The notes under the pieces: generated by a model
Databases searched by the model: none
What the model saw: the letters and a program-made list of their open reading frames with translations, nothing else
Told to the model about the DNA's origin: nothing
Made by a program: the position numbers and the translations under genes
Shown: positions 1 through 42,383 of the stretch, piece by piece
Numbering within the stretch: the stretch's first letter is position 1
Layout: each line of letters begins with the position of its first letter
Assembly (NCBI GenBank): GCA_937976305.1
Contig: CALJSB010000030.1
Coordinates: 1-42,383 of the forward strand
DNA length: 42,383 nt
Direction: 5' to 3'
DNA from: an uncultured Acidimicrobiales bacterium
GTDB taxonomy: Bacteria; Actinomycetota; Acidimicrobiia; Acidimicrobiales; SZUA-35

Positions 1-28
1 GCAGGCGGGGGAAGATACGATCAACGTC

Positions 29-634
29 ATGACAACCCCTGGATTGCCCGTCGCCGATGGCGGCGCCCCGAGCGGCTTCGGTTTCGACATCTACCAGCAG
101 CTCCTCAGCTCACGAATCGTGTTTCTCGGCCAGCAGGTCGATGACACCATCTCGAACGCGATCGCTGCCCAGATGCTGTATCTGGCCGGTCAAGATCCAG
201 ACAAAGACATCTGGCTCTACATCAACTCTCCGGGTGGTTCGGTCACCGCAGGTATGGCCATCTACGACACGATGCAGTTCGTGAAGCCCGATGTCGCCAC
301 CGTATGCCTCGGCCTCGGCGCCTCAATGGGCCAGTTCCTGTTGACGGCAGGTGCACCGGGCAAGCGATTCGCTCTGCCGCACGCTCGCATCCTCATGCAC
401 CAGCCGAGCGCTGGCGTGCAGGGCCAAGCGACTGACATCGCGATCCAGGCCGAGAACCTCGTGCGCATCAAGCGTGAGATGGCTGAGCTGATCGCAGAGC
501 ACTCTGGTCAGGATGTCGAGACGATCGTTGCGGACTCTGACCGCGACAAATGGTTCACCGCCCAAGAGGCATGCGACTACGGCTTGTTCGACAAGGTCAT
601 CCAGCGGGCCGGCGAACTCACCGCCGACGAGTAA
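29..634 (+). CDS. clpP: ATP-dependent Clp protease proteolytic subunit ClpP
   Basis: 201-aa ORF with the typical ClpP length. Family-typical motifs GxSMG (GLGASMGQF) and MHQP, and a conserved N-terminus ([12 protein letters not shown]). Confidence 0.93.
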
Positions 635-812
635 CCGCCGCTCACAACTCGCGCGTGACGTTTTGTACCTGACCCTTATGGAGGGTCGGAGGTCGAGGTA
701 CACCTCGAGCGAGGACTCGGAGCGAAGCGACGCCGCAGCAGAGGTGTGCGTCGACCGCAGGCCCGGAGACGGGAGAGTCCGCGTGACGTTTCAGACCTGA
801 CCCCTAAGAGGT
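635..812. repeat. Two copies of a short intergenic repeat (ccgccgctcacaac ... gtgacgtttNNgacctgaccc) with stem-loops, at the convergent clpP/rpe junction
   Basis: Motif gtgacgttttgtacctgaccc at 655-675 and gtgacgtttcagacctgacccc at 783-804. Hairpins gacccttatggagggtc (671-687) and tcgaggt-ac-acctcga (693-708). The same motifs recur at 25893-26034. Confidence 0.7.
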
Positions 813-1498
813 CCAGGCGTCGAGGGCGAGTTGGCGGAGTTCGGTGATGGCGGCGGCTTTGCCGTCTGCGTGCTTGAACATCCACGAGCCGCTGATGAGC
901 ACGTTGGCGCCCGCCGCTGCTGCGCCACCGACCGTTGATGAGCTGATGCCGCCGTCGACTTCGAGATCAATCCAGTGGTCGGCCTGATCAAGCAGCGAGC
1001 GGGTCTCGCGGATCTTTGGCTCCATTGTCGAGATGTAGGCCTGGCCACCAAAGCCGGGGTTCACGGTCATTACCAGCACCATGTCGAGCAGGTCGGTCAC
1101 ATGGGCAATGGTGTCAACCGGTGTGTGCGGGTTGAGGGCAACAGCAGGCGAGGCGCCCAGCTCGCGGATCATTGCCAGCGTCCGATGCAGATGAAGGCAG
1201 GCCTCGGCATGGACGATGATGATCTGGCAACCAGCCTCGATGAAGTTGGGAATGAGGTGATCAGGTTGTTCGATCATGAGGTGAGCTTCGAACGGAACCG
1301 ACACCGCAGACCGACACGCTGCGATCACGTCGTGCCCGAAGGTGAGATTCGGCACGAAACGGCCGTCCATCACATCCCACTGAATCCGGTCGACACCGGC
1401 TTGTTCGAGTTCGACGCATTCATCACCCAGGCGGGCGAAGTCAGCGGGAAGAACCGACGGGGCGATCTTGATCGACGGGATCTTGGATTCGGAGGTCA
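804..1498 (-). CDS. rpe: ribulose-phosphate 3-epimerase
   Basis: Rpe signature KIAPSVLPADFARLG near the N-terminus, plus HLMIEQP, VMTVNPGFGGQ and LEVDGGI. The listed ORF is over-extended upstream; GTG at 1498 gives a protein of about 231 aa. Confidence 0.9.
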
Positions 1499-1507
1499 CG
1501 GCCGCCC

Positions 1508-2746
1508 ATGATGCCAGAGCCCAGCGATCAAGATGGCAACGACAGCCCCGATATCCACCCGACGATCGGAATCGATCGGGTGGCCACCGGCGGCAACGGC
1601 GTCGGCCGCTTGGTCGACGGACGAGTTGCGTTCGTGACTGGGGCCCTTCCTGGCGAAACCGCCCGAATCTCCATCGACCGCGAACGAAAGCGCCACGTCG
1701 AAGCCACGGCAATCGAGATCGTGTCGGCCGCCCCGGCTCGGCAAGCTCCGCCCTGCCCACATGTTGCCGATGGTTGCGGCGGGTGCGACTGGCAACACGT
1801 CGAACACCTCACCGCCCAAGAGCTTCGCCGCTCGGTTGTTGTCGATTGTCTCGAGCGCATTGGTCGATTGGCCGACCCACCAGTCGTCACCGGTCCAGTG
1901 CTTGACCCAAGCGGATACCGCACCATCGTTCGGGCAGCAGTCGTCGACGGTCGAGCGGGCTTTCGCATGGCTCGGGCCCACGATGTCGTCACACTCGACT
2001 CGTGCCTCGTTGCTCATCCACTCGTGGAAGAGCTGCTGACCGACGCTCGGTATCCGGGAGCCAGTGAGATCTCGATCAAGGTGGGGGCCAGAACCGGCGA
2101 GCGACTGGTCTTGGTCGACACGACCGAACGATGCGCTCTACCGCCCGATGTCACCGTTGTCGGCGCGGGCAACGATGGACACATCCACGAAGAGATTCAC
2201 GGCCGGCGGCTGCGGGTGTCGGCCCGTTCGTTCTTCCAGTGTCGGCCGGACGGCGCCGAGGCGCTCGTCGACCTCGTGGGGCAATCGGCTCGATCAGCAC
2301 TTGGGACGTCGTTCGACTCGGGGGGCTGCCACATTGTCGATGCGTATGGTGGGGTCGGCTTGTTTGGGGCGACGCTCGGTGCTGGTCACCGTGTGACCTC
2401 GATCGAATCGTCTCCATCGTCGTGTGCTGATGCGCAGATCAACCTCGCAGCCAACGGGGTTGTCGAACCTTCGGTGGTGCAAAGCGACGTCGAAGCGTGG
2501 GCATCCGAATCCGCAGATCTCGTCATCGCCGATCCGTCACGAAAAGGACTTGGCGCAGCGGCGACCGATGTTCTCACTCAGTGCCAAGCACCTGTGTTCG
2601 TTCTGGTCAGCTGTGACCCAGCGGCCCTCGGGCGCGACGCTCGTCTACTCACCGACGCTGGTTATGAGCTCACGTCGGTCACGACTGTTGATCTCTTCGG
2701 CTACACGGCCCACGTTGAAGCAGTGAGCACATTCGTGAGGCGGTGA
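1508..2746 (+). CDS. TRAM-domain 23S rRNA (uracil-5)-methyltransferase, RlmD/RumA family
   Basis: N-terminal TRAM-like region and an Fe-S Cys cluster (CPHVADGCGGCDWQH). C-terminal class I SAM-dependent methyltransferase fold (VDAYGGVGLFG, DPSRKG, VSCDPAALGRD). Confidence 0.8.
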   Translation: MMPEPSDQDGNDSPDIHPTIGIDRVATGGNGVGRLVDGRVAFVTGALPGETARISIDRERKRHVEATAIEIVSAAPARQAPPCPHVADGCGGCDWQHVEHLTAQELRRSVVVDCLERIGRLADPPVVTGPVLDPSGYRTIVRAAVVDGRAGFRMARAHDVVTLDSCLVAHPLVEELLTDARYPGASEISIKVGARTGERLVLVDTTERCALPPDVTVVGAGNDGHIHEEIHGRRLRVSARSFFQCRPDGAEALVDLVGQSARSALGTSFDSGGCHIVDAYGGVGLFGATLGAGHRVTSIESSPSSCADAQINLAANGVVEPSVVQSDVEAWASESADLVIADPSRKGLGAAATDVLTQCQAPVFVLVSCDPAALGRDARLLTDAGYELTSVTTVDLFGYTAHVEAVSTFVRR

Positions 2747-2761
2747 GCCCGACGGTTCGTG

Positions 2762-3280
2762 TCAGACGCTGGCGGTGGCGATCGCTCGCCCGACGAGCTC
2801 AGCGACTTCTTGATGGAAGGCGTACTCCTCGTCGCACGGACGGTCGTTTGTGGTTCGCATGATCTCGACAAATCCGACGACCTCGTCGCCGTCGACGACA
2901 GCGGTGGTTGCGAGGCTTGCCCAATCGGACGACTCATCACACTTGGTGTGACCTGACATTGCGTCGATCGCTGTGTCGTACTCAAACACCGGGCGGCGCT
3001 GTCGTGCCGCTTCGGCAAGGTTCGGAGCGAGGTCGTCGAGCAGCGCAACGGGGGCGCCGCCAAACCTCGTCGAGAATGAACTTGGCGCCGAGTTGCTGGT
3101 GACTGCCTGGAGGATCACATCTTCAACGACGTGTACCACGATCCCGGCGCTTCCAAACTTCCCGTGGGCATCATCGATGACGGCTCGCACGGCGCGCTGC
3201 AGATCTCGCGCCGGTGAACCTGCTCGTTCGTCAGGCGCCACGCTGCTTGCGCAATCATCGCCACGGCTGTTGCTAACCAC
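2762..3280 (-). CDS. GAF-domain-like protein (hypothetical)
   Basis: 172-aa ORF with high GC3. The C-terminal half resembles a GAF fold (DGDEVVGFVEI...). Exact start uncertain. Confidence 0.45.
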   Translation of the reverse strand: MVSNSRGDDCASSVAPDERAGSPARDLQRAVRAVIDDAHGKFGSAGIVVHVVEDVILQAVTSNSAPSSFSTRFGGAPVALLDDLAPNLAEAARQRRPVFEYDTAIDAMSGHTKCDESSDWASLATTAVVDGDEVVGFVEIMRTTNDRPCDEEYAFHQEVAELVGRAIATASV

Positions 3281-3390
3281 CTAGTGATTGTCGGCCACTC
3301 TGGCCGAACTTCGCATATCCGCCACCGAAATTCGGGGACGCTGAGGTGATACTTGGCCAATTGGTGGGTTTCTGTGGCCGTGAGACCCCG

Positions 3391-4284
3391 CTACGTGGTG
3401 GCTTCCCGGAACTCCTGTTGTTGCTGGCGCCGTGCGTCGCCTGCGGCTTTGAGCGCTTCGATGTTCGATTCGTCGACCCGCATGAAGTTCGCTCGCCACT
3501 CATCACTGCCCCAGCGCTGCGGCGCCTGGACAGTGGTGCGGGACGCAAACGCAGCCTCCGTCAACTCGAATGCGAGCTCGAGAACGGATTTCTGCATGGC
3601 GACGTCGTCGGGCTTGCCAATCGGGTTGCCGAGCGGGAAGTCGACGAACAGGAACCGAGGAACGCCGGCTTCCTCGACAATGTCGCGGGCGCTGCCGATG
3701 ACAACGGTCGAGACACCGGAAGCCTCGAGGTGGTGGGCGACCAGACTCACGGTCTGGTGGCAGACGGGTCAAAGCGGAATCAGCAGGACGACATCGACAC
3801 CATCTTCGGCACACCACTCGGCGATCGTGTCGGCATCGAGGCCGGTTCGGCGCTGGCTGTAGTCGGTCGGCACACCAAAGAACCGGTGATTCAAACTACC
3901 GATGCGACCGTTGTCGGCCATCGCTCGCAGATGATCGAGCGGAAGGAACGTGCCGAGGTCGTTGGTGTGGGTGGCATCTTTGTCCCACGAGAGGTCCATG
4001 GTGAACATGCGCTCGGGCTGGGGATCGGTCGGACGGTGGTAGACGACCTTGCGTTTGCCGGCCTCGGGCTCGGCTCCGCCGTCTTCGTGATGGGGGAACG
4101 ACGTGGTCACGACGGCCACGTTTGCCTCAGACAACGGCTTGCTCAGTTTGGTGAGCGGTACTTCGTCGTACGCCGCCCATCGATACGGCTGGCCGTATCC
4201 GTGAGCGGCGTAATACTCGCGCGATTTGTCGATGTAGCTGAGGTACGTGCGGTGGGCTTCTCGGCGCTTGGGCTTTTGTGCCAT
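3391..4284 (-). CDS. Candidate selenoprotein: selenoprotein-B-like (glycine/sarcosine/betaine/D-proline reductase PB family) with in-frame TGA (Sec) at 3769-3771
   Basis: Track ORFs 3769..4284 and 3391..3750 are in the same frame and separated by a single TGA plus 6 sense codons. Read-through gives ...VVLLIPL-U-RSCHQTV-SLVAHH..., i.e. a UxxC motif. A hairpin lies 11-13 nt downstream. Family assignment is from memory only. Confidence 0.55.
3738..3760 (-). other. SECIS-like hairpin downstream of in-frame UGA (mRNA ccagac-cgtga-gtctgg, extendable to about 9 bp)
   Basis: On the minus-strand mRNA the stem begins about 11 nt after UGA. Stem is 6-7 bp with loop CGUGA containing G and U. Confidence 0.45.
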
Positions 4285-4354
4285 GAGCGCACACTAGATG
4301 CGACGACACCGGTCGGGCACGTTTGTTGGCAACGTGCCCGGCCAGTGACCCGCC

Positions 4355-5704
4355 CTAGGCAGCGAGCTCGAGTGACTCGTCACTCGGTGCCTTGATGGCG
4401 GCGAACCACACGATGAGCAGGCCAACCATGCCGATCGTGGCGGCCGTGATGTTGCCGGCAACCCACAGCTTGATGGATGCCGAGACGATGCCAGCCGCCA
4501 CCATCATCGAGACGGGCCCACCCTTCCAAGCCACTCGGGGAGCCAGGAGTGCACGCTGTTCGAAGCGAGCAACGATGGCCACGATGGCGGCAAGGATCAC
4601 GAGCGAGAGTCCAATGAGCGGCAGCTTCTGCACCCACCAGTCAGCGGTGCCAACAGCAGCGGTCGGCAGGTTGCCGGTGGCGTACATGATCGCACCGGCG
4701 GCCGATGCGGCCGTCATGTGCCAGAGGTAGACAGACATTGCGATGGTGTTCGCTGCGACGACGCCGGCCCAGGCCCTTGGGCTATTGGCGAGCCAGCGAT
4801 TGATGGCTGGCGCAAGAGCAAGTGCGGTGGCTGAGTAGGCGGCACCGAAGAGCATGAGCGCGAGGGTCGGCGGGTTCGCCGGTGAGTGCTCGATTCCAGC
4901 AACGTTCACCATCGTGGTGGGGTAGGGGCCAACAGTGACGGCGGCCAGTGCGGCGACCCAGAGCCCGCCAGCGGTGAGCAGCAGATTGCGGCCGGTCGGC
5001 AAGAGGCCATCTCGCCATGCAAACCCTGCGACCTGGAACAGCAGCCAGCCGAGCACCCAGTTGAGCTGGGGCAGGTAGGGGACGCCGGCGAGGCGAACGA
5101 TCTCGAGCAGACCAAACAGCGCGACTCCGCCACCGGCGACAAGACCGGGGTTGCGGCGAAACGCCGGCAGCACGTAGGGGGCGATGGCGGTATCGATCGT
5201 GTAGTTGGCGAGGAACCACAGCGGAATGGCGGCAGCGACGGCGCCGGCGGCGGCGAGGTGGCCAACACCGGCTGCGCTGGCAATGGCGAGGATGCCGACC
5301 CAGGCGCCGGCGAGGATGACCGTCGGGGCGACCATCCGGCGAAGGCGGGCGACGACCCAGTCTTGCGGGCGACCGTCGTTCTTGGTGTGGGCATCGAGTG
5401 ACATGGCCGAGGAGAAGCCTCCGACCACGAAGAACAGTGGCATCACCTGGAAGAGCCAAGTGATCCACGACATCTGTGGCGCCTGCTCGAGGGCGTTACC
5501 GCCAATGACTTCACCGTCGGCGTTGATGGCAAGGGCAACGGCTGCCCAGTGGCCGAGTGCGACGGCGCACATGGCGACGGCTCGGTAGAAGTCAACCGCA
5601 CGGTTGCGGTCTGACTTGGCTGCAGCAGCCATCTCGGCCAGGTTGGGCCGATTCGTAGAAACCGGCTCGCTTGGCCGGGTGGTGGAGACGAGTGTCGAGG
5701 TCAT
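4355..5704 (-). CDS. acyltransferase family 3 (membrane O-acyltransferase) protein
   Basis: Polytopic membrane protein. N-terminal RAVDFYRAVAMCAVALGHW motif is typical of the acyltransferase_3 family. Alternative start at about 5632. Confidence 0.75.
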   Translation of the reverse strand: MTSTLVSTTRPSEPVSTNRPNLAEMAAAAKSDRNRAVDFYRAVAMCAVALGHWAAVALAINADGEVIGGNALEQAPQMSWITWLFQVMPLFFVVGGFSSAMSLDAHTKNDGRPQDWVVARLRRMVAPTVILAGAWVGILAIASAAGVGHLAAAGAVAAAIPLWFLANYTIDTAIAPYVLPAFRRNPGLVAGGGVALFGLLEIVRLAGVPYLPQLNWVLGWLLFQVAGFAWRDGLLPTGRNLLLTAGGLWVAALAAVTVGPYPTTMVNVAGIEHSPANPPTLALMLFGAAYSATALALAPAINRWLANSPRAWAGVVAANTIAMSVYLWHMTAASAAGAIMYATGNLPTAAVGTADWWVQKLPLIGLSLVILAAIVAIVARFEQRALLAPRVAWKGGPVSMMVAAGIVSASIKLWVAGNITAATIGMVGLLIVWFAAIKAPSDESLELAA

Positions 5705-5764
5705 GGCTCTATTGAGCCTGAGAAACCGCTTCTCGTCTGCTGGGGTTGGCCCCCAAACGGTCGT

Positions 5765-5788
5765 GGGGGATCCCCCAGAGCTCTGGGG
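5765..5788 (-). terminator. Overlapping perfect palindromes gggggatccccc / ccccagagctctgggg downstream of the DUF4214 gene (possible intrinsic terminator, no U-tract)
   Basis: Lies 18-40 nt past the stop of the 5806..6702 gene on the minus strand. GC-rich 12-bp and 16-bp palindromes. Confidence 0.3.
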
Positions 5789-5805
5789 AACGCTGAGCCT
5801 TGGCT

Positions 5806-6702
5806 CTAGCCGGCGAGCGAGCTCCAGTCGGCACGATCAACAGCGAGCGGCTGGGGTGAACGCACGACGATGGTCAATGTTTGAGCCGAACCCACCACTT
5901 CGATGCCAGTGATTGGCTGAGCGGGGGCAGGGCTGGCCAGATCTGCACTCCAGAAGAAGGCGAACGTTGACGGAGCGAGATCTCGACCGAGGAGGTTCTC
6001 GACTCGGTTGCCAGCTCCATTGAGGAGCCATGCTTCCCAGTTGACGGTGCTGCCGCCGAGGTTCACTCCGTAGACATCCACGTGACGGTGCTCGGCCGCA
6101 GTAGCAAAGCTTCCCGTGGCGCACGTCCAGACCGTGCCTGCGGGATACCACGAGAAGTAGCCGGCAAGTGGTGGTTCGGTGTTGGTGGTGACGACGTATT
6201 CCTTGCTCTCAGAGAACAACAGCATCACGTTGCCGCGAGAGAACTCGCCGGAATCAAGCCTGCCGACCCAGAACTCGAAGCCGCTTGGCTCGGCGGCACG
6301 GCCGAGAACGTTGCGGTAGACGAGCCGCACGAAGTCGGCGTTCGAGAGTGTTGAGTAGCGAGCGATGAACTCGTCAGAGCTGGCGAAGAAGTTGGACATC
6401 GACACCATGTCCCATTCGCCGGAGGCGAAGCCGTCGACCCAGAAGTCGAAACCAGCCTGGTCAGGGCTGCGGAGGAAGTAGGCCGAATACAGACGGTCGA
6501 TCGAGTCCGTCATTTGCGGACAGGTTGACGAATTCGCAGCCTGGGAAAGCACCGGAAGGGCTTGCGCCGCAGCGTTGTCGGACTGTGCCGCGCTGTCAGA
6601 GAGCGCAGCGTGGTTCGCTGCTGCTGCATCAGCACCACTCGGGTTCGAAAAGCCAAGCAGGCTCAACAGCAATGCACCGACAACAAAGATCCCACGCGCC
6701 AC
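5806..6702 (-). CDS. secreted protein with two DUF4214 repeats
   Basis: N-terminal signal peptide (MARGIFVVGALLLSLLGFSNPSGADA). Repeats RLYSAYFLRSPDQAGFDFWV and LVYRNVLGRAAEPSGFEFWV match DUF4214. A paralog lies at 25033..25884. Confidence 0.75.
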   Translation of the reverse strand: MARGIFVVGALLLSLLGFSNPSGADAAAANHAALSDSAAQSDNAAAQALPVLSQAANSSTCPQMTDSIDRLYSAYFLRSPDQAGFDFWVDGFASGEWDMVSMSNFFASSDEFIARYSTLSNADFVRLVYRNVLGRAAEPSGFEFWVGRLDSGEFSRGNVMLLFSESKEYVVTTNTEPPLAGYFSWYPAGTVWTCATGSFATAAEHRHVDVYGVNLGGSTVNWEAWLLNGAGNRVENLLGRDLAPSTFAFFWSADLASPAPAQPITGIEVVGSAQTLTIVVRSPQPLAVDRADWSSLAG

Positions 6703-6808
6703 GGATCCATGATCTCACTGTTAGCGCGAAAGCACTACGGGTAGTTCCACTCCCCTTGGTTTCAGAGGAGCGCGTTGCTGCCGCATCGCAGATCGAGCAG
6801 CTCCTGCG

Positions 6809-8281
6809 TTAGGTGAGATACATCACCCGGAGCGTGTCGGTGGCCCGAGTCGAGGTGGAGTTGCCGGAGATCACCACGACGCGGTCGCCGGTCTTCATCC
6901 ATGGCAAACGCTTGGCGTGGTCGAGTGCGTCTTGGATCATTTCGCCCGCTTTGGCCCGTTCAGGGGTTTTGACTGCGGCGGATCCCCAGCTGAGTGAGAG
7001 CTGGCGCACGGCGCGCAGATCGGGACTGAATCCGATGATCGGAACCTGGGGCCGGAAGCGGCTGACCGAACGAACGGTGTAGCCAGTTCGTGACAGGCAG
7101 AGAATCGCTTTGGCGCCGACCTGATAGGCGATGCGTTGGGCCGCCATCGTGATCGAGTCGGTCGTGAGCGCGCCAGGGTCGACGTCGCCGTCGCTTTCTC
7201 GGACGGCACTCATGTTGCTCACCCAGTCGCCGTGCGGGAACTCCCGATCGGCCCGAGCACAGATCTCGGCCATGGTGGCCACAGCGTTGTTGGGATCGAC
7301 GCCGATGGCGGTTTCGCCAGACAACATCACCGCACTCGAACCGTCGAACACTGCATTGGCGACATCGCTCGCTTCGGCCCGTGTGGGGGTCGGCGCGTAG
7401 ACCATCGACTCGAGCATCTGAGTTGCCGTGATCACCGGCAGGCCGCGGGCAATGCAGCGTTGGATGATGAACTTCTGCAGGTGGGGGAGTTCTGAGAGCG
7501 GATAGTCAACACCAAGGTCGCCACGAGCGACCATGACCGCGCCAGACGCTGAGATGATGCCCTCGAGGTTGTCGACAGCAGCCTGGGTCTCGATCTTCGC
7601 GACAACGAGGGGCCCTCGCGGTGCGGGTTCGACACCGAGCGACCGCACATCGTGGCCGCTGCGAACGAATGAAATTGCCAGCATGTCGACGCCTTCCGAG
7701 ATGAAGGCATCTGCGAAGCGAAGATCCTCATCAGTCGGCGAAGTGATCCGGAGGCGATCCGATGGCACTTGCAAGCCCGGCCGACCCTGCACTCGTGCGC
7801 CGCGGATCACTCGGGCGATGAGCTTTTCACTGGTTTTGTCCTCGACCGTGAATGCGATGTTGCCGTCGCCGAGGGCCAAGCGATCGCCAACCTCGACGTC
7901 GGCAACAAGGTGCTCGTAGTCGGTGGAAATCGTGTTGCCGTCGCTCGACGCTTCGCCAGCAACGAACTCGACTGCGTCGCCGTCCTCAAACATGACGCCG
8001 CCATCGGGGAACGGAGCACAGCGCACCTTGGGCCCGGGAAGGTCGGCCAAGATGCCTACGTTGGCGTCGAGTGCCTTGGCTGCTTCGCGGATGCGCCGGT
8101 ACTTCTCGAGGTGTTCTTCGAGTGTCCCGTGAGCGAGGCCGATACGGGCAACGTTCATGCCGGCGTTGATCAGACCCTTGAGCGATCCTGGATCGTCGGA
8201 CGCAGGGCCAATTGTGGCCACGATCTTGGTGCGACGCATGTGATCGCCAGCTGTGTCGGTGCCACCGGGGACATAAGACAA
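6809..8281 (-). CDS. pyk: pyruvate kinase
   Basis: RRTKIVATIGP N-terminal motif, MVARGDLG, conserved C-terminal domain. AGGAGA RBS 6 nt upstream of the ATG at 8281. An alternative internal start at 8239 gives the canonical MRRTKIV N-terminus. Confidence 0.93.
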   Translation of the reverse strand: MSYVPGGTDTAGDHMRRTKIVATIGPASDDPGSLKGLINAGMNVARIGLAHGTLEEHLEKYRRIREAAKALDANVGILADLPGPKVRCAPFPDGGVMFEDGDAVEFVAGEASSDGNTISTDYEHLVADVEVGDRLALGDGNIAFTVEDKTSEKLIARVIRGARVQGRPGLQVPSDRLRITSPTDEDLRFADAFISEGVDMLAISFVRSGHDVRSLGVEPAPRGPLVVAKIETQAAVDNLEGIISASGAVMVARGDLGVDYPLSELPHLQKFIIQRCIARGLPVITATQMLESMVYAPTPTRAEASDVANAVFDGSSAVMLSGETAIGVDPNNAVATMAEICARADREFPHGDWVSNMSAVRESDGDVDPGALTTDSITMAAQRIAYQVGAKAILCLSRTGYTVRSVSRFRPQVPIIGFSPDLRAVRQLSLSWGSAAVKTPERAKAGEMIQDALDHAKRLPWMKTGDRVVVISGNSTSTRATDTLRVMYLT

Positions 8282-8397
8282 CGGATTCTCCTGTTGCAGC
8301 GGGTCGGCTCCACAGAGATACCGACGGAAGCGAGAGGCAAGCTGGAAGCGTCGGTGATTCCGTTTGCGATGCAGAGGCTATCGCGGCCCCAGCTGCA

Positions 8398-8415
8398 CAG
8401 CGTTGATCAACGCTG
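8398..8415. promoter_or_regulatory. Perfect 18-bp palindrome cagcgttgatcaacgctg about 115 bp upstream of pyk
   Basis: Exact dyad symmetry, read directly from the sequence. Located in the 630-bp non-coding region upstream of pyk. Confidence 0.35.
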
Positions 8416-8593
8416 TCGATAGGGGCTCCCGGCCCGGGTTCAGCGCCCACGAGCGACTGGCTCTGCAGGGGCGTTGAGAGTCCGCTGGCAAGGAGCGGAG
8501 GGAATGCCCCCTACCAACGGACAGTGTAAGACTACTGGCGGGTCCTGCCTTTGGGAAGTCGCAACGGCAGATGCGACGGTTTCAGGCGCCTAC

Positions 8594-8692
8594 ATCCACC
8601 AAAATTGGGGATATGGAGTCGCTGTCGGGGGAAACGACCTGAGTTACATCCCGTTGTGCGTCGCTGACCGCGTCGATAAACCCCAATTTTGG
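8594..8692. repeat. AT-rich inverted-repeat element: caccaaaattgggg ... ccccaattttgggg flanking about 70 bp
   Basis: 13/14-bp terminal inverted repeats. Local GC is much lower than the surroundings. An ORF overlapping it (8474..8716) has low GC3, so it is unlikely to be coding. Confidence 0.4.
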
Positions 8693-8910
8693 GGCACTTT
8701 GGCCAACGCTGAATGAGACTGTGACAGCATTCAAACCAGGCGCTCATCCAATCGCTGTGTGGCTTGTCCCTCCTATTCACACAGCGGGCGACGATCAAGC
8801 GCCGCATGTCATGGTCCGACTCCTGGGCGGCAATATGGGAGTCGGACCTTATGCGTTTTGCAGTCGAGCCCGATTGCAGTGCCTTTTGCGGTGCTGTGGG
8901 AGACGTCGTG

Positions 8911-9399
8911 CTACCCGCCGCAGCGGGCTTGTACGAACGTTTCGAGTGCGATCTCGTTCGCCGTCGAGTCTGCGAAGTCGGCTTGAAACCGCTCGAAGTT
9001 GATTCGCGTTGCGTCGCCATCAGCCTCGATGAGGACCTGCTGCAGCGTCTGCCAAACCGGCAGAATCTCAGCAATGTTGTCGGCCCATGATGCTGGCGCT
9101 GCGGCTTGGGCCGCCGTGAGGTAGCCGATCTTGGCCTCGGCGAGCGGGCCTAAATCAGTGCCAGCAGCAGTGATCGCAGGCTGCCACTGTGTGAACGTGG
9201 CGCAGAGCTGTTCGACCGACCCGGAACCCCCGCTGCTTTCTTCGGCAGTAGCTGTTGGGTCGCCGATCGAACAACTCGTTGCGACAAGCGCGAGGCACAC
9301 GGCCCCGAACGTGGCGGTGCACCCTGTCGTGCGGCGTCGTGCATTGACACGGCGCTTGTTCGTGCGGCGTGCAGCGACGCGGCGTGCAGTGACTCTCAT
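8911..9399 (-). CDS. hypothetical lipoprotein
   Basis: Basic N-terminus followed by a hydrophobic stretch and a lipobox-like LVATSC. ATG at 9397-9399 overlaps the TGA of the upstream MFS gene (ATGA). Confidence 0.6.
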   Translation of the reverse strand: MRVTARRVAARRTNKRRVNARRRTTGCTATFGAVCLALVATSCSIGDPTATAEESSGGSGSVEQLCATFTQWQPAITAAGTDLGPLAEAKIGYLTAAQAAAPASWADNIAEILPVWQTLQQVLIEADGDATRINFERFQADFADSTANEIALETFVQARCGG

Positions 9400-10607
9400 G
9401 ACTGATCCCTCCGTTTTCCCAAGGGAGTGAGAATCGCAAAGGCCACGACGCCACACCCGAGGGACGACCATAGTGTCGTCGGGTAGCCGGCCTCGTCAAT
9501 GATTGCCCCCATCAGCGGCGGGCCGATCAACCCGCCGACACCGGCTGCGGTGTAGATCAGCCCAAGAACGCCTCCCAGCCCAACGGGTCCGAAGATGTGG
9601 GCTGCGACCGCTGGTGACAGCGCGATGAAACCGCCATAGGCGACGCCGAGCACGACGGCGAACACCACCAGCATTGCGTAGCTATCGCCAGCAGCGAGCC
9701 AGATGGCGAAGCTCAATCCAAGAACGAGCACCGAGGGGCCGTAGAGCGCAGTTGCGCTCGTTCGGGCCGCGATCGCACCCATGCCGAGTCGGCCGAGCAC
9801 GGAGGCAAGGCCGATGACGCCGACGATGAGCCCCGGTGAGCCGCTGATCTCTCGACTGGCCATGTAGTCGTCCATAAACACAAAGGGCACAAACAGGGCG
9901 GTTGAGAGGGCGAGGGTGCTCAGGTACAGAATCCAGAAATCGCGCGATTTCGTGAGGTTGCCGAGGGACGGCATCTCGGCTGCGCCGCCCTGTGACCCCG
10001 GTGGACGATGAGCCCCGATCGCGGCGAGGCAGAGCAGCACGGCGCTGGCGATTCCGAAGATGACATAGGTGTCGCGCCAGCCGTAGTTGTCAACGAGTCG
10101 CTCAGCAGTTGGAGCCACAACGAGGGTGCCGACGCCGATGCCGGCGACGGCGATTCCAAGCGCTGTCGTGCGCCGTTCTTCGAACCAGCCGCCGACCGTG
10201 GCAACCATCGGCACATATGCACATGCAACTCCGATGCCAACCCCGACGCCGTAGGTGAGGTAGCCGGCCCAGAGGGTCTCGACCTGTGACGTGAGCACCA
10301 AGCCGATTGACATCGCTGCAGCGCCGGCAAGCAGCACGGGCCGGGGGCCGATCCGGTCGGCGATACGCCCGGTGCCGACACCCAGAAGGAAATACAGGAA
10401 CGTCGTGATCGAAAAGAAGAGTGCCGTGGTGCTTCGCTCTGATCCGAATTCGTCGGCCATCGGCCGGAAGAAAGCGCCAAAGCTGTAGGCGACGCCGAAG
10501 ACGGTGAACGTGGACAAGAACGTGGCAGCAACGACCTGCCAGCCCCGCGCCGACTCCACGCCATCGGCGGCCGCAGCCGCCGGCGCCTCGACCGTCTGCG
10601 ACTTCAC
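9396..10607 (-). CDS. MFS transporter (oxalate/formate antiporter-like)
   Basis: 12-TM profile and MFS motifs (GRIADRIGPRP, G-rich loops). Confidence 0.85.
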   Translation of the reverse strand: MKSQTVEAPAAAAADGVESARGWQVVAATFLSTFTVFGVAYSFGAFFRPMADEFGSERSTTALFFSITTFLYFLLGVGTGRIADRIGPRPVLLAGAAAMSIGLVLTSQVETLWAGYLTYGVGVGIGVACAYVPMVATVGGWFEERRTTALGIAVAGIGVGTLVVAPTAERLVDNYGWRDTYVIFGIASAVLLCLAAIGAHRPPGSQGGAAEMPSLGNLTKSRDFWILYLSTLALSTALFVPFVFMDDYMASREISGSPGLIVGVIGLASVLGRLGMGAIAARTSATALYGPSVLVLGLSFAIWLAAGDSYAMLVVFAVVLGVAYGGFIALSPAVAAHIFGPVGLGGVLGLIYTAAGVGGLIGPPLMGAIIDEAGYPTTLWSSLGCGVVAFAILTPLGKRRDQS

Positions 10608-10649
10608 GCGGTGTTGTCCGATGGGTCGCGGCCGGTCAATGAATCGTCG

Positions 10650-11792
10650 TCAGCCAATGGATCGTGCCCATTGCCGAATGTCGTCGACGAACATGTCTGG
10701 CTGCTCAAACGCCGCAAAGTGTCCGCCGCGATCCTGTTCGTTCCAGTACGTGATGTTCGTGTAGTTCGGCTCCATCCAATGTCGCACCGGCGTGACGATC
10801 TCCTTGGGGTGCACCGTGACACCAGTTGGGATCGTCACTGGCTCTCGTTTGATCGACCCGAAGCTCTCCCAGTAGATGCGAGCGGATGAAGCGCCGGTTC
10901 CCGTGGCCCAATACAGCATCAGATTGTCGATCAGTTCGTGCCGGTCGAGCACGTTCTCGGGGTGACCGTCGCAGTCAGTCCAGGCCCAAAACTTCTCGAG
11001 CACCCACGCCGCGAGCCCGGCGGGCGAGTCCACCAAGCTGTAGCCGACGGTTTGAGGACGCGTGCGCTGCTGTGTGGAGTAGCCAGAGTCCCACTGTTGG
11101 TAGAAGGTGGCGCCAGCGATGGCGCGCTGCTCCTCTTCGGTTGGCTCGCCGTCGATGGCTGGACTGGTGCCCATGGCCAACGTGATATGGATGCCGTCGC
11201 AATGGTCAGGGTCTTGCCACCCGATCGAGGTGGTCACCGCTGATCCCCAGTCACCGCCCTGAGCGAGGTAGTGGTCATAGCCCAGGCGAGCCATCAGTTC
11301 TTTCCACGTCAGCGCGATCTTCTCGACGCCCCAGCCGGTGGTTGTGGGTTTGCCTGAGAATCCGAAGCCGGGCAACGAGGGGCAGATCACATGGAAGGCA
11401 TCGTCGGCCGAGCCGCCGTGGGTGGTTGGGTCAGCCAGCGGCTCAATGATCTTGTGAAACTCCACGATCGATCCGGGCCAACCGTGTGTGATGAGCAGCG
11501 GTGTTGCGTTCTCATGAGGTGAGCGCTGGTGGACGAAGTGGATGTCGACACCGTCGATCTCGGTCACGAAATGATCGAAGCGATTCAGAGCAGCTTCGCG
11601 AGCCCGCCAGTCGTAGTCGTTTGCCCAGGTGTTGCACACGTCCTTGAGCCAGGCGAGCGGCGTGCCCTGGCTCCAGTCGTCAACCAGTTCGGCCTCTGGC
11701 CAGCGGGTCGCCTGGAGGCGGGCTTTGAGATCGGTGAGAATCTCGTCGCTGACAGCAATCTCGAACGATCGAATATCGGTGGATGACCCCAT
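10650..11792 (-). CDS. epoxide hydrolase (N-terminal EH domain plus alpha/beta hydrolase)
   Basis: HGWPGS oxyanion-hole motif, Asp nucleophile in GGDWGS, and a length (380 aa) typical of microsomal-type epoxide hydrolases. Confidence 0.85.
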   Translation of the reverse strand: MGSSTDIRSFEIAVSDEILTDLKARLQATRWPEAELVDDWSQGTPLAWLKDVCNTWANDYDWRAREAALNRFDHFVTEIDGVDIHFVHQRSPHENATPLLITHGWPGSIVEFHKIIEPLADPTTHGGSADDAFHVICPSLPGFGFSGKPTTTGWGVEKIALTWKELMARLGYDHYLAQGGDWGSAVTTSIGWQDPDHCDGIHITLAMGTSPAIDGEPTEEEQRAIAGATFYQQWDSGYSTQQRTRPQTVGYSLVDSPAGLAAWVLEKFWAWTDCDGHPENVLDRHELIDNLMLYWATGTGASSARIYWESFGSIKREPVTIPTGVTVHPKEIVTPVRHWMEPNYTNITYWNEQDRGGHFAAFEQPDMFVDDIRQWARSIG

Positions 11793-11855
11793 GGGGTCGC
11801 AGCTTTGTGCATCACGACCAAGCCGTCCAGATTGAACGGTCTCGCTGCGCTCTTC

Positions 11856-12758
11856 TCAGTTGCGCAACTTCCGGCGTGACCACCAGCCGAGAGCGCTTGA
11901 GGTCGACTCGAGGCGCCGGCGCAGATCGGTCGCTTGTGCTCGATGGCGATCAACTTCGAGCGCGTGGCGGGTTCGTTGCTGGTCCAATTCTTCGTGCATC
12001 TCGTCGATCTGTATTGCTCGTTCCTCAGCGAGTGCCTCAGCCACCTTCAGGCCGGTGTTGGCCTCAGCAAGGTCAGCGACGACCCTGGTCATCTCGGCCT
12101 CTTGGCCTTCGATCACCTTGTTGAGATCGATGATCTTGGTCTCGTGCTGGCTGATCGTTCGTTCGTGCGTCTCAACCTTTTGGAGCGCCCGTTCCTTCTC
12201 GATCACTGCGTCGGTGAGATCGCTGCTCATCGTGAGCAGCCGTTCGAGTAGTTCGTTCAGGCTGTCGTCGAGTCCGGAGAAGATTGACTTCGCCTCACCG
12301 TTGCCGTGGGACACAACGAGTGTGTCTTTGTTGTCGGCGCCATTGCTTGCACCCTCGAGATCGGGATCTTCTGCAGTTGCCTCGGTATGCGAGTCGTCGT
12401 CCGCCGCGGCCACGATGTTCGTGCCGTCTGTGTTGGTCGTTGCCATGGGTTGTGTTGGCGTCTCCTCGACACCGGGTGCCGCCCCTTGGTCAGTTGCTTC
12501 TTGTGGTCGTCCGGGGGAGGCGGAAGGGTGTGAGCTCACCGCCTCGTCGAGATCTCGAAGGTCGATGACCCACCCCTCTCGCTCTGCGATTGGGGCGAGC
12601 GCGTCTCGGTGAACGACCCATTCGGTGTCGTCTGAGTCGTCGAGCTTGATGGCCTCGGGCAAGTCACCACGCTTGATTCGCCGATCAAGCGCATTGATTG
12701 TTACCCCGAGCATCTTCGCGACGCGTTGAAGTTCGAAATACTGGGCTCCGCCTCCCAT
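11856..12758 (-). CDS. helix-turn-helix (MerR/excisionase-like) DNA-binding protein with an acidic linker and a long C-terminal coiled coil
   Basis: N-terminal FELQRVAKMLGVTINALDRRIKRGDLP resembles HTH_17. Residues about 170-290 are heptad-like and E/R/L-rich. Confidence 0.55.
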   Translation of the reverse strand: MGGGAQYFELQRVAKMLGVTINALDRRIKRGDLPEAIKLDDSDDTEWVVHRDALAPIAEREGWVIDLRDLDEAVSSHPSASPGRPQEATDQGAAPGVEETPTQPMATTNTDGTNIVAAADDDSHTEATAEDPDLEGASNGADNKDTLVVSHGNGEAKSIFSGLDDSLNELLERLLTMSSDLTDAVIEKERALQKVETHERTISQHETKIIDLNKVIEGQEAEMTRVVADLAEANTGLKVAEALAEERAIQIDEMHEELDQQRTRHALEVDRHRAQATDLRRRLESTSSALGWWSRRKLRN

Positions 12759-12890
12759 CGCCCCGACACTATCGACCCGATGGGCAAATCTCCACGCCGT
12801 CCATCAACAATGCCGTGTCGATTCTTTGAGTGACGCGAATGTGGCCTGAGTGGCTAACGCATCGAGCCTGGGTGATGTCACAATCCGCAG

Positions 12891-13796
12891 GTGACTGCGG
12901 TGTCGGAGGGACGGACCACTACCCGCCTTCCTCTGCTCGTCATGGGGGTTGTGGTGTTGTCGTGGGGTGCTGGGCCCCCATTCACCAAACTCGTGACCGC
13001 GTCGCCACTCGTCGGCGTGTTCATTCGCTTCGGCATCTCGTTTCCGCTGTTGTTTGCCATGGTGTACCTGCGGGGTGGCACCGTGAGCCCTGCGCTGCTC
13101 AAACGCACAGCCCTCCCAGGGATTGCGTTCGGCATCAACCTGATCTTCGTATTTGCGACACTGCAGGAGGCAACGGTGGCGGTGTTGTCGACGATGGTTG
13201 CCGTGCAGCCCGCTCTGCTGCTTCTGGTCGGTGGCCCGATCTTCGGCGAACACGCGACACGGAAACAGATTCTCTGGAGCGGCGGAGGCATTCTCGGAGC
13301 CGCCATCGTGATTATTGGCGCCGGGGCCGAGGTGAGAGCTTCGACGCTCGGACTGGTGCTCGCATTCGCCGCCATGCTCACGTTTTCGGTGTATTTTGTG
13401 CTCACTCGATTGGCTCGTTCGACCACAAACGTCGATCCGATCGAGTGGATGGCCGGTATCAATCTGTGGGCGTTCGTGGCTGGCGCTGTGCCGAGCATCT
13501 TCTTCGTCAGTCGCAGCGACTGGGCTGAGTTCGGCGGCCTCGACTGGTTGTGGATCGCCATCGTCGCCTATGTCACCGGCGTGTTCGGTCACGTTGCTAT
13601 GAGCTGGGTGCACGGGTACATCGAGGCCGCTCGGTCATCGCTGTACCTGCTCGGGATGCACCTCGTGGCCGTTGGGCTGGCCTGGCCGATCCACGATGAG
13701 CCCTTCACGCTGTTGCAGGTCCTTGGCGGCGTTGTCCTTCTCGGCTCGGTCACCGCCGTCATGCGTCTCCCGAATCGCACAGTTGCTGCGTCCTGA
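12891..13796 (+). CDS. DMT-superfamily (EamA-like) transporter
   Basis: 10-TM hydrophobic profile with two EamA-like halves. Confidence 0.75.
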   Translation: MTAVSEGRTTTRLPLLVMGVVVLSWGAGPPFTKLVTASPLVGVFIRFGISFPLLFAMVYLRGGTVSPALLKRTALPGIAFGINLIFVFATLQEATVAVLSTMVAVQPALLLLVGGPIFGEHATRKQILWSGGGILGAAIVIIGAGAEVRASTLGLVLAFAAMLTFSVYFVLTRLARSTTNVDPIEWMAGINLWAFVAGAVPSIFFVSRSDWAEFGGLDWLWIAIVAYVTGVFGHVAMSWVHGYIEAARSSLYLLGMHLVAVGLAWPIHDEPFTLLQVLGGVVLLGSVTAVMRLPNRTVAAS

Positions 13797-13858
13797 TGCC
13801 GAGTCATCTCGCGGCGCGGGTGTGGACGGGGGCGAGGTGGCCTGAGTAGCGTTCGGTC

Positions 13859-14323
13859 ATGGCCGACGATGTGTTGACTGCCGCCGCCCGCCCACAACAC
13901 CGACTCGATGACAGCGCCATCACGTGGCGCCAGTTTCCGGGATACGAGGGGCTGTATTTCTGGGTGCTCGGCGTGAACGAAACCCGCCAGAAGGTCGACT
14001 TGTATTTCCGGCTGCTTCCTGGGGCTCGCTGCCCGAGCCATCGCCACGTTGGACCAACCGACACCCTCGTGGTCGAGGGAGAGCATCGGACGTGGGCCCG
14101 CGTTGGCGACAAGTGGGAACTCGATCAAGTGCGGCCTCCGGGGTTCTTCGGCGCCAACGAAGGCGACCACCTGCACTCAGAAGAAGGCGGCGAAGAGGGA
14201 GCGATCGTGTTGTTGTCGATGACAGCGGTCGACGACGTGATTTGGGAGACGTTCGACGACGCCGGCGATCTCGTCGACACGGCCACGCTCTCCGACTTTG
14301 CCCGGGTGCTCAGCAAGCAGTAG
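13859..14323 (+). CDS. cupin-domain protein (ChrR-like cupin)
   Basis: Cupin His-containing motif (CPSHRHVGPTDTLVVEGEH). Confidence 0.6.
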   Translation: MADDVLTAAARPQHRLDDSAITWRQFPGYEGLYFWVLGVNETRQKVDLYFRLLPGARCPSHRHVGPTDTLVVEGEHRTWARVGDKWELDQVRPPGFFGANEGDHLHSEEGGEEGAIVLLSMTAVDDVIWETFDDAGDLVDTATLSDFARVLSKQ

Positions 14324-14371
14324 CTGGGCACCAAAGCCAGGCCAGCAGGCGAGAACCGACGCGCCAAGCGC

Positions 14372-15337
14372 CTAGTACGTCGACGCAGTGACGATGTTGT
14401 GGGGCGTTTCGCCGCGCTCGATGCGTTGGATGTTGGCGCCGATCACTTCGGCTGCGGTGTAGGGGTTGGTTTCACCAGCGATATGTGGCGTGACCGTCAC
14501 CCGCGGGTGGTTCCAAAGAGGGGAGTCGGCTGGGAGCGGTTCGGTGTGGAAGACGTCGAGCACCGCACCGCGTAGACCGGAAGACTCGTCGTCGACGCCA
14601 TCGTTGGCGAGCGCGGCGAGGAGCGCGCCGTCGTCGACCGTTGACCCTCGTCCAACGTTGATGAGGGCACCGGTGCCGAGCGCGGCGAGGGCGTCGGCAT
14701 CCAAGAGGTGTCTCGTCGCATCGCTCGCTGGCAACAGATTGATGACGACGTCGCATTGATCGAGAAACCGGTGGAGCTCGTCAGCCCCGATGAAGTGCTG
14801 GCCGAAGCTGGTCTGTTTGGCGCTGCGGCTCCACGTGATGATGTCGTGGCCAAACCCGGCGATGGTGTCGGCCACGACGGACCCGATGGCGCCAAAGCCG
14901 AGAATGCCGACGATTGTCTCAGGGTTTCGAGGTCCGATGGTCCAGTCGGCGTTGGGTTGCTGGCGCTGGTATTGATCAAACGAACGGCTGAAGTGCGTGA
15001 CCCAGTGCAGGCAGTATTCGGCAATGTCCTGCGACATTGCCGGGTCGACCAGACGTACGACGGGCACGCCATCTGGGACGAGGTTGAAGTCGACCTGGTC
15101 GATGCCAGCGCTCACCAGCATCAGGCCCCGCAGATTTGGATAGTTGGCCAGATCCTCCCAGTCATGCTTCCAGACGCAGAAGAACTCGACAGCCTCAGGG
15201 TCGACCGGGTCCGGCCAGAGGGTCACTTCGTGGTGGGGGAGTGCCCGGTGAAAGGCGTCGACCCAACGATCACGATTGCGGGTTGTCCGAAGAAGAATCA
15301 TCCGCCCCCAGCCAATCGCATAGGGGTCAGGTCTCAA
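14372..15337 (-). CDS. D-isomer-specific 2-hydroxyacid dehydrogenase (glyoxylate/hydroxypyruvate reductase A-like)
   Basis: NAD-binding GFGAIG, and VGRGSTVDDGAL ... H-I-A-G catalytic region. Start may be the internal M at 15301. Confidence 0.85.
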   Translation of the reverse strand: MRPDPYAIGWGRMILLRTTRNRDRWVDAFHRALPHHEVTLWPDPVDPEAVEFFCVWKHDWEDLANYPNLRGLMLVSAGIDQVDFNLVPDGVPVVRLVDPAMSQDIAEYCLHWVTHFSRSFDQYQRQQPNADWTIGPRNPETIVGILGFGAIGSVVADTIAGFGHDIITWSRSAKQTSFGQHFIGADELHRFLDQCDVVINLLPASDATRHLLDADALAALGTGALINVGRGSTVDDGALLAALANDGVDDESSGLRGAVLDVFHTEPLPADSPLWNHPRVTVTPHIAGETNPYTAAEVIGANIQRIERGETPHNIVTASTY

Positions 15338-15356
15338 ACGTTAACAACGCGAGCAG

Positions 15357-16418
15357 CTAGCGGAGTTGGGGGAGGACCTCGGTCGCGAGGCGTTCGAGGT
15401 TGGTGGCCATGAAGCTCGGGTCGATGCCTGGCGGTAGGCCAGATGAAGCGATGTCGGTGATGCCGTAGTCGTCAATGAACGAGCCGAGTTTCTCGACACA
15501 CTCGTCGACCGACCCGACGATCACGCCTTGGGGAATCGCGTCTGGGTCGCCCCATGCATAGGTGTCAGGCGTGTCGGCCATGAACGTGTCGTACACGCTC
15601 ATGCGGAAACGCTCGGCCGCTCGCAGCATGGGCCAGTCGCGCTCTTTGTCGTCGGTGACGTAGATCGAGCGGATGATGCCGTAGCGCTGCTTGGCCGGAT
15701 CCCGCCCGTCAGCCTCGAGGGCCTCGCGATAGGGGTCGAGCACCTCTGATCGTTTTCCCTGAGGGAGCAGGTGGGTGCCGAACCGGGCGGCCCGCATGGC
15801 TCCCGGCGTGCTCATCGCCGCGATCCACAGCGGCGGCCCACCCGGCTGGACAGGCTTGGGGTGCACGTCAACATCGGTCAGCGTGTAGCGCTTGCCCTCG
15901 TAGCTGAACGGGCCGTCTCCCCACGCCAGACGCAAGATGTCAATGCCTTCTTCGGTCATCGACACCCGATTCTTCAGCGGCACACCGAACGCCTTGAACT
16001 CGGCTGGCACGTATCCCATGCCGATGCCGAGCTCCATGCGCCCGTTCGAGATGTGATCGAGAATCGCCATCTCTTCGGCCAGCCGGATGGGGTGATACAG
16101 CGGAAGCAGAGCGATGTCGGTCGAGATGCGGATGTTGTTGGTGCGGGCGGCGATCGCGCCGGCCAACGGCTGGAACGCTGGCAGGTAGCCGTCTTCGAGG
16201 AAGTGGTGTTCGGTGAACCACACGTGGTCGAAGCCGAGCTCGTCGGCCAAGACGGCTTGGTCGATCGTGGCCGCGTACACGTCGGTCATCGACAGAGCGC
16301 TGTCTGGCGTGCGACGGCAGTCGTACATCACGCCGACGCGAAGCCCCGGCGTGTCGTTGTTCGCATCGTGGTTCCCCATGGCTGTCTTCTTACCGCGCTG
16401 GCTGACGCGGGTGTACAT
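15357..16418 (-). CDS. LLM-class flavin-dependent oxidoreductase (luciferase-like; possibly F420-dependent)
   Basis: Luciferase-like TIM barrel signatures (GFDHVWFTEHH, LGIGMGY). Alternative start at 16379. Confidence 0.8.
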   Translation of the reverse strand: MYTRVSQRGKKTAMGNHDANNDTPGLRVGVMYDCRRTPDSALSMTDVYAATIDQAVLADELGFDHVWFTEHHFLEDGYLPAFQPLAGAIAARTNNIRISTDIALLPLYHPIRLAEEMAILDHISNGRMELGIGMGYVPAEFKAFGVPLKNRVSMTEEGIDILRLAWGDGPFSYEGKRYTLTDVDVHPKPVQPGGPPLWIAAMSTPGAMRAARFGTHLLPQGKRSEVLDPYREALEADGRDPAKQRYGIIRSIYVTDDKERDWPMLRAAERFRMSVYDTFMADTPDTYAWGDPDAIPQGVIVGSVDECVEKLGSFIDDYGITDIASSGLPPGIDPSFMATNLERLATEVLPQLR

Positions 16419-16426
16419 TCCCGGCT

Positions 16427-17107
16427 ATGGGGACCAGCGAAGAAGATTCGGCATTCGATCTCAACGATGCCTATGGCGTTGAAACCCCGGACGACAACCG
16501 CGAGCTGTACCGCCGCTGGGCGAGCTCGTTTGACGATGGATTCGCTGCGAGCCACGGCTATGTCTACGACGACAACGTGGCCAAGGGGTTGGCCGACCGG
16601 TCGCCCGACTGGTCCCAGCCGATTCTCGACGTTGGCTGTGGAACCGGCCTCGTAGGGCTTGCGCTCTCGAAGGTCGGCGCTCGAACCCTCGACGGCATCG
16701 ATCTGTCACCCGAGATGCTCGAGTTTGCGCGAGCCAAAACCGTTGACAGCCAGCCGCTGTATCGCGATCTGTTCGAGGCCGATCTCACCCAGCCGATCAC
16801 GCTCTCGCCTGGCTCGTACGGATCGCTCGTGAGTGCTGGCACCTTCACGCATGGCCATCTCGGCCCCGAGCCGATTCCTCGCCTCGTCGAGCTGATCGCT
16901 CCCGGCGGCACGGGTGTGATCGGCGTGAACTCTGATCACTACGCCAGCGCCGGGTTCGCGGCCACGATCGATGGCCTTGTCGAGGCGGGCACCATCAAGA
17001 ACCTCGAGCTTGTGGTCGTGCGGGTGTATGACGCAGCGCTCTACACCGCGGCAGACGTCGAACACATCGACTCAACGTCAACGTTGGTCGTCTTCGCAAA
17101 GAGCTGA
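16427..17107 (+). CDS. class I SAM-dependent methyltransferase
   Basis: Motif I ILDVGCGTGLVG and a Methyltransf_11/12-like fold. Confidence 0.8.
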   Translation: MGTSEEDSAFDLNDAYGVETPDDNRELYRRWASSFDDGFAASHGYVYDDNVAKGLADRSPDWSQPILDVGCGTGLVGLALSKVGARTLDGIDLSPEMLEFARAKTVDSQPLYRDLFEADLTQPITLSPGSYGSLVSAGTFTHGHLGPEPIPRLVELIAPGGTGVIGVNSDHYASAGFAATIDGLVEAGTIKNLELVVVRVYDAALYTAADVEHIDSTSTLVVFAKS

Positions 17108-17113
17108 GCAACG

Positions 17114-17755
17114 TCACGACGGCTCTGACCCTCGCACGATCCGGACTCCCCGACCGCGCACGATCTCAATCACGTCGTTGGACGAGGATGTTTCGCGCAG
17201 GCGTGCCCGCAGGCGCTTGATCAGTGCGGTCACGGAATCGTCGGTGACGCCGTCGGCAGCAGCATCCTCCCAAACCTCAGCAACGAGATCGGGCCGTGAC
17301 ACGATGGCTCCGTCGGCCCGATCGAGCACCTTGAGTAAGCTGAGCTGGCGAGCCGACAGAGGTGGCTCGACAAGCCGAGCATCGAGCCAGACATCGTCGT
17401 TGTCCGGATCGATCCACACCCCCGCCAAGCGGCCGAGGCGGGGCACGGTTGGGGTCGCCATCGGATCCGAGAACGTAAGTTGGATCGTTCCGCCGAGCAG
17501 GATCTGATCTCCATCAACGAGTCGACGTTTCGCACCTGGAACCAATAGCTCTCCGTTGACCGCCGTGCCGTTGCGGCTCTCGAGGTCGGTGAGGATGGCC
17601 TGACCGAACTCGAACTGAAGCTCACAGTGGCGCCTCGACACTGCGTCAACGGCGATGGTGATATCTGCCTCGGGTGACCGCCCGATCGACGTCGACTCTT
17701 GCAGCTTCCACGACTGTTCTGACTCGACGAGTCGGAGTTCTCCGAACACGGCCAT
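17114..17755 (-). CDS. FHA-domain transcriptional regulator with C-terminal OmpR/PhoB-type winged-helix DNA-binding domain
   Basis: N-terminal FHA (SIGRSPEADITI ... SRRHCEL ... SRNGTAVNG). C-terminal trans_reg_C-like (LSARQLSLLKVL ... GRGVRIV). Confidence 0.7.
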   Translation of the reverse strand: MAVFGELRLVESEQSWKLQESTSIGRSPEADITIAVDAVSRRHCELQFEFGQAILTDLESRNGTAVNGELLVPGAKRRLVDGDQILLGGTIQLTFSDPMATPTVPRLGRLAGVWIDPDNDDVWLDARLVEPPLSARQLSLLKVLDRADGAIVSRPDLVAEVWEDAAADGVTDDSVTALIKRLRARLRETSSSNDVIEIVRGRGVRIVRGSEPS

Positions 17756-17758
17756 CAG

Positions 17759-19294
17759 CTAGGACCCCACACCCAAAAGTGAATCGCACGCCGGATCGCG
17801 TTCAGCGAAGACGAGCTCGTCAGCGATGAGGACGCCTCCCGAGTCGTCCTTATAGAGACGAGTCACGGCGAAGGCTGCTTCGGCGGGCGCTGATGGAATC
17901 TCGAGAACCGCTCTTCCTGGAGCAGCAGGCAAGAGGTCCACCACAATCGGTTCTTGATTGATCGGTTCGAACGCACTGGTCAACCAGACAACAGACATCT
18001 CCGCCACGAACGGACGCTCGGTGAACTCGACGCTGGCGACAAACACGTAGTCGGCATTGGGTCGAACGTCGACAACTGATCCAAACGCTCCGAACTCGCC
18101 GTCGCGGCCGATCGCAACGGCGTTGCTTCCATCGATCCCGGCCCCCGGCTCCAATGTTGCTCGTTCGACGTCCGTTGGGTCATTCCAGAAGTTGTTTGGC
18201 AACGAGTTTCCTTCGAACCCGGGTGTCGTTAACAAGTTGCACTCGAGTTCACCAGCGAGGCCGGCGGGCCACGTCGTTGTGGGTGAGCTTCGTTCAGTCA
18301 CGGTGGGATCGGGTACGCCGGTAGTGGTGGGAGATGCTGCGGCACTTTCAGGTTCGTCGCCGCCGGCTTCTCCGCCACTGACGAGTCGAGCGCCGATGAA
18401 GATCGCCGCTGTGAGTGCTCCTGCGGCGACGAGCGCAGTGAACACGCGCTTGCCCCCGCTCGCCGAGACCGGAACCGGCTGAGTCGAAAGGGCAGCGTCG
18501 GCCAAGCCTTGTATCGAACTGAACCGATCCTCTGGCTTCTTCGAAAGTGAGCGAGCGATGGCCGAGGCCATTGGCGCTGGGACGTCTTCGACCTTCTCGC
18601 TGATCGGGATGGGTTCGGACGAGAGATGATGGTGGAAGGCTTGCCCGACTGAGGTCGACTCGTCGAACGGCCACACGCCGGCGAGAAGTTCGTAGGCGAG
18701 AATTGCGGTGGCGTACTGATCGCTCGATGGCGTCGGCGCAGCGCCTTCGAGAAGCTCGGGGGCCAAATAGCGGGTCGTTCCCATCAGCTCTGTCGTTGCC
18801 GTGATCGTGTGCAGGTCGTCGGCTCGGGCGATGCCGAAGTCGATGAGCGTGGGGCGATTGTCGCTGTCGATCAAGACGTTGGCCAGGCTCAGATCGCGGT
18901 GCACGATGCCCTGTCGATGAACATGCTCAAGGGCGTCGCACAGGGAGATGAGCACGCGTCGGACGGCGGCAACATCGAGCGGGCCCGCTCGTTCGAGCCG
19001 TTCGGCCAGCGTTTCTCCCTCGATCCATTCGGTGACGAGGTACGGGTTTCCACTGCCCAGATGGCCGTAGTCGATGAGGCTGGCAATGGACTGGTGATTG
19101 ATTGAAGCGAGAATGCTTGCCTCACGCTCGAAGCGGGCGGGTTCGATCTCCGCGTTGAAAACCTTGATCGCCACTGGTTTGCCGTCTGCAATGGCGCGGC
19201 CCGGGTAGACGGTCGCAGTGCCACCGCGCCGAGGTGACCCGTCGGGAACGAATCCGACGGCTCGGATCGCAGCGGCGATATCGGCAGCGTCCAT
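17759..19294 (-). CDS. transmembrane Ser/Thr protein kinase with C-terminal extracellular domain
   Basis: Hanks kinase motifs (VAIKV, HRDLSLANVL, DFGIA, APE), a single TM (VFTALVAAGALTAAIFIGA), and a C-terminal domain of about 180 aa. Confidence 0.9.
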   Translation of the reverse strand: MDAADIAAAIRAVGFVPDGSPRRGGTATVYPGRAIADGKPVAIKVFNAEIEPARFEREASILASINHQSIASLIDYGHLGSGNPYLVTEWIEGETLAERLERAGPLDVAAVRRVLISLCDALEHVHRQGIVHRDLSLANVLIDSDNRPTLIDFGIARADDLHTITATTELMGTTRYLAPELLEGAAPTPSSDQYATAILAYELLAGVWPFDESTSVGQAFHHHLSSEPIPISEKVEDVPAPMASAIARSLSKKPEDRFSSIQGLADAALSTQPVPVSASGGKRVFTALVAAGALTAAIFIGARLVSGGEAGGDEPESAAASPTTTGVPDPTVTERSSPTTTWPAGLAGELECNLLTTPGFEGNSLPNNFWNDPTDVERATLEPGAGIDGSNAVAIGRDGEFGAFGSVVDVRPNADYVFVASVEFTERPFVAEMSVVWLTSAFEPINQEPIVVDLLPAAPGRAVLEIPSAPAEAAFAVTRLYKDDSGGVLIADELVFAERDPACDSLLGVGS

Positions 19295-19406
19295 GCCCTC
19301 CTATCGGCAGTCAGATGCTGGTCCCTAGGTTACGGGACCCTGATCGACCACCAGCCGACCGGTTTGCGTCCGGTTCGTCGAGCTTCGGCTTTCTACGTTC
19401 AACGGC

Positions 19407-20990
19407 ATGGATCATTGTCAGCCAACATCATCACAACGCTCCCGACCTCGACGCAGCATCTCGTTTCGCACGTTGGCCCCCGTGCTCGCAGGAGCGGCGC
19501 TGGGCGCAGCCGTCATCGCTCCGAGTGCCCTCGCCGCCCAAGAGGCTGAGCCGACCTGGGCGTTCGAAGAAACCTTCGACGGGGATCCGTCTTCGCCTTC
19601 CCAATCCGCATTGCCTCGAAGTCTGGACTACGTCGTCACGCATCGAACGCATCCGAAGGAGCACTTCACGACCAATCTCACGTTCATGGCCGATCATGGC
19701 GACGATTGTGCTGGACCGAACCCAGACGTCAGCCCGCTGCCATCTCACTTGGTGACCACCGATCAGCTCGGCAACGGCGCTGCTCCTGACGAGAGCTTCT
19801 TCATCTGCAAGAACCACATGATGTCGTCGATGGGTGACGTGGGCGCCTACTCCGTTGGAGCGTTTTGGCCCCGTCAGCAGTTCAACTTCGCAGACGGGGG
19901 CGTCCTCGAGTTCGACGTCAACATGAACCTCGGTCATGGCAACCGCAGTTGGTGGGAGATCATGATCGTGCCGGCCGACCAACTGCGGGTTGCGTCTGGT
20001 CCTGTCGACTCCGCCATCGATGAGACCTATCCCGAGGACCGGATCGTTCTTGACTTCCGCCGACAGGTTCGGCGCATCAAAGTAGGCACGGGTGACATCG
20101 CACCCAACGGGTGGATCGCCAACGAGCGGCAGTTCGGACAGTACGACTGGGCTTGGTGGAGCGATCTCTACCCAGACGACCCTGCCTTGCAGGATCGTCG
20201 CGTGCGCCGAACGATGCGGATCGAGATTCTCGATGAGGAGATCGTCTGGAGCATCGAAACCGAGGACGGGTCCTTTGACGAGTTCGCCGTTGACGTGCCC
20301 GGGGGCATGCCCTTCGAACAGGGGCTCGTGGTGTTCAAGACGCATGCCTACACCCCAGAAAAGGATGGCAACCTCGACACCTACACCTTCCACTGGGACA
20401 ACCTTCGATTCGACGGACCGGTGATCGAGCCGTACAGGGTCTCCTACGCGAACGATGTGGTCTACCTGCAGCGCAACGGTGACCGTCCGATTGGCGACAC
20501 CGAAACCGTGACCGTTGATCTAACGGCTGATGAGATTGCGAACGATCCCGTGCTGTTCGGGCAGGTGCATCAACACAAACATGGCCAGGTTCTCTTGAGC
20601 ATCAATGGTGGGCCCGATCTTGCTGTTGACCCCTACGAGTTCGATCCGAACGGGTGTTCCAACGGTGAGTGGAACGACTGGCGAAGCTTCCGTCTCGACC
20701 TCGACCCGTCGATGCTGCAGCCGGGGAAAAACACGCTGACCTGGACCGTCGGCCCCCGACCGAATTGTCCGACAGGGAGCAGCTTGTGGGATGGCTTCTC
20801 GATCAAAGCTCTGCAAGTGCAGAGCTTCGGCTCGGGTGCAGCAGCCCCCTCAACCCCGCCGGCGTCGCTTCCAACAACGAACCCACCAACGACCGCCGCA
20901 ACCACCATCGCAGTACCCACCACCGCAGTTCCAACGACAACTGAGCCGCCTACAACCGCTCAACCCCACGATTGCCCCGATCATGACTGA
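19407..20990 (+). CDS. secreted hypothetical protein with Pro/Thr-rich C-terminal tail
   Basis: N-terminal RR-containing signal-like sequence followed by a hydrophobic stretch. C-terminal tail TPPASLPTTNPPTTAATTIAVPTTAVPTTTEPPTTA. High GC3. Confidence 0.65.
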   Translation: MDHCQPTSSQRSRPRRSISFRTLAPVLAGAALGAAVIAPSALAAQEAEPTWAFEETFDGDPSSPSQSALPRSLDYVVTHRTHPKEHFTTNLTFMADHGDDCAGPNPDVSPLPSHLVTTDQLGNGAAPDESFFICKNHMMSSMGDVGAYSVGAFWPRQQFNFADGGVLEFDVNMNLGHGNRSWWEIMIVPADQLRVASGPVDSAIDETYPEDRIVLDFRRQVRRIKVGTGDIAPNGWIANERQFGQYDWAWWSDLYPDDPALQDRRVRRTMRIEILDEEIVWSIETEDGSFDEFAVDVPGGMPFEQGLVVFKTHAYTPEKDGNLDTYTFHWDNLRFDGPVIEPYRVSYANDVVYLQRNGDRPIGDTETVTVDLTADEIANDPVLFGQVHQHKHGQVLLSINGGPDLAVDPYEFDPNGCSNGEWNDWRSFRLDLDPSMLQPGKNTLTWTVGPRPNCPTGSSLWDGFSIKALQVQSFGSGAAAPSTPPASLPTTNPPTTAATTIAVPTTAVPTTTEPPTTAQPHDCPDHD

Positions 20991-20997
20991 GGCTCAG

Positions 20998-21489
20998 CTA
21001 GTTCTCGATGAGGAACTGGGCGCCGGGGCCGCCCTCGGCTGCCTTGTCGTCTGGGTTGAAGACAAGACAGCTGTCGAGTGACTGACAGCCGCAACCGATA
21101 CACAGCGCCAACTTGTCGCGAAGTCCGACGAGGGTGGCGATCTGGGTGTCGAGCCGAGGTCGCCATTGCTCGGCGATGCGTTCCCACTCCGCCTTTGTAG
21201 GTGCTCGGTCGTCAGGCAGGTCGCTGAGCGAGTCGCTGATCTCGCTCAGCTTCAGGCCCACACTCTGCGCCGCCCGGATGAAGGCCACTCGACGAAGAAC
21301 ATCGCGTGCGTAGCGTCGCTGTCCGCCTGGTGTGCGGGTGGAGGTGATCAGGCCATTCGTCTCGTAGAAGCGCAGGGTTGAGGTGGCGACACCGCTTCGG
21401 GCTGCTGCCTCACCGATGGTGATCTCGTCGGCCTCGGCTCGAATGGGATCGGCCGGCGTTGATGTCACCGAAGGATCCGAGCCAGCCAT
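20998..21489 (-). CDS. soxR: redox-sensitive transcriptional activator SoxR (MerR family, [2Fe-2S])
   Basis: MerR HTH (ITIGEAAARSGVATSTLRFYE) and the C-terminal CIGCGCQSLDSC cluster-binding motif. ATG at 21489 preferred over the listed 21501. Confidence 0.9.
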   Translation of the reverse strand: MAGSDPSVTSTPADPIRAEADEITIGEAAARSGVATSTLRFYETNGLITSTRTPGGQRRYARDVLRRVAFIRAAQSVGLKLSEISDSLSDLPDDRAPTKAEWERIAEQWRPRLDTQIATLVGLRDKLALCIGCGCQSLDSCLVFNPDDKAAEGGPGAQFLIEN

Positions 21490-21492
21490 GAA

Positions 21493-21510
21493 CTTCAACA
21501 ATAGTTGAAG
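21493..21510. promoter_or_regulatory. SoxR-box-like palindrome cttcaac-aata-gttgaag immediately upstream of soxR
   Basis: 7-bp perfect inverted arms with a 4-bp spacer, resembling the SoxR operator (CCTCAAGTTAACTTGAGG). A TTGACC hexamer lies about 20 bp further upstream on the soxR strand. Confidence 0.35.
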
Positions 21511-21528
21511 ATCGAGTGGGCGTCTCGG

Positions 21529-22269
21529 TCAACCTCGGGGAACAACCCAGAGCGAATCGGATCGGGCCAGCAACGTTCCTTCGGCGTCAAACACGGCGCT
21601 GCCGGCACCTCGCTTGCGGCCGTCCCACGCTGGCTCCCATCGTCCGTGCCAACTCACGATCACGTGATCTTGGTCGGCGATCACCGGCTGGAGAACTTCG
21701 ACCTCGTACTGAACGGTCAACGCGCCTCGAGCATCGGGCCCGTCATCGTTGAGTGGATGGCCAGAGACGTAGAAGCCGGCGGCGCAGTCAAGAGACGCCC
21801 ACAGCGTGGTTGGCGCGACATGCCCGTGTTGGTCACCAGTCCAGGCTGGCGGACGCCAATCAGTGGCCAGCCGACCAGTGCCATCAGCCAACGCTGACGG
21901 GTGCACATTCATCGATTGAGGTCCGATCCCACACGAAAAGCAGTTGGGAGCCTGATGATCATCTGGGCTCGTGTTGAACCGTTCTCTCGCCGCCCGGGCT
22001 TCGGCGACGTCGACGGCCGCAGTTTCTCCAAAGCTCCGAAGAGGCGTGACGCCTTCCATGATGATCGCGTCGCCGTGCATGAGGTGCCAGGAGTCCTCGG
22101 AGGGCACAACGTCGAGCGGTACGTCGAGCGGAATCGGGGCCCGAAGATTGAGTCTGAGGGGCAGACCCACAGCCTCGACGAATCGAGCAGATGTCCAGCC
22201 GCCTTGGCCGAGGCCAGTGACGCCCTGGCTTGTTTCTGGCACGGTGATTGTTGCTTCGACGGGGCTCAT
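21529..22269 (-). CDS. hypothetical protein (possibly thioesterase/hotdog-like)
   Basis: 246-aa ORF with high GC3 and no recognisable motif. Located directly upstream of soxR. Confidence 0.5.
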   Translation of the reverse strand: MSPVEATITVPETSQGVTGLGQGGWTSARFVEAVGLPLRLNLRAPIPLDVPLDVVPSEDSWHLMHGDAIIMEGVTPLRSFGETAAVDVAEARAARERFNTSPDDHQAPNCFSCGIGPQSMNVHPSALADGTGRLATDWRPPAWTGDQHGHVAPTTLWASLDCAAGFYVSGHPLNDDGPDARGALTVQYEVEVLQPVIADQDHVIVSWHGRWEPAWDGRKRGAGSAVFDAEGTLLARSDSLWVVPRG

Positions 22270-22380
22270 GGCTGTTCGCCAGGTTGGTGAGTTGCAAATG
22301 CGGGGTCAAATCCTGATCGTCGGCACGAGAGGCGAACGTCGACTCGATCGTGGGATCCCTTCGTCGGTTAGCCTGGACTC

Positions 22381-23151
22381 ATGGTCGCTGATCATCCTCG
22401 CCGACGGGCCACCGATCATGAAGGCCACGACCACGCAAGCGCTCACGGCCACTCTCACATGGTGCACCACCACCGTGACGTGCACGGAGGCGCTGCTCGT
22501 GCCGCGGTCTTTGGCATCAGTGATGGCCTCGTCTCCAACGTCGCGCTGATTCTCGGCGTCGCTGCCGCAGCCTCGACGTCCGACTCGGTCCTCGTCGCTG
22601 GAGTCGCCGGGCTGCTGGCTGGCGCCACGTCGATGGCCGCAGGCGAATATGTCTCGATGCGAGCCCAAACCGAACTGGTCGAACGCGAGCTCGAGATCGA
22701 GCGTCGCTCGCTCATCGAGAAGCCCGAGGCCGAGACCCGCGAACTTGCTGCGATCTACCGGCAACGGGGACTCGACACCGAGCAGGCCGATGCCGTTGCG
22801 TCCGCCGTCATGGCCGATCCCGAGGTGGCGCTCGAGGTGCACGCTCGAGAGGAACTCGGCGTCGACCCGCATGACGTCGGCGATCCGATTCAGGCTGCGA
22901 TTGCGTCCTTCGTCGCCTTTGCCGTCGGTGCAATGCTCCCCTTGATTCCCTGGCTCATCTCAGAAGGCAACGGGGCAGTTGTCGCCTCGGCCGTGATCGG
23001 CCTCGCAGCATCGGCGCTGGTCGGAGTCGCGTTGGCTGTCTTCACCGAACGATCCAAGCTGCGCACCGCAGCTCGTCAGGTGGGATGGGCCAGCGGCGCA
23101 TGCGCTCTGACGTGGGTCATTGGTTCGGCTCTCGGCACCGCCATCGCCTGA
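22381..23151 (+). CDS. VIT1/CCC1-family iron/manganese transporter with His-rich N-terminal tail
   Basis: VIT-family TM core (GISDGLVSN, AGEYVSMRAQ). N-terminus HEGHDHASAHGHSHMVHHHRDVHGG. Confidence 0.8.
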   Translation: MVADHPRRRATDHEGHDHASAHGHSHMVHHHRDVHGGAARAAVFGISDGLVSNVALILGVAAAASTSDSVLVAGVAGLLAGATSMAAGEYVSMRAQTELVERELEIERRSLIEKPEAETRELAAIYRQRGLDTEQADAVASAVMADPEVALEVHAREELGVDPHDVGDPIQAAIASFVAFAVGAMLPLIPWLISEGNGAVVASAVIGLAASALVGVALAVFTERSKLRTAARQVGWASGACALTWVIGSALGTAIA

Positions 23152-23182
23152 CGCCGAAGCCTCACCGCTGCATACTTGTCGG

Positions 23183-23650
23183 ATGCGAATCCGCCCGAAA
23201 CTCTCCGGCGCCCCACTGGCGTACACCTTGGCCCAGGTCGAGGGAACCGACGTCTACAGCGATTTTGGCAAGGCGCTCTGGCGCGACGAGGGCGCTGTCC
23301 CGGCCGCCGTGAAGGAACTCGTCTTTCTCCGCACCTCCATCGTCAACCAGTGCCCCACGTGAATTGATGGCCATGTTGTCTCGGCGAGACAACGAGGAAT
23401 CACCGACGACCAGCTCGGTGCGTTGGAAGAGAGAGATCAGTGGACTTCGGTCTTTGATGATCGAACTCACGTCGCCCTCGAGTTGGCTGACGCGATGTGC
23501 GGACCCACGAGTGAGCTGTCGGCCGAGCTCATCGCTGAGCTGCGGTATCACTACGAAGAGGCCGAGATCGCTGAGCTCGTCTTGGTGTGCGGACAGGCGA
23601 ACTTGAACAACCGGGTCGGCAACGCAGCGAAGCAGCTACTCGGCGAGTAG
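23183..23650 (+). CDS. Candidate selenoprotein: AhpD-like / carboxymuconolactone decarboxylase family protein with in-frame TGA (Sec) at 23360-23362 forming CxxU-xxx-H
   Basis: Track ORFs 23120..23362 and 23423..23650 share a frame. Read-through gives LVFLRTSIVNQCPT-U-IDGHVVSARQRGITDDQLGAL..., which aligns with the CMD/AhpD core LxxLRxSxxNGCxYCxxxHxxxARxxGE. The TGA sits at the second catalytic Cys. The C-terminal part also matches (ALELADAM ... EAEIAELVLVCGQANLNNRVGNA). Confidence 0.7.
23375..23393 (+). other. SECIS-like hairpin gttgtctc-ggc-gagacaac, 12 nt downstream of the in-frame UGA
   Basis: Perfect 8-bp stem, or 6 bp with a 7-nt loop UCGGCGA. Spacing matches the bacterial SelB-binding geometry. 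Confidence 0.5.
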
Positions 23651-23677
23651 CTCGGTGTTGCAGGCCGCCGGTATTCC

Positions 23678-24889
23678 CTAGTTCCGGGGTAGTTCCTTGA
23701 ACGGCGTCTCTTTTGCTGGGCCAGGTTCACGGGGAAGACCGAGCGCTCGTTCGCCGAGTGTGTTGCGCTGAATCTCATCCGTGCCGCCGCCGAGACTCAT
23801 GCCTCGGCAGTTGAGGATGTGATAGGCGAAGTAGTCCTCGTCGATTGCTCGCGGTGAGCCGTCGTCAGACCACGCCGGCGATGCCGGGAAGGCGAGTCGG
23901 GCCGCAGTGTCGGCGGCTGCCCGGCCCTGAATGGTCCGCCACAGCTTCCCGATCGACGGATGGACCCCTGTTTTCTTCAGGTAGCCCATGATCGTTTCGC
24001 CGGTGTAGAGCCGGGCCAGCTCTTGCCGGGTCACGGGGTCGTCGAGCTGGTTGCGATCGCGCGCCAATTCGATGAGTTGATCGACCGGTATCGGGACTCG
24101 GCCGGCCTTGGATCGCTGCCCGCTCGAGCCCCCAACGGAAGCGACACCGGTTTGGACTCGCTCGTGCGCGAGCAGCGCGACGGCAGTGCGCCAACCGCCG
24201 TTGACGTCGCCAACAACCCATGTCTTTGGGATGCGGGCCTCGTCGATGAACACTTCGTTGAATTCGGCCTCGCCCGTCATCTGGACAAGGGGACGAACCG
24301 TGACGCCGTCTTGCTCGACAGGGAGCACAAACATCGTGACACCACGATGTTTCGGTGCATCGAAGTCGGTTCGGGCCAACAAGATGGCGTACTGACTGTG
24401 CTGGGCTCCCGAGGTCCATACCTTCTGGCCCGTCACCACCCACTCGTCACCGTCGAGGTCGGCACGGGTGGCAAGCCCAGCAAGGTCCGAGCCGGCGCCA
24501 GGCTCGGAATACATCTGGCACCAGATGTCGTCGCCTCGCAGGCCGGGGCGCAAAAAGCGATCCTTGAGTTCGTCAGAGCCGAAGTCTCGGATCGTCGGCA
24601 TCGCCATACCCACGCCGATCCCGAAGACACTGTCTTCCCTCGGGACGAGTCCACGGCTCTCTTCGTTGTAGGCGGCTGCATATTCGGGACCGAGGCCTTG
24701 GCCGCCGTAGTCGGTCGGATAGTCGAGCCCAGTGAGTCCGGCGTCGTAGAGGGCAGCCCGCCACACCTTCGCCCGGTTGAGTTGGCCCACAACACCATCG
24801 AGCACAGTTGGTAGTTCGTTGTCGAAGAACGACCGAACGGCGAGGCGGAATTCGTCGACAGAGGGCGCGTTTTCGGTCACGGCGCACAT
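23678..24889 (-). CDS. acyl-CoA dehydrogenase family protein
   Basis: Three-domain ACAD architecture with a conserved middle beta-domain (WCQMYSEPGAGSDLAGL) and C-terminal catalytic region. Confidence 0.88.
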   Translation of the reverse strand: MCAVTENAPSVDEFRLAVRSFFDNELPTVLDGVVGQLNRAKVWRAALYDAGLTGLDYPTDYGGQGLGPEYAAAYNEESRGLVPREDSVFGIGVGMAMPTIRDFGSDELKDRFLRPGLRGDDIWCQMYSEPGAGSDLAGLATRADLDGDEWVVTGQKVWTSGAQHSQYAILLARTDFDAPKHRGVTMFVLPVEQDGVTVRPLVQMTGEAEFNEVFIDEARIPKTWVVGDVNGGWRTAVALLAHERVQTGVASVGGSSGQRSKAGRVPIPVDQLIELARDRNQLDDPVTRQELARLYTGETIMGYLKKTGVHPSIGKLWRTIQGRAAADTAARLAFPASPAWSDDGSPRAIDEDYFAYHILNCRGMSLGGGTDEIQRNTLGERALGLPREPGPAKETPFKELPRN

Positions 24890-25032
24890 TATCCCGGCGG
24901 GTTCAGCGAGCGAAAAGTCGCTCGGTCAAGGTGAGCCTGGTGGTGATGCAAAACATGCCCCATGGTCTCCTAGCGCGCCTCGTTGTACTCTTGCGCTTGC
25001 GCTCGACGGAGCGGAGGGAAAAGGTGAGGTTC

Positions 25033-25884
25033 ATGATTCGTCCACTGAAGCTGATCGCTGCGGCACTCTTGGCTGCGCTGATGGCGGCAACCTCGTTGGT
25101 CGCACCAACGCCGGCTTCTGCCGAGGGGCAGACACTGCCGCTTTCTGAATGCCCGTGGTTGACCGACCCGGTCGTCCGTCTCTACAGCGCCTATTTCCTA
25201 CGGGCTCCCGATCCGGGGGGTTTTGAGTTCTGGGTGGGGCGCGTCGACGAAGGTCAAAGTCTCGACGACATCTCGGACTTCTTCTCACAGGGCGAGGAGT
25301 TCGAGACCTTGTACGGCGACAAGACCAACGCCGAGTTTGTGGAGCTGATCTACCAGAACGTGCTCGAGCGTGCACCCGACCAAGGCGGCTTCGACTTCTG
25401 GTCAGGCCAACTCGATCAGGGTTTGATGACCCGTGGCCGCGTGATGCGGAACTTCTCCGAGAGTCCCGAGTTCGTCACCAAGACCGACACCAACCTGCCG
25501 CCCGCTGGCTTCTTCTCGACCTTCCCGTCCGGCACCGAATTCACCTGCGGCCGAGGTGGTGTCGTTGTCCCGTACGTTCAGTCACCGTCTTCGTGGTTTG
25601 TCTTGTTTGCGCCCCCCGGTGACGGCAGCGTGTGGCGGACCTTTGTCCACCCGATCGCGTCAAACGGTGAGTTCCTCGGTGATCCATCTCCGAGCCTCCA
25701 GGAAAACGACATCGATGCCTTCCGTTTGCACATCGGGTTCATGCCGGTGCGTGGCAACTTCTTGCAGGTCGGGCTGGCCGAAGACGATCTGCAGCTCTGG
25801 TCTGTCGTCGAGGTCGAGGGCAAGTTCGCATGCGATGCCCTCACCGACACCTGGGCCAACAACCCCTGCGGCATCAACCCGTAG
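25033..25884 (+). CDS. secreted protein with DUF4214 repeats (paralog of 5806..6702)
   Basis: AAGGTGAGG RBS, then ATG at 25033. Signal peptide MIRPLKLIAAALLAALMAATSLVAPTPASAEG. Repeats RLYSAYFLRAPDPGGFEFWV and LIYQNVLERAPDQGGFDFWS. Confidence 0.8.
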   Translation: MIRPLKLIAAALLAALMAATSLVAPTPASAEGQTLPLSECPWLTDPVVRLYSAYFLRAPDPGGFEFWVGRVDEGQSLDDISDFFSQGEEFETLYGDKTNAEFVELIYQNVLERAPDQGGFDFWSGQLDQGLMTRGRVMRNFSESPEFVTKTDTNLPPAGFFSTFPSGTEFTCGRGGVVVPYVQSPSSWFVLFAPPGDGSVWRTFVHPIASNGEFLGDPSPSLQENDIDAFRLHIGFMPVRGNFLQVGLAEDDLQLWSVVEVEGKFACDALTDTWANNPCGINP

Positions 25885-25892
25885 GAACAACC

Positions 25893-26034
25893 CCGCCGCT
25901 CACAACACGCCTTGTTGACGTTTGAGACCTGACCCCGCCGCTCACTTCGTTCGCTAACCGAGTTGTTCGCTGGCGCTCACAACTCGAGCCACGTGACGAA
26001 AAGTACCTGACCCCTATGAGGGCCAGTAGGGGTC
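25893..26034. repeat. Second locus of the ccgccgctcacaac / gtgacgNNNNNgacctgacccc repeat family (two copies) ending in hairpin gacccctatgagggccagtaggggtc
   Basis: ccgccgctcacaac at 25893-25906 (partial copy at 25935-25945). ttgacgtttgagacctgacccc at 25915-25936 and gtgacgaaaagtacctgacccc at 25993-26014. 8-bp perfect stem at 26009-26034 overlapping the stop of the acyl-CoA synthetase gene. Confidence 0.7.
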
Positions 26035-27576
26035 GCGGAGGAGGCGCTTTTTGAGTTTGCCGTGGGCTTCGCGGGGGAGCGCGTCTGTCACGTCGATCGA
26101 TGCTGGCAGCTTGAACTTTGCGAGGTGCTGGCCAGCAAAGTCCATGATGTCGTCGACGTCGGGCTTGACGCCAGGCGGCGGTTCGACAACGGCCTTGATG
26201 GCTTGCCCGAGATCGTCGTCGGGAATGCCAAACACGGCCACGTCTGCGACAGACGGATGTTGGCTGAGCACGCCTTCGATCTCAGCCGGGTAGACGTTTG
26301 AACCGCCGACCAAGATGAGGTCGACCCGGCGGTCGGCCAGAAACAGAAACCCGTCCTCGTCGAGCCAGCCAACGTCGCCAACGGTGAAGCGGCCGTCGGG
26401 CAAGCGGCTCGCGGCGGTCTTCTCCGGAGCCTCGTGATACGAGGGGGCACCGTCGAGGCGCTTCACGTAGATCGTGCCCACTTCGCCGGGCCCGAGGTCG
26501 TTGCCATCGTCGTCGACAACAGACAGCACAAGCGTGCCCTGGGCCTGACCAACGGTGCCCGGACGAGCGAGCCACTCTTCGCTGGTGGCAATCACCGGCC
26601 CGGTGCCTTCTGACGACCCGTAGAGCTCGGTGATGACCGGGCCGAACCACTCGATCATCTCGCGCTTGGCCCATGGTGGACACGGGGCCGCGGTGTGCAG
26701 CACCCACTGCAACGAGCCGACGTCGTAGGTCGCTCGCTCGGCGTCGGGAAGTTTGAGCAGTCGGATGAACTGGGCCGGAACCATCGGCGTTGTCGTGATC
26801 TGATGTTTGTCGATGAGCGCAAGCGTGCCGATCGGATCGAACCGGTTCGTGATGAACACGGCGTGGTTTCGGCTGAGCCCTGCGGTGAGGCAAGCCGACC
26901 CGAGAGCGTGGTAGATCGGCGTGGTGATGGCCATGACGCCTCGCTCGGGCATCTTGGCCAGCGTGCCCCACCCGTCGTACCGCTTCGGAAAGTTCTCGAC
27001 CGACCCACTGAAATCAGAGCGCGTCACCCCTTTGGAACGCCCGGTGGTGCCCCCGGTGTAGAGCAGTGCCGAACCCATGGGCCCGTTCGCCGGCGGCTCG
27101 TCGGGTTGCGCCGCCAACCACGCTTCGTACTCATCGCCGAGCACGAGTAGGTCGACGTCGTGATCAACGAGCTCGATGGCGGTCTGCGCCGTTGCTTTGT
27201 TCTCTGGGTCGGTCACGAGCAGTTGGGCCTGTGAGTCAGCGATCAGTTCAGCGACCTCGGTCGCCGTGAGGTGCCAGTTGAGCGGAACGTATCGACAACC
27301 GGCTCGGCCGTTGCCGATGATGAGTTCGGCCCATTCGATGCGATTGTGGGCCAGCACCGCCCAACGATCGCCAGCGCCGAGCCCGTGCGTTGCCAGGCCA
27401 TTGGCGAACTGCCTTGCTCGCCGTTCGAGTGCGGCCCACGACAACGTTGCGATCTCGTCGAGCCCGTTGGCAAGGCAGGTGACCGCAATGCCATCAGGGT
27501 CCTCCGCCGTCGTCGGGAGAAGTGTTGCTGGTTGTCGGTCGCTCACCACCTGAGCTTGGTCGAGATCATCGAGCAA
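26014..27576 (-). CDS. AMP-dependent synthetase/ligase (fatty-acid-CoA ligase-like)
   Basis: AMP-binding motifs LLYTGGTTGRSKGV, YGSSEG, and the C-terminal GKLKKR lysine region. Confidence 0.88.
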   Translation of the reverse strand: MLDDLDQAQVVSDRQPATLLPTTAEDPDGIAVTCLANGLDEIATLSWAALERRARQFANGLATHGLGAGDRWAVLAHNRIEWAELIIGNGRAGCRYVPLNWHLTATEVAELIADSQAQLLVTDPENKATAQTAIELVDHDVDLLVLGDEYEAWLAAQPDEPPANGPMGSALLYTGGTTGRSKGVTRSDFSGSVENFPKRYDGWGTLAKMPERGVMAITTPIYHALGSACLTAGLSRNHAVFITNRFDPIGTLALIDKHQITTTPMVPAQFIRLLKLPDAERATYDVGSLQWVLHTAAPCPPWAKREMIEWFGPVITELYGSSEGTGPVIATSEEWLARPGTVGQAQGTLVLSVVDDDGNDLGPGEVGTIYVKRLDGAPSYHEAPEKTAASRLPDGRFTVGDVGWLDEDGFLFLADRRVDLILVGGSNVYPAEIEGVLSQHPSVADVAVFGIPDDDLGQAIKAVVEPPPGVKPDVDDIMDFAGQHLAKFKLPASIDVTDALPREAHGKLKKRLLRDPYWPS

Positions 27577-27699
27577 GGAAAATTCTTGTCAGCCCGGGAA
27601 CCAAGTCGCTTGCGACTACGTTCTGGTCGGGACAGGATGAGGGCAAGCGAACCGTGAGGGACTTGTCGTCGTCGTAAGTACACGAGGGCAAGAAGGGTT

Positions 27700-28368
27700 G
27701 TGATTGTGGGAAGACTGATTGAGGTGTCGTTGGGGTTCCCGACGGTCATTTTCACGACGCTCCTGCTCATCTCGCTCGGCTATTGGGTGATCGCAGCCTT
27801 CTCCGGAAACATCGATCTCGAAATCGATGCCGATGTCGGCGATGTCGGCACAGATGTTGGTGATGTCGGCGCAGACGGCGCCGGTGCTGATGGCGGTGGC
27901 TTCCTCGGCAATTTGCTTCAGAGTTTCGATCTGCACCACATGCCGATCACGGTCGTCATCACGGTCATCTCCCTCTTTGGCTGGGTCAGTTCGGGAATCG
28001 TCACGACACTCGCCGTGACAAATGGCGGGAGCGCCGGGATTCTCGTCGGCGTCTTCATTGCGCTCGGCGCCTTCGTCTTCTCGATCTTCATGGCCGGCCG
28101 AGTCGGCCGTATGTTGCGACCGTTCTTCGTGGCTGCGCTGCCGGTTCGGCGTGCCGATCTCATTGGCCGTATCTGCACCGTTCGCACCGGCAGGGTCGAC
28201 AAGTCATTCGGGCAGGCCGAGGTGAACGACGCCGAAAAGGCCGCCCACACCATTCAAGTTCGCTGCGCCGTCGACAACGAGTTGGTGGCAGGAAGCCAGG
28301 CTCTCATTGTGGATGTCGACAAAGAGGGGCGATTCATCGTCTCACCCGATGTCGACGGGCTCGTGTAG
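27700..28368 (+). CDS. NfeD-like (YqiJ/YuaF-type) membrane protein with C-terminal OB-fold
   Basis: N-terminal TM helices, an acidic DVGDVG repeat loop, further TM helices, then an NfeD-type beta-barrel tail (ICTVRTGRVDKSFGQAEVND ... IQVRCAVDNELVAGSQALIVDVDKEGRFIVSP). Confidence 0.75.
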   Translation: MIVGRLIEVSLGFPTVIFTTLLLISLGYWVIAAFSGNIDLEIDADVGDVGTDVGDVGADGAGADGGGFLGNLLQSFDLHHMPITVVITVISLFGWVSSGIVTTLAVTNGGSAGILVGVFIALGAFVFSIFMAGRVGRMLRPFFVAALPVRRADLIGRICTVRTGRVDKSFGQAEVNDAEKAAHTIQVRCAVDNELVAGSQALIVDVDKEGRFIVSPDVDGLV

Positions 28369-28454
28369 TTCGCAACCTCGGCTCTGTGGTGCAGGGTCAT
28401 CAACAGTCAGATCGCAAGTAACGGTTCTCAAACAAAGAGAAGAAAGAGGGACTC

Positions 28455-30371
28455 ATGTCCGGTGTTCTAGCCTTCGTAGTCGGCCTTGTGGTGATCGTTC
28501 TGGTCATCATTTTGCTGGTCGCGTTCGTCATTTCTCAGCTGTACCGCAAGGTGCCGCAGGGCAAGGCGCTCGTTGTCAGCACGACCCGCAACGTCGTTGT
28601 GTCGTTCACTGGTCGGACTGTTGTTCCGATCTTTCACAAAGCCGAGATCATGGACATCTCGGTCAAGACCATCGAGATTGACCGCCGCGGTACGGAGGGC
28701 CTGATCTGTCAGGACAACATCCGCGCCGACATCAAGGTCAACTTCTTCGTCCGAGTCAACAAGGCCGAGGAAGACGTCATCAAGGTCGCGCAGGCCATCG
28801 GCTGCGAGCGTGCCTCTGACCCGGTCACGCTCGAAGAGCTTTTTGCTGCGAAGTTCTCTGAAGCGTTGAAGACCGTCGGTAAGGCCATGGACTTCGTCTC
28901 GCTGTACACCGAGCGAGCATCGTTCCGCGATCGCATCATCGAAGTGATCGGCACCGACCTCAACGGCTACGCCCTCGAAGACGTTGCGATCGACTACCTC
29001 GAGCAAACGCCGCTCGAGCAACTCGACACCAACAACATTCTCGATGCCCAGGGCATCCGCAAGATCACCGAGCTCACCGCCGTCGAGCACGTCGCCACCA
29101 ACAACGCGGCGAACGACGAAGCCAAGATGATCACGGCAAAGAACGTCGAGACCCGTGAGGCCGTGCTTGAGCTCGAGCGCCAGCAGGCCGACGCCGAGGC
29201 CCGTCAACGTCGTGAGGTCGAGGCCGTGCGCGCTCGTGAGCAGGCAACGATTGACACGATCAAGGCCGAGGAGAAGCTGCGGGCCGAGATGGCCAATCTC
29301 GAGACCGACCAGAAGCTCGGCATCGAACAAGAGAACCTTCAGCGAGAGGTCGAGGTCGCCGGGAAGAACCGCGAGCGAGTGCTTGCCGTTGAGGCCGAGC
29401 GCGTTCGCAAGGCAGCCGAGCTCGAGGACATGAGCCGTCGCGTTGAGACACTCGCCGCCGAAAAGGCGCTCGAAGAAGAGAAGAGCACGATTGCCGACAT
29501 TCGCCGCAACCGAGTGGCTGTCGACAAGACCGTGGCTGAACAAGAAGAAGCCATCGCCACACTGCGAGTTGTCGAAGAGGCAAACCGTCAGCGCGACGCC
29601 GTTGTGATCGAGGCGGAGGCCATCGCCCAGGGTGATCTCGTCAAGGACATCAAGGCAGCCGAAGCAGCCGAGACGGCAGCAACGCATGAGGCAAAGCGTC
29701 AGCTCACGCTGGCTCAGGCCACGATGGAGTCGTCTGATCTCGAGGCCAGGGCCAAGATCCGTATGGCTGAAGGTGTGAAGGCTGAGGAGGCGGCACAAGG
29801 TCTCGCCGAAGTCGACGTGATGACCGCCCGGGCCGACGCTGAAGAGAAGCTCGGCATGGCCGAAGTCAATGTCGATCTGGCCAAGGCCGGCATCATCCGC
29901 GAGCAGGGTACAGCCGAGGCCGAGGCCGTCGAGGCCAAGCTCAAGGGCGAAGCAGCGGGTCTCCACGACAAGGCTGCCGCCATGAAGGAACTCGAAGGAG
30001 TCGGCCAGGAGCACGAGGAGTTCATCCGCAACCTCGAAGCTGAGACCAAGGTCCGCCTGGCCCAAGTCGATGCCAACGTTGGTGTGGCCACGGTGCAGGC
30101 CGAAGCCATGAAGTCCGGCCTCGAGAGTGCCGACATCGACATCGTCGGTGGTTCGGACATCTTTGTCGATCGGATCATCGGGGCCATTGGCCATGGCAAG
30201 GCAGTCGACGGGTTCGTCGAGAACTCCGAGCTCGCAACAACGGCCCTGGCTCCGTACGCCAGCGGTGACGAAGACCTCGTCGCCAAGATTGCCGAAGCCA
30301 TTTCCGGCCTTGGAGCCGACGGCATCCGCGATCTCTCCGTCGCCGACCTGCTTCGTCAGATCGGCAAGTAG
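28455..30371 (+). CDS. flotillin-family SPFH/band-7 protein (YqiK/FloT-like)
   Basis: N-terminal TM, an SPFH domain (QGKALVVSTTRNVVVSF ... ISVKTIEIDRR ... IRADIKVNFFVRV), and a very long E/A/K/R-rich coiled-coil flotillin region. Confidence 0.88.
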   Translation: MSGVLAFVVGLVVIVLVIILLVAFVISQLYRKVPQGKALVVSTTRNVVVSFTGRTVVPIFHKAEIMDISVKTIEIDRRGTEGLICQDNIRADIKVNFFVRVNKAEEDVIKVAQAIGCERASDPVTLEELFAAKFSEALKTVGKAMDFVSLYTERASFRDRIIEVIGTDLNGYALEDVAIDYLEQTPLEQLDTNNILDAQGIRKITELTAVEHVATNNAANDEAKMITAKNVETREAVLELERQQADAEARQRREVEAVRAREQATIDTIKAEEKLRAEMANLETDQKLGIEQENLQREVEVAGKNRERVLAVEAERVRKAAELEDMSRRVETLAAEKALEEEKSTIADIRRNRVAVDKTVAEQEEAIATLRVVEEANRQRDAVVIEAEAIAQGDLVKDIKAAEAAETAATHEAKRQLTLAQATMESSDLEARAKIRMAEGVKAEEAAQGLAEVDVMTARADAEEKLGMAEVNVDLAKAGIIREQGTAEAEAVEAKLKGEAAGLHDKAAAMKELEGVGQEHEEFIRNLEAETKVRLAQVDANVGVATVQAEAMKSGLESADIDIVGGSDIFVDRIIGAIGHGKAVDGFVENSELATTALAPYASGDEDLVAKIAEAISGLGADGIRDLSVADLLRQIGK

Positions 30372-30374
30372 CCG

Positions 30375-33300
30375 GTGAGCGACGCCTCTTCGGAAGCATC
30401 GGCTGATCCGCCGGGTGGCGGAGACGTCGGTGCCCCTGGCGAAGAACCTGCTGCCTCCAGCGGTGAGGCTGGCCAAGGCCAGATCGCACAGGGAACCTAT
30501 GAGCTCCTCCGCGGTCGACTCTCGACTGCGGCCAGCGAGTTGGTCAAGCGCGCCAATGCCCTGAACGACGAGCGGCTCGGTGTCTTTGGATCGTCCAAGC
30601 TCGAGTTGGTTGCCACTGAACGGGTGAGGACCGAGTCAAACGCCGTCCCTCGCGATGTCGTGTCGGTCGGCGATCAGTTGGTGCTGGCCTACAACGTGGC
30701 GGCGGGCATCAAGGCCGAGACGCGATCTGAAGACGTCTTCGCGGTGCATCACCTCGAGTTGGGTGATGGCCCAACCGACATCACGTTCAGCCCCAATCCT
30801 GAGGGCCTGGTCGGCTCTGTCCTGGCTGATGATCAGTTTCATCGTGACTTCGACGAGCTCTACACCTATTTCAAGGAGGCCAACCTTCAGCAGCTGTATC
30901 GCACCGCGCAACGAATGCTTGCGGTGTTCCGTACCGGCGGTGGGGCCAACGACGTTCGAGTGCTGCGGTGGCAGATCGAAAACGACGGGTCGCTCCGCTA
31001 CCTCGACGCCCGCGGCGAGCGAGATCACCGCTTTCCCGCCAACCAAGATGTTGAGTGGACCCTCACGACACGGGCCGAACACGTCGGTGGCCGCCACATC
31101 GAGATCGGCGACCGCATCATGGTCAACCCGCTCGGCGGCTCGCTCGACATCCGCCTCGACGACGGCGGCGAAGGCACCCTCCTTCTGAGCGACCGTCTCG
31201 AGCACGCCGACCAATCGCTCGCCGATTGTCAGATCAGCTGGGCCAAGGCCGGCGATCTTCGCCTCATCGACGTGTTGCCCTACGGCGAAACCCAGCACCG
31301 GTACTACATCGTCAACATGCTGGTGCACTCCGCCGTGCGGATGGATGCCCTTGGTGAGGCGTTCCGCCAGCTGCCAGACAATCAGGGCATCATCTTTCCC
31401 GACGGCGTCTATCTGAAGACGGGAGAGGTGCGCACGTTCGACCTCGCGGTCGACGAGATGGAACTGCTTGAGGTCGTGCGCTCGCCCAACGGCGAGGACG
31501 TCATGTATGTGTTCCACGAACGGATGGGTGGCCGCTCGATCCTGCTGCCCTACAACGTCGTGCGCCAAGAGGTCGCGGCGCCCATCTGGTGTCATGGTCA
31601 CTCACTCTTCGACGACGGCACGATGGTTGTGTTTCGAGAAGAGCCAGAGCCAACGACGATTCACCCACTGCAGATCTGGGTGACGCCATTTTCGAGCGAC
31701 GAGTGGTACGCCGCCCAACCTCGTGAGGCTACGAAGTTCGATCGCATTGGTAACGCCTCGTTGGTCAACGGCATCGCTGATGCGCTGGCCCTCGGCCGAC
31801 TGGTATCTGAAGTCGAGCCATCCACCGCCGTCTACGCCGACGTTCTGGCGTCCACCGGGCGGTTCATCGACGCTCACCATTGGGCAGCCGACGACGCAGT
31901 TGGCAACTTGGCCGAGCCGGCCAACGACATTCGCCTTGTTGCCGAGCAAGTCATCGACGAGTTCGAGCGGCTGCAAGAGGTGCAGGCCTCAGCTGCGGCG
32001 ACCTTGGCCGAAGCAAGCGAAGAAACCGAGCGGACCCTCGAGGATCTCCGCCTCAGCCCACCGAAGACCACCGAGGGATACATCGACGGTTTGGCCGACA
32101 TTCGCCGCCGCATCGGTCACCTGCACACCATTCGCGAACAGCGCGAGATTGATCTGGTTCGCGTTGACGAACTCATTGGTTCGGCCGAGACGGCCTACAA
32201 CGATCTGGCCCAATCTGCTGCCGCCCACCTCTCGACTGACAACGCGTTCGTTCCCTATCACGAGCGGTTGACAGAGATCTCCAACCAGACACCAAACCTT
32301 CTCTCGTCGCTCGAAGCAACTGAGCTGATGGACGAGGTCGACGCCGTCGCCGAATCCATGGATCTCGTCGCCGGCACCGTCGGCGACTTGGTCGTCGAAG
32401 ACCCGCGAGTCCGAACCTCCGTGCTCGAACAGGTCTCCGGCGTGCTGGCCGAGCTGAACCGTGTCCGGGCCGGGGCGGAAGGCAAGCGCGAAGAACTCGT
32501 GCAGTCAGAAACGGGTGCGGCCTTTGCCACTGAGCTCGGCTTGTTCGGCCAGTCGATTGCCGCCGCGGTCGGACGGGCCGACACGCCCGAAGCGTGCGAC
32601 GAAGCCCTCGCTCGCCTGCTCCTCCAGCTCGAGCAACTCGAAACCGCAGGCCCTCGGACCGAGGCGCAGCTCGACGAGTTGAACCAACGACGCGATCAGG
32701 TCACCGAAGCGCTTTCAGGTCGCCGGCAGCAACTGGTCGACGAACGCCAGCAGCGAGCCGAACGTTTGGTGTCCGCAGCCGACCGCACGCTCGTGCGCGT
32801 GGGGGAGCGAGCGCAAACGCTCGACTCTGTCGACGATGTCAACGGCTTCTATGCCGCCGACCCCATGGTCGCCCGCGTTCGCAAGCTGGTCGACGATCTT
32901 CGTGAGCTTGGCGAGCCTGTTCGAGCCGACGAGCTGCAGTCGAAGTTGGGGGCATCTCGCGACAATGCAGCCCGAGCGCTGCGAGATCGCCAAGATCTCT
33001 TTGATGGCGAAGCGGTCAAGCTCGGCCGTCATCGCTTCAGCGTCGATGACCGTGCCCGCGAACTCACCATCGTCCCGAGCGGCGAGCAACTCAACGCGGT
33101 GCTCACGGGTACTGATTTGCGCCTCCCCGTCACCGGCCCAGGACTCGACAACCTCAAAGAACTGTGGGATCAGCCACTGTCGTCAGAAAGCCCCGAGCTC
33201 TACCGATCGGCCTTCCTGGCCGGTGATCTGCTGCTCGACACGCTGCACGGCGGTGCCGACCCCGAACGAGACGAAGCCATCAGAACTGCGCTTCGCAACG

Positions 33301-35924
33301 AGGATGCCGATGCGATCCTCCGAATCGTGCGGGCCGAGGTCGACAACCGCCTCGACGAGGGATACGACCGAGGTGTCCACGACCTCGACGCAGCCCGCAT
33401 TCTCGAGGGCTTCGGAGCCGTCGCTCACGTGGCAGACACCCTGACGGCAACGAGCTCGACCAGAGCGGCCGCCCAGATTGCGTGGGCCCACCGCTTCTCT
33501 GACCACCAGCGTGATCGCTGGACCGACCGAGGACGGGCTGGAGCCACGCTGGGCCTCGACAAGGCCACCGTCGCCGAGCTCACTGAGGAACTGGCCGCTG
33601 ACTTGGCCCGGACCTCTGACGCTGAAGCTGAGGTGGCGATCGCTGATCGTCTGGTCGCCCGCTACCTGATGGCCGAGTTGCTGAACCCCGATGGTTTGGC
33701 GTTTGCCCAGACGCGGGCCGCATCGGAGCTCACCGACCGGTTCGCATCGTCGCCAGATGTGCGGGCCCTCGTCGACGGAATGGACGACGATCTCGGCGGT
33801 GTCACGACGGTGCTTGCCGACTACGTGAGCCGCGAAGTGCGCGACGTCGAGAGCCATCTGATCGATGAGATCGTCGCCGCACTTGTCACTCCTGATCTTC
33901 CCCGTCGCATTGTCGATGTCGAGCTCGCCGTGTCGGTCGACGGACTGATCGGCCGTCACGTCACGTTCGAAGCTGGCACGCTCGCTGATCGAGTCGATGG
34001 CCTACTCGAAACAGTCGACCGCCATCGGCTGGCAACGCTCCCTGCTCACCGAGCGTTTGCGGCGGCTCGTCGCGAAGCGCTCGATGATGTGAAAGACACC
34101 CTGCGTGTCGACGAGCTCGAGCCTCGGGTGCCCGAGGGCTTTGTTCGTAACCAACTGATCGACCAGGTGTATCTGCCGCTCATCGGCGACAACTTGTCCC
34201 GCCAGATCGGCACCGTTGACGATCGCACGGGCGCCCGATCTGGCCTGTTGATGTTGCTGTCGCCCCCGGGCTACGGCAAGACCCTGCTTGTTGAATACCT
34301 CGCCGATCGCCTCGGCATGGCCTTGGTCAAGGTGTCTGGCCCAGGTTTGGGTCACGACGTCACGTCGCTCGACCCCGGCCAGGCGCCGAGCGCGACTGCA
34401 GCCCGCGAGATCGAACGCATCAACTTGTCATTCGCCGTTGGCACCAACGTGATCCTCTACCTCGACGACATTCAGCACACCAACGCTGAGTTTCTCCAAC
34501 GGTTCATTGCCCTCTGTGATGCGCAACGGCGAGTCGAGGGTGTGTGGAACGGTGAGTCGACCTCGTTCGACCTGCGAGGCAAACGCTTCGCCGTCGTCAT
34601 GGCCGGCAACCCCTACACCGAGTCGGGTGAGCGGTTCCGCGTGCCGGACATGCTGGCCAACCGAGCCGACACCTACAACCTCGGTGACGTGCTCGAAGGC
34701 AACGCTGATCTGTTCGCCAAGAGCTATCTCGAGAACGCCCTCAGCTCGAACCCGGTGCTGGCGCCACTTGTCGGCACCGACCCTGGCGATCTCGAACGCT
34801 TCTTCCGTGCCGCCGACGGCGAGCCGCTCGACGAGTCGTCGCTCAAGCAGAGCTACTCGTCCGCTGAAGCCAACGAGATCGTCTCGGTGTTGCGTCACCT
34901 GCGCCAGGTGCAAGAGGTCGTTCTCACGGTGAACCGTCAGTACATCGCTTCTGCCGCCAGTGCAGATGCCTATCGGACCGAACCGCCGTTCCTCCTGCAG
35001 GGCTCGTACCGAAACATGGCGCGGATGGCATCCAAGCTGCTGCCCGCGATGACCGCCGAAGAGGTCGATCGGATCATCGATGAGCACTACACCGCAGAAT
35101 CGCAAGCGCTCACGGGTGCCGCGGAATCAAACCTGCTGAAGCTTGCTGAGATGCGGGGAACGATGACGGACGAGCAGCGAGCTCGCTGGGACGACATCTT
35201 GTCGACCTTCCGTCGTCAGCAGCGAATGGGTGGCGACGAGCGAGATCCAGCCACGCGGGTGGTTGCGGCCATCGAAAACGTGGCTGAGGCGCTCGGCAAT
35301 CCGGCATTGGCCGCCGCCAGTGCTCCAGCCCCGCCGCCTGAGCCCGAGCAGGTCGAGAAAGCAGAGCCAGTAGATCCGCCGCCTCCACCACAGATCGTGA
35401 TGCCGCCGATCGAGATGCCTCCCGTGGTGATTCCACCAATCGAGGTCAACGTCAACGCGCCTGAAACCGGAACTGACCCGGCCGCGGCTGCGGCGATGAT
35501 CTCCGCCATCGAGCGAGTGGCTGATGCTCTCAGCATGCAGGAGCCGCTTGCGGCCCGAGCCATCGACCTGCTCGCGTCTGAAGCGTCGAAGCGACGTGGG
35601 GGCGCCCGCGCTGCGAGCGTCGGGCCGTCTGTGCCCCCTCGACCGCCGGTGCCTCGGCCGCAGTCGTCAACCAGAGATCCGATTCGAGCGGCATCAGAGG
35701 CGCAGCCACCGTCGCAGAAGGCGGTAGCCAAACGGGCGGCTGCAAAGAAGCCGACCAAGGCCGCAGGCCATCGCATTGCTGCGAATCGTCGGGCCTCGGC
35801 GCCGCCGCAGCCGCCGCAGCAGTTCCGTCGGGACCACAAGCCAATGTCGCCAAAGCCTCCGGCACCGCCGGGGAGTGGGAAGCCTCCTCAAAAGCCGAAG
35901 GCGAAGAAGCCTCCGGCTGAGTAG
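30375..35924 (+). CDS. giant (1849 aa) protein of unknown function with an AAA_5 (MoxR/McrB/dynein-like) ATPase module near residues 1180-1340 and a Pro/Lys-rich C-terminal tail
   Basis: GTG start 3 nt after the flotillin stop. Walker A LLSPPGYGKT, Walker B ILYLDDIQ, and sensor/Arg-finger-like MAGNPYTESGERFRVPDMLANRAD. About 1150 aa of N-terminal sequence that I cannot assign. Tail contains PPPPPQIVMPPIEMPPVVIPPIEV and KPPAPPGSGKPPQKPKAKKPPAE. Confidence 0.85.
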   Translation: MSDASSEASADPPGGGDVGAPGEEPAASSGEAGQGQIAQGTYELLRGRLSTAASELVKRANALNDERLGVFGSSKLELVATERVRTESNAVPRDVVSVGDQLVLAYNVAAGIKAETRSEDVFAVHHLELGDGPTDITFSPNPEGLVGSVLADDQFHRDFDELYTYFKEANLQQLYRTAQRMLAVFRTGGGANDVRVLRWQIENDGSLRYLDARGERDHRFPANQDVEWTLTTRAEHVGGRHIEIGDRIMVNPLGGSLDIRLDDGGEGTLLLSDRLEHADQSLADCQISWAKAGDLRLIDVLPYGETQHRYYIVNMLVHSAVRMDALGEAFRQLPDNQGIIFPDGVYLKTGEVRTFDLAVDEMELLEVVRSPNGEDVMYVFHERMGGRSILLPYNVVRQEVAAPIWCHGHSLFDDGTMVVFREEPEPTTIHPLQIWVTPFSSDEWYAAQPREATKFDRIGNASLVNGIADALALGRLVSEVEPSTAVYADVLASTGRFIDAHHWAADDAVGNLAEPANDIRLVAEQVIDEFERLQEVQASAAATLAEASEETERTLEDLRLSPPKTTEGYIDGLADIRRRIGHLHTIREQREIDLVRVDELIGSAETAYNDLAQSAAAHLSTDNAFVPYHERLTEISNQTPNLLSSLEATELMDEVDAVAESMDLVAGTVGDLVVEDPRVRTSVLEQVSGVLAELNRVRAGAEGKREELVQSETGAAFATELGLFGQSIAAAVGRADTPEACDEALARLLLQLEQLETAGPRTEAQLDELNQRRDQVTEALSGRRQQLVDERQQRAERLVSAADRTLVRVGERAQTLDSVDDVNGFYAADPMVARVRKLVDDLRELGEPVRADELQSKLGASRDNAARALRDRQDLFDGEAVKLGRHRFSVDDRARELTIVPSGEQLNAVLTGTDLRLPVTGPGLDNLKELWDQPLSSESPELYRSAFLAGDLLLDTLHGGADPERDEAIRTALRNEDADAILRIVRAEVDNRLDEGYDRGVHDLDAARILEGFGAVAHVADTLTATSSTRAAAQIAWAHRFSDHQRDRWTDRGRAGATLGLDKATVAELTEELAADLARTSDAEAEVAIADRLVARYLMAELLNPDGLAFAQTRAASELTDRFASSPDVRALVDGMDDDLGGVTTVLADYVSREVRDVESHLIDEIVAALVTPDLPRRIVDVELAVSVDGLIGRHVTFEAGTLADRVDGLLETVDRHRLATLPAHRAFAAARREALDDVKDTLRVDELEPRVPEGFVRNQLIDQVYLPLIGDNLSRQIGTVDDRTGARSGLLMLLSPPGYGKTLLVEYLADRLGMALVKVSGPGLGHDVTSLDPGQAPSATAAREIERINLSFAVGTNVILYLDDIQHTNAEFLQRFIALCDAQRRVEGVWNGESTSFDLRGKRFAVVMAGNPYTESGERFRVPDMLANRADTYNLGDVLEGNADLFAKSYLENALSSNPVLAPLVGTDPGDLERFFRAADGEPLDESSLKQSYSSAEANEIVSVLRHLRQVQEVVLTVNRQYIASAASADAYRTEPPFLLQGSYRNMARMASKLLPAMTAEEVDRIIDEHYTAESQALTGAAESNLLKLAEMRGTMTDEQRARWDDILSTFRRQQRMGGDERDPATRVVAAIENVAEALGNPALAAASAPAPPPEPEQVEKAEPVDPPPPPQIVMPPIEMPPVVIPPIEVNVNAPETGTDPAAAAAMISAIERVADALSMQEPLAARAIDLLASEASKRRGGARAASVGPSVPPRPPVPRPQSSTRDPIRAASEAQPPSQKAVAKRAAAKKPTKAAGHRIAANRRASAPPQPPQQFRRDHKPMSPKPPAPPGSGKPPQKPKAKKPPAE

Positions 35925-35935
35925 CAACCCTCGAC

Positions 35936-36532
35936 CTACGAGGCAGGCTCGTTGTCTGGCCACCAAAACGAGAATTCGACCATCCAGCGTTCGTCGAACG
36001 CTCTGCGGTCGATGATGGTGATGTACGCCTCGTAGCGGCGCACGATGTCGGTGCTTCCGACCTCTTGCGCCGTTCCGCCTGCGATGTCGCCCATGGTGAC
36101 GGCACCGGTGTTGTTGGTCGAGGTAACGAGCAACGCTCGGCGATCGGTACTTGGCTCGCCAGCAAAGAACTCGTCGATCGGTTCGCGTTCGTAGGTGAAG
36201 GCGGCGGCGTCGGCCCAGGACGAGACGATGTCGAGGACCTCGTCGGTCGACACGTCGAACTCGGCAAATCTGACGGCCCGCAACGTGTCGGTGTTCGTTG
36301 CTGGATCGGTCACGATGGGGCGGACCTGTTCGGCGGTCAGGGTCACGGAGAACTCGGCGTCCATGATGATCGTGACGGTCGAGTCGTAGTAGGTCTGCGG
36401 TACGTCGCTGAAACTGTCGTCGGCGATGATCGACTGTTGCCCTTCTGAGAAGTCCCAGGTGGCAACGACCGAGGGCCGTGATGAGCAGGCCGCCGCCAAC
36501 AGGCACACGAGCAACCCGACTCGCTTCACCAC
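35936..36532 (-). CDS. hypothetical lipoprotein
   Basis: GTG start. Signal plus lipobox VKRVGLLVCLLAAACSS. The listed ORF is over-extended upstream. Stop lies 11 bp from the giant gene stop, and the start overlaps the ilvA-like stop. Confidence 0.6.
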   Translation of the reverse strand: MVKRVGLLVCLLAAACSSRPSVVATWDFSEGQQSIIADDSFSDVPQTYYDSTVTIIMDAEFSVTLTAEQVRPIVTDPATNTDTLRAVRFAEFDVSTDEVLDIVSSWADAAAFTYEREPIDEFFAGEPSTDRRALLVTSTNNTGAVTMGDIAGGTAQEVGSTDIVRRYEAYITIIDRRAFDERWMVEFSFWWPDNEPAS

Positions 36533-37725
36533 TCGAGCAACTTCGCGCTGATGCCAGCGTCGATCAGCTTCTGCAGAACCGTTTCGGCATGGGCTCGGTC
36601 GAGCGTGTCGATGCGCAGCTCGAGGATGGCGCTGCGGGCACCGGTTGAGCCGAGACCATCGTGATCGACCTGCACCACGTTTGCTGCGGCGTCGGAGATC
36701 ACCTTCGAAACAAGGGCGAGCCCGCCGGGTGTGTCGTCGAGTTCGACCCACACGCGGTTGAGGCGTCCCTGATTGGCAAGGCCTCGGACGGCGACCACTG
36801 AAAGGGTGCGGGGGTCGATGTTGCCGCCACACAGCACCAGGCCGACCTTCTTGCCGGCGAATCGGTCGCTGTGTTGCATACAGGCGGCGAGCGCGGCAGC
36901 GCCCGCCCCTTCGACGACGGTTTTTTCGATCTCGAGCAACATGGCGATTGACTCTTCGATTGCCGCCTCGGTGACCACAAGCATCTCGACGTCGTGCTCA
37001 GCCAAGATGGCGCTCGTGAGCTTGCCCGGTTGGGTGACGGCGATGCCGTCGGCCACGGTTGATCCGGCAACGGCGGTCGTTGCTCTGCCAGCAAGAAGAT
37101 CGGCCATTGATGGATAGCGCTCGGTCTGGACACCGATGACGTCGACGGGTGTGTCGTGTGCTGCTGCGGCCACGGCTAAGCCAGAGGCCAGCCCGCCACC
37201 ACCAACAGCAGCAACGATGACGTCGAGATCGGGTTGCTGGTCGAGCATCTCGACTCCGAGGGTTCCTTGCCCGGCGATCACAACCTCGTCATCGAAGGGA
37301 TGGATGAACTCGAGGTCGCGCTCGATCGCCAGCTCTCTTGCTCGTACGGCAGATTCCATCACGTCGGCTCCGGCCAACTCGACGGTGGCCCCGAGGTCAC
37401 GAGTTCGTGCCACCTTCACGAATGGTGTGTTGTCGGGCATCACGATCGTGGTCTCAATACCGAGCAGGGTTCCGTGGTGGGCCACACCTTGGGCGTGGTT
37501 CCCGGCCGACATGGCGATGACGCCGCGACCCGGTTTGACATCGAGCAGCCGGTTACGGGCCCCTCGACCCTTGAACGAGCCGGTGTACTGAAGGTTCTCA
37601 AACTTCAGGTAGAGCTCGGTCCCTGCAATTTCTGAGAGGGTCTGGCAGTGGTTCAGCGGTGTCTCGATGAGCGCTCCAGCGATTCGATCGCGAGCACGCA
37701 GAATGTCGTCGATGGAGACGGTCAT
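36526..37725 (-). CDS. ilvA: threonine ammonia-lyase (threonine dehydratase), PLP-dependent
   Basis: PLP lysine motif FENLQYTGSFKGRGA, glycine-rich loop (AAVGGGGLASG), and a C-terminal regulatory-like domain. ATG at 37725 (MTVSIDDIL). Confidence 0.85.
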   Translation of the reverse strand: MTVSIDDILRARDRIAGALIETPLNHCQTLSEIAGTELYLKFENLQYTGSFKGRGARNRLLDVKPGRGVIAMSAGNHAQGVAHHGTLLGIETTIVMPDNTPFVKVARTRDLGATVELAGADVMESAVRARELAIERDLEFIHPFDDEVVIAGQGTLGVEMLDQQPDLDVIVAAVGGGGLASGLAVAAAAHDTPVDVIGVQTERYPSMADLLAGRATTAVAGSTVADGIAVTQPGKLTSAILAEHDVEMLVVTEAAIEESIAMLLEIEKTVVEGAGAAALAACMQHSDRFAGKKVGLVLCGGNIDPRTLSVVAVRGLANQGRLNRVWVELDDTPGGLALVSKVISDAAANVVQVDHDGLGSTGARSAILELRIDTLDRAHAETVLQKLIDAGISAKLLEW

Positions 37726-37755
37726 TGCGCCGAGGCTAGCCAGCCCCAGGAGCGG

Positions 37756-38454
37756 GCCATGACCAGCCAGCGGCCATGGGCCAAGCCAACGACGGTAAAC
37801 ACAGTGTTGGCGCCAACCAGGCATGCTCTAGGCGTGACTACAACCGGAGCCATCAAGGCCGTCATCTTCGACATGGGCGGGGTGCTCGTCGAGCTCGGTC
37901 CGCTGACCGAGATCCTGGGCGACAACGCCTCACTCAGCGAGCAGGAGTTCTGGAATCGCTGGTTGGCCAGCCCATCGGTGCGGGCATTTGAGATGGGGGA
38001 GTGCGACGTCGAGACATTTGGAAAGCGCCTGGTCGCCGAACTCGAGGTGGCAATGACCCCCGACGAGTTCGTTCAGCGGTTTGCCGCTTGGCCCAAGGGC
38101 CTCATGCCCGGAGCAGCAGAGCTTGTTGCCTCTCTGCGAGGGCGAGTCGAGCTCGGGGTGCTGAGCAACACCAACGCGCTGCACTGGGAGCAACAGCGAG
38201 ATGGCGAGATCATGCGGTCGATGTTCGACCGGCAGTTTCTCTCCTATGAGATGGGTCTGGCCAAGCCCGACCGAGCCATCTTTGATGCGGTCGCAGCTGA
38301 ACTCGGCTGTGTCTCGTCAGAGATTCTGTTTCTCGACGACAATGAGATCAACGTCGATGGAGCGAGAGCTGCTGGCTGGCAAGCCGAAGTGACCAAGGGT
38401 GTCGACGCCGCCGCCGCCGCGGTTGCCGATTTCGTTGAGAGCTACTCGACGTAG
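37756..38454 (+). CDS. HAD-superfamily hydrolase
   Basis: Motif I VIFDMGGVL and motif IV LFLDDNEINVDGA. Start chosen at the internal ATG (MTSQRPW); the listed ORF begins at 37648. Confidence 0.75.
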   Translation, partial: AMTSQRPWAKPTTVNTVLAPTRHALGVTTTGAIKAVIFDMGGVLVELGPLTEILGDNASLSEQEFWNRWLASPSVRAFEMGECDVETFGKRLVAELEVAMTPDEFVQRFAAWPKGLMPGAAELVASLRGRVELGVLSNTNALHWEQQRDGEIMRSMFDRQFLSYEMGLAKPDRAIFDAVAAELGCVSSEILFLDDNEINVDGARAAGWQAEVTKGVDAAAAAVADFVESYST

Positions 38455-39101
38455 ACGCCGCGGCGAGTGGTGAGCGTGGTGCCTCCGGGGCAGTTGAACT
38501 GTTCCAGCACTGCGCCCTCCATTGTTTCTACGTCTTGGGCCGATGCCGCGACGCTCACGGATTGGCCGCGCTCTGCAGGGGCGGTGTCGGAGAGTACTTC
38601 TGACTCGCCCCCGTATCCGAGGCTGGAAACGTTGAACGTACACGTGGCCTTGAGCGCCTCAATAGCATCTGAGCAGGGTGCAACGGCATCGGTGATCTCG
38701 ACCGATCCGCTGATTCCAACGTCGGGGCAACCCAGCGCGCTGCCATCTGCGGGGATCGAAGCCGGCGTCACAGGGCTCCTTCGAGTTGAGTCTCCACCCG
38801 TAGACGTATCGGCGGGTGCCTCGGTGGAGTCGCCTGTGCTGGCTTCTGTAGTACCCCGGGGAGTGGTGCGTACCGGGCAGTCGCTGCCCGAACAAAGCAA
38901 CATATTCGGCGACGCTGTTGGCAACAGTGGCATTGCGGCTTCTTGTTCAGCCTCCGCGGCGGCGCCGAGCTCGGTGACAATCGTTGTTTCAGCGGTCATC
39001 AAGACCGTCTGCACCGCGAGGACAGCCAATGCCGCCCCGATTGCCAACCACATGCCAACGCCAATGCGCTGCGCCAATCCCGCCGTGTTCCCGTCCCGCA
39101 T
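38442..39101 (-). CDS. membrane-anchored secreted hypothetical protein (Ser/Thr-rich linker, Cys-containing C-terminal domain)
   Basis: N-terminal TM/signal (MWLAIGAALAVLAVQTVLM), a T/S/A/E-rich low-complexity segment, and 8 Cys in the C-terminal 130 aa. Confidence 0.5.
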   Translation of the reverse strand: MRDGNTAGLAQRIGVGMWLAIGAALAVLAVQTVLMTAETTIVTELGAAAEAEQEAAMPLLPTASPNMLLCSGSDCPVRTTPRGTTEASTGDSTEAPADTSTGGDSTRRSPVTPASIPADGSALGCPDVGISGSVEITDAVAPCSDAIEALKATCTFNVSSLGYGGESEVLSDTAPAERGQSVSVAASAQDVETMEGAVLEQFNCPGGTTLTTRRGVYVE

Positions 39102-39189
39102 TCCACTAACCCTAGGGGGTCGAACGGCCTCTGTCACTCAGGGAGTGTTACCCACACTTTAGGTGGTTGTTGCGCTGCAAAGCGTGGGG

Positions 39190-39963
39190 TCAGGTCGCAG
39201 ACCAGCCACCGTCATATCCAACGGTCTGACCGGTCTGGAAACGGCTCGTGCCGTCCAGGAAAATGCCGCAGAAATCAGCAAATTCCTCCATCGTGCCGAG
39301 CCGTTTCATTGGCACTGCGGCTTCGATGCGAGCCCGCACGGCTGGGTCGTCTGCTCCGGTGGCGGCCCGGAATCCATCGAAGTCCATGAAGTTCGTGCCG
39401 ACCGCGTTCACCTGCACGCCGCTCGACGCGACCTCGGCGGCGACGTTCTTCACCAGCATGTTGGCGGCGGCGCGCGTCGCCGAATACAGCGATGCGTTCG
39501 GAGCGACCTTTAAGCCCGTTGCGCTCGTGATGGCAAGCATCTGACCTGCGCCGGCTTCGACCATCGGCGGTAGGAAGACCCGAAGCGCTCGGTAGACGGC
39601 CTCCAGGTTGCCGTTGACCACGGTGGCGAGATCGTCGGCCGACGATTCGAGAAAGCGACCGGTGACAATCGTGCCGCTGAAGAACACGACGGAGTCGACC
39701 CGGCCGTAGGCGTCCATGGCCATGTCGAGCAGGCGAGGTGCGGCGGTGGGTTCGGCAATGTCAGCGACGCCGTCAACCACCCAGCTGTTGGCACCGAGCT
39801 CATCGACAGCAGCGACAACCTCGTCGGTCGGGTCGCCCAGCACGAGATCAAAGCCTCGCTTCGCCAACATCGTCGCCAACGACGGTCCGACATAGTGGCG
39901 AGCGTTGGTAACGATGGCGACCGGGTTTGGGCCCGTGTCGCGGCTCGATGTGGTGTCGCTCAC
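39190..39963 (-). CDS. SDR-family oxidoreductase
   Basis: Rossmann N-terminus (VAIVTNARHYVGPSLA) and the S ... YxxxK pattern (SLYSATRAAANMLVKN). Confidence 0.8.
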   Translation of the reverse strand: MSDTTSSRDTGPNPVAIVTNARHYVGPSLATMLAKRGFDLVLGDPTDEVVAAVDELGANSWVVDGVADIAEPTAAPRLLDMAMDAYGRVDSVVFFSGTIVTGRFLESSADDLATVVNGNLEAVYRALRVFLPPMVEAGAGQMLAITSATGLKVAPNASLYSATRAAANMLVKNVAAEVASSGVQVNAVGTNFMDFDGFRAATGADDPAVRARIEAAVPMKRLGTMEEFADFCGIFLDGTSRFQTGQTVGYDGGWSAT

Positions 39964-41603
39964 GGTAACTCGATGAGCGTGACTTTGCCGGTGTTGCCAT
40001 CGACCGAGATCTTCGCGCCATCGGGAATGGTCCGTGTTGCGTCAGTGGCTGAGACGACGCACGGAATGCCAAGCTCACGACTGACGATCACGGCATGGCT
40101 CATGGTCGCGCCGACGTCGACCACAACTGCTTCGGCGGCGAGGAACAGCGGTGTCCAACTCGGATCGGTGATCGGGGCGATGAGCACGTCACCCGGGCCG
40201 AGGTCGCGTGGGTCTGCGGGATCGAGCACGACGACGGCCTTGCCCTCGGCAATACCGGGACAGCCGGCGATGCCCTGAATCTCGGTGCCAGCCGCCAACG
40301 ACTCGGCCGCTGCACCGCGGTCTTCCCACTCGTCGAGATCGGGAATGTCGCCCTCGATGATGAAGGGCGGGATCTTGTTGCTGAGCTTCTCGTGCAGTTC
40401 GCGGCGTTCGGCGATGGTGGTCAGATAGTCGGTGGGCGTCGTGAGGTAGTGCTTGAACTCATCAGTGGTGAGGAGACACGAGTCGATCGGGTTGGCGGCG
40501 CCGCCTCGTTCGCCGGCTCGAGCCCCCAAAACTCGTTGAGCCCGTCGAGCGGACTGAATGGCACGAATGATGGTGGTCTTCGACCGCTCGCGGCCCTGGG
40601 AGTACACCGTCGTTGCCCGCAGCGCCTTGTCGAACATCAAGCGGTCGACCGGGTTGAGCTTGCCTCGAGCTTCCGCAACCGCCTGAGCCCGTTCGGACGC
40701 CAATCGTTCAGCTTGAGCGAGAGGGTCGTGGCTTGCGTCGGCGTTGCGCATGCGGTCGATGGCAGCGAGCGCGAGCTCGGGCCGATGGGCCCATGGCTCG
40801 GCTGCGATGTCCCACTCGTTGGGGCCTCGGCTTCCGAACTTGTCCAAGAACTTCTGGAACTCGGCCTGCCATTCGTCTGAGTCGGGATGATGCGATGAGT
40901 GGGCGAGATCCCACATGGCGGCCGATGGGGCGGCTGACTCGACGTCGCCGATGCCGCCGAGGATGGACACGAGCAGATCTTCGCCGTCGATCTTGACGAG
41001 GAGGTCAGACAGGGCACCGGACACAAGAGCGACACCGAAGGTGTTCTCGATATGGCGAGCAAACAGGTGGCGGAACAGTGGCTTGAACCCGACGATGTAG
41101 TCGAGCAGGTCATCGTCCGGGGCGTTCTCGCCAGGGAACTGGCCGACCCAGGCGGCGACCCGGCGCTTGTCGTCTTCGAGGTCGGGCAGGGCCTTGGTGC
41201 CGAGCAGCTTGAACACGAGCTTGCCGAGCTTTGCGGTGGCCTTGAGGTTTTTGTCGCCGGGGCGCTCGACGTAGGGGGGTGCGTCTGACTCACCGAAGAA
41301 CTGCTTGTCGATCACTTCGACCTGGCCACCCGGGGCTCGTACCCCGAGGATGCGCACGTAGCTGGCGTTGATGTAGCAGTACCCGCCGAACACGCCGAGG
41401 ATGATCATGTCTTCGTCTGGCGGAAAGTCGCCATCAGCGACAAGGCCCATGCGTGTGTAGGCGTCGCGCCAGCCCCGCTCAGCCTCGAGCCCGTAGAGGT
41501 CCCAGGTGAAGGGCAGTACGACCTCGGGGAAGACCTCACCTACGTTGCCGCGGGTGTAGAGCGGCCACTTCTTCGACAGTGGATTGTCAGTTGCCCAGAT
41601 CAC
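39960..41603 (-). CDS. PEP-utilising-enzyme mobile-domain protein (putative phosphotransferase/PEP synthase-like)
   Basis: C-terminal phosphohistidine swivel domain (GATMSHAVIVSRELGIPCVVSA). N-terminal region not confidently assigned. 4-nt overlap with the downstream SDR gene. Confidence 0.6.
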   Translation of the reverse strand: MIWATDNPLSKKWPLYTRGNVGEVFPEVVLPFTWDLYGLEAERGWRDAYTRMGLVADGDFPPDEDMIILGVFGGYCYINASYVRILGVRAPGGQVEVIDKQFFGESDAPPYVERPGDKNLKATAKLGKLVFKLLGTKALPDLEDDKRRVAAWVGQFPGENAPDDDLLDYIVGFKPLFRHLFARHIENTFGVALVSGALSDLLVKIDGEDLLVSILGGIGDVESAAPSAAMWDLAHSSHHPDSDEWQAEFQKFLDKFGSRGPNEWDIAAEPWAHRPELALAAIDRMRNADASHDPLAQAERLASERAQAVAEARGKLNPVDRLMFDKALRATTVYSQGRERSKTTIIRAIQSARRAQRVLGARAGERGGAANPIDSCLLTTDEFKHYLTTPTDYLTTIAERRELHEKLSNKIPPFIIEGDIPDLDEWEDRGAAAESLAAGTEIQGIAGCPGIAEGKAVVVLDPADPRDLGPGDVLIAPITDPSWTPLFLAAEAVVVDVGATMSHAVIVSRELGIPCVVSATDATRTIPDGAKISVDGNTGKVTLIELP

Positions 41604-41714
41604 TATGGAATCTCCTCGTCAACGCCAGTCGCATGCTGCAGAGCGGTACGTCGGCCGAAGGGTAGTACCGACATCCTTGGTCCATCACGTCGAGTTGGGT
41701 GGTGTGGTGCGTCA

Positions 41715-41769
41715 GGTCTGTGCTGTCGCAGCCCGGTGGTCTGTGCTGTCGCAGCCCGGTGGTCTGTGC
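41715..41769. repeat. 23-bp direct tandem repeat (ggtctgtgctgtcgcagcccggt), about 2.4 copies, in a divergent promoter region
   Basis: Units at 41715-41737 and 41738-41760, plus a partial copy at 41761-41769. Lies between the start of the PEP-enzyme gene (41603, minus) and the unlisted plus-strand ORF at 41787. Confidence 0.7.
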
Positions 41770-41786
41770 GAGTACCGTCGTCGCTT

Positions 41787-42383
41787 GTGGAACCTGTTGA
41801 TGATCAGCTTCGCGAGCTGCTGGTCTCACATGCGCCGGTCCTGCGGTTCGACGACCGCGAGCTGTTTCACCCGGCTGCGGTCGACGAGTTTGCGGCCGCC
41901 AGCCTGCTCGAGTTCGAAGGCGAGATTCTCGGCGGCGAAGACCGACCGGTGACGCTGGCAGAGCTCGACCACCGGTGGGCACCGGGAACCAATCTGCAGT
42001 TCATCACCGATGCCGACCGACGACTGGCCGTGGGTGACGAAGCCAAGCGTTTCGCCCGCCGGCTGTTCTCACCCCGGCTTGGCCGGGTTGGGCTCTTCGG
42101 TCGGCTTCTGGATGCGCTGTTCCAGCTCAGCGTGCTCGTGCGGTCGACCTCGCCCAACCGCACCACCACTGCCGCTGCGTTGAAGTCGGCCCGACTCGGC
42201 ATCTCCGACGCTCAGCCGGTCTGCTACGGACGGGCGCTCCGTGCCGGTCCGTGGCTGGTGCTGCACTACGCCTACTTCTACGTAATGAACGACTGGCGCA
42301 CCGGCTACCGGGGGCTCAACGATCACGAGGGGGATTGGGAACAGGCCTGGGTGTTCTGCGATCCATTGACCCGAGCCCCCGTG
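41787..42383 (+). CDS. hypothetical protein, 5' part (runs off the window end; absent from the ORF track because there is no in-window stop)
   Basis: GTG at 41787, then 199 codons with no stop and very high GC3 (VEPVDDQLRELLVSHAPVLRFDD ... LHYAYFYVMNDWRTGYRGLNDHEGDWEQAWVF). Confidence 0.55.
   Translation, partial: MEPVDDQLRELLVSHAPVLRFDDRELFHPAAVDEFAAASLLEFEGEILGGEDRPVTLAELDHRWAPGTNLQFITDADRRLAVGDEAKRFARRLFSPRLGRVGLFGRLLDALFQLSVLVRSTSPNRTTTAAALKSARLGISDAQPVCYGRALRAGPWLVLHYAYFYVMNDWRTGYRGLNDHEGDWEQAWVFCDPLTRAPV

Follow-up and report, generated by a model that had tools for sequence, protein, structure and literature searches.

A dispersed repeat at gene ends in an Acidimicrobiales genome and its probable relation to TIRYT-type transposases

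Introduction

What is the repeated sequence that fills the spacers of two convergent gene pairs, 25 kb apart, in a genome of the Acidimicrobiales, and how did it come to be there? The stretch of DNA analysed here (the window) is a complete contig of 42,383 nt from a high G+C Acidimicrobiales MAG, and the homologues of its genes belong to named Acidimicrobiales or Ilumatobacter. Near its start clpP (29-634, plus strand) converges with rpe (804-1499, minus strand) across a spacer of 169 nt, and further along a DUF4214 gene (24808-25884, plus strand) converges with the gene for an AMP-binding acyl-CoA synthetase (ACS; stop codon 26014-26016, minus strand) across 129 nt. The window has two DUF4214 genes (5806-6702 and 24808-25884), of which only the second abuts a repeat. 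The original prediction identified all four of the genes at these junctions correctly, and proposed that the repeats there are either a REP/MITE-like dispersed element or a bidirectional terminator module specific to this lineage.

Five copies of a conserved core

The conserved part of the repeat is a core of 27-30 nt with the form GYGTRACG-(T/A-rich 6 nt)-ACCTGACCCC-TA, present in five copies where none is expected by chance. A 31-nt nhmmer profile of the core detects these five in the window and no others (E-values 3e-8 to 4e-6). When aligned, they share G(C/T)GT(G/A/T)ACG, a 6-nt A/T-rich spacer (TTTTGT, TTTCAG, TTTGAG or AAAAGT) and then ACCTGACCC(C/T)TA(N)G. At locus 1, the clpP/rpe junction, copy 1a (CGCGTGACGTTTTGTACCTGACCCTTATG, 652-680, plus strand, E=3e-8) has its outer end pointing right, and copy 1b (CGCGTGACGTTTCAGACCTGACCCCTAAGA, 780-809, plus strand, E=5e-8) includes the stop codon and the last Ser codon of rpe. 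At locus 2, the DUF4214/ACS junction, unit 2a (25893-25939, plus strand) begins 8 nt past the DUF4214 stop codon and comprises an inner block (25893-25906) and a core (25913-25939, E=4e-6); copy 2b (CACGTGACGAAAAGTACCTGACCCCTATGA, 25990-26019, plus strand, E=2e-6), in which the spacer is of the AAAA type, includes the stop codon and the last Ser codon of the ACS gene. Both pairs are arranged head-to-tail. The remaining copy, unit 3 (15319-15363, minus strand, core 15345-15319), is single and matches unit 2a in inverted orientation with 83% identity over 41 nt. It lies between the stop codon of a luciferase-like monooxygenase gene (15357-15359) and the ATG of a 2-hydroxyacid dehydrogenase gene (15301), which are co-directional. 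All five copies, one single and two dimers, thus occupy intergenic DNA or terminal codons. The outer end reads GGGGTCAG in copies 1b, 2a, 2b and 3, and in all copies of a second Acidimicrobiales MAG described below, whereas copy 1a carries AGGGTCAG instead.

The motif GTGACGTTTNNGACCTGACCC was predicted to occur twice at each of the two convergent junctions, and this was borne out: there are four matches at up to three mismatches in the window against 0.00 expected (100 shuffles), among them 655-675 (one mismatch), 783-803 (exact) and 25915-25935 (one mismatch), and the AAAA variant at 25993-26013 was recovered by both a repeat search and the nhmmer profile. The predicted TTTT/AAAA difference between copies is also correct. 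The companion motif CCGCCGCTCACAAC, said to occur twice between clpP and rpe, is found there only once, at 635, and exactly again at 25893. The assignment of the repeat to convergent 3' ends holds for both of these loci but not for the overlooked fifth copy (15319-15345, minus strand), with its co-directional neighbours.

Upstream of the core the repeat is variable, often with CGCCGCTCAC and a small hairpin whose sequence differs from copy to copy. The inner block of unit 1a (CCGCCGCTCACAAC, 635-648, plus strand) begins on the base after the clpP TAA stop codon; in the window this block is exact only at 635 and 25893, with degenerate versions at 25935 and 25970. The degenerate blocks (25935-25948, CCGCCGCTCACTTC; 25970-25983, CTGGCGCTCACAAC) fall in the plus-strand segment between units 2a and 2b (25935-25989), which resembles the flank of a copy in the second MAG, CALLGK01 (L010:1311). 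The sequence CGCCGCTC(A/G)C also adjoins copies in CALLGK01 (L030, L010).

Chance similarity, an assembly artefact or the remnants of small coding sequences would be a far-fetched explanation of these copies. Each core does end in ACC TGA in one frame (...V-T-F-x-T-stop), as does an SDR gene of the window (..GCG ACC TGA CCCC, with ACCTGACCC at 39187-39195), but the core profile gives this SDR site only E=3.4 and no matches are expected by chance. Locus 1 is moreover carried by two independent assemblies, the clpP/rpe junction being confirmed in one from another sample with 99.95% identity over 3,927 nt (L117). As for coding remnants, third-codon positions are as conserved as the others, F-C becomes K-S in copy 2b, and the inner block stands in different frames in units 1a and 2a.

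A 7-codon ORF (ATG CGA TTG GCT GGG GGC GGA TGA; 15321-15298, minus strand) begins inside unit 3 and runs into the start of the 2-hydroxyacid dehydrogenase gene, whose ATG (15301) it overlaps with its TGA as ATGA, possibly a translational-coupling artefact of insertion.

Insertion at gene ends

In relatives both junctions are short and free of the motif. Between rpe and clpP the spacer is 0 nt in L186 (RPE 96% identical), 12 nt in L187 (RPE 92%), 45 nt in L188 (RPE 80%) and 76 nt in L224-228 (RPE 82%), the last with a different small repeat; between the ACS and DUF4214 genes it is 27 nt in L189/L190 (ACS 78%), and in L192 (ACS 79%) the genes overlap (-8 nt). With spacers from -8 to 76 nt and no motif in any of them, the 169-nt and 129-nt spacers of the window are therefore lineage-specific insertions. 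No core copies were found in ~70 kb of relatives' DNA, and presence/absence polymorphism at orthologous sites is seen across five sets of relatives. Elsewhere in the window, the other convergent pairs in which both partners have Pfam support are separated by 15 nt (2746/2762) and 6 nt (17107/17114), and long spacers are therefore no requirement of this genome.

The protein ends tell the same story. RPE terminates in ..AWTSRES, ..AWASRS or ..AWTTRLA in relatives but in ..AWTS in the window, where the last Ser codon is TCT rather than AGC (807-809) and the TAG stop codon (804-806, minus strand) is the first triplet of TAGGGGTCAGG. ACS proteins of relatives end in ..RDPYW plus one to three variable residues, against ..YWPS in the window, encoded up to TCA TAG GGGTCAGG. 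From these altered C-termini, and from the position of TAG inside the repeats, it follows that the repeats replaced the terminal codons of rpe and of the ACS gene and supply their stop codons. Locus 3 is less clear-cut: its spacer of 55 nt is only 11 nt longer than the unalignable 44-nt spacer of relatives, and it therefore looks like a replacement or an old insertion. Neither a target-site duplication, relative to the empty sites, nor a defined target site was seen.

That the window repeats are an inserted dispersed repeat is thus very likely, and the comparison with relatives shows that the copies entered this Ilumatobacter-like Acidimicrobiales lineage after its split from the closest sampled relatives. 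The dispersed-element half of the original prediction fares well: the repeat is dispersed, sits in intergenic DNA or terminal codons, is absent from five sets of relatives and occurs also in CALLGK01. The repeats are caught shortly after insertion, at the ends of ordinary genes, and the junctions give a clean 'before and after' view in which near-zero convergent spacers are expanded and the last codons and stops of housekeeping genes are rewritten.

Locus 1 shows further variation. A block composed of unit 1a and a unique spacer (635-767, plus strand) is 100% identical in L116 (sample ERZ6864376) beside different downstream genes. The spacer has an imperfect hairpin (arms 691-706 and 741-756) as well as a local hairpin at 669-689, and no further copy of it was found anywhere searched. 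L116 as a whole is 100% identical to window 1-767 and then continues into unrelated genes, encoding a 93-aa protein, a histidine kinase, a LuxR-type response regulator and a 766-aa protein. The breakpoint (767/768; L116 6378/6379) lies 13 nt upstream of copy 1b, outside the repeat core, and stems from a rearrangement or insertion at strain level or else from a chimeric assembly. L116 also has a tRNA ~165 nt upstream of clpP, just past the window start. In the relatives with 82% RPE identity the rpe/clpP spacer (L224 10700-10775) contains two copies of a direct repeat, ATAGCCGGTTAAGCAG, and a hairpin, and it seems that small repeats have built up at this junction separately in different lineages.

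Distribution in other genomes

A scan of a genome collection with ACGTTTNNNACCTGACCC gave mostly chance singletons among the matches listed. The Acidimicrobiales MAG CALLGK01 has, among these matches, at least five sites in four contigs and a degenerate inverted partner in L074. All its copies read GT(G/A)ACGTTTTGTACCTGACCCC, and in four of these TAGG comes next. Apart from the repeat, BLAST detects no DNA similarity between CALLGK01 and the window, yet window 651-675 (copy 1a) is 100% identical over 25 nt to L010 7693-7669. The CALLGK01 copies again lie at the ends of genes, most often in the form stop-(CTCC)TAGGGGTCAGGTACAAAACGTCACG with a variable hairpin after it, and occur as singles plus one inverted doublet (L074 2258-2300). 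The Acidimicrobiales sample thus amounts to 10 copies and one degenerate partner; relative to the adjacent transcript four of the 10 are in sense and six in antisense orientation.

Outside the Acidimicrobiales, a Planctomycetales MAG and an Acidobacteria MAG were each matched in at least three contigs among the matches listed. In both, palindromic units of 70-100 nt are bounded by AAAGGGGTCAGGTCC(C/G)AAACG as terminal inverted repeats, and palindromic doublets at several loci by ACGTTT-N3-ACCTGACCCC. Specificity to this lineage, as originally proposed, is consequently too narrow, given that the core recurs in other phyla and that its terminal motif fits a published transposase-associated signature (see below). 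A scan of JGI metagenomes with ACGTTTNNNACCTGACCCCTA gave only four chance matches, and one of IMG/VR gave 64 single matches, chance or coding sequence. BLAST against plasmids found nothing, and a literature search by literal sequence returned only irrelevant primers.

Hairpins, terminators and host function

Short perfect hairpins had been predicted beside the motifs. They do exist locally (669-677/681-689, 794-798/808-812 and 26009-16/26027-34) but are different at each copy, and their folding does not surpass that of shuffled sequence (z from -1.0 to +1.6). Whole-spacer folds reach z=-2.3 at most, on opposite strands at the two loci. RNAalifold on the 10 Acidimicrobiales copies gives no conserved pair. 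The 'perfect' 8-bp hairpin at copy 2b is formed by pairing of the element's GACCCCTA with TAGGGGTC, and the latter arm (26027-34) is made of native, widely conserved ACS codons (D-P-Y). With no conserved pairs, folds at shuffle level and a hairpin arm that is native to the ACS gene, the conserved entity is therefore sequence, not structure. A conserved REP palindrome was rejected on the same RNAalifold and shuffling results.

The element's TAG at rpe and at the ACS gene lies exactly two codons past a native C-TGG (Trp), giving CUGG(A/C)CCU-CNUA-GGGGUCAG (807-816 and 26017-26026). Copy 1a has an equal arrangement, CCGACCCTC-CAT-AAGGGTCAG (681-689), without any gene. The spacing may stem from base-pairing in the choice of target, from microhomology or from a terminal hairpin that is part of the element.

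A scan of the three loci for a hairpin followed by a T-run gave one match, against 0.4-0.5 per region in shuffles. It falls at copy 2b (minus strand, 26026-26007; one of the five copies), where the AAAA that replaces TTTT reads UUUU on the ACS sense strand, directly after CUGGCCCU-CAUA-GGGGUCAG. Plausibly this U-tract is a one-off exaptation, or merely a spacer variant. The repeat as such does not have a G+C-rich hairpin and U-tract in fixed position, and its orientation is mixed, so an intrinsic or bidirectional terminator is not supported. The bidirectional terminator module of the original prediction thus has against it the zero RNAalifold pairs, the single copy of five with a hairpin and T-run, the mixed orientation and the 6-15 nt spacers elsewhere in the window.

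More broadly, the repeat might be a host-selected cis element kept for a role at gene ends, either a terminator or 3'-end stability module or a site for a nucleoid protein, regulatory protein or recombinase. Every copy lies at a gene end, the bipartite core (GTGACG ... CTGACC) resembles a protein site, and 25 nt are identical between two otherwise unalignable genomes; copy 2b has its hairpin and UUUU on the ACS sense strand, and a strain-level breakpoint falls 13 nt upstream of copy 1b. The closest relatives, however, lack the core at the same junctions, other convergent pairs manage with 6-15 nt, no structure is conserved, and hairpins and terminator-like matches stay at shuffle level. The 10 copies are of mixed orientation (four sense, six antisense), and the L116 breakpoint is outside the core. 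On balance we regard selection for such a host role as quite unlikely.

Several other candidates were tried and rejected. Searches for known Rfam RNAs (at the gathering threshold for the window and 13 loci, and in E-value mode for locus 1) gave only tRNAs, none of them in the window. A Sigma-70 promoter could be imagined from the -35-like GTGACG/TTGACG and TA(N)G(R)N 16 nt away, but the final T is missing in all but one copy and a promoter scan gave no sites. An ECF-type -35 (AACGTTT) is found in minority variants only, with no -10 element. Integron attC core sites (RYYYAAC / GTTRRRY) did not match by inspection, and MIRU-like translational-coupling units were dismissed on account of inconsistent orientation to genes.

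A probable link to TIRYT transposases

RAYT-like Y1 transposase genes named TIRYT are flanked by inverted repeats sharing GGGGWSAS, and the moderately abundant families of these repeats include single copies, dimers and clusters (Di Nocera et al. 2013, PMC3733652). TIRYT correspond to TnpA_REP subclass 2.1, found in 14.9% of strains, with the consensus GGGG[AT][CG]A[CG] (Quentin et al. 2018, PMC6006769). The outer end of the window core, GGGGTCAGGT, fits this signature, and GGGGTCAG fits it exactly.

Published TIRYT sequences were used to recover PF01797 genes with flanking repeats. The repeats flanking the recovered TIRYT-type Y1 genes include AAAAGGGGTCAGG..., GGTGTCAGGTACC and GGGGACAGGT. 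In L223 the PF01797 gene stands between two perfect 21-nt repeats, AAAAGGGGTCAGGACTCTTTT, of which the downstream one overlaps the stop codon (GAG TCC TGA), and extra copies of AAAAGGGGTCAG form a short array upstream. The L221 gene, an orthologue of R. baltica rba2408, is flanked on both sides by AAAAAGGTGTCAGGTACCTTTTT, its stop codon being the TGA of ACCTGAC, and the L194 gene (an IMG/VR locus) has AAGGGGACAGGT...CGTC on both sides. These three loci carry GGGGTCAGG, GGTGTCAGGTACC and GGGGACAGGT, respectively, and share one polarity: the GGGG end is distal to the gene, ACGT/CGTC is proximal, and the transposase stop codon is the TGA in ACCTGAC or TCCTGAC. This polarity matches the ACC-TGA-CCCC polarity of the window core. 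Further TIRYT loci have GGTGACAGTGCAC or GGGGACGTTTCG repeats. The downstream inverted repeat overlaps the gene end, with the stop inside (A/T)CCTGAC, at L223 2325-2352 and L221 2735-2775, and a transposase stop within the downstream repeat accounts for the resemblance of the core to a gene end (ACC TGA) at every landing site. Use of this core is not universal among TIRYT groups: at an Acidobacteria-type locus (L193) the flanking repeat is another one, CGTCGGGGAGGATGGGGCACCC.

The match between the core and proven TIRYT repeats is confined to ~9-10 nt and the nearby ACGT/CGTC, the inner halves being different. Pfam detected no Y1 or other transposase encoded in the 42-kb window, and tblastn and regular-expression searches of ORFs detected no RAYT-like genes in ~29 kb of CALLGK01 and other motif-bearing loci. 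Judged on this sequence likeness, the repeats probably constitute a REP-like, TIRYT-type non-autonomous family, a known class newly seen in an Acidimicrobiia lineage, and we consider a TIRYT enzyme the probable agent of their mobilisation. The copies would be short non-autonomous interspersed repeats of ~30-47 nt, with a variable inner part (often CCGCCGCTCAC and a small variable hairpin) followed by the conserved asymmetric core ...ACCTGACCCC-TA. The core may be what a RAYT-like Y1 (HUH) tyrosine transposase of the TIRYT / TnpA_REP subclass 2.1 type recognises as an end. The copies would then be terminal-repeat units of a 'TIRtron', single or in pairs, and a transposase encoded by one gene elsewhere in the genome would copy them in trans. 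As the junctions show, the copies landed in very short spacers at the 3' ends of genes, overwriting the last one to three codons of rpe and of the ACS gene and donating TAG; any effect on transcription or 3' ends would be secondary and copy-specific. If this reading is true, a Y1 gene flanked by inverted GGGGTCAGGTAC... repeats is expected.

The repeats of Tn3-family elements also have a GGGG-first outer end. The copies could accordingly be MITE-like relics of a DDE-type insertion sequence or a Tn3-like transposon, with the core as one terminal inverted repeat and the copies as solo ends or decayed elements, but we think this improbable. The outer end of the core and the presence/absence polymorphism at orthologous sites would agree with such relics, as would the inverted placement of units 3 and 2a, outer ends outward, around a 10.6-kb segment. 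That segment, however, contains only housekeeping-type genes and no transposase, for which a composite or Tn3-like transposon between the two units was rejected; no window element is bounded by an inverted pair, the copies being direct or solo; no target-site duplication is seen relative to empty sites; and the terminal motif fits the published Y1/TIRYT signature better.

A more far-reaching proposal, to which we give little weight, treats the ~19-nt core ACGTTT-N3-ACCTGACCCC as a single recognition sequence, either ancient or spread horizontally, with 3'-end-guided singlets and host exaptation. Its host range, a core common to the TIRYT repeats of Acidimicrobiia, Planctomycetota and Acidobacteriota and probably Aminicenantes, is doubtful. 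It is similarly unlikely that in Acidimicrobiia head-to-tail singlets are guided to gene 3' ends and exapted as stop-codon/terminator cassettes, and only tentatively would we see an example of this in the TTTT>AAAA variant, as creating a U-tract for the ACS gene.

Comparison with known repeat families

Placed beside TIRtron terminal inverted repeats, the window repeats have the same terminal GGGG[AT][CG]A[CG], are likewise short and intergenic, occur as singles, dimers or clusters, and have the GGGG end distal and a TGA inside the repeat; in both cases a single-copy or absent transposase gene is expected. They differ in that the inner two-thirds of the window core (ACAAAACGTCACG) is lineage-specific and that the window pairs are head-to-tail rather than inverted, inverted dimers being found in other phyla. 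Head-to-tail dimers are reported as negligible in tagged REP families, whereas both window pairs are of this type.

With REP sequences and REPINs, mobilised by RAYTs and tagged by GTAG or CGTC, the window repeats share a non-autonomous nature and an extragenic location mostly downstream of genes, at convergent or co-directional junctions. A REP, however, is a conserved palindrome of 20-40 nt, while the window core is non-palindromic with variable adjacent hairpins. No GTAG tag is present in the window family; CGTC (as GACG) occurs in the core of seven of the 10 copies and AACG in the other three, and about half of the 10 have a small hairpin beside CGTC, different in sequence each time.

Gene ends are also altered by bacterial MITEs such as Rickettsia palindromic elements and Correia elements, which can contribute codons, stops or terminators. 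Like the window repeats they are small insertions tolerated inside or at the ends of coding regions, but they have defined inverted termini and, for Correia elements, target duplications, neither of which is seen in the window.

The main texts of PMC3733652 and PMC6006769 contain no occurrence of Actinobacteria, and on the TIRYT reading the hosts of RAYT/TIRYT-type repeats would come to include an Actinomycetota (Acidimicrobiia) lineage. The biology of TIRYT is poorly characterised, with mobilisation yet to be demonstrated; a cross-phylum core would be a concrete substrate for biochemistry. For annotation, the repeats account for unusual C-termini and spurious small ORFs in MAGs of this Acidimicrobiia group, and likewise for contig breaks or strain-level rearrangements there.

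Two minor observations concern neighbouring sequence. A tandem array of ~7 copies of a 19-nt unit, GGGGAGAGAAAAGGTGTCA, abuts a copy of the GGTGTCAGGTACC repeat in L211 (679-815), ~1.2 kb upstream of a Pirellulaceae-type TIRYT gene. In the window itself, positions 27700-35924 hold a conserved three-gene block encoding proteins of 222 aa, 638 aa and 1,849 aa. The first two have no Pfam match and PADLOC gives the block only a negligible LmuB match (E=7e-4); the 1,849-aa protein has DUF3686 ('ATPase involved in DNA repair'), DUF7902 and an AAA domain, and the three genes are found in the same order in relatives (L189).

Follow-up and report, generated by a model that had tools for sequence, protein, structure and literature searches.

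A probable PrdB-like selenoprotein gene, split at an in-frame UGA and carrying a conserved SECIS-like hairpin, in an uncultured Acidimicrobiales bacterium

Two minus-strand ORFs (3769..4284 and 3391..3750) in a 42,383-nt stretch of DNA from an uncultured Acidimicrobiales bacterium (GCA_937976305.1 CALJSB010000030.1:1-42383; the whole stretch is referred to here as the window) raise the question of whether they represent two genes, a decayed gene, or a single gene in which a UGA codon is read as selenocysteine (Sec). The initial annotation had placed both ORFs in one frame, separated by a single TGA and six sense codons, and this was confirmed by translation: 171 codons run from the ATG at 4284 to the TGA at 3771..3769, followed by 125 more to a TAG, the six sense codons (CCC GTC TGC CAC CAG ACC) lying between the TGA and the GTG at 3750, where mechanical ORF lists let the second ORF begin. 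The read-through peptide (...DVVLLIPL-U-PVCHQTVSLVAHHLE...) contains the motif LLIPL-U-P-V-C-HQT, so that the UxxC motif previously proposed for this site was retained, while its two inner residues, given earlier as R-S, were corrected to P-V. Both ORF halves exhibit coding-type GC3 values (0.75 and 0.79) in a window of 63% GC. Public collections list the gene as a pair of unnamed ORFs (171 and 119 aa), and it was split in this way in every public copy that was found. We are highly confident that the two ORFs constitute one gene of this uncultured Acidimicrobiales bacterium, encoding a ~33-kDa selenoprotein of 297 residues that belongs to a stand-alone PrdB-like clade within the PrdB/GrdB superfamily (Table 1).

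Table 1. Coordinates of the PrdB-like gene, its proposed recoding elements and a second candidate selenoprotein gene in the window
Feature	Position	Strand	Details or basis
PrdB-like selenoprotein gene, complete	3391..4284	minus	ATG 4284..4282; 297 codons including UGA-172; TAG stop 3393..3391
In-frame UGA, proposed selenocysteine codon 172	3769..3771	minus	Cys at this column in 19 full-length homologues
U-P-V-C redox motif (U172, C175)	3760..3771	minus	Translation and alignment of full-length homologues
SECIS-like hairpin GC-C-ACCAGAC-CGUGA-GUCUGGU-C-GC	3737..3761	minus	MFE fold (RNAfold) and comparative pairing
Inner 7-bp stem	3758..3752 / 3746..3740 (A3758-C3752 / G3746-U3740)	minus	RNAfold
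Outer 2 bp	3761..3760 / 3738..3737	minus	Beyond a C/C mismatch
Apical loop CGUGA	3747..3751	minus	G3750 and U3749 invariant in 143/143 aligned sequences
AhpD/CMD-like gene, C-P-T-U	TGA 23360..23362		9-bp hairpin downstream

To place the TGA within its protein family, homologues were collected from a search of 5.8 billion proteins, which yielded 1637 sequences. The four closest homologues (74-92% identity) are only 171-185 aa in length, indicating that they were called as truncated at the same codon. Full-length homologues (n=19; ~295 aa, range 291-311) are single proteins, colinear with the read-through product from M1 to the C-terminus; these share 46-57% identity with it and are derived from Acidimicrobiia, Bradyrhizobium and others. 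All 19 contain an invariant CPVCHQ, the first Cys of which aligns with the TGA column, a classic Sec/Cys pattern.

At the DNA level, the TGA was shown to be kept in all five independent close-relative contigs, and in the four that are long enough to show it the conserved protein runs on for ~125 codons past the TGA. A genome scan, in which one genome per species (GTDB) was considered and the best 80 loci were taken, identified a TGA in 80/80 loci, in each case followed by P-V/I-C-H-Q/M. The corresponding MAG labels comprise Acidimicrobiales/Ilumatobacter, Dehalococcoidia and other Chloroflexota, Syntrophaceae/Smithella/Thermodesulfobacteriota, SAR324, Myxococcota, a spirochaete and some proteobacteria. 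When metagenomes were scanned with Cys-form seeds only, the 80 loci retrieved still comprised 77 TGA forms and just three Cys forms. Overall, TGA occupies the column in 163 of 166 scorable related loci with MAG labels from several phyla, and the frame was found to be open and conserved past the TGA in all loci for which the translation was inspected (~90). The expectation that the TGA would fall in a conserved Cys/Sec column was thereby borne out. In two loci labelled 'Gammaproteobacteria' (L011 and L014), the 30-residue motif region is identical to that of Ilumatobacter loci, and both groups match the query equally well (~64% identity); some MAG labels may therefore be mis-binned, and the exact number of phyla was not relied upon. 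Judged from these loci, the predicted Sec form is widespread. It also has a cultured carrier, Ilumatobacter nonamiensis YM16-303 (BAOL01), the predicted read-through peptide of which around the Sec position reads ...LLVPL-U-PVCHQTVSLVAR, and the gene is also present in a closed Ilumatobacter sp. genome (NZ_OZ244049.1).

Profile searches were performed on the read-through protein with Cys in place of the stop. The best NCBIfam match was TIGR04483 (PrdB; E 6.7e-24), which scored 84.6 bits where the equivalog cut-off is 300. This match is gap-free overall (residues 44-242 corresponding to profile positions 20-218), and by its coordinates U172 would lie near profile position 148. The GrdF, GrdH and TIGR01918 (selenoprotein B) profiles scored 31-38 bits, each under its own cut-off, TIGR01918 reaching E 1.3e-8 and 34.3 bits against a cut-off of 65.45 and being covered only at positions 207-419. 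Pfam PF07355 (GRDB) was passed marginally, at 23.2 bits against a gathering cut-off of 22, for residues 32-168 only. The resemblance to the selenoprotein B family noted in the initial annotation thus holds across TIGR04483, TIGR01918 and PF07355, although, as the scores fall under the NCBIfam trusted cut-offs, membership applies at the superfamily level only. By the same scores, the predicted protein is nearer to PrdB than to GrdB.

GrdB, GrdF and GrdH (PF07355, TIGR01918) belong to the same superfamily, and in both cases the redox motif begins with Sec. However, the ~430-aa GrdB profile is matched in its C-terminal half only (positions 205-422) by the 297-aa window protein, the GrdB motif is UxxCxxC (PMC13188914) whereas the window protein carries U-P-V-C-H-Q-T and hence UxxC only, and grdA, grdE and grdC genes are not located nearby. 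An identity as GrdB was consequently rejected, given the lack of UxxCxxC, the half-matched profile and the score under the TIGR01918 cut-off.

A much closer counterpart is found among catalogued marine selenoproteins. In the Sargasso Sea, a family termed 'Proline reductase PrdB', with a UxxC motif, ranked third in abundance among selenoprotein families and comprised 42 genes (Zhang, Fomenko and Gladyshev 2005, PMC1088965), and the same family is represented in the GOS data by 235 Sec genes versus 110 Cys homologues (Zhang and Gladyshev 2008, PMC2398784). One member given in the 2005 supplement, AACY01093821 (...LVPLuPVCHQTVGLVARHLESNGIPTVIAGSARDIIEQCGVPRFLFTDFPLGNP...; PMC1088965), was shown to share 55% identity with the window protein over 175 residues (E 4e-73), with the Sec residues aligned, and the window gene therefore belongs to this known family. 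The segments L-U-PVCHQTV-(S/G)-LVA(R/H)HLE, GSARDI and PRFLF-DFPLGNP are common to the catalogued family and the window protein, and the UxxC motif, the PF07355-level match, the Sec/Cys pairs and the SECIS-like hairpin with a small G-containing loop are all present in the window gene. Nothing essential differs; the window copy is derived from Acidimicrobiales and carries His at +12, as opposed to Arg in most members. Neither the existence of the gene nor its Sec codon or family placement is new.

The name given to this family was taken from its nearest characterised homologue, and neither D-proline reductase activity nor a PrdA partner was shown in the catalogues (PMC1088965, PMC2398784). Clostridial PrdB (TIGR04483; C. 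sticklandii and C. difficile, Sec151) is homologous to the window protein over ~200 residues and has its Sec in a UxxC motif. The window protein is longer by ~45 residues at the N-terminus and by ~55 at the C-terminus, and genes of the prdA, prdC and prdH types were not found near any of the 80 loci. Canonical PrdB requires pyruvoyl-PrdA, with which it forms a (PrdA/PrdB)10 complex, and its Sec attacks the α-carbon of D-proline bound to the PrdA pyruvoyl group (PMC11229817). Canonical GrdB likewise depends on a pyruvoyl subunit whose gene lies alongside its own.

The window gene might nevertheless encode the genuine PrdB of a Stickland-type D-proline reductase, with the pyruvoyl subunit PrdA being encoded elsewhere in the genome. 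This would be consistent with TIGR04483 as the best NCBIfam match, which aligns colinearly along 199 residues and takes in the Sec column, with the name used in both catalogues (PMC1088965, PMC2398784) and with the gene context of four Ilumatobacteraceae loci, in which a gene for a trans-3-hydroxy-L-proline-dehydratase-like enzyme (proline-racemase family; 526 bits against a cut-off of 550) is located directly upstream, hinting at proline-type substrates. Such an assignment is nonetheless unlikely in view of the large shortfall from the equivalog cut-off (84.6 versus 300 bits) and of the gene neighbourhoods. No PrdA/GrdE-type gene was detected among the window ORFs scanned, de novo ORF clustering within +/-4.5 kb revealed no accompanying family in more than 10 of the 80 loci, and a Pfam scan of 110 flanking ORFs showed no family more than six times, with no Gly_reductase/PrdA among the top families. 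Furthermore, the carriers include lineages generally regarded as aerobes, namely Ilumatobacter and, for the Cys form, Bradyrhizobium. In Clostridia, by contrast with these neighbourhoods, prdA and prdB share one cluster (PMC11229817). With no PrdA/GrdE-type pyruvoyl subunit encoded nearby in the clade, 'D-proline reductase' is not an established label for it, and the window protein is not a demonstrated member of the PrdB equivalog.

We tentatively suggest instead that the stand-alone ~295-aa clade may represent an autonomous selenoenzyme, widespread among both aerobic and anaerobic bacteria, the U-x-x-C centre of which acts on a different substrate and does so without a PrdA/GrdE partner. Given the trans-3-hydroxy-L-proline-dehydratase-like neighbour in Ilumatobacteraceae, this substrate might nonetheless be an imino acid derived from proline. 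The neighbours in the window encode a 449-aa multi-pass membrane protein, a GAF protein, a TrmA-like methyltransferase, Rpe, ClpP and pyruvate kinase, and these are syntenic in close relatives only. In one Cys-form lineage, a glutaredoxin gene is located 2 nt downstream.

The mRNA directly downstream of UGA-172 was analysed for a SECIS-like hairpin. A hairpin with a stem of 7-9 bp had been predicted ~11 nt past the UGA; RNAfold placed seven inner and two outer base pairs at this location, with the main stem starting 11 nt after the A of the UGA, and its synonymous sites proved to be conserved among relatives. The hairpin spacing rule for bacterial SECIS elements stems from established work on E. 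coli fdhF. As in fdhF-type elements, the window hairpin is located inside the ORF, immediately 3' of the UGA and with its upper stem 11 nt after it, and the two share a small apical loop with a conserved G-U and conservation beyond coding needs. Conversely, the window hairpin has no evident bulged U, and its loop, the putative SelB site, reads CGUGA rather than GGUC.

The folding energy of this region (-16.7 kcal/mol for 60 nt) corresponds to a z-score of -0.41 against dinucleotide shuffles, that of a 131-nt fold to a z-score of -1.65, and 27% of 3000 synonymous recodings generated with the window's own codon usage fold as well or better. The window alone therefore does not establish a SECIS, and single-sequence thermodynamics was rejected as evidence for the hairpin. 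The locally conspicuous feature is the choice of codons: the series CAC CAG ACC GTG AGT CTG has a joint probability of ~0.0013 under local codon usage, with AGT accounting for 5.7% of Ser codons in the window. Rfam searches of the whole window at the gathering threshold and of 3600..3900 at E<=10 retrieved no SECIS family, the sole match being at chance level and on the other strand.

As the energy is not significant in the window alone, support for the hairpin is comparative. Codon entropy was calculated per codon for 152 distinct Sec loci, among sequences carrying the majority amino acid. Values at positions +4 to +9 (His, Gln, Thr, Val, Ser and Leu) were 0.44, 0.14, 0.15, 0.35, 0.22 and 0.56 bits, as compared with 1.57 (Thr+21), 1.67 (Val+22), 2.33 (Ser+26) and 1.61 bits (Leu+14) for the same amino acids in the same sequences, and with 0.9 to 2.4 bits for the flanking codons -5 to +3 and +10 to +14. 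The Ser codon in the hairpin is AGT in 97% of the Sec loci, and the frozen codon stretch coincides exactly with the hairpin. Recent transfer cannot explain this freeze, since the flanking codons in those sequences are free to vary. A nearly invariant family SECIS consensus, CAC CAG ACC GUG AGU CUG GU, was obtained from a 160-locus comparison.

Base pairing was assessed for nine proposed pairs in an alignment of 143 distinct sequences. Paired nucleotides were observed in 93.5% of cells, as opposed to 20-34% when the 3' partners were slid by one to three columns, and double-sided changes occurred at four pairs (17 cells). The covariation score was reached by 0/500 shuffles, a statistic that is inflated because the sequences are related, and covariation is only modest, as the element itself hardly varies. 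Compensatory changes are exemplified by CCAAAC/GUUUGG (L006, L163) and CCAGUC/GACUGG (L039), while a change of CAC to CAU pairs with a change of GUC to AUC, such that the amino acid change follows the stem. The canonical inner stem is kept in 127/143 sequences, with a single mismatch in a further two. The remaining 14 lack the canonical stem, and in all of these a 6-bp hairpin closed by a GUC or GUU loop is present 6 nt further downstream (for example, CCGUGA-GUC-UCACGG and CCGUCA-GUC-UGACGG), the shift being accompanied by a Val to Thr replacement in 11/14. The loop sequence CGUGA is found in 129/143 sequences. These comparisons, which exceed chance by a wide margin, show that the hairpin within 35 nt past the UGA is under RNA-level selection.

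The Cys forms provided a DNA-level control from three lineages only (L089-91, Bradyrhizobium L169-172 and L173-174). In all three, AGT is replaced by AGC or TCG, and the inner stem and 5-nt loop are lost. The outer CACCAG/CUGGUG stem can still be folded in the Cys forms because the His-Gln and Leu-Val codons are reverse complements, so that part of the helix is either dictated by the peptide or a fossil of a Sec-containing ancestor. The argument that a hairpin exists is weakened by this finding, whereas the synonymous freezing observed in the Sec forms is unaffected.

This control bears on a reading in which UGA-172 undergoes read-through while the hairpin merely reflects the conserved peptide HQTVSLV, with another signal or a non-Sec amino acid being involved. 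The persistence of the outer stem in Cys forms with the same peptide, the many synonymous recodings of equal stability and the lack of an Rfam SECIS match would all fit such a reading. It is, however, very unlikely, as synonymous sites are frozen in Sec forms only and across the hairpin only, and the Cys forms swap the rare AGT for AGC or TCG, with the inner stem gone. Compensatory double changes, amino acid changes that co-vary with their stem partners (CAU with AUC) and the gain of a shifted 6-bp hairpin with a GUC/GUU loop in the 14 sequences without the canonical stem likewise argue for selection on the RNA itself, and the residue paired with UGA-172 in the motif is Cys, the classic partner of Sec.

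A true stop at this TGA, leaving a pseudogene or two genes of 171 aa and 119 aa, would agree with the splitting of every public copy by gene callers and with TGA being a normal terminator in this genome, but has next to no likelihood and was excluded because the TGA recurs in 163 loci with MAG labels from several phyla, the P-V-C-H-Q-T codons and the C-terminal half are conserved in all ~90 inspected loci, the Cys-form homologues are single proteins of 291-311 aa, and the GTG 'start' (3750..3748) is a Val codon inside the hairpin loop. TGA terminates 10 of the 23 confident genes in the window and is thus an ordinary stop codon here, which also led to the rejection of an alternative genetic code.

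Given a PrdB-like selenoprotein, genes for Sec synthesis and insertion would be expected in the carriers. No tRNA-Sec was found in the window, which contains no tRNA at all, nor in 60 related loci, and no selA, selB or selD family match was obtained among the ~38 ORFs scanned in the 42-kb window. A tblastn search of 1.7 Mb of retrieved DNA with approximate E. coli SelA, SelB and SelD query sequences yielded only one SelD, together with two weak matches to the SelB GTPase domain. Support for a Sec machinery is thus indirect. The SelD gene, which itself contains Sec, is located 7 kb from the PrdB-like gene in a related deltaproteobacterial locus (L074). According to a 2026 preprint, the Actinomarinales, which also belong to the class Acidimicrobiia, possess a full Sec machinery; nothing relevant was found in the literature on Sec machinery in Ilumatobacter. 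The earlier observation of two candidate selenoprotein genes within 20 kb was upheld, in that an AhpD/CMD-like TGA gene is located 19.6 kb away in the window. AhpD-like CxxU selenoproteins are included in the same Sargasso Sea and GOS catalogues (PMC1088965, PMC2398784).

Protein structure prediction using AlphaFold2 (mean pLDDT 85.4, pTM 0.86) produced a model with an α/β fold, in which U172 is positioned in a loop after a strand (165-169) and C175 in the first turn of a helix (174-188). The modelled placement of U172 and C175 represents the usual geometry of a redox-active UxxC/CxxC centre. Among solved structures, none was found to resemble the window protein specifically. In line with the established bacterial Sec pathway, SelB-GTP-Sec-tRNA(Sec) would dock on the apical part of the hairpin when UGA-172 is reached, and selenocysteine would be inserted at this codon instead of termination. 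By analogy with PrdB and GrdB, Sec172 and Cys175 would then form a selenol/thiol redox pair, in which the selenolate would attack the substrate, Cys175 would resolve the adduct to a Se-S bond, and a dithiol donor would re-reduce this bond. A selenolate nucleophile with a resolving Cys is thus a putative chemistry of the predicted enzyme, drawn purely by analogy with these two relatives.

The finding is well supported but ordinary, and its practical value is modest. The calling of this gene as two ORFs shows that selenoprotein genes are still being lost in MAG annotation, and the near-invariant SECIS consensus is usable for the automatic annotation of the PrdB-like family. The remaining interest lies in the function of the stand-alone PrdB-like clade and in its near-invariant SECIS, neither of which is specific to the window. 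The cultured I. nonamiensis YM16-303 (L027) makes the function of a PrdB-like selenoprotein without an adjacent prdA testable. If the clade does represent an autonomous selenoenzyme with a different substrate, the name 'proline reductase' would have been misapplied for 20 years to a selenoprotein family that ranks among the most abundant in the sea.

The canonical SECIS-like hairpin of the PrdB-like selenoprotein genes, which has a 7-bp inner stem and a CGUGA loop and starts 11 nt after the UGA, was shown to be lost in 14 Sec-form genes (TGA at the motif column; e.g. L046, L052, L064, L070, L086, L104, L113, L139 and L151) in the 143-sequence alignment of the region. All 14 carry an alternative 6-bp hairpin located 6 nt farther downstream, with a 3-nt loop (GUC or GUU), and in 11 of them the shift is accompanied by a Val-to-Thr replacement in the encoded peptide (SLT vs SLV). 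These shifted hairpins look like SECIS turnover inside one family.

Furthermore, an 8-bp outer stem (GUCACCAG/CUGGUGGC) is still present in Cys-form genes, which bear a Cys codon at the motif column (L169-L172 from Bradyrhizobium, and L090-L091). What keeps this stem in place is the reverse complementarity of the His-Gln codons to the Leu-Val codons. It is either the relic of a former SECIS or a coincidence of coding through which the site was perhaps pre-adapted to Sec.

A second TGA-interrupted gene, AhpD/CMD-like, was observed in the window besides the PrdB-like gene. Its N-terminal fragment alone scored 19.5 bits against PF02627 and 18.6 bits against TIGR00778, both below the cut-off, and a hairpin whose 9-bp stem is capped by GGC begins 15 nt past the UGA (dG -22.3, z -1.95). 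AhpD-like CxxU selenoproteins are a family already represented in the Sargasso Sea/GOS catalogues (PMC1088965, PMC2398784).

Both a Sec-form PrdB-like gene and SelD are encoded by the deltaproteobacterial MAG locus L074. This SelD exhibits 42% identity to E. coli SelD, and is a selenoprotein too (…SRTAG-U-AAKIG…). Two further loci with PrdB-like genes, L011 and L014, were binned as 'Candidatus Azotimanducaceae' and 'Gammaproteobacteria'; over the 30-residue motif region they do not differ from Ilumatobacter loci, and like these they match the query at ~64% identity. Mis-binning is thus possible, for which reason phylum counts for the PrdB-like family need caution.

Coordinates of genes in the window and at related PrdB-like loci
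Feature	Locus	Position	Strand	Remark
Membrane protein, multi-pass, 449 aa	window	4355..5704	-	directly upstream of PrdB-like gene
DUF4214-containing protein	window	5806..6702	-	PF13946, about 90 bits
AhpD/CMD-like gene	window	23183..23650	+	TGA at 23360..23362, motif C-P-T-U
DUF4214-containing protein	window	24781..25884	+	PF13946, about 90 bits
Long ORF, 638 aa	window	28455..30371	+	
Long ORF, 1849 aa	window	30375..35924	+	
Proline-racemase-family gene	L018	8842..9963		upstream of PrdB-like gene
Proline-racemase-family gene	L031	8896..9963		upstream of PrdB-like gene
Alpha/beta hydrolase gene	L018	10988..11761		downstream of PrdB-like gene
Glutaredoxin gene, 83 aa	L173	3374..3625		2 nt 3' of P0117
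Glutaredoxin gene, 83 aa	L174	5790..6041		2 nt 3' of P0117
SelD (selenophosphate synthetase)	L074	10460..11512	+	7 kb from Sec-form PrdB-like gene

Elsewhere in the window, the 638-aa ORF (without a Pfam or NCBIfam match) and the 1849-aa ORF (without a match in a scan of NCBIfam) share a common frame, separated by just a TAG stop and one codon; they may constitute a single giant gene that the TAG interrupts, or else a pair of tightly coupled genes. The two DUF4214-containing proteins are paralogous. The 449-aa membrane protein, without a Pfam or NCBIfam match, is a conserved neighbour of the PrdB-like protein gene solely among the nearest relatives within Acidimicrobiales (64-85% identity).

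The glutaredoxin encoded immediately downstream of the Cys-form homologue P0117 is a possible reductant partner in that lineage. In four Ilumatobacteraceae loci (L018, L031, L062 and L024), the PrdB-like gene is directly preceded by a proline-racemase-family gene, which resembles trans-3-hydroxy-L-proline dehydratase (507-526 bits vs a cut-off of 550) and displays a Cys/Thr-type DRSPTGTG motif, while an alpha/beta hydrolase gene follows in the two loci checked (L018 and L031). Such a dehydratase-like neighbour is absent from the window, and the Ilumatobacteraceae flanking genes offer a lineage-specific hint of proline-derivative metabolism.

Follow-up and report, generated by a model that had tools for sequence, protein, structure and literature searches.

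The stretch of DNA analysed here (the window) is 42,383 nucleotides long and covers positions 1 to 42,383, forward strand, of contig CALJSB010000030.1 in assembly GCA_937976305.1, which derives from an uncultured Acidimicrobiales bacterium. At 23183-23650 it contains a gene of the carboxymuconolactone decarboxylase (CMD)/AhpD family that is interrupted by one in-frame TGA codon. The features of the gene and of its upstream neighbours, in window coordinates, are as follows:

20998-21501, minus strand: MerR-family regulator, further upstream of the gene under study
22381-23151, plus strand: VIT1-family Fe/Mn transporter gene, ending 32 nt upstream of the gene under study
23183..23650, plus strand: complete coding sequence of a predicted AhpD-like/CMD-family selenoprotein, 155 codons plus TAG, with selenocysteine (Sec) at codon 60, from translation
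23315..23317, plus strand: codon of Glu45, the putative proton-relay glutamate, 12 residues before C57, placed by the offset of the PA0269 alignment
23351..23374, plus strand: active-site codons C57-P-T-U60-I-D-G-H64 (C-x-x-U-x-x-x-H), from translation and the PA0269 alignment
23360..23362, plus strand: in-frame TGA predicted to be read as selenocysteine U60, with TGA in 29 of 34 orthologs and TGC/TGT in 5 of 34
23371..23397, plus strand: bacterial SECIS-like hairpin within the coding sequence, from its fold, its occurrence in 29 of 29 TGA forms, covariation and synonymous constraint
23648..23650, plus strand: TAG, the true stop of the gene, homologs ending at the matching ...AAKQLLG[EP]

Between ATG 23183 and TAG 23650 the 155-codon frame has a single internal stop, and its translation reads ...SIVNQCPT, stop, IDGHVVSARQRG...LLGE, stop; with residue numbers, the peptide around the TGA is SIVNQ-C57-P-T-stop-I-D-G-H64-VVSARQRG. 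The mechanically called open reading frames (ORFs) at 23120..23362 and 23423..23650 lie in a common frame, and translation of 23183-23650 showed that the coordinates and the read-through frame described in the initial annotation were correct. The start at ATG 23183 agrees with the N-termini of homologs (MKTRIKLSGAPLAY), and five homologs with cysteine at the interrupted position align over their full length with 61-66% identity.

The gene converges on an acyl-CoA dehydrogenase gene and may be co-transcribed with the VIT1 gene. The VIT1 and acyl-CoA dehydrogenase neighbours are common only to the closest relative (L003, 81% identity) and differ in all other genomes; a conserved operon was rejected on these grounds, and the gene is thus regarded as a stand-alone gene without a conserved partner. 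As the VIT1/MerR arrangement is found only in L003, a link to metal-oxidative stress is speculative. No ahpC was found near the locus or in the window, so that a role as AhpC reductase is unsupported by the context. Scans for promoters and terminators found no promoter-like or terminator-like sites around the gene.

Several other genes of the window were recorded in passing. A 638-aa ORF without a Pfam match (28455-30371, plus strand) is directly followed by a 1849-aa ORF (30375-35924, plus strand) with DUF3686 ('ATPase involved in DNA repair', E = 7e-156) and DUF7902, and the two possibly form a large two-gene module with a putative repair or defence role. Two DUF4214 proteins are encoded in the 42-kb window, at 5806-6702 (minus strand) and 24808-25884 (plus strand). 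The mechanical ORF of the latter shares approximately 80 nt with the start of the acyl-CoA dehydrogenase gene, and its real start probably lies further downstream, a 312-aa product being called on L001. At 17114-19294 (minus strand), a Ser/Thr protein kinase (Pkinase) adjoins a regulator with FHA and winged-helix (Trans_reg_C) domains, a typical actinobacterial signalling pair.

With cysteine replacing the stop, the read-through product scored 48.6 bits against PF02627 (Pfam CMD; cutoff 23) and 45.8 bits against TIGR00778 (AhpD core domain; cutoff 27.8). Its nearest solved relative by sequence is Pseudomonas aeruginosa PA0269 (2O4D, 2IJC and 7XW1; E ~5e-12), to which the sequence downstream of the TGA aligns through residue 146. 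E45, C57, U60 and H64 align to Glu36, Cys48, Cys51 and His55 of PA0269 with a constant offset of 9. These two profile matches, the PA0269 alignment and the fold match given below uphold the proposed assignment of the product to the CMD/AhpD family, and the TGA falls, as was also proposed, exactly on the second catalytic cysteine, aligned to Cys51 of PA0269. The motif can be refined to E-x11-C-x2-C-x3-H with the TGA at the second Cys, the glutamate being conserved too. The alignment of the full-length homologs shows no variation at C57 and H64 or in K44-E45-L46. The proton relay of PA0269 consists of five residues, Glu36, Cys48, Tyr50, Cys51 and His55, equivalent to Glu118, Cys130, His132, Cys133 and His137 of Mycobacterium tuberculosis AhpD (PMC3141380). 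Four of the five are matched in the read-through product and the fifth, Tyr50 (His132 in M. tuberculosis AhpD), is Thr59, a replacement through which catalytic details may differ. The second Cys of the redox motif, where the TGA falls, is the residue that we take to be the reactive nucleophile in M. tuberculosis AhpD.

The structure was modelled on P0001, a Cys homolog of 66% identity, and not on the read-through sequence. The AlphaFold (AF2) model of P0001 (pLDDT 85.9) is all-helical with 9 helices, and its top PDB matches in Foldseek are the P. aeruginosa AhpD entries 7xw1, 2ijc and 2o4d, with target-normalised TM scores of 0.77-0.83 (0.83 for 7xw1). Further matches of the model are to other AhpD-like 'antioxidant defence' proteins and to Bmp8, a thiol-dependent debrominase. 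From this model, an all-alpha AhpD-like fold is predicted for the family. Five NCBIfam models were scored for an AhpD-type selenoprotein, and none gave a match at its cutoff:

NF053654 (YciW-related): score 49.2, cutoff 310
NF041238 (AhpD_rel_CFYUT): score 21.2, cutoff 175
NF041047 (GSU3128): score 20.9, cutoff 110
NF041537 (ArsM/AhpD): score 16.9, cutoff 510
TIGR01926 (peroxid_rel): score 28.8, cutoff 81.8

The ortholog set consisted of the window, the metagenome contig L002, 28 loci from a one-genome-per-species scan and 4 extra fetched Cys forms. TGA occupies the homologous codon in 27 of the 28 species-level genomes (TGC in the other) and in the metagenome contig as well. The Cys-containing homologs with which the initial annotation had suggested a comparison do exist, five genes carrying TGC or TGT at this codon, and in a neighbour-joining tree these five group in one clade, which lies within the TGA forms. 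Nearly all of the 28 species-level loci are labelled as Acidimicrobiales or Actinomycetota metagenome-assembled genomes (MAGs), one being a closed 4.37-Mb chromosome, and the TGA gene is carried by both OZ245048.1 (L023, 4.37 Mb) and CBDHHN010000004.1 (L018, 3.6 Mb). One locus with a TGA gene and a typical hairpin (L013, CAXMSE010000001.1) is labelled 'uncultured Gammaproteobacteria bacterium' and is probably mis-binned, all other loci being Acidimicrobiales or Actinomycetota.

The hits of a protein database search were of three kinds: five full-length homologs with C-x-x-C-x-x-x-H, approximately 25 fragments of 85-105 aa beginning just past the position of the stop, and four fragments ending exactly at ...NQCPT or ...NRCAT. 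Fragments that break at the TGA are what is expected when gene callers end a gene at its Sec codon, and the family appears in public annotation as split fragments or as 'hypothetical protein'. Among the 29 TGA genes, the median pairwise dN/dS is 0.19 upstream of the TGA and 0.19 downstream of it; the downstream two thirds of the gene are therefore maintained as protein, and translation continues past the UGA. The codon that follows the TGA varies by genome (CTG, CTC, ATT, ATC, ATG or GTG), and the most conserved peptide, GHVVSARRRG, comes directly after the TGA, ahead of any conserved start codon or possible restart. Of the 29 genes, 22 have C as the base after the TGA (window position 23363), 4 have A, the window among them, and 3 have G. 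In E. coli, UGA-C is the weakest context for termination by RF2 and would favour recoding. In spite of the high GC content, the Thr codon before the TGA is ACT in most cases; this codon and the C after the TGA may, as sequence context, influence how termination and recoding compete.

The hairpin that follows the TGA is formed by the arms GTTGTCTC (23375-23382) and GAGACAAC (23386-23393) around the loop GGC (23383-23385), and folding confirmed the perfect 8-bp stem, starting 12 nt after the TGA, that had been noticed earlier. A wobble pair, U23374-G23394, lengthens the stem to 9 bp (23374-23382/23386-23394) and sets the spacer at 11 nt. Beyond an A/A mismatch, C23371 and C23372 form outer pairs with G23397 and G23396, respectively. 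For the 64-nt segment the folding energy is -22.3 kcal/mol (z = -1.95), a value matched by 7 of 200 shuffled sequences. The fold energy of the single sequence is thus only mildly unusual, and it is the comparative data that lift the hairpin above chance.

The hairpin is present in identical register in 29 of 29 TGA forms, and in one of the five Cys forms. In the 60-nt alignment, standard pairs make up 98.4% of the pair cells, and compensatory double changes occur at three stem pairs (U-A/U-G/C-G; U-A to C-G; C-G to U-A). The covariation score was reached by 0 of 500 shuffles, and sliding of the partner strand abolishes the pairing; the covariation rests on few events, namely 4 cells in 3 pairs. 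In the eight hairpin codons, +4 to +11, the choice of synonym hardly varies, with His CAT in 28/28, Ser TCG in 28/28, Ala GCG in 27/27, Arg AGA in 25/27 and Arg CGA in 24/26, whereas CAC is the dominant His codon elsewhere in the gene and codon entropy outside the hairpin is 1.2-2.4 bits for residues of four- to six-fold degeneracy. Measured as pS, synonymous change is 0.167 in the hairpin codons versus 0.62-0.67 in the flanks. Four of the five Cys forms encode the same or a similar peptide with different codons, and the hairpin is gone. The hairpin is under selection at the RNA level, and this selection is limited to the TGA codon state. The nested position of the Cys clade and the loss of the hairpin in four of its five members fit an ancestral Sec, a single Sec-to-Cys switch and the decay of a SECIS that had become useless. 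The Cys form that retains the hairpin, at L032:2381-2875 (the Logan contig of SRR29340338, encoding P0001), has TGC followed by the intact series CAT GTC GTC TCG GCG AGA CGA CGA, and has the appearance of a gene recently converted from Sec to Cys in which the SECIS survives as a relic.

In its published description (PMC1088965), a bacterial SECIS is a stem-loop that is stable, follows the TGA and carries G in a small apical loop, and the geometry found here (11-nt spacer, 9-bp helix and G-rich loop of 3 nt) agrees with that description. The SECIS-like character first suggested for the hairpin is thereby borne out in its conservation, its specificity to TGA forms, and its position and shape. 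A scan of the window against Rfam gave no family match, which is expected since bacterial SECIS elements are poorly represented in Rfam. No convincing second copy of the hairpin core and no other convincing TGA-interrupted gene were found in the window, the candidates being rejected as antisense frames or gene junctions.

The initial annotation also held that such a gene implies a functional Sec-insertion system in the organism. Searches by tblastn with E. coli SelA, SelB and SelD found no selA, selB or selD in the 42-kb window or in the approximately 430 kb of flanks of 29 homologous loci, and ARAGORN found no tRNA-Sec in the window, which has no tRNA at all, or in the 29 flanks. Two weak SelD matches in L028 were rejected as PurL and PurM. 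A database query with E. coli SelA gave Enterobacteria only among the best 120 matches listed. In the literature, selA, selB, selC and selD are reported in all complete genomes of Actinomarina, a member of the class Acidimicrobiia (2026 preprint), and SelA, SelB and SelD in Acidimicrobiales bin76 (sponge-symbiont study, Table S4); nothing relevant was found on Microthrix or Ilumatobacter with selenocysteine.

Metagenomes were also scanned for a SelA motif in high-GC coding, and 120 loci were ranked by their tetranucleotide distance to the Acidimicrobiales loci. The top candidate, L070 (Ga0316194_10000138), was rejected as a false positive from Acidobacteriota, its SelA relatives being named Acidobacteria or Acidobacteriota; as it was the nearest of the 120 SelA contigs, composition alone can mislead. 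The second-ranked locus, L140, led to a selA-selB operon on contigs of Actinomycetota (78 kb and 238 kb; GC ~58%), where the two genes are adjacent:

L157:10001-13118: adjacent selA and selB
L158:15861-19011: adjacent selA and selB
L159:9144-12294: adjacent selA and selB

Synteny around the operon is conserved on these contigs (aspartate kinase, aspartate-semialdehyde dehydrogenase and tRNA-Pro), a WhiB gene adjoins selB on L159, and the proteins neighbouring selA-selB belong to 90% clusters named '[Actinomycetota bacterium]'. The tetranucleotide distance of the contigs is 0.0133 to L030 and 0.0140 to L023, with an internal maximum of 0.0138-0.0159, and their signature places them inside the range spanned by the low-GC loci with the AhpD-like gene. 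No tRNA-Sec was found within 10 kb of selA-selB on the three contigs, and no accession ties them to a genome with the AhpD-like gene. They show that the Sec trait exists in related actinobacteria, which is support for the lineage and not for this particular genome; for the source organism itself, we infer a Sec-insertion system. Separately, the glutamine synthetase of L157 (785-2134) was called in two pieces, a 60-aa Gln-synt_N followed by a 376-aa Gln-synt_C; the split could stem from a frameshift, from misassembly or from a further recoding event.

The gene very probably encodes a 155-residue AhpD-like oxidoreductase in which Sec is inserted at codon 60 in a SelB- and SECIS-dependent manner, with U60 as nucleophile, C57 to resolve the intermediate and a proton relay that includes E45 and H64. 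Selenium incorporation, SelB dependence and the physiological substrate are points that we infer from the anatomy of the locus and from homology. The mRNA hairpin 11-12 nt past the UGA would serve as the bacterial SECIS, recruiting SelB-GTP-Sec-tRNA(Sec) while the UGA is in the A site and so outcompeting RF2, and the ribosome would then proceed to the TAG at 23648. By homology, U60 would replace the second, reactive Cys of the E-x11-C-x2-C-x3-H site, and its selenolate would attack either a peroxide or a partner in its oxidised state, for instance a peroxiredoxin. C57 would resolve the intermediate as a selenenylsulfide, which cellular reductants would reduce again. Candidate substrates are a hydroperoxide, an oxidised peroxiredoxin or another compound, the last being included because the family contains a debrominase.

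Three other readings of the interrupted frame were weighed. The UGA could be read through by a near-cognate or suppressor tRNA that inserts Trp, Cys or Arg, with the hairpin only stimulating read-through or slowing the ribosome. The inserted residue cannot be identified by sequence alone, and Sec machinery was not found in the window or flanks, both of which leave room for such an event; however, the codon aligns with the catalytic Cys and alternates only with TGC or TGT, the classic Sec/Cys pair, and the hairpin is of bacterial SECIS type in its position and small G-containing loop. Trp or Arg at the nucleophile position would moreover inactivate an otherwise perfectly conserved site, and SelA and SelB occur in related lineages, so that read-through with an ordinary amino acid is considered very unlikely.

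It is extremely unlikely that the TGA is a genuine stop, leaving either a pseudogene or two small genes, one for a 59-aa N-terminal peptide and one for an independently initiated C-terminal protein. Public gene callers do annotate N-terminal fragments and C-terminal fragments of 85-105 aa, as this would predict, but the stop lies at one and the same codon in 29 genomes with a dN/dS of 0.19 on either side, and the GHVVSARRRG peptide lies directly after the TGA, before any conserved start, where the next codon is variable. A genuine stop would also split His64 and half of the fold from C57, whereas the Cys homologs are single polypeptides over their full length. Close homologs show no true truncation, one of the outcomes that the initial annotation had named as contrary to its proposal, since purifying selection on the part after the TGA equals that on the part before it. 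A sequencing error, another such outcome, is excluded by the occurrence of TGA in 29 independent assemblies. An error of assembly or sequencing, or a variant code in which TGA is sense everywhere, has nothing further in its favour than the bare presence of an in-frame stop. The 29 assemblies come from unrelated projects and technologies, and within the window 14 of 29 long ORFs end in TGA, among them the adjacent VIT1 gene (23149-23151), from which it follows that TGA is an ordinary stop and the genetic code is standard. Both variants are refuted by these observations, and their probability is negligible.

Sec insertion at codon 60 fits a wider picture that we hold to be probable, if with distinctly less confidence, namely an order-wide, previously uncurated selenoprotein subfamily of the Acidimicrobiales in which Sec is ancestral and nearly universal (27/28 species genomes), with one nested Cys reversion and a relic SECIS in L032. 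If so, Sec decoding would be widespread in the Acidimicrobiales, and current MAG annotations would systematically split the gene. So far, Sec decoding in the Acidimicrobiia has been reported only for the sponge-symbiont bin and for Actinomarina (2026 preprint). The order is abundant and poorly cultured, with marine, sponge, sludge and soil habitats, and selenium use in these high-GC actinobacteria would reach beyond formate dehydrogenase. A dedicated profile used together with the SECIS signature would put dozens of MAG annotations right and would provide a convenient marker of Sec decoding for the Acidimicrobiales. The Sec forms, the recent Cys convert with a SECIS and the older Cys forms without one also constitute a natural experiment on what an AhpD-type proton-relay site gains from Sec. 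For the field, the protein family, its CxxU motif and the mechanism of recoding are all textbook matters, and current understanding is not overturned.

Among known systems, the SECIS of E. coli fdhF resembles the present hairpin in lying right 3' of the UGA inside the coding sequence, with an 11-nt spacer and a G in the apical loop; the E. coli SelB/fdhF system follows an 11-nt spacing rule and requires the loop G. The two are unrelated in primary sequence, and the element described here has a regular helix of 9 bp, in which no bulged U is obvious, capped by a GGC loop. M. tuberculosis AhpD (1KNC, 1GU9) has the same E-x11-C-x2-C-x3-H catalytic arrangement, and by analogy the chemistry is likely shared, with a redox-active dithiol there and a selenol/thiol here. 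It differs in chain topology, the fold match of the P0001 model to 1knc and 1gu9 being weak (Foldseek E = 0.47-0.73). An AhpC-coupled adaptor of the M. tuberculosis type was accordingly rejected, given this difference in topology, the lack of ahpC in the window and the variation of the neighbours between genomes.

PA0269 is closer, both in sequence (E = 5e-12) and in fold (TM 0.77-0.83, from the model of the 66%-identical homolog), and four of its relay residues correspond one-to-one. It carries Cys51 and Tyr50 where U60 and Thr59 are found here, and identity is ~33-35%. Weak reduction of H2O2 in vitro has been reported for PA0269 (PMC3141380). The view that AhpD-like CxxU proteins are a known selenoprotein family agrees with the literature since 2005: AhpD-like (COG2128) and CMD-domain (PF02627) CxxU selenoproteins were described from the Sargasso Sea and GOS metagenomes in 2005 and 2008 (PMC1088965, PMC2398784), are included in a 2026 review (PMC13188914) and are among the more abundant marine selenoprotein families. 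The present gene shares with these metagenomic proteins the superfamily, the position of Sec in CxxU opposite CxxC homologs, and a stem-loop that follows the TGA and has a G in its small apical loop. It differs from the curated AhpD-type selenoproteins in that the Acidimicrobiales subfamily, KLSGAPLAY...CPTU.[GS]HVVSARRRG...LVCGQANLNNR.GNAAKQLLG, falls far below the cutoff of each curated NCBIfam model for such selenoproteins. Judged against the NCBIfam models and public annotation, it is a new, uncurated protein of the established AhpD-like/CMD CxxU type.

Follow-up and report, generated by a model that had tools for sequence, protein, structure and literature searches.

A conserved three-gene operon in an uncultured Acidimicrobiales bacterium pairs a YqiK-type flotillin and an NfeD-like protein with a giant AAA+ ATPase

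The window, a stretch of 42,383 nucleotides from an uncultured Acidimicrobiales bacterium (contig CALJSB010000030.1), contains three co-directional genes on the forward strand, on which all features described below lie. Gene 1 encodes an NfeD-like protein of 222 residues (27700-28368, GTG start), gene 2 a flotillin of 638 residues (28455-30371, ATG start), and gene 3 a giant AAA+ ATPase of 1849 residues (30375-35924, GTG start). The ORF calls confirm the three-gene operon proposed in the original prediction, including the 3-nt gap between the flotillin stop codon, which ends at 30371, and the first base of the giant gene. The NfeD-like and flotillin genes are spaced by 86 nt, and this gap holds a Shine-Dalgarno-like sequence, GAAAGAGGG (28442..28450), read from the sequence 4 nt 5' of the flotillin ATG. 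No terminator-like site was found at either junction. Housekeeping genes of metabolism flank the operon, an ordinary chromosomal setting.

We take all three ORFs to be real genes rather than chance reading frames of GC-rich DNA because homologues exist for the giant protein, the flotillin and the small protein. For the giant protein, more than 1,000 homologues were found, about 1,600-1,900 residues long, most of which end at about 1,600-1,700; the flotillin has at least 8,000 among the matches listed.

Gene 1 appears to encode a YqiJ/YuaF-type NfeD-like inner-membrane protein, although the evidence is weaker than for the flotillin. By hydropathy the protein has three hydrophobic stretches, at about residues 12-36, 81-107 and 108-136, with basic residues after the last transmembrane (TM) segment. 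Its C-terminal part, about residues 150-215, is a beta (OB-like) domain. The protein matches Pfam YqiJ_OB below the Pfam cutoff (E=0.0066), and its match to B. subtilis YuaF (2k14) is weak but correctly placed (E=0.23). A profile built from its orthologues aligns with E. coli YqiJ over 140 columns (hhalign probability 90.3%, E=1.5e-6). Positional homologues lie 5' of the flotillin gene in 63 of 80 loci by tblastn and in 72 of 80 by clustering.

The product of gene 2 is identified by profile comparison as a YqiK-type flotillin of the SPFH/Band 7 family. It is predicted to carry a single N-terminal transmembrane helix (residues 1-34, hydropathy) followed by Arg-Lys, an SPFH domain (about residues 35-200), a long Glu/Ala-rich helical region (about residues 200-540), and a conserved C-terminal segment with invariant Gly565, Gly566 and Gly581. 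The window protein itself matched nothing in Pfam even at E=10; seven of 26 orthologues matched Pfam Band_7, the best at 5e-11. The orthologue profile aligned with E. coli YqiK over 399 columns spanning the TM, SPFH and coiled-coil regions (hhalign probability 99.9%, E=6.7e-31), and source databases name the homologues flotillin family, SPFH domain-containing or YqiK. Both profile comparisons thus bear out the proposed YqiJ-YqiK type of the pair, more firmly for YqiK than for YqiJ.

The giant protein has no TM segment by hydropathy and is predicted to be soluble. Its Pfam matches are DUF3686, DUF7902, AAA and AAA_5, and none is a protease domain. The AAA_5 ATPase is therefore not its sole recognisable module, as had been supposed, nor is the N-terminal region unrecognised: the first 450 residues correspond to DUF3686 (residues 55-502, E=7e-156). 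In a structure model, a long helix (residues 35-71) precedes a domain that resembles a divergent beta-propeller and forms the core of DUF3686 (residues 77-436; 30603..31682). An alpha-helical rod or bundle follows (residues 442-860; 31698..32954) and includes DUF7902 (residues 623-707; 32241-32495). The middle module (residues 861-1250; 32955..34124) pairs a small beta domain (about 880-920) with a helical domain in an AlphaFold2 model covering residues 861-1660 (mean pLDDT 88.2). It contains the near-invariant motif D-E-G-Y-x-R-G-V-H-D-x-D-A-A (residues 994-1007; 33354-33395), in which G1000, H1002, D1003 and D1005 are 100% conserved among 86 members and most other positions 76-98%. At the other end of the protein, a lineage-specific basic tail rich in Pro, Ala and Lys (residues 1641-1849; 35295..35921) has 47 Pro and 41 Ala among its 209 residues, with a column conservation of about 0.1, and is conserved in the closest relatives only.

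The AAA+ core spans residues 1255-1465 (34137..34769), with Walker A SPPGYGKT (residues 1296-1303; 34260-34283) and Walker B LYLDDIQH (residues 1361-1368; 34455-34478). The AlphaFold2 model places a beta-hairpin at about residues 1386-1399, ahead of sensor 1, GNPYTE (residues 1411-1416), which is followed by Arg1430 in LANRAD. A lid and C-terminal helical domain, assigned from model secondary structure and conservation (residues 1466-1640; 34770..35294), carries the invariant motif QGSYRNM (residues 1542-1548), a candidate sensor 2. Because the core residues of Walker A, Walker B and sensor 1, the LANRAD Arg and QGSYRNM are 100% conserved in the 86 members, the giant protein is predicted to be an active ATPase. 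In structural comparison it matches dynein, midasin, CbbQ and NorQ best, which places the module with the dynein/midasin/MoxR group, in agreement with the MoxR/dynein type originally assigned. In Walker B, Asp-Asp replaces the usual Asp-Glu. By comparison with DnaA-type ATPases, this may mean that the enzyme hydrolyses ATP slowly, as a switch, and is not a processive motor.

The original prediction had set as its test whether homologues of the giant gene lie beside SPFH/NfeD genes. A flotillin gene lies directly 5' of the giant gene in 82 of 82 informative loci from several phyla. These comprise 76 main-set loci, pQBR103, a Deinococcus plasmid and four distant family members. The main set covers Actinomycetota, Acidimicrobiales, Myxococcota, Gammaproteobacteria and Acidobacteriota, and in each of its 76 informative loci the flotillin homologue is immediately upstream and co-directional; the other four of its 80 loci are uninformative, with contig ends within 400 bp of the giant gene. 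Linkage extends to the four distant members, whose giant proteins are about 31% identical overall and 27-31% in DUF3686. Across the 76 loci, identities of the flotillin and of the giant protein to the window copies are correlated (r=0.80), suggesting that the two genes have been inherited jointly. Beyond the operon itself, the loci have no conserved gene family in common; the next most frequent genuine neighbour family is present at 17 of them, all within one genus.

The one argument for regarding the arrangement as chance or lineage-specific, with no joint function, is the general point that neighbouring genes need not work together. That reading is exceedingly improbable, and the flotillin linkage effectively refutes it: order and strand are kept at all 82 loci in at least five phyla and down to about 31% identity of the giant protein, while all surrounding genes differ between lineages. 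Furthermore, when each ORF is called from its first in-frame start codon, the flotillin and giant genes share 4 bp in 14 other loci. The data support the three genes as a conserved unit. The comparative data are most reasonably read as a flotillin scaffold working together with an AAA+ machine, the theme of the original prediction.

The Pfam text for DUF3686 reads "ATPase involved in DNA repair", and NCBI gives homologues the name "DNA repair ATPase". If these names were correct, the flotillin neighbour would be incidental. We consider this very improbable, as the giant protein lacks DNA-binding and nuclease domains as well as an SMC/Rad50-type ABC head, its ATPase is of the AAA+ dynein/MoxR type, and its invariant partners are two membrane proteins. 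The literature searched contained no mention of DUF3686 or PF12458 and hence offered no experiments on which the name could rest. The label probably goes back to a misleading resemblance between the helical rod and SbcC/SMC coiled coils; one match of this type to the rod was seen in the PADLOC search.

The genes around the operon vary between lineages. PspA and YjfI (CesT/Tir) genes lie directly upstream in six gammaproteobacterial loci, on pQBR103, where the giant orthologue (42% identical) is within a YjfI-PspA operon, and at locus L088. The window contains neither a PspA nor a CesT/Tir gene, so the case for a PSP-response link in this organism is drawn from other lineages.

Some of this variation would suit an anti-phage or conflict system, with the giant NTPase as the infection sensor and the flotillin/NfeD pair as the effector or platform. 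The patchy spread over distant phyla suggests horizontal transfer, and copies of the operon occur on large plasmids (pQBR103, Deinococcus and Streptomyces plasmids). In addition, one locus (L085) adjoins RNA ligase, kinase-HD, R2K, HipBA and TelA genes, and pQBR103 has a UvrD helicase and a DNA methyltransferase a few genes upstream. Such a role nevertheless seems unlikely to us. No PADLOC system protein was matched in the operon, and the weak LmuB match (E=7e-4) is confined to the helical rod. The operon encodes no nuclease, protease, TIR, pore-forming or other effector domain; the window neighbours are housekeeping genes; no conserved defence genes surround the 80 loci; and no copies were found in phage genomes. 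Conservation is also very even along the sequence, which shows none of the variable sensor regions that defence NTPases typically have.

We propose instead, with a probability of roughly 0.55, that the operon encodes a membrane-associated machine in which the giant ATPase remodels the flotillin/NfeD scaffold, or its clients, in membrane-stress maintenance. The YqiK-type flotillin, held in the membrane by one N-terminal helix, and its YqiJ/YuaF-type NfeD partner would together form an SPFH oligomer that serves as a scaffold on the cytoplasmic side of the membrane, and the giant soluble protein would be its dedicated ATPase. The predicted locations are compatible, with a soluble giant protein, Arg-Lys after the flotillin anchor and basic residues after the last TM of the NfeD-like protein. 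The C-terminal AAA+ module presumably forms a ring from which the helical rod and N-terminal propeller would project, probably as the docking or client-binding end. ATP binding and hydrolysis may then switch the flotillin lattice, or client complexes bound in it, between assembled, open and disassembled states, with PspA polymers a possible added target where a PspA gene adjoins the operon. The analysis establishes the gene structure, the domain identities, the linkage and the invariant ATPase motifs, along with a PspA association in some lineages; contact between the proteins, ring formation, the orientation towards the cytoplasm, the remodelling target and the physiological role are inferred. 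Gene linkage by itself demonstrates neither contact nor target.

The target is the sole point on which an overlapping explanation differs, namely that the AAA+ protein acts on membrane-protein clients in a flotillin microdomain, as their chaperone or extractor, and does not remodel the lattice; it would be a protease-free counterpart of HflK/C-FtsH or SLP2-PARL-YME1L. All of the linkage evidence fits this explanation equally. A rhomboid protease gene lies directly 3' of the operon in three loci (L057, L073, L074) and within it on pQBR103, and at L088 the flotillin and giant genes are separated by a gene for a beta-lactamase-fold protein. In S. aureus, FloA/NfeD reportedly stabilises unfolded proteins (PMC11222466). 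We regard this explanation as possible but tentative: the rhomboid and other accessory genes are limited to a few lineages, no protease is universally linked, and the sequence points to no client.

The operon type, originally thought undescribed, is already known from comparative genomics, and the window copy is a further member. Ravi et al. 2024 (mSystems 9:e00847-23, PMC11237479) reported the same gene order, tied it to PspA and membrane-stress systems, drew a parallel to Vps4/ESCRT-III, and found abbreviated operons without PspA to be widely distributed, thereby independently reaching the same contextual inference. Their supplement lists, for Dokdonia donghaensis, a YqiJ/YuaF-type protein, then a Band-7, coiled-coil and flotillin protein, then a beta-propeller, coiled-coil and AAA ATPase protein. 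The three proteins, their domain architectures and their order match the window operon, which is of the abbreviated type (three genes, no CesT/Tir or PspA) and whose giant protein has an additional Pro-rich tail of about 200 residues. That description is contextual, without linkage counts, structure or experiments, and we found no experiments on any giant-ATPase family member in the literature searched.

E. coli YqiJ-YqiK and B. subtilis YuaF-FloT are homologous to genes 1 and 2. The NfeD-like gene comes first in all of them, and each flotillin has a single N-terminal anchor. However, E. coli yqiJK is followed by sibD/ibsD rather than an AAA+ gene, and the window flotillin is longer than YqiK (638 versus 553 residues), with a conserved C-terminal region of about 190 residues that does not align with it.

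An SPFH scaffold combined with an AAA+ machine is the theme common to HflK/C-FtsH, prohibitin-m-AAA and SLP2-PARL-YME1L, and the rhomboid gene in some gammaproteobacterial versions recalls the last of these. The parallel drawn in the original prediction with HflK/C and prohibitins holds only as an analogy, not as membership. Compared with FtsH-type partners, the window ATPase lacks both a protease domain and a TM segment, and its one AAA+ module is of the dynein/MoxR type instead of the classical FtsH type; the window scaffold would face the cytoplasm, whereas HflK/C, according to its published topology, faces the periplasm.

The closest structural relatives of the AAA+ module are the MoxR class (RavA, CbbQ, NorQ), midasin and dynein. 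The sensor-1 region, GNPxxExG...P..L.NR, agrees with the MoxR consensus, the beta-hairpin before sensor 1 is present in the model, and the common plan would be an ATPase ring with a long extension ending in a binding domain. MoxR-type ATPases are usually paired with a VWA/MIDAS partner. No such partner is present at this locus, and the giant protein differs further in its Asp-Asp Walker B, in being 5-6 times longer, and in carrying the propeller and rod N-terminal to its single AAA+ module.

Vps4/ESCRT-III offers a functional analogue, an AAA+ ATPase encoded with membrane-lattice proteins, and PspA is itself a member of the ESCRT-III superfamily. The window ATPase belongs to another AAA+ clade, lacks an MIT domain and shows no sign of substrate threading, and the universal partner of the giant ATPase is flotillin, not PspA.

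The three genes lie co-directionally on the + strand and encode an NfeD-like protein (gene 1, 27700-28368, 222 aa), a flotillin (gene 2, 28455-30371, 638 aa), and a giant AAA+ ATPase (gene 3, 30375-35924, 1849 aa, GTG start). Genes 1 and 2 are separated by 86 nt, with a Shine-Dalgarno-like GAAAGAGGG located 4 nt 5' of the flotillin ATG. Only 3 nt separate the end of the flotillin stop codon (30371) from the GTG of the giant gene (30375). No terminator-like sites were found at either junction. This arrangement bears out the three-gene unit put forward in the original prediction. A 669-aa antisense ORF (28467-30476, - strand) spans the whole flotillin gene; we rejected it as a gene, regarding it as a shadow ORF that the flotillin frame produces in GC-rich sequence. 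Antisense ORFs of this kind recur across all related loci (cluster 1 of our ORF clustering).

Upstream, the operon is bordered by an AMP-binding enzyme gene that runs divergently, and downstream by a PLP-enzyme gene that runs convergently. The remainder of the window is chromosomal housekeeping, including ClpP, ribulose-phosphate epimerase, pyruvate kinase, an MFS transporter, a Ser/Thr kinase, and dehydrogenases, with an even GC content of ~0.63. Two distinct DUF4214-domain proteins are also encoded in the window, at 5806-6702 (-) and 24808-25884 (+). The nearest relatives are found in uncultured Acidimicrobiales.

Searched alone, the window flotillin returned no Pfam match at E=10 and no PDB sequence match, so its assignment had to be checked through orthologue profiles. 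The orthologue profile aligned with E. coli YqiK at an hhalign probability of 99.9% (E=6.7e-31, 399 columns), over a region that runs from the membrane anchor through the SPFH domain and the Glu/Ala-rich coiled coil to residue 440. Pfam Band_7 was matched by 7 of 26 flotillin orthologues (best 5e-11), and homologues carry the source names flotillin family, SPFH domain-containing, and YqiK. Hydropathy analysis places a single hydrophobic helix at the N-terminus (residues 1-34). The protein is thus a YqiK homologue, as the flotillin call made from the DNA had proposed. A precomputed Band_7 match is missing for most of its orthologues in the protein database, which indicates that Pfam-based surveys will undercount this flotillin subfamily. 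NCBIfam models gave no match to any of the three operon proteins.

The gene 1 protein has three predicted hydrophobic/TM segments followed by a C-terminal beta domain. Its match to Pfam YqiJ_OB (E=0.0066, 16.9 bits) falls under the 25.4 cutoff, only 2 of 27 orthologues match this model, and the match to YuaF (PDB 2k14) is weak (E=0.23). The orthologue profile aligned with E. coli YqiJ over TM2-3 and the C-terminal domain (hhalign 90.3%, E=1.5e-6). From these comparisons we assign the product as YqiJ/YuaF-like with moderate confidence.

For the giant protein, Pfam identifies DUF3686 (residues 55-502, E=7e-156), DUF7902 (623-707), and AAA/AAA_5 (1292-1415). The original prediction had named AAA_5 as the only recognisable module, which overlooked the first two. 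The PDB sequence search returned marginal generic AAA domain matches only (E ~0.007). AlphaFold2 models of residues 1-600 and 861-1660 reached mean pLDDT values of 87.7 and 88.2, respectively. Based on the predicted structure, we assign DUF3686 as a beta-propeller. The AAA+ module shows its best structural similarity to the MoxR/dynein/midasin clade, with a beta-hairpin ahead of sensor 1, and we place it in the dynein/MoxR group by a modest margin.

In an 86-member alignment, the core residues of Walker A (SPPGYGKT), Walker B (LDDIQH), and sensor 1 (GNPYTE) are 100% conserved, as are the Arg of LANRAD and the core residues of the lid motif QGSYRNM. The AAA+ type originally suggested is correct. 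In Walker B (LYLDDIQH, window 34455-34478), Asp-Asp replaces the usual Asp-Glu; the pair is present in 100% of the 86 members, and the LDDIQH core is conserved at 86-100%. An Asp-Asp Walker B resembles that of initiator-type, switch-like ATPases, and the giant protein may accordingly use ATP in a switch-like rather than a motor-like manner. A near-invariant D-E-G-Y-x-R-G-V-H-D-x-D-A-A motif (residues 994-1007, window 33354-33395) lies in the helical domain N-terminal to the AAA+ core and may represent a catalytic or docking site. The C-terminal 209 residues (1641-1849, window 35295-35921) form a basic Pro/Ala/Lys-rich tail with a column conservation of ~0.1. This tail is restricted to the closest relatives (1,816-1,888 aa) and could be a lineage-specific extension that binds membrane or nucleic acid.

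Members of the giant family carry the database name "DNA repair ATPase". A true role in DNA repair seems highly improbable, as the ATPase is of the AAA+ type rather than an SbcC/Rad50/SMC ABC head, and we found no DNA-related domains, no nuclease neighbour, and no supporting literature. The name likely reflects coiled-coil similarity and is probably misleading.

To follow the linkage across genomes, we scanned one genome per species and found relatives of the giant gene at no fewer than 588 loci. For the best 80, sequence was retrieved together with 8-kb flanks; these loci derive from Actinomycetota, Acidimicrobiales, Myxococcota, Gammaproteobacteria, Acidobacteriota, and others. In tblastn searches with the window proteins, a flotillin homologue lay on the same strand directly upstream of the giant gene in 76 of these best 80 loci. 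In the other four, the contig stops less than 400 bp from the giant gene, so that all 76 informative loci carry the pair. Among the same best 80 loci, an NfeD-like gene keeps its position upstream of the flotillin gene in 63 by tblastn and in 72 by clustering. When ORFs are called at their first in-frame start codon, 14 loci show a 4-bp overlap between the flotillin and giant ORFs; the gaps are mostly below 150 nt. The identities of the two proteins to their window copies are correlated (r=0.80).

All-against-all ORF clustering of the 80 loci revealed no fourth universally linked gene family. The next-best genuine neighbour is a PucR-like regulator in 17 loci, all from Streptomyces, where it lies divergently upstream (for example at 3320-4402 (-) in the related locus L067). 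It is a candidate for regulating the operon. In nine Streptomyces loci, the giant gene has near its 3' end a gene for a TrkA-like membrane protein of 660 aa, on the same strand in seven (for example L032, 13095-15086 (+)). Both synteny patterns are confined to this genus.

The linkage extends to more remote relatives. An exhaustive search for the DUF3686 domain gave 637 cluster representatives at E<=1e-3, in which the domain is nearly always N-terminal and full-length carriers are mostly ~1,500-1,900 aa. Four distant members share ~31% identity across the giant protein as a whole and 27-31% within its DUF3686 domain, and all four have a ~210-aa gene and a 615-690-aa flotillin gene immediately upstream. 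The same arrangement was found on plasmid pQBR103 and on a Deinococcus plasmid. The expected adjacency to a flotillin gene therefore holds in every informative locus, near or distant, chromosomal or plasmid-borne, and comparative genomics could hardly reveal a stricter linkage. These counts refute the reading that the three genes are adjacent by chance, which we consider scarcely conceivable.

Several relatives carry additional genes. Six gammaproteobacterial loci (L040, L057, L065, L073, L076, and L078) have a PspA/IM30 gene directly 5' of the NfeD-like gene, and in four of the six this PspA gene is preceded by a YjfI (CesT/Tir-like) gene. The Pseudomonas fluorescens megaplasmid pQBR103 (L081, L083; NC_009444.1 84437-97641) carries the full ten-gene form, in the order YjfI, PspA, rhomboid, DUF2491, DUF350, DUF1190, glutathionylspermidine-synthase-like, NfeD-like, SPFH, and giant ATPase. 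Its upstream genes DUF2491, DUF350, DUF1190, and GspS are absent from the 80 loci. In L088, the order is CesT_Tir, PspA, a 145-aa gene, NfeD-like, flotillin, a beta-lactamase-fold gene (4662-5981, 439 aa), and the giant gene. The unit is repeatedly inserted into PspA operons. No PspA or YjfI gene was found in the 42-kb window. A rhomboid intramembrane protease gene is located directly 3' of the giant gene in three gammaproteobacterial loci, L057 (13208-13717), L073 (13376-13900), and L074 (12901-13422), and within the operon on pQBR103 (L083, 7879-8433).

Giant homologues also occur on large plasmids, in Proteus mirabilis, and in Vibrio campbellii, whereas a search of 50,697 phage records yielded none. 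In the distant locus L085, RNA ligase, AAA_33/HD kinase-phosphatase-like, and R2K genes occupy one flank of the operon (575-3232), and HipBA and TelA the other (11191-14303). This neighbourhood is of a stress or conflict type, unlike the housekeeping context of the window.

An anti-phage or conflict function for the operon as such appears improbable, since it encodes no effector domain and its surroundings in the window are housekeeping genes. PADLOC-DB 2.0 gave only a weak LmuB match (E=7e-4) for the giant protein and none for the flotillin or the NfeD-like protein. As this match is weak and confined to the helical rod, we rejected it as a sign of a defence role.

The three genes are tightly coupled, and two of them encode membrane proteins that resemble a known scaffold pair; very probably, the three products work together. 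The third product, a soluble ATPase in which the catalytic motifs are invariant, shows no membrane segment by hydropathy and no peptidase domain in Pfam. We favour, at roughly 55%, a model in which it is an ATP-driven remodeller docked on a flotillin/NfeD scaffold and acting in membrane-stress maintenance. Basic residues after the flotillin anchor and after the last NfeD membrane segment suggest that the globular parts of both proteins would face the cytoplasm. There they would build an oligomeric cage, by analogy with other SPFH/NfeD pairs; PMC13086221 cites a cryo-EM structure of one such pair, QmcA-YbbJ. The ATPase would form a ring, with its rods and propellers docking on the scaffold, and ATP turnover would then assemble, open, or dismantle the lattice or the complexes held there.

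A client-directed chaperone or extractor is an alternative that we consider rather unlikely; it overlaps with the scaffold-docked remodeller and differs solely in the target. More tentatively, the remodeller might be a dedicated ATP-driven assembly or disassembly factor for the flotillin lattice, and for PspA polymers where these are co-encoded. It would then act as a bacterial functional counterpart of Vps4 that serves SPFH scaffolds, with the propeller docking on the conserved flotillin C-terminus. If this is true, a flotillin scaffold would for the first time have a known regulator that consumes energy, and the role of bacterial flotillins would become directly accessible to experiment.

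What bacterial flotillins do is still debated. That flotillin and NfeD are tied to one ATPase with unvarying catalytic motifs in every informative genome suggests that some step in flotillin function depends on energy. The giant family occurs in testable organisms, among them Streptomyces, Myxococcus, Proteus mirabilis, Vibrio campbellii, and P. fluorescens with pQBR103, a well-studied megaplasmid that offers a ready experimental system for the full ten-gene form.

In the HflK/C-FtsH type, with which the window operon was initially compared, the AAA+ protein is membrane-anchored and carries a protease; the comparison stands as an analogy and goes no further, because the window ATPase has neither the protease domain nor a TM segment. 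MoxR systems typically have a VWA/MIDAS-domain partner, but neither the operon nor its conserved neighbours showed a VWA domain. The rhomboid genes beside or inside the relatives' operons recall the mitochondrial SLP2-PARL-YME1L complex, in which an SPFH protein is joined by a rhomboid and an AAA protease.

Literature searches on DUF3686, on PF12458, and on flotillin, YqiK, MoxR, and pQBR103 in combination with related terms returned nothing relevant, and a survey of prokaryotic SPFH subfamilies from 2009 mentions no AAA+ partner. The closest precedent is in comparative genomics. Ravi et al. 2024 (mSystems 9:e00847-23, PMC11237479; bioRxiv 2020) describe, by genomic context, a CesT/Tir-PspA operon with three further genes, one of which encodes a 3TM protein exemplified by YqiJ and YuaF. 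The three architectures and their order are the same as in the window, and the order is also that of pQBR103. Our structural results fit this description, and pQBR103 and L088 tie the window family to the published operon. The architecture, originally thought to be undescribed, is therefore already in print and is not a discovery of the present analysis, which adds the linkage counts, the predicted beta-propeller fold of DUF3686, and the placement of the AAA+ module. The invariant flotillin-ATPase coupling nevertheless provides a real handle on bacterial flotillin function. The full published form includes the CesT/Tir-PspA dyad, which the window operon lacks; Ravi et al. also describe abbreviated operons, suggesting that these may function with PspA encoded elsewhere, and their supplement lists Dokdonia donghaensis with the same gene order as in the window. 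The window locus is an abbreviated-form member of this operon kind.

What the first reader, a model, noticed from the sequence alone, without database searches (positions are those of the whole stretch)
30375..35924. Architecture of the giant protein: large unassigned N-terminus, late AAA_5 module, Pro-rich and basic K/P tail
The Walker A/B and arginine-finger region sits about two-thirds of the way through the protein. The last about 250 aa are low-complexity: PPIE-type proline repeats followed by a lysine/proline-rich basic tail resembling H1-like nucleic-acid or envelope-binding tails. I recognise no signal peptide or TM segment. The N-terminal ORF was not interrupted by stops in any of about 1150 codons despite extreme GC, so it is under coding constraint.
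Basis: seen in the sequence. Interest (0 to 1): 0.6.

Follow-up and report, generated by a model that had tools for sequence, protein, structure and literature searches.

The report
Giant flotillin-operon AAA+ ATPase
The 1849-residue protein is an intact member of a widespread but experimentally unstudied bacterial family (beta-propeller, helical bundles, one AAA+ ATPase) whose gene, wherever the upstream DNA could be read, follows a membrane-scaffold (flotillin) gene; only its proline-rich, basic tail is peculiar to this lineage.

Summary
The ORF at 30375-35924 (+) is real, intact and not a fusion. It aligns end to end (aa ~40-1640) with homologues in at least 592 species genomes from several phyla.

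The N-terminus is not unassigned. Pfam gives DUF3686 (E 7e-156) and DUF7902, and AlphaFold models a beta-propeller, long helical bundles and a helical domain.

The single AAA+ module starts at 70% of the length. Its motifs are invariant, though Walker B reads DD rather than DE. Its fold is closest to MoxR-type NorQ/CbbQ and to RuvB.

A YqiJ/NfeD-like membrane protein gene and a YqiK-type flotillin gene precede the ATPase gene here and in 77 of 77 related loci that include upstream DNA. Ravi et al. 2024 already described this module computationally. No experimental study was found, and the database name 'DNA repair ATPase' has no support I could find.

The most likely role is a cytoplasmic ATP-driven remodeller working on or through the flotillin/NfeD membrane scaffold. 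This is inferred, not shown.

The ~200-aa tail is lineage-specific. It is a disordered Pro-rich spacer, a conserved helix pair and a basic end, under weak purifying selection. It resembles histone H1 only slightly.

This is a new member of a known kind, of moderate interest.

The parts
27700..28368 (+). First gene of the module: a 222-aa membrane protein with three hydrophobic segments and a C-terminal OB-like domain, YqiJ/YuaF (NfeD)-like.
   Evidence: Translation. Pfam YqiJ_OB is below threshold (16.9 bits against 25.4). A profile of 16 orthologues against E. coli YqiJ gives hhalign prob 78.8, E 1.6e-5 over 137 columns. It is found upstream of the flotillin gene in 62 (tblastn) to 71 (clustering) of 80 loci.
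28455..30371 (+). Second gene: a 638-aa YqiK-type flotillin with an N-terminal TM helix, an SPFH region and a long Ala/Glu-rich coiled coil.
   Evidence: Translation. A profile of 21 orthologues against E. coli YqiK gives hhalign prob 99.9, E 1.3e-32 over 420 columns. It is 43% identical to the pQBR103 'SPFH domain-containing protein'. It lies immediately upstream on the same strand in 77/80 loci; the other 3 have too little upstream DNA (15-375 bp). A single-sequence search finds no Pfam or NCBIfam hit.
30375..35924 (+). Third gene: the 1849-aa beta-propeller, helical-bundle, AAA+ ATPase (PGAP name 'DNA repair ATPase'). Its GTG start lies 3 nt after the flotillin TAG stop.
30375..30491 (+). 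aa 1-39: variable, disordered N-terminal extension.
   Evidence: pLDDT 31-44. Only 8% mean identity across 80 genomes.
30537..31880 (+). aa 55-502: DUF3686. A helix (aa 41-71) precedes a beta-propeller-like domain (strands aa 77-436).
   Evidence: Pfam PF12458, E 7.1e-156, full model length. AlphaFold pLDDT is about 85-95. Foldseek matches WD40-type propellers: DCAF1, Vps18, YncE, Sec12 (E 3e-5 to 2e-4). There are 42 invariant positions across 80 genomes.
31752..32999 (+). aa 460-875: long antiparallel helical bundles (spectrin- or talin-like). This region includes DUF7902 (aa 623-707, nt 32241-32495).
33012..33134 (+). aa 880-920: small beta domain.
   Evidence: Strands at 880-919 in the model, with low-confidence loops at 880-894.
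33204..33887 (+). aa 944-1171: all-helical domain, the least conserved part of the core.
   Evidence: Model. 28% mean identity. dN/dS 0.10-0.18.
34227..34694 (+). aa 1285-1440: AAA+ core. Walker A is at nt 34260-34283, Walker B (DD) at 34455-34478, sensor-1 at 34599-34622, and PDMLANR(1430)AD at 34644-34670. A beta-hairpin sits between Walker B and sensor-1.
   Evidence: Pfam AAA 25.9 bits and AAA_5 23.4 bits, both above their cut-offs. pLDDT is about 90 and the hairpin is E207-220 in the model. Foldseek hits are RuvB, NorQ/CbbQ (TM by target 0.5-0.63), MCM and FtsH. 69 of 156 positions are invariant across 80 genomes. dN/dS 0.02-0.05.
34695..35318 (+). aa 1441-1648: lid and C-terminal helical domain. 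It ends in the family's terminal helix RVVAAIENVAEAL and includes the invariant QGSYR(1546)NM.
35319..35921 (+). aa 1649-1849: lineage-specific tail. It comprises a Pro-rich spacer with MPPIE/IPPIE repeats (nt 35376-35447), a helix pair MISAIERVADALSMQEPLAARAIDLLASEA (nt 35496-35585), a basic Pro/Ala/Lys/Arg segment (nt 35601-35921), and a conserved end motif PPxPPxx[FY]RR[DQ]xKP...PPAPPGSG[KR] (nt 35802-35888).
   Evidence: Disordered (pLDDT <50) except for helices at aa ~1702-1742. The family median is 107 aa after QGSYRNM, against 301 here. dN/dS is 0.16-0.23 for the tail and 0.04-0.12 for the helix pair, and all indels are in frame. In 1.84e9 representative proteins only 3 hits were found: two are fragments of the same family's C-terminus (P0121, P0123) and the third is a 76-aa protein carrying the same helix motif, not examined further.

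Best explanation
**Shown**
- The ORF encodes an intact member of the DUF3686 family. Its architecture is a beta-propeller, helical bundles and one AAA+ ATPase. PGAP names the family 'DNA repair ATPase'.
- It is the third gene of a conserved, tightly packed three-gene module: a YqiJ/NfeD-like membrane protein, a YqiK-type flotillin, then the ATPase.

**Inferred**
- The protein is a cytoplasmic ATP-driven remodeller, probably ring-forming like other AAA+ proteins. It works on or through the flotillin/NfeD scaffold on the inner face of the membrane.
- The propeller and helical bundles would dock it to the scaffold or to client proteins. The MoxR-like motor, with an invariant loop after strand beta-2 (GPxLGHxVTSxDP), would assemble, disassemble or extract proteins. 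This would form part of an envelope-stress system that in Gammaproteobacteria is fused to a YjfI-PspA operon.
- The ~200-aa tail is an add-on found only in a small Acidimicrobiia clade. It consists of a flexible polyproline spacer, a duplicated and conserved helix pair, and a basic end.
- The tail most plausibly acts as a tether to anionic membrane or to a partner, or folds back on the very acidic core. It is not part of the family's core mechanism.
For: **Family membership**
- PF12458 E 7e-156, PF25472 E 6.5e-20, and AAA/AAA_5 above their cut-offs.
- More than 1000 homologues, 42-88% identical from end to end in the aligned set.
- At least 592 species genomes carry a relative. The 80 examined come from Actinomycetota, Myxococcota, Gammaproteobacteria, Acidobacteriota and others.

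**Operon**
- A flotillin homologue lies directly upstream on the same strand in 77/77 loci that include upstream DNA. An NfeD-like gene is present in 62-71 of 80 loci. No fourth gene is shared widely.
- The flotillin stop and the ATPase start are 3 nt apart.
- The flotillin profile matches E. coli YqiK at 99.9% probability. The NfeD-like profile matches YqiJ at 78.8%.
- E. coli yqiJK and Shewanella SO1376/77 have no ATPase gene. The scaffold therefore exists without the ATPase, while the ATPase was never seen without the scaffold.

**Link to membrane stress**
- On pQBR103 the order is YjfI, PspA, rhomboid..., NfeD-like, SPFH, ATPase, all on one strand.
- PspA and/or YjfI lie upstream in 5 gammaproteobacterial loci. 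A rhomboid gene lies downstream in 4.
- Ravi et al. [quoted passage not shown]

**Motor**
- The model is confident. Foldseek places it nearest NorQ/CbbQ (MoxR) and RuvB.
- 69 core positions are invariant, including the Walker motifs, N1412 and R1430.

**Location**
- The protein has no TM segment, so it is cytoplasmic or peripheral.

**Tail**
Against: - No experiment on any family member was found. The function rests on gene neighbourhood and fold alone.
- Physical contact between the ATPase and flotillin was not modelled or tested.
- Walker B carries Asp-Asp instead of the canonical Asp-Glu, so fast ATP hydrolysis is not assured.
- MoxR-type motors usually work with a VWA-domain partner. None is present in the operon.
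- Oligomeric state is unknown.
- The window contains no PspA gene among the ORFs scanned.
- A basic tail could equally bind nucleic acid.
Confidence: 0.6

Rival explanations
1. It is what its database name says: a DNA repair ATPase acting on DNA, with the basic K/P tail as a DNA-binding element.
For: - The PGAP and Pfam names are 'DNA repair ATPase' and 'ATPase involved in DNA repair'.
- The motor resembles RuvB and MCM among others.
- The helical region gives a weak SMC-like LmuB hit (E 7e-4).
- The tail is basic, net +19.
- A Shewanella yqiK-type flotillin mutant showed raised spontaneous mutation (PMC1468410).
Against: - No paper supports the name.
- The LmuB hit lies in a generic helical-bundle region.
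- The fold hits are equally good for non-DNA motors such as NorQ, CbbQ and FtsH.
- Both operon partners are membrane proteins in every locus. No nuclease, helicase or recombinase gene is shared.
- The basic tail is missing from more than 95% of the family, and the core is strongly acidic at -114.
- The Shewanella authors attribute the mutator effect to iron leakage. That operon has no such ATPase.
Confidence: 0.07
2. It is an unfoldase or extractase that feeds membrane proteins held in the flotillin microdomain to a separate protease. This would be a soluble counterpart of FtsH inside HflK/C, or of archaeal NfeD-protease with stomatin.
For: - SPFH scaffolds are known to partner AAA proteases (HflK/C with FtsH, prohibitin with m-AAA), as cited.
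- FtsH is among the fold hits.
- A rhomboid intramembrane protease gene lies immediately downstream in 4 gammaproteobacterial loci and within the pQBR103 operon.
- The loop after strand beta-2 is invariant, as expected for a substrate-engaging pore loop.
Against: - The protein has no protease domain and the three-gene core has no protease gene.
- No rhomboid gene was seen next to the gene in the window or in the close Acidimicrobiia relatives whose neighbourhoods were read. Rhomboid homologues were found only in gammaproteobacterial loci.
- The putative pore loop has no aromatic residue.
Confidence: 0.15
3. It is a MoxR-type maturation chaperone for a soluble or membrane enzyme unrelated to flotillin, and the gene linkage reflects only co-regulation.
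For: The best structural matches are the MoxR proteins NorQ and CbbQ (TM 0.5-0.63). AAA_5 is above its cut-off.
Against: - There is no VWA partner or candidate client enzyme in the conserved neighbourhood.
- Linkage in 77/77 loci across phyla, with a 3-nt intergenic gap, points to more than co-regulation.
- About 1250 residues of propeller and helical bundles have no counterpart in MoxR proteins.
Confidence: 0.08
4. It is the ATPase of an anti-phage or conflict system.
For: Large multidomain NTPases with propeller and coiled-coil sensors are common in conflict systems (PMC7159879, listed). The family occurs on megaplasmids.
Against: - PADLOC gives no significant hit for any of the three proteins.
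- There is no match in 50,697 phage records.
- The window neighbourhood is housekeeping metabolism: pyruvate kinase, threonine ammonia-lyase, acyl-CoA enzymes.
- The protein carries no effector domain.
Confidence: 0.04

Closest known systems
'Betapropeller + coiled-coil + AAA-ATPase' partner of YqiJ/YuaF and Band-7/flotillin proteins (Ravi et al., mSystems 2024, PMC11237479). Equivalent to Pfam DUF3686/DUF7902 and the PGAP name 'DNA repair ATPase'.
   Same: It has the same domain order and the same three-gene operon. Pfam scores are full length and it is collinear with the family.
   Different: This copy has a ~200-aa Pro-rich and basic C-terminal extension, shared in full only with its nearest relative and in part with a few Acidimicrobiia. 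The window module stands alone, without the CesT/Tir-PspA dyad.
MoxR-class AAA+ ATPases (NorQ, CbbQ, RavA; Pfam AAA_5)
   Same: It has a single AAA+ module with a beta-hairpin before sensor-1. These are the best structural matches: 9qh4, 9qh7, 6l1q, 5c3c.
   Different: It has no VWA partner. About 1250 extra N-terminal residues are present. Walker B is DD. Sequence identity is only 13-16%.
HflK/C-FtsH and prohibitin-m-AAA (an SPFH scaffold with an AAA+ machine)
   Same: An SPFH-family membrane scaffold is genetically coupled to an AAA+ ATPase.
   Different: This ATPase has no TM anchor and no M41 protease domain. The scaffold is a YqiK-type flotillin with an NfeD partner.
Vps4 with ESCRT-III / PspA-associated AAA+ ATPases
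   Same: It is a candidate ATP-driven remodeller of a membrane-bound polymer. In Gammaproteobacteria the module sits in one operon with PspA/IM30.
   Different: Pfam finds no MIT or Vps4_C domain. The AAA clade differs. No PspA gene is present in the window.
E. coli YqiJ-YqiK and B. subtilis YuaF-YuaG(FloT) NfeD-flotillin pairs
   Same: The two upstream genes are homologues of this pair (Hinderhofer 2009).
   Different: Those model operons lack the ATPase gene. The flotillin here belongs to a divergent subfamily that Pfam Band_7 does not detect from a single sequence.

Membership tests
DUF3686 / beta-propeller, coiled-coil, AAA+ family ('DNA repair ATPase') | N-terminal DUF3686 (PF12458) above the gathering score | tested here: met
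   519.6 bits against a cut-off of 25. Model positions 1-448 of 448 are matched.
DUF3686 / beta-propeller, coiled-coil, AAA+ family ('DNA repair ATPase') | Central DUF7902 (PF25472) | tested here: met
   71.6 bits against a cut-off of 26, at aa 623-707.
DUF3686 / beta-propeller, coiled-coil, AAA+ family ('DNA repair ATPase') | Full-length collinearity with family members, including the C-terminal AAA+ module | tested here: met
   tblastn matches cover about aa 40-1640 in 80 loci. The alignments are A1 and the 80-genome alignment.
DUF3686 / beta-propeller, coiled-coil, AAA+ family ('DNA repair ATPase') | Operon with a Band-7/flotillin protein and a YqiJ/YuaF-like membrane protein | tested here: met
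   The gene order in the window is 27700-28368, 28455-30371, 30375-35924.
DUF3686 / beta-propeller, coiled-coil, AAA+ family ('DNA repair ATPase') | A role in DNA repair, as implied by the name | not testable with these tools
   No literature was found. The gene context argues against it.
AAA+ ATPases | Walker A GxxGxGK[ST] | tested here: met
   PPGYGKT at aa 1297-1303, invariant.
AAA+ ATPases | Walker B: a hydrophobic strand ending in an acidic pair, canonically D-E | tested here: inconclusive
   The motif is ILYLDD (D1364-D1365) and is invariant. The catalytic Glu is replaced by Asp throughout the family. Loci were selected using this motif, but the protein hits were not.
AAA+ ATPases | Sensor-1 polar residue and a trans-acting arginine | tested here: inconclusive
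   N1412 and R1430 are invariant and lie at the expected sequence positions. Their geometry in an oligomer was not modelled.
AAA+ ATPases | AAA+ alpha/beta core plus helical lid fold | tested here: met
   The model has pLDDT of about 90. Foldseek probability is 1.00 to RuvB, NorQ, CbbQ, MCM and FtsH. Pfam AAA and AAA_5 are above their cut-offs.
MoxR subfamily proper | Partner protein with a VWA domain encoded nearby | tested here: not met
   No further gene family is shared in the 80 neighbourhoods. It is therefore not filed as a MoxR protein, only as MoxR-like in fold.
This criterion comes from my own knowledge of such tails. | tested here: not met
   In the last 107 aa, K+R is 21%, P 24% and A 19%. 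There is a single AKRAAAKKPTKAAG block and no tandem repeat. That block is absent in L084 and P0121.
FtsH-type AAA protease partner of SPFH scaffolds | TM anchors and an M41 peptidase domain | tested here: not met
   No TM segment and no peptidase domain.
YqiK-type flotillin (the upstream gene) | Homology to E. coli YqiK across the SPFH region and coiled coil, with an N-terminal TM helix | tested here: met
   hhalign prob 99.9, E 1.3e-32, 420 columns. The N-terminal hydrophobic helix is visible in the translation.
NfeD / YqiJ-YuaF family (the first gene) | Multi-TM N-terminal part plus a C-terminal OB-fold domain, encoded next to an SPFH gene | tested here: inconclusive
   hhalign prob 78.8, E 1.6e-5. 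Pfam YqiJ_OB scores 16.9 bits, below its cut-off. Position and topology fit.

The most novel reading that the evidence does not exclude
The family is a dedicated ATP-driven assembly and disassembly machine for bacterial flotillin cages. It would be a functional analogue of Vps4 for ESCRT-III or NSF for SNAREs. The propeller would grip the flotillin C-terminus and the MoxR-like ring would remodel the polymer. In this Acidimicrobiia lineage a polyproline spacer with a basic end would additionally tether the machine to anionic membrane. If so, it would be the first known energy-consuming regulator of a prokaryotic flotillin scaffold.
Probability: 0.3. Interest if true: 0.7.

Novelty: new member of a known kind. 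Interest (0 to 1): 0.33.

Why it matters
What bacterial flotillins actually do is still unclear. A giant, highly conserved ATPase that was never found without a flotillin/NfeD pair is the most obvious unexplored lead on that question. Its AAA core is 69% identical on average across phyla, yet no experimental study was found.

For annotation, the result shows that the widely propagated name 'DNA repair ATPase' has no visible basis. It should be read as 'flotillin-associated AAA+ ATPase'.

The finding itself is not a discovery. The family is in Pfam, and the operon was described computationally in 2024. The only new element is a lineage-restricted disordered tail.

Tried and rejected
- **PADLOC scan of the three proteins:** only a weak LmuB hit in the helical region, so a defence-system reading was rejected.
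- **NCBIfam:** no model matches the ATPase, the flotillin or the NfeD-like protein.
- **PDB by sequence:** only marginal AAA hits (Rpt3, NVL).
- **Flotillin against PDB and Pfam:** the single sequence finds nothing even at E 10. The profile finds only a weak QmcA hit. The question was settled by hhalign against E. coli YqiK.
- **BLASTP of the 222-aa protein against E. coli YqiJ:** not significant. A profile was needed.
- **Foldseek top hit IFT-A (propeller plus helices):** TM is only about 0.1, so the 'protocoatomer-like' idea was not pursued.
- **Promoter and terminator scan:** at chance level.
- **Tandem Repeats Finder on the tail DNA:** no meaningful repeat.
- **Phage collection:** no match.
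- **Literature searches for DUF3686, PF12458 and 'flotillin' plus 'DNA repair ATPase':** zero papers.
- **Tail searched against 1.84e9 representative proteins:** no independent occurrences of the tail module.
- **Fusion artefact:** rejected.
Full report
**1. The observation**

The ORF listing gives a single ORF at 30375..35924 (+), 1849 aa, with a GTG start.

Window GC is 0.628 and the ORF's is 0.640. 'Extreme GC' is therefore wrong. High GC also makes long open frames more likely by chance, not less. The frame is still far beyond chance: with a stop probability of 0.0285 per codon, P(no stop in 1849 codons) is about 6e-24. The longest overlapping ORF in another frame is 321 aa.

The motifs sit as follows:
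- Walker A SPPGYGKT is at aa 1296-1303, which is 0.70 of the length.
- Walker B LYLDDIQH is at aa 1361-1368.
- Sensor-1 MAGNPYTE is at aa 1409-1416.
- PDMLANRAD, with R1430, is at aa 1424-1432.

The highest 19-residue Kyte-Doolittle mean is 1.21, so there is no TM helix or signal peptide.

The C-terminus has 20 Pro in aa 1601-1700. It then turns basic, with net charge +9 in aa 1701-1800 and +9 in aa 1801-1849. Every other 100-aa block is net negative. Overall the core (aa 1-1640) is -114 and the last 107 aa are +19.

**2. The N-terminus is assigned**

Pfam matches DUF3686 (PF12458) at aa 55-502 with E 7.1e-156 over the whole model. It also matches DUF7902 (PF25472) at aa 623-707. AAA and AAA_5 match at aa 1292-1415, both just above their gathering scores.

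An AlphaFold model of aa 1-1200 was built from 41 sequences and has mean pLDDT 83.6. It shows:
- a disordered stretch at aa 1-39;
- a helix at aa 41-71;
- a beta-rich domain at aa 77-436, in four-strand units;
- very long helices at aa 460-875;
- a small beta domain at aa 880-920;
- a helical domain at aa 944-1171.

**3. The AAA+ module and the tail**

The model of aa 1180-1849 has an AAA+ core with pLDDT of about 90. It shows a beta-hairpin between Walker B and sensor-1, then a lid and a helical C-terminal domain running to about aa 1648.

Foldseek against the PDB returns RuvB, the MoxR proteins NorQ and CbbQ (TM normalised by target 0.5-0.63), MCM and FtsH. The fold is thus MoxR-like.

Beyond aa 1649 the model is disordered, with pLDDT below 50. 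The exception is two helices at about aa 1702-1720 and 1724-1742, with pLDDT 51-67.

**4. Not a fusion, and not degenerate**

The protein search gave 1074 hits. Most are 1600-1650 aa, named 'DNA repair ATPase' or 'MoxR-like ATPase', and cover about 87% of the query.

A 16-sequence alignment at 42-88% identity is collinear from about aa 40 to 1640. The Walker motifs, N1412, R1430 and QGSYR1546NM are invariant in it.

The 80 loci kept come from Actinomycetota, Myxococcota, Gammaproteobacteria, Acidobacteriota and others, each matching about aa 40-1640.

Across those 80 genomes:

| Region | Mean identity to the window | Invariant positions |
|---|---|---|
| AAA core | 69% | 69 of 156 |
| Propeller | 46% | 42 |
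| Tail | 5% | 0 |

One oddity is that Walker B is Asp-Asp throughout, not Asp-Glu.

**5. Context**

The flotillin-like gene ends with TAG at 30369-30371, and the GTG start of the ATPase follows 3 nt later.

tblastn of the two upstream proteins against the 80 loci gave clear results:
- The 638-aa protein has a homologue immediately upstream on the same strand in 77 loci. The other three have too little upstream DNA (15-375 bp).
- The 222-aa protein has a homologue in 62 loci.

Clustering all ORFs of the 80 loci found only three widely shared gene families: ATPase in 80 loci, flotillin in 77, NfeD-like in 71. The remaining clusters are shadow ORFs inside those genes.

The 638-aa protein gets no Pfam, NCBIfam or PDB hit as a single sequence. 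A profile of 21 orthologues, however, aligns to E. coli YqiK with hhalign probability 99.9 and E 1.3e-32 over 420 columns that include the SPFH region. It is also 43% identical to the pQBR103 'SPFH domain-containing protein'.

The 222-aa protein has three hydrophobic segments. Its profile aligns to E. coli YqiJ with probability 78.8 and E 1.6e-5.

YqiJ and YuaF are NfeD homologues encoded with YqiK and YuaG (Hinderhofer 2009, PMC2636767). E. coli K-12 yqiJK has no ATPase gene downstream, and neither does Shewanella SO1376/77. The dependence is therefore one-sided.

On plasmid pQBR103 the gene order is YjfI, PspA/IM30, rhomboid, DUF2491, DUF350, DUF1190, GSP-synthase-like, NfeD-like, SPFH, ATPase, all on one strand. 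PspA and/or YjfI lie upstream in five gammaproteobacterial loci, and a rhomboid gene lies downstream in four.

In the window the neighbours are housekeeping genes and no PspA gene was seen.

**6. Literature**

No paper contains DUF3686 or PF12458.

Ravi et al. [quoted passage not shown] They note that it sometimes occurs with CesT/Tir-PspA and that abbreviated versions are widespread. [quoted passage not shown]

No experimental work was found.

**7. The tail**

The family median is 107 residues after QGSYRNM. This protein has 301, so the extension is about 195-200 aa.

The tail has four parts:
- a Pro-rich spacer with MPPIE/IPPIE units; relative L083 has one more unit;
- a helix pair, MISAIERVADALSMQEPLAARAIDLLASEA;
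- a basic Pro/Ala/Lys/Arg stretch;
- an end motif, PPxPPxx[FY]RR[DQ]xKP...PPAPPGSG[KR].

The helix pair and end motif are shared with L083, L084 and P0121. The Lys/Ala block is absent from L084 and P0121.

In relatives such as P0123 and P0020 the family's terminal helix runs straight into '...LQDPLAARAIDLLAS'. Here the AIExVAxAL helix is therefore duplicated, with the Pro-rich spacer between the two copies.

dN/dS against L083 by region:

| Region | dN/dS |
|---|---|
| AAA region | 0.019 |
| Propeller | 0.073 |
| Whole tail | 0.16 |
| Helix pair | 0.04 |
| Basic part | 0.24 |

All indels are in frame. The tail is therefore coding and weakly constrained.

A search of aa 1690-1849 against 1.84e9 representative proteins found three hits. 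All match the helix pair. Two are fragments of the same family's C-terminus (P0121, P0123). The third, P0122, is a 76-aa protein carrying the same helix motif and was not examined further.

The H1 comparison is weak. K+R is 21% of the last 107 aa and there is no tandem repeat.

**8. Mechanism**

Shown: family membership, the domain plan, a conserved motor and obligate linkage to a flotillin/NfeD pair.

Inferred: a cytoplasmic AAA+ remodeller that docks through its propeller and helical bundles and acts on the flotillin scaffold or its clients in an envelope-stress setting. The tail would be a lineage-specific tether or regulatory appendage.

The rivals considered were DNA repair, an extractase feeding a protease, a MoxR-type chaperone for an unrelated client, and anti-phage defence. 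Each is weighed in its own section. PADLOC and the phage collection gave nothing.

**9. Verdict**

This is an ordinary, intact member of a family that is known from sequence but uncharacterised experimentally.

Noticed in passing
window 31587-31589 (codon 405); locus L087: A sister contig is 99.85% identical over window 28623-38924 with no indels. It carries TAG instead of TGG at the conserved W405, which splits the gene into 404 aa and 1433 aa. The 15 SNPs in the gene cluster at codons 80-110 and 400-410. This is either a nonsense allele in the population or a consensus error from strain mixing.
   Followed up: partly
L081/L086 (pQBR103 84437-97641); L044, L062, L070, L073, L079, L080: In Gammaproteobacteria the three-gene module is extended. 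YjfI (CesT-like) and PspA/IM30 lie upstream, and a rhomboid protease gene lies directly downstream of the ATPase gene. On pQBR103 the rhomboid gene lies within the operon. This was not seen in the window or in the close Acidimicrobiia relatives examined.
   Followed up: partly
window 34455-34478: Walker B reads LYLDDIQH. The usual catalytic Glu is Asp in every family member examined, an invariant non-canonical feature whose effect on hydrolysis is unknown.
   Followed up: partly
window 28455-30371: The flotillin partner is not detected by Pfam Band_7/Flot, NCBIfam or a PDB sequence search, even at E 10. Only a profile built from orthologues links it to YqiK. It belongs to a divergent flotillin subfamily that accompanies the ATPase.
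   Followed up: yes
window 28467-30476 (-): A 669-aa ORF lies antisense to the whole flotillin gene. It is very likely a shadow ORF caused by GC-rich, Ala/Glu-rich coiled-coil coding. Similar antisense ORFs recur in the related loci.
   Followed up: partly
window 5806-6702 (-) and 24808-25884 (+): Two separate proteins carry DUF4214 domains (E about 6e-26 each).
   Followed up: no
window 19407-20990 (+): A 527-aa ORF with no Pfam match has a Pro/Thr-rich linker near its C-terminus (aa ~465-524). It is the only other Pro-rich stretch in the window.
   Followed up: no
window 35936-36832 (-) and 36526-37824 (-): Two long minus-strand ORFs overlap downstream of the ATPase gene. In relatives the corresponding genes are a 197-203-aa protein without a Pfam match and a 399-aa threonine ammonia-lyase, so both window ORFs probably start later than listed.
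   Followed up: partly
window 17759-19294 (-): A 511-aa Ser/Thr protein kinase (Pkinase, E 6e-41) lies about 8 kb upstream of the module. No link to the module was examined.
   Followed up: no
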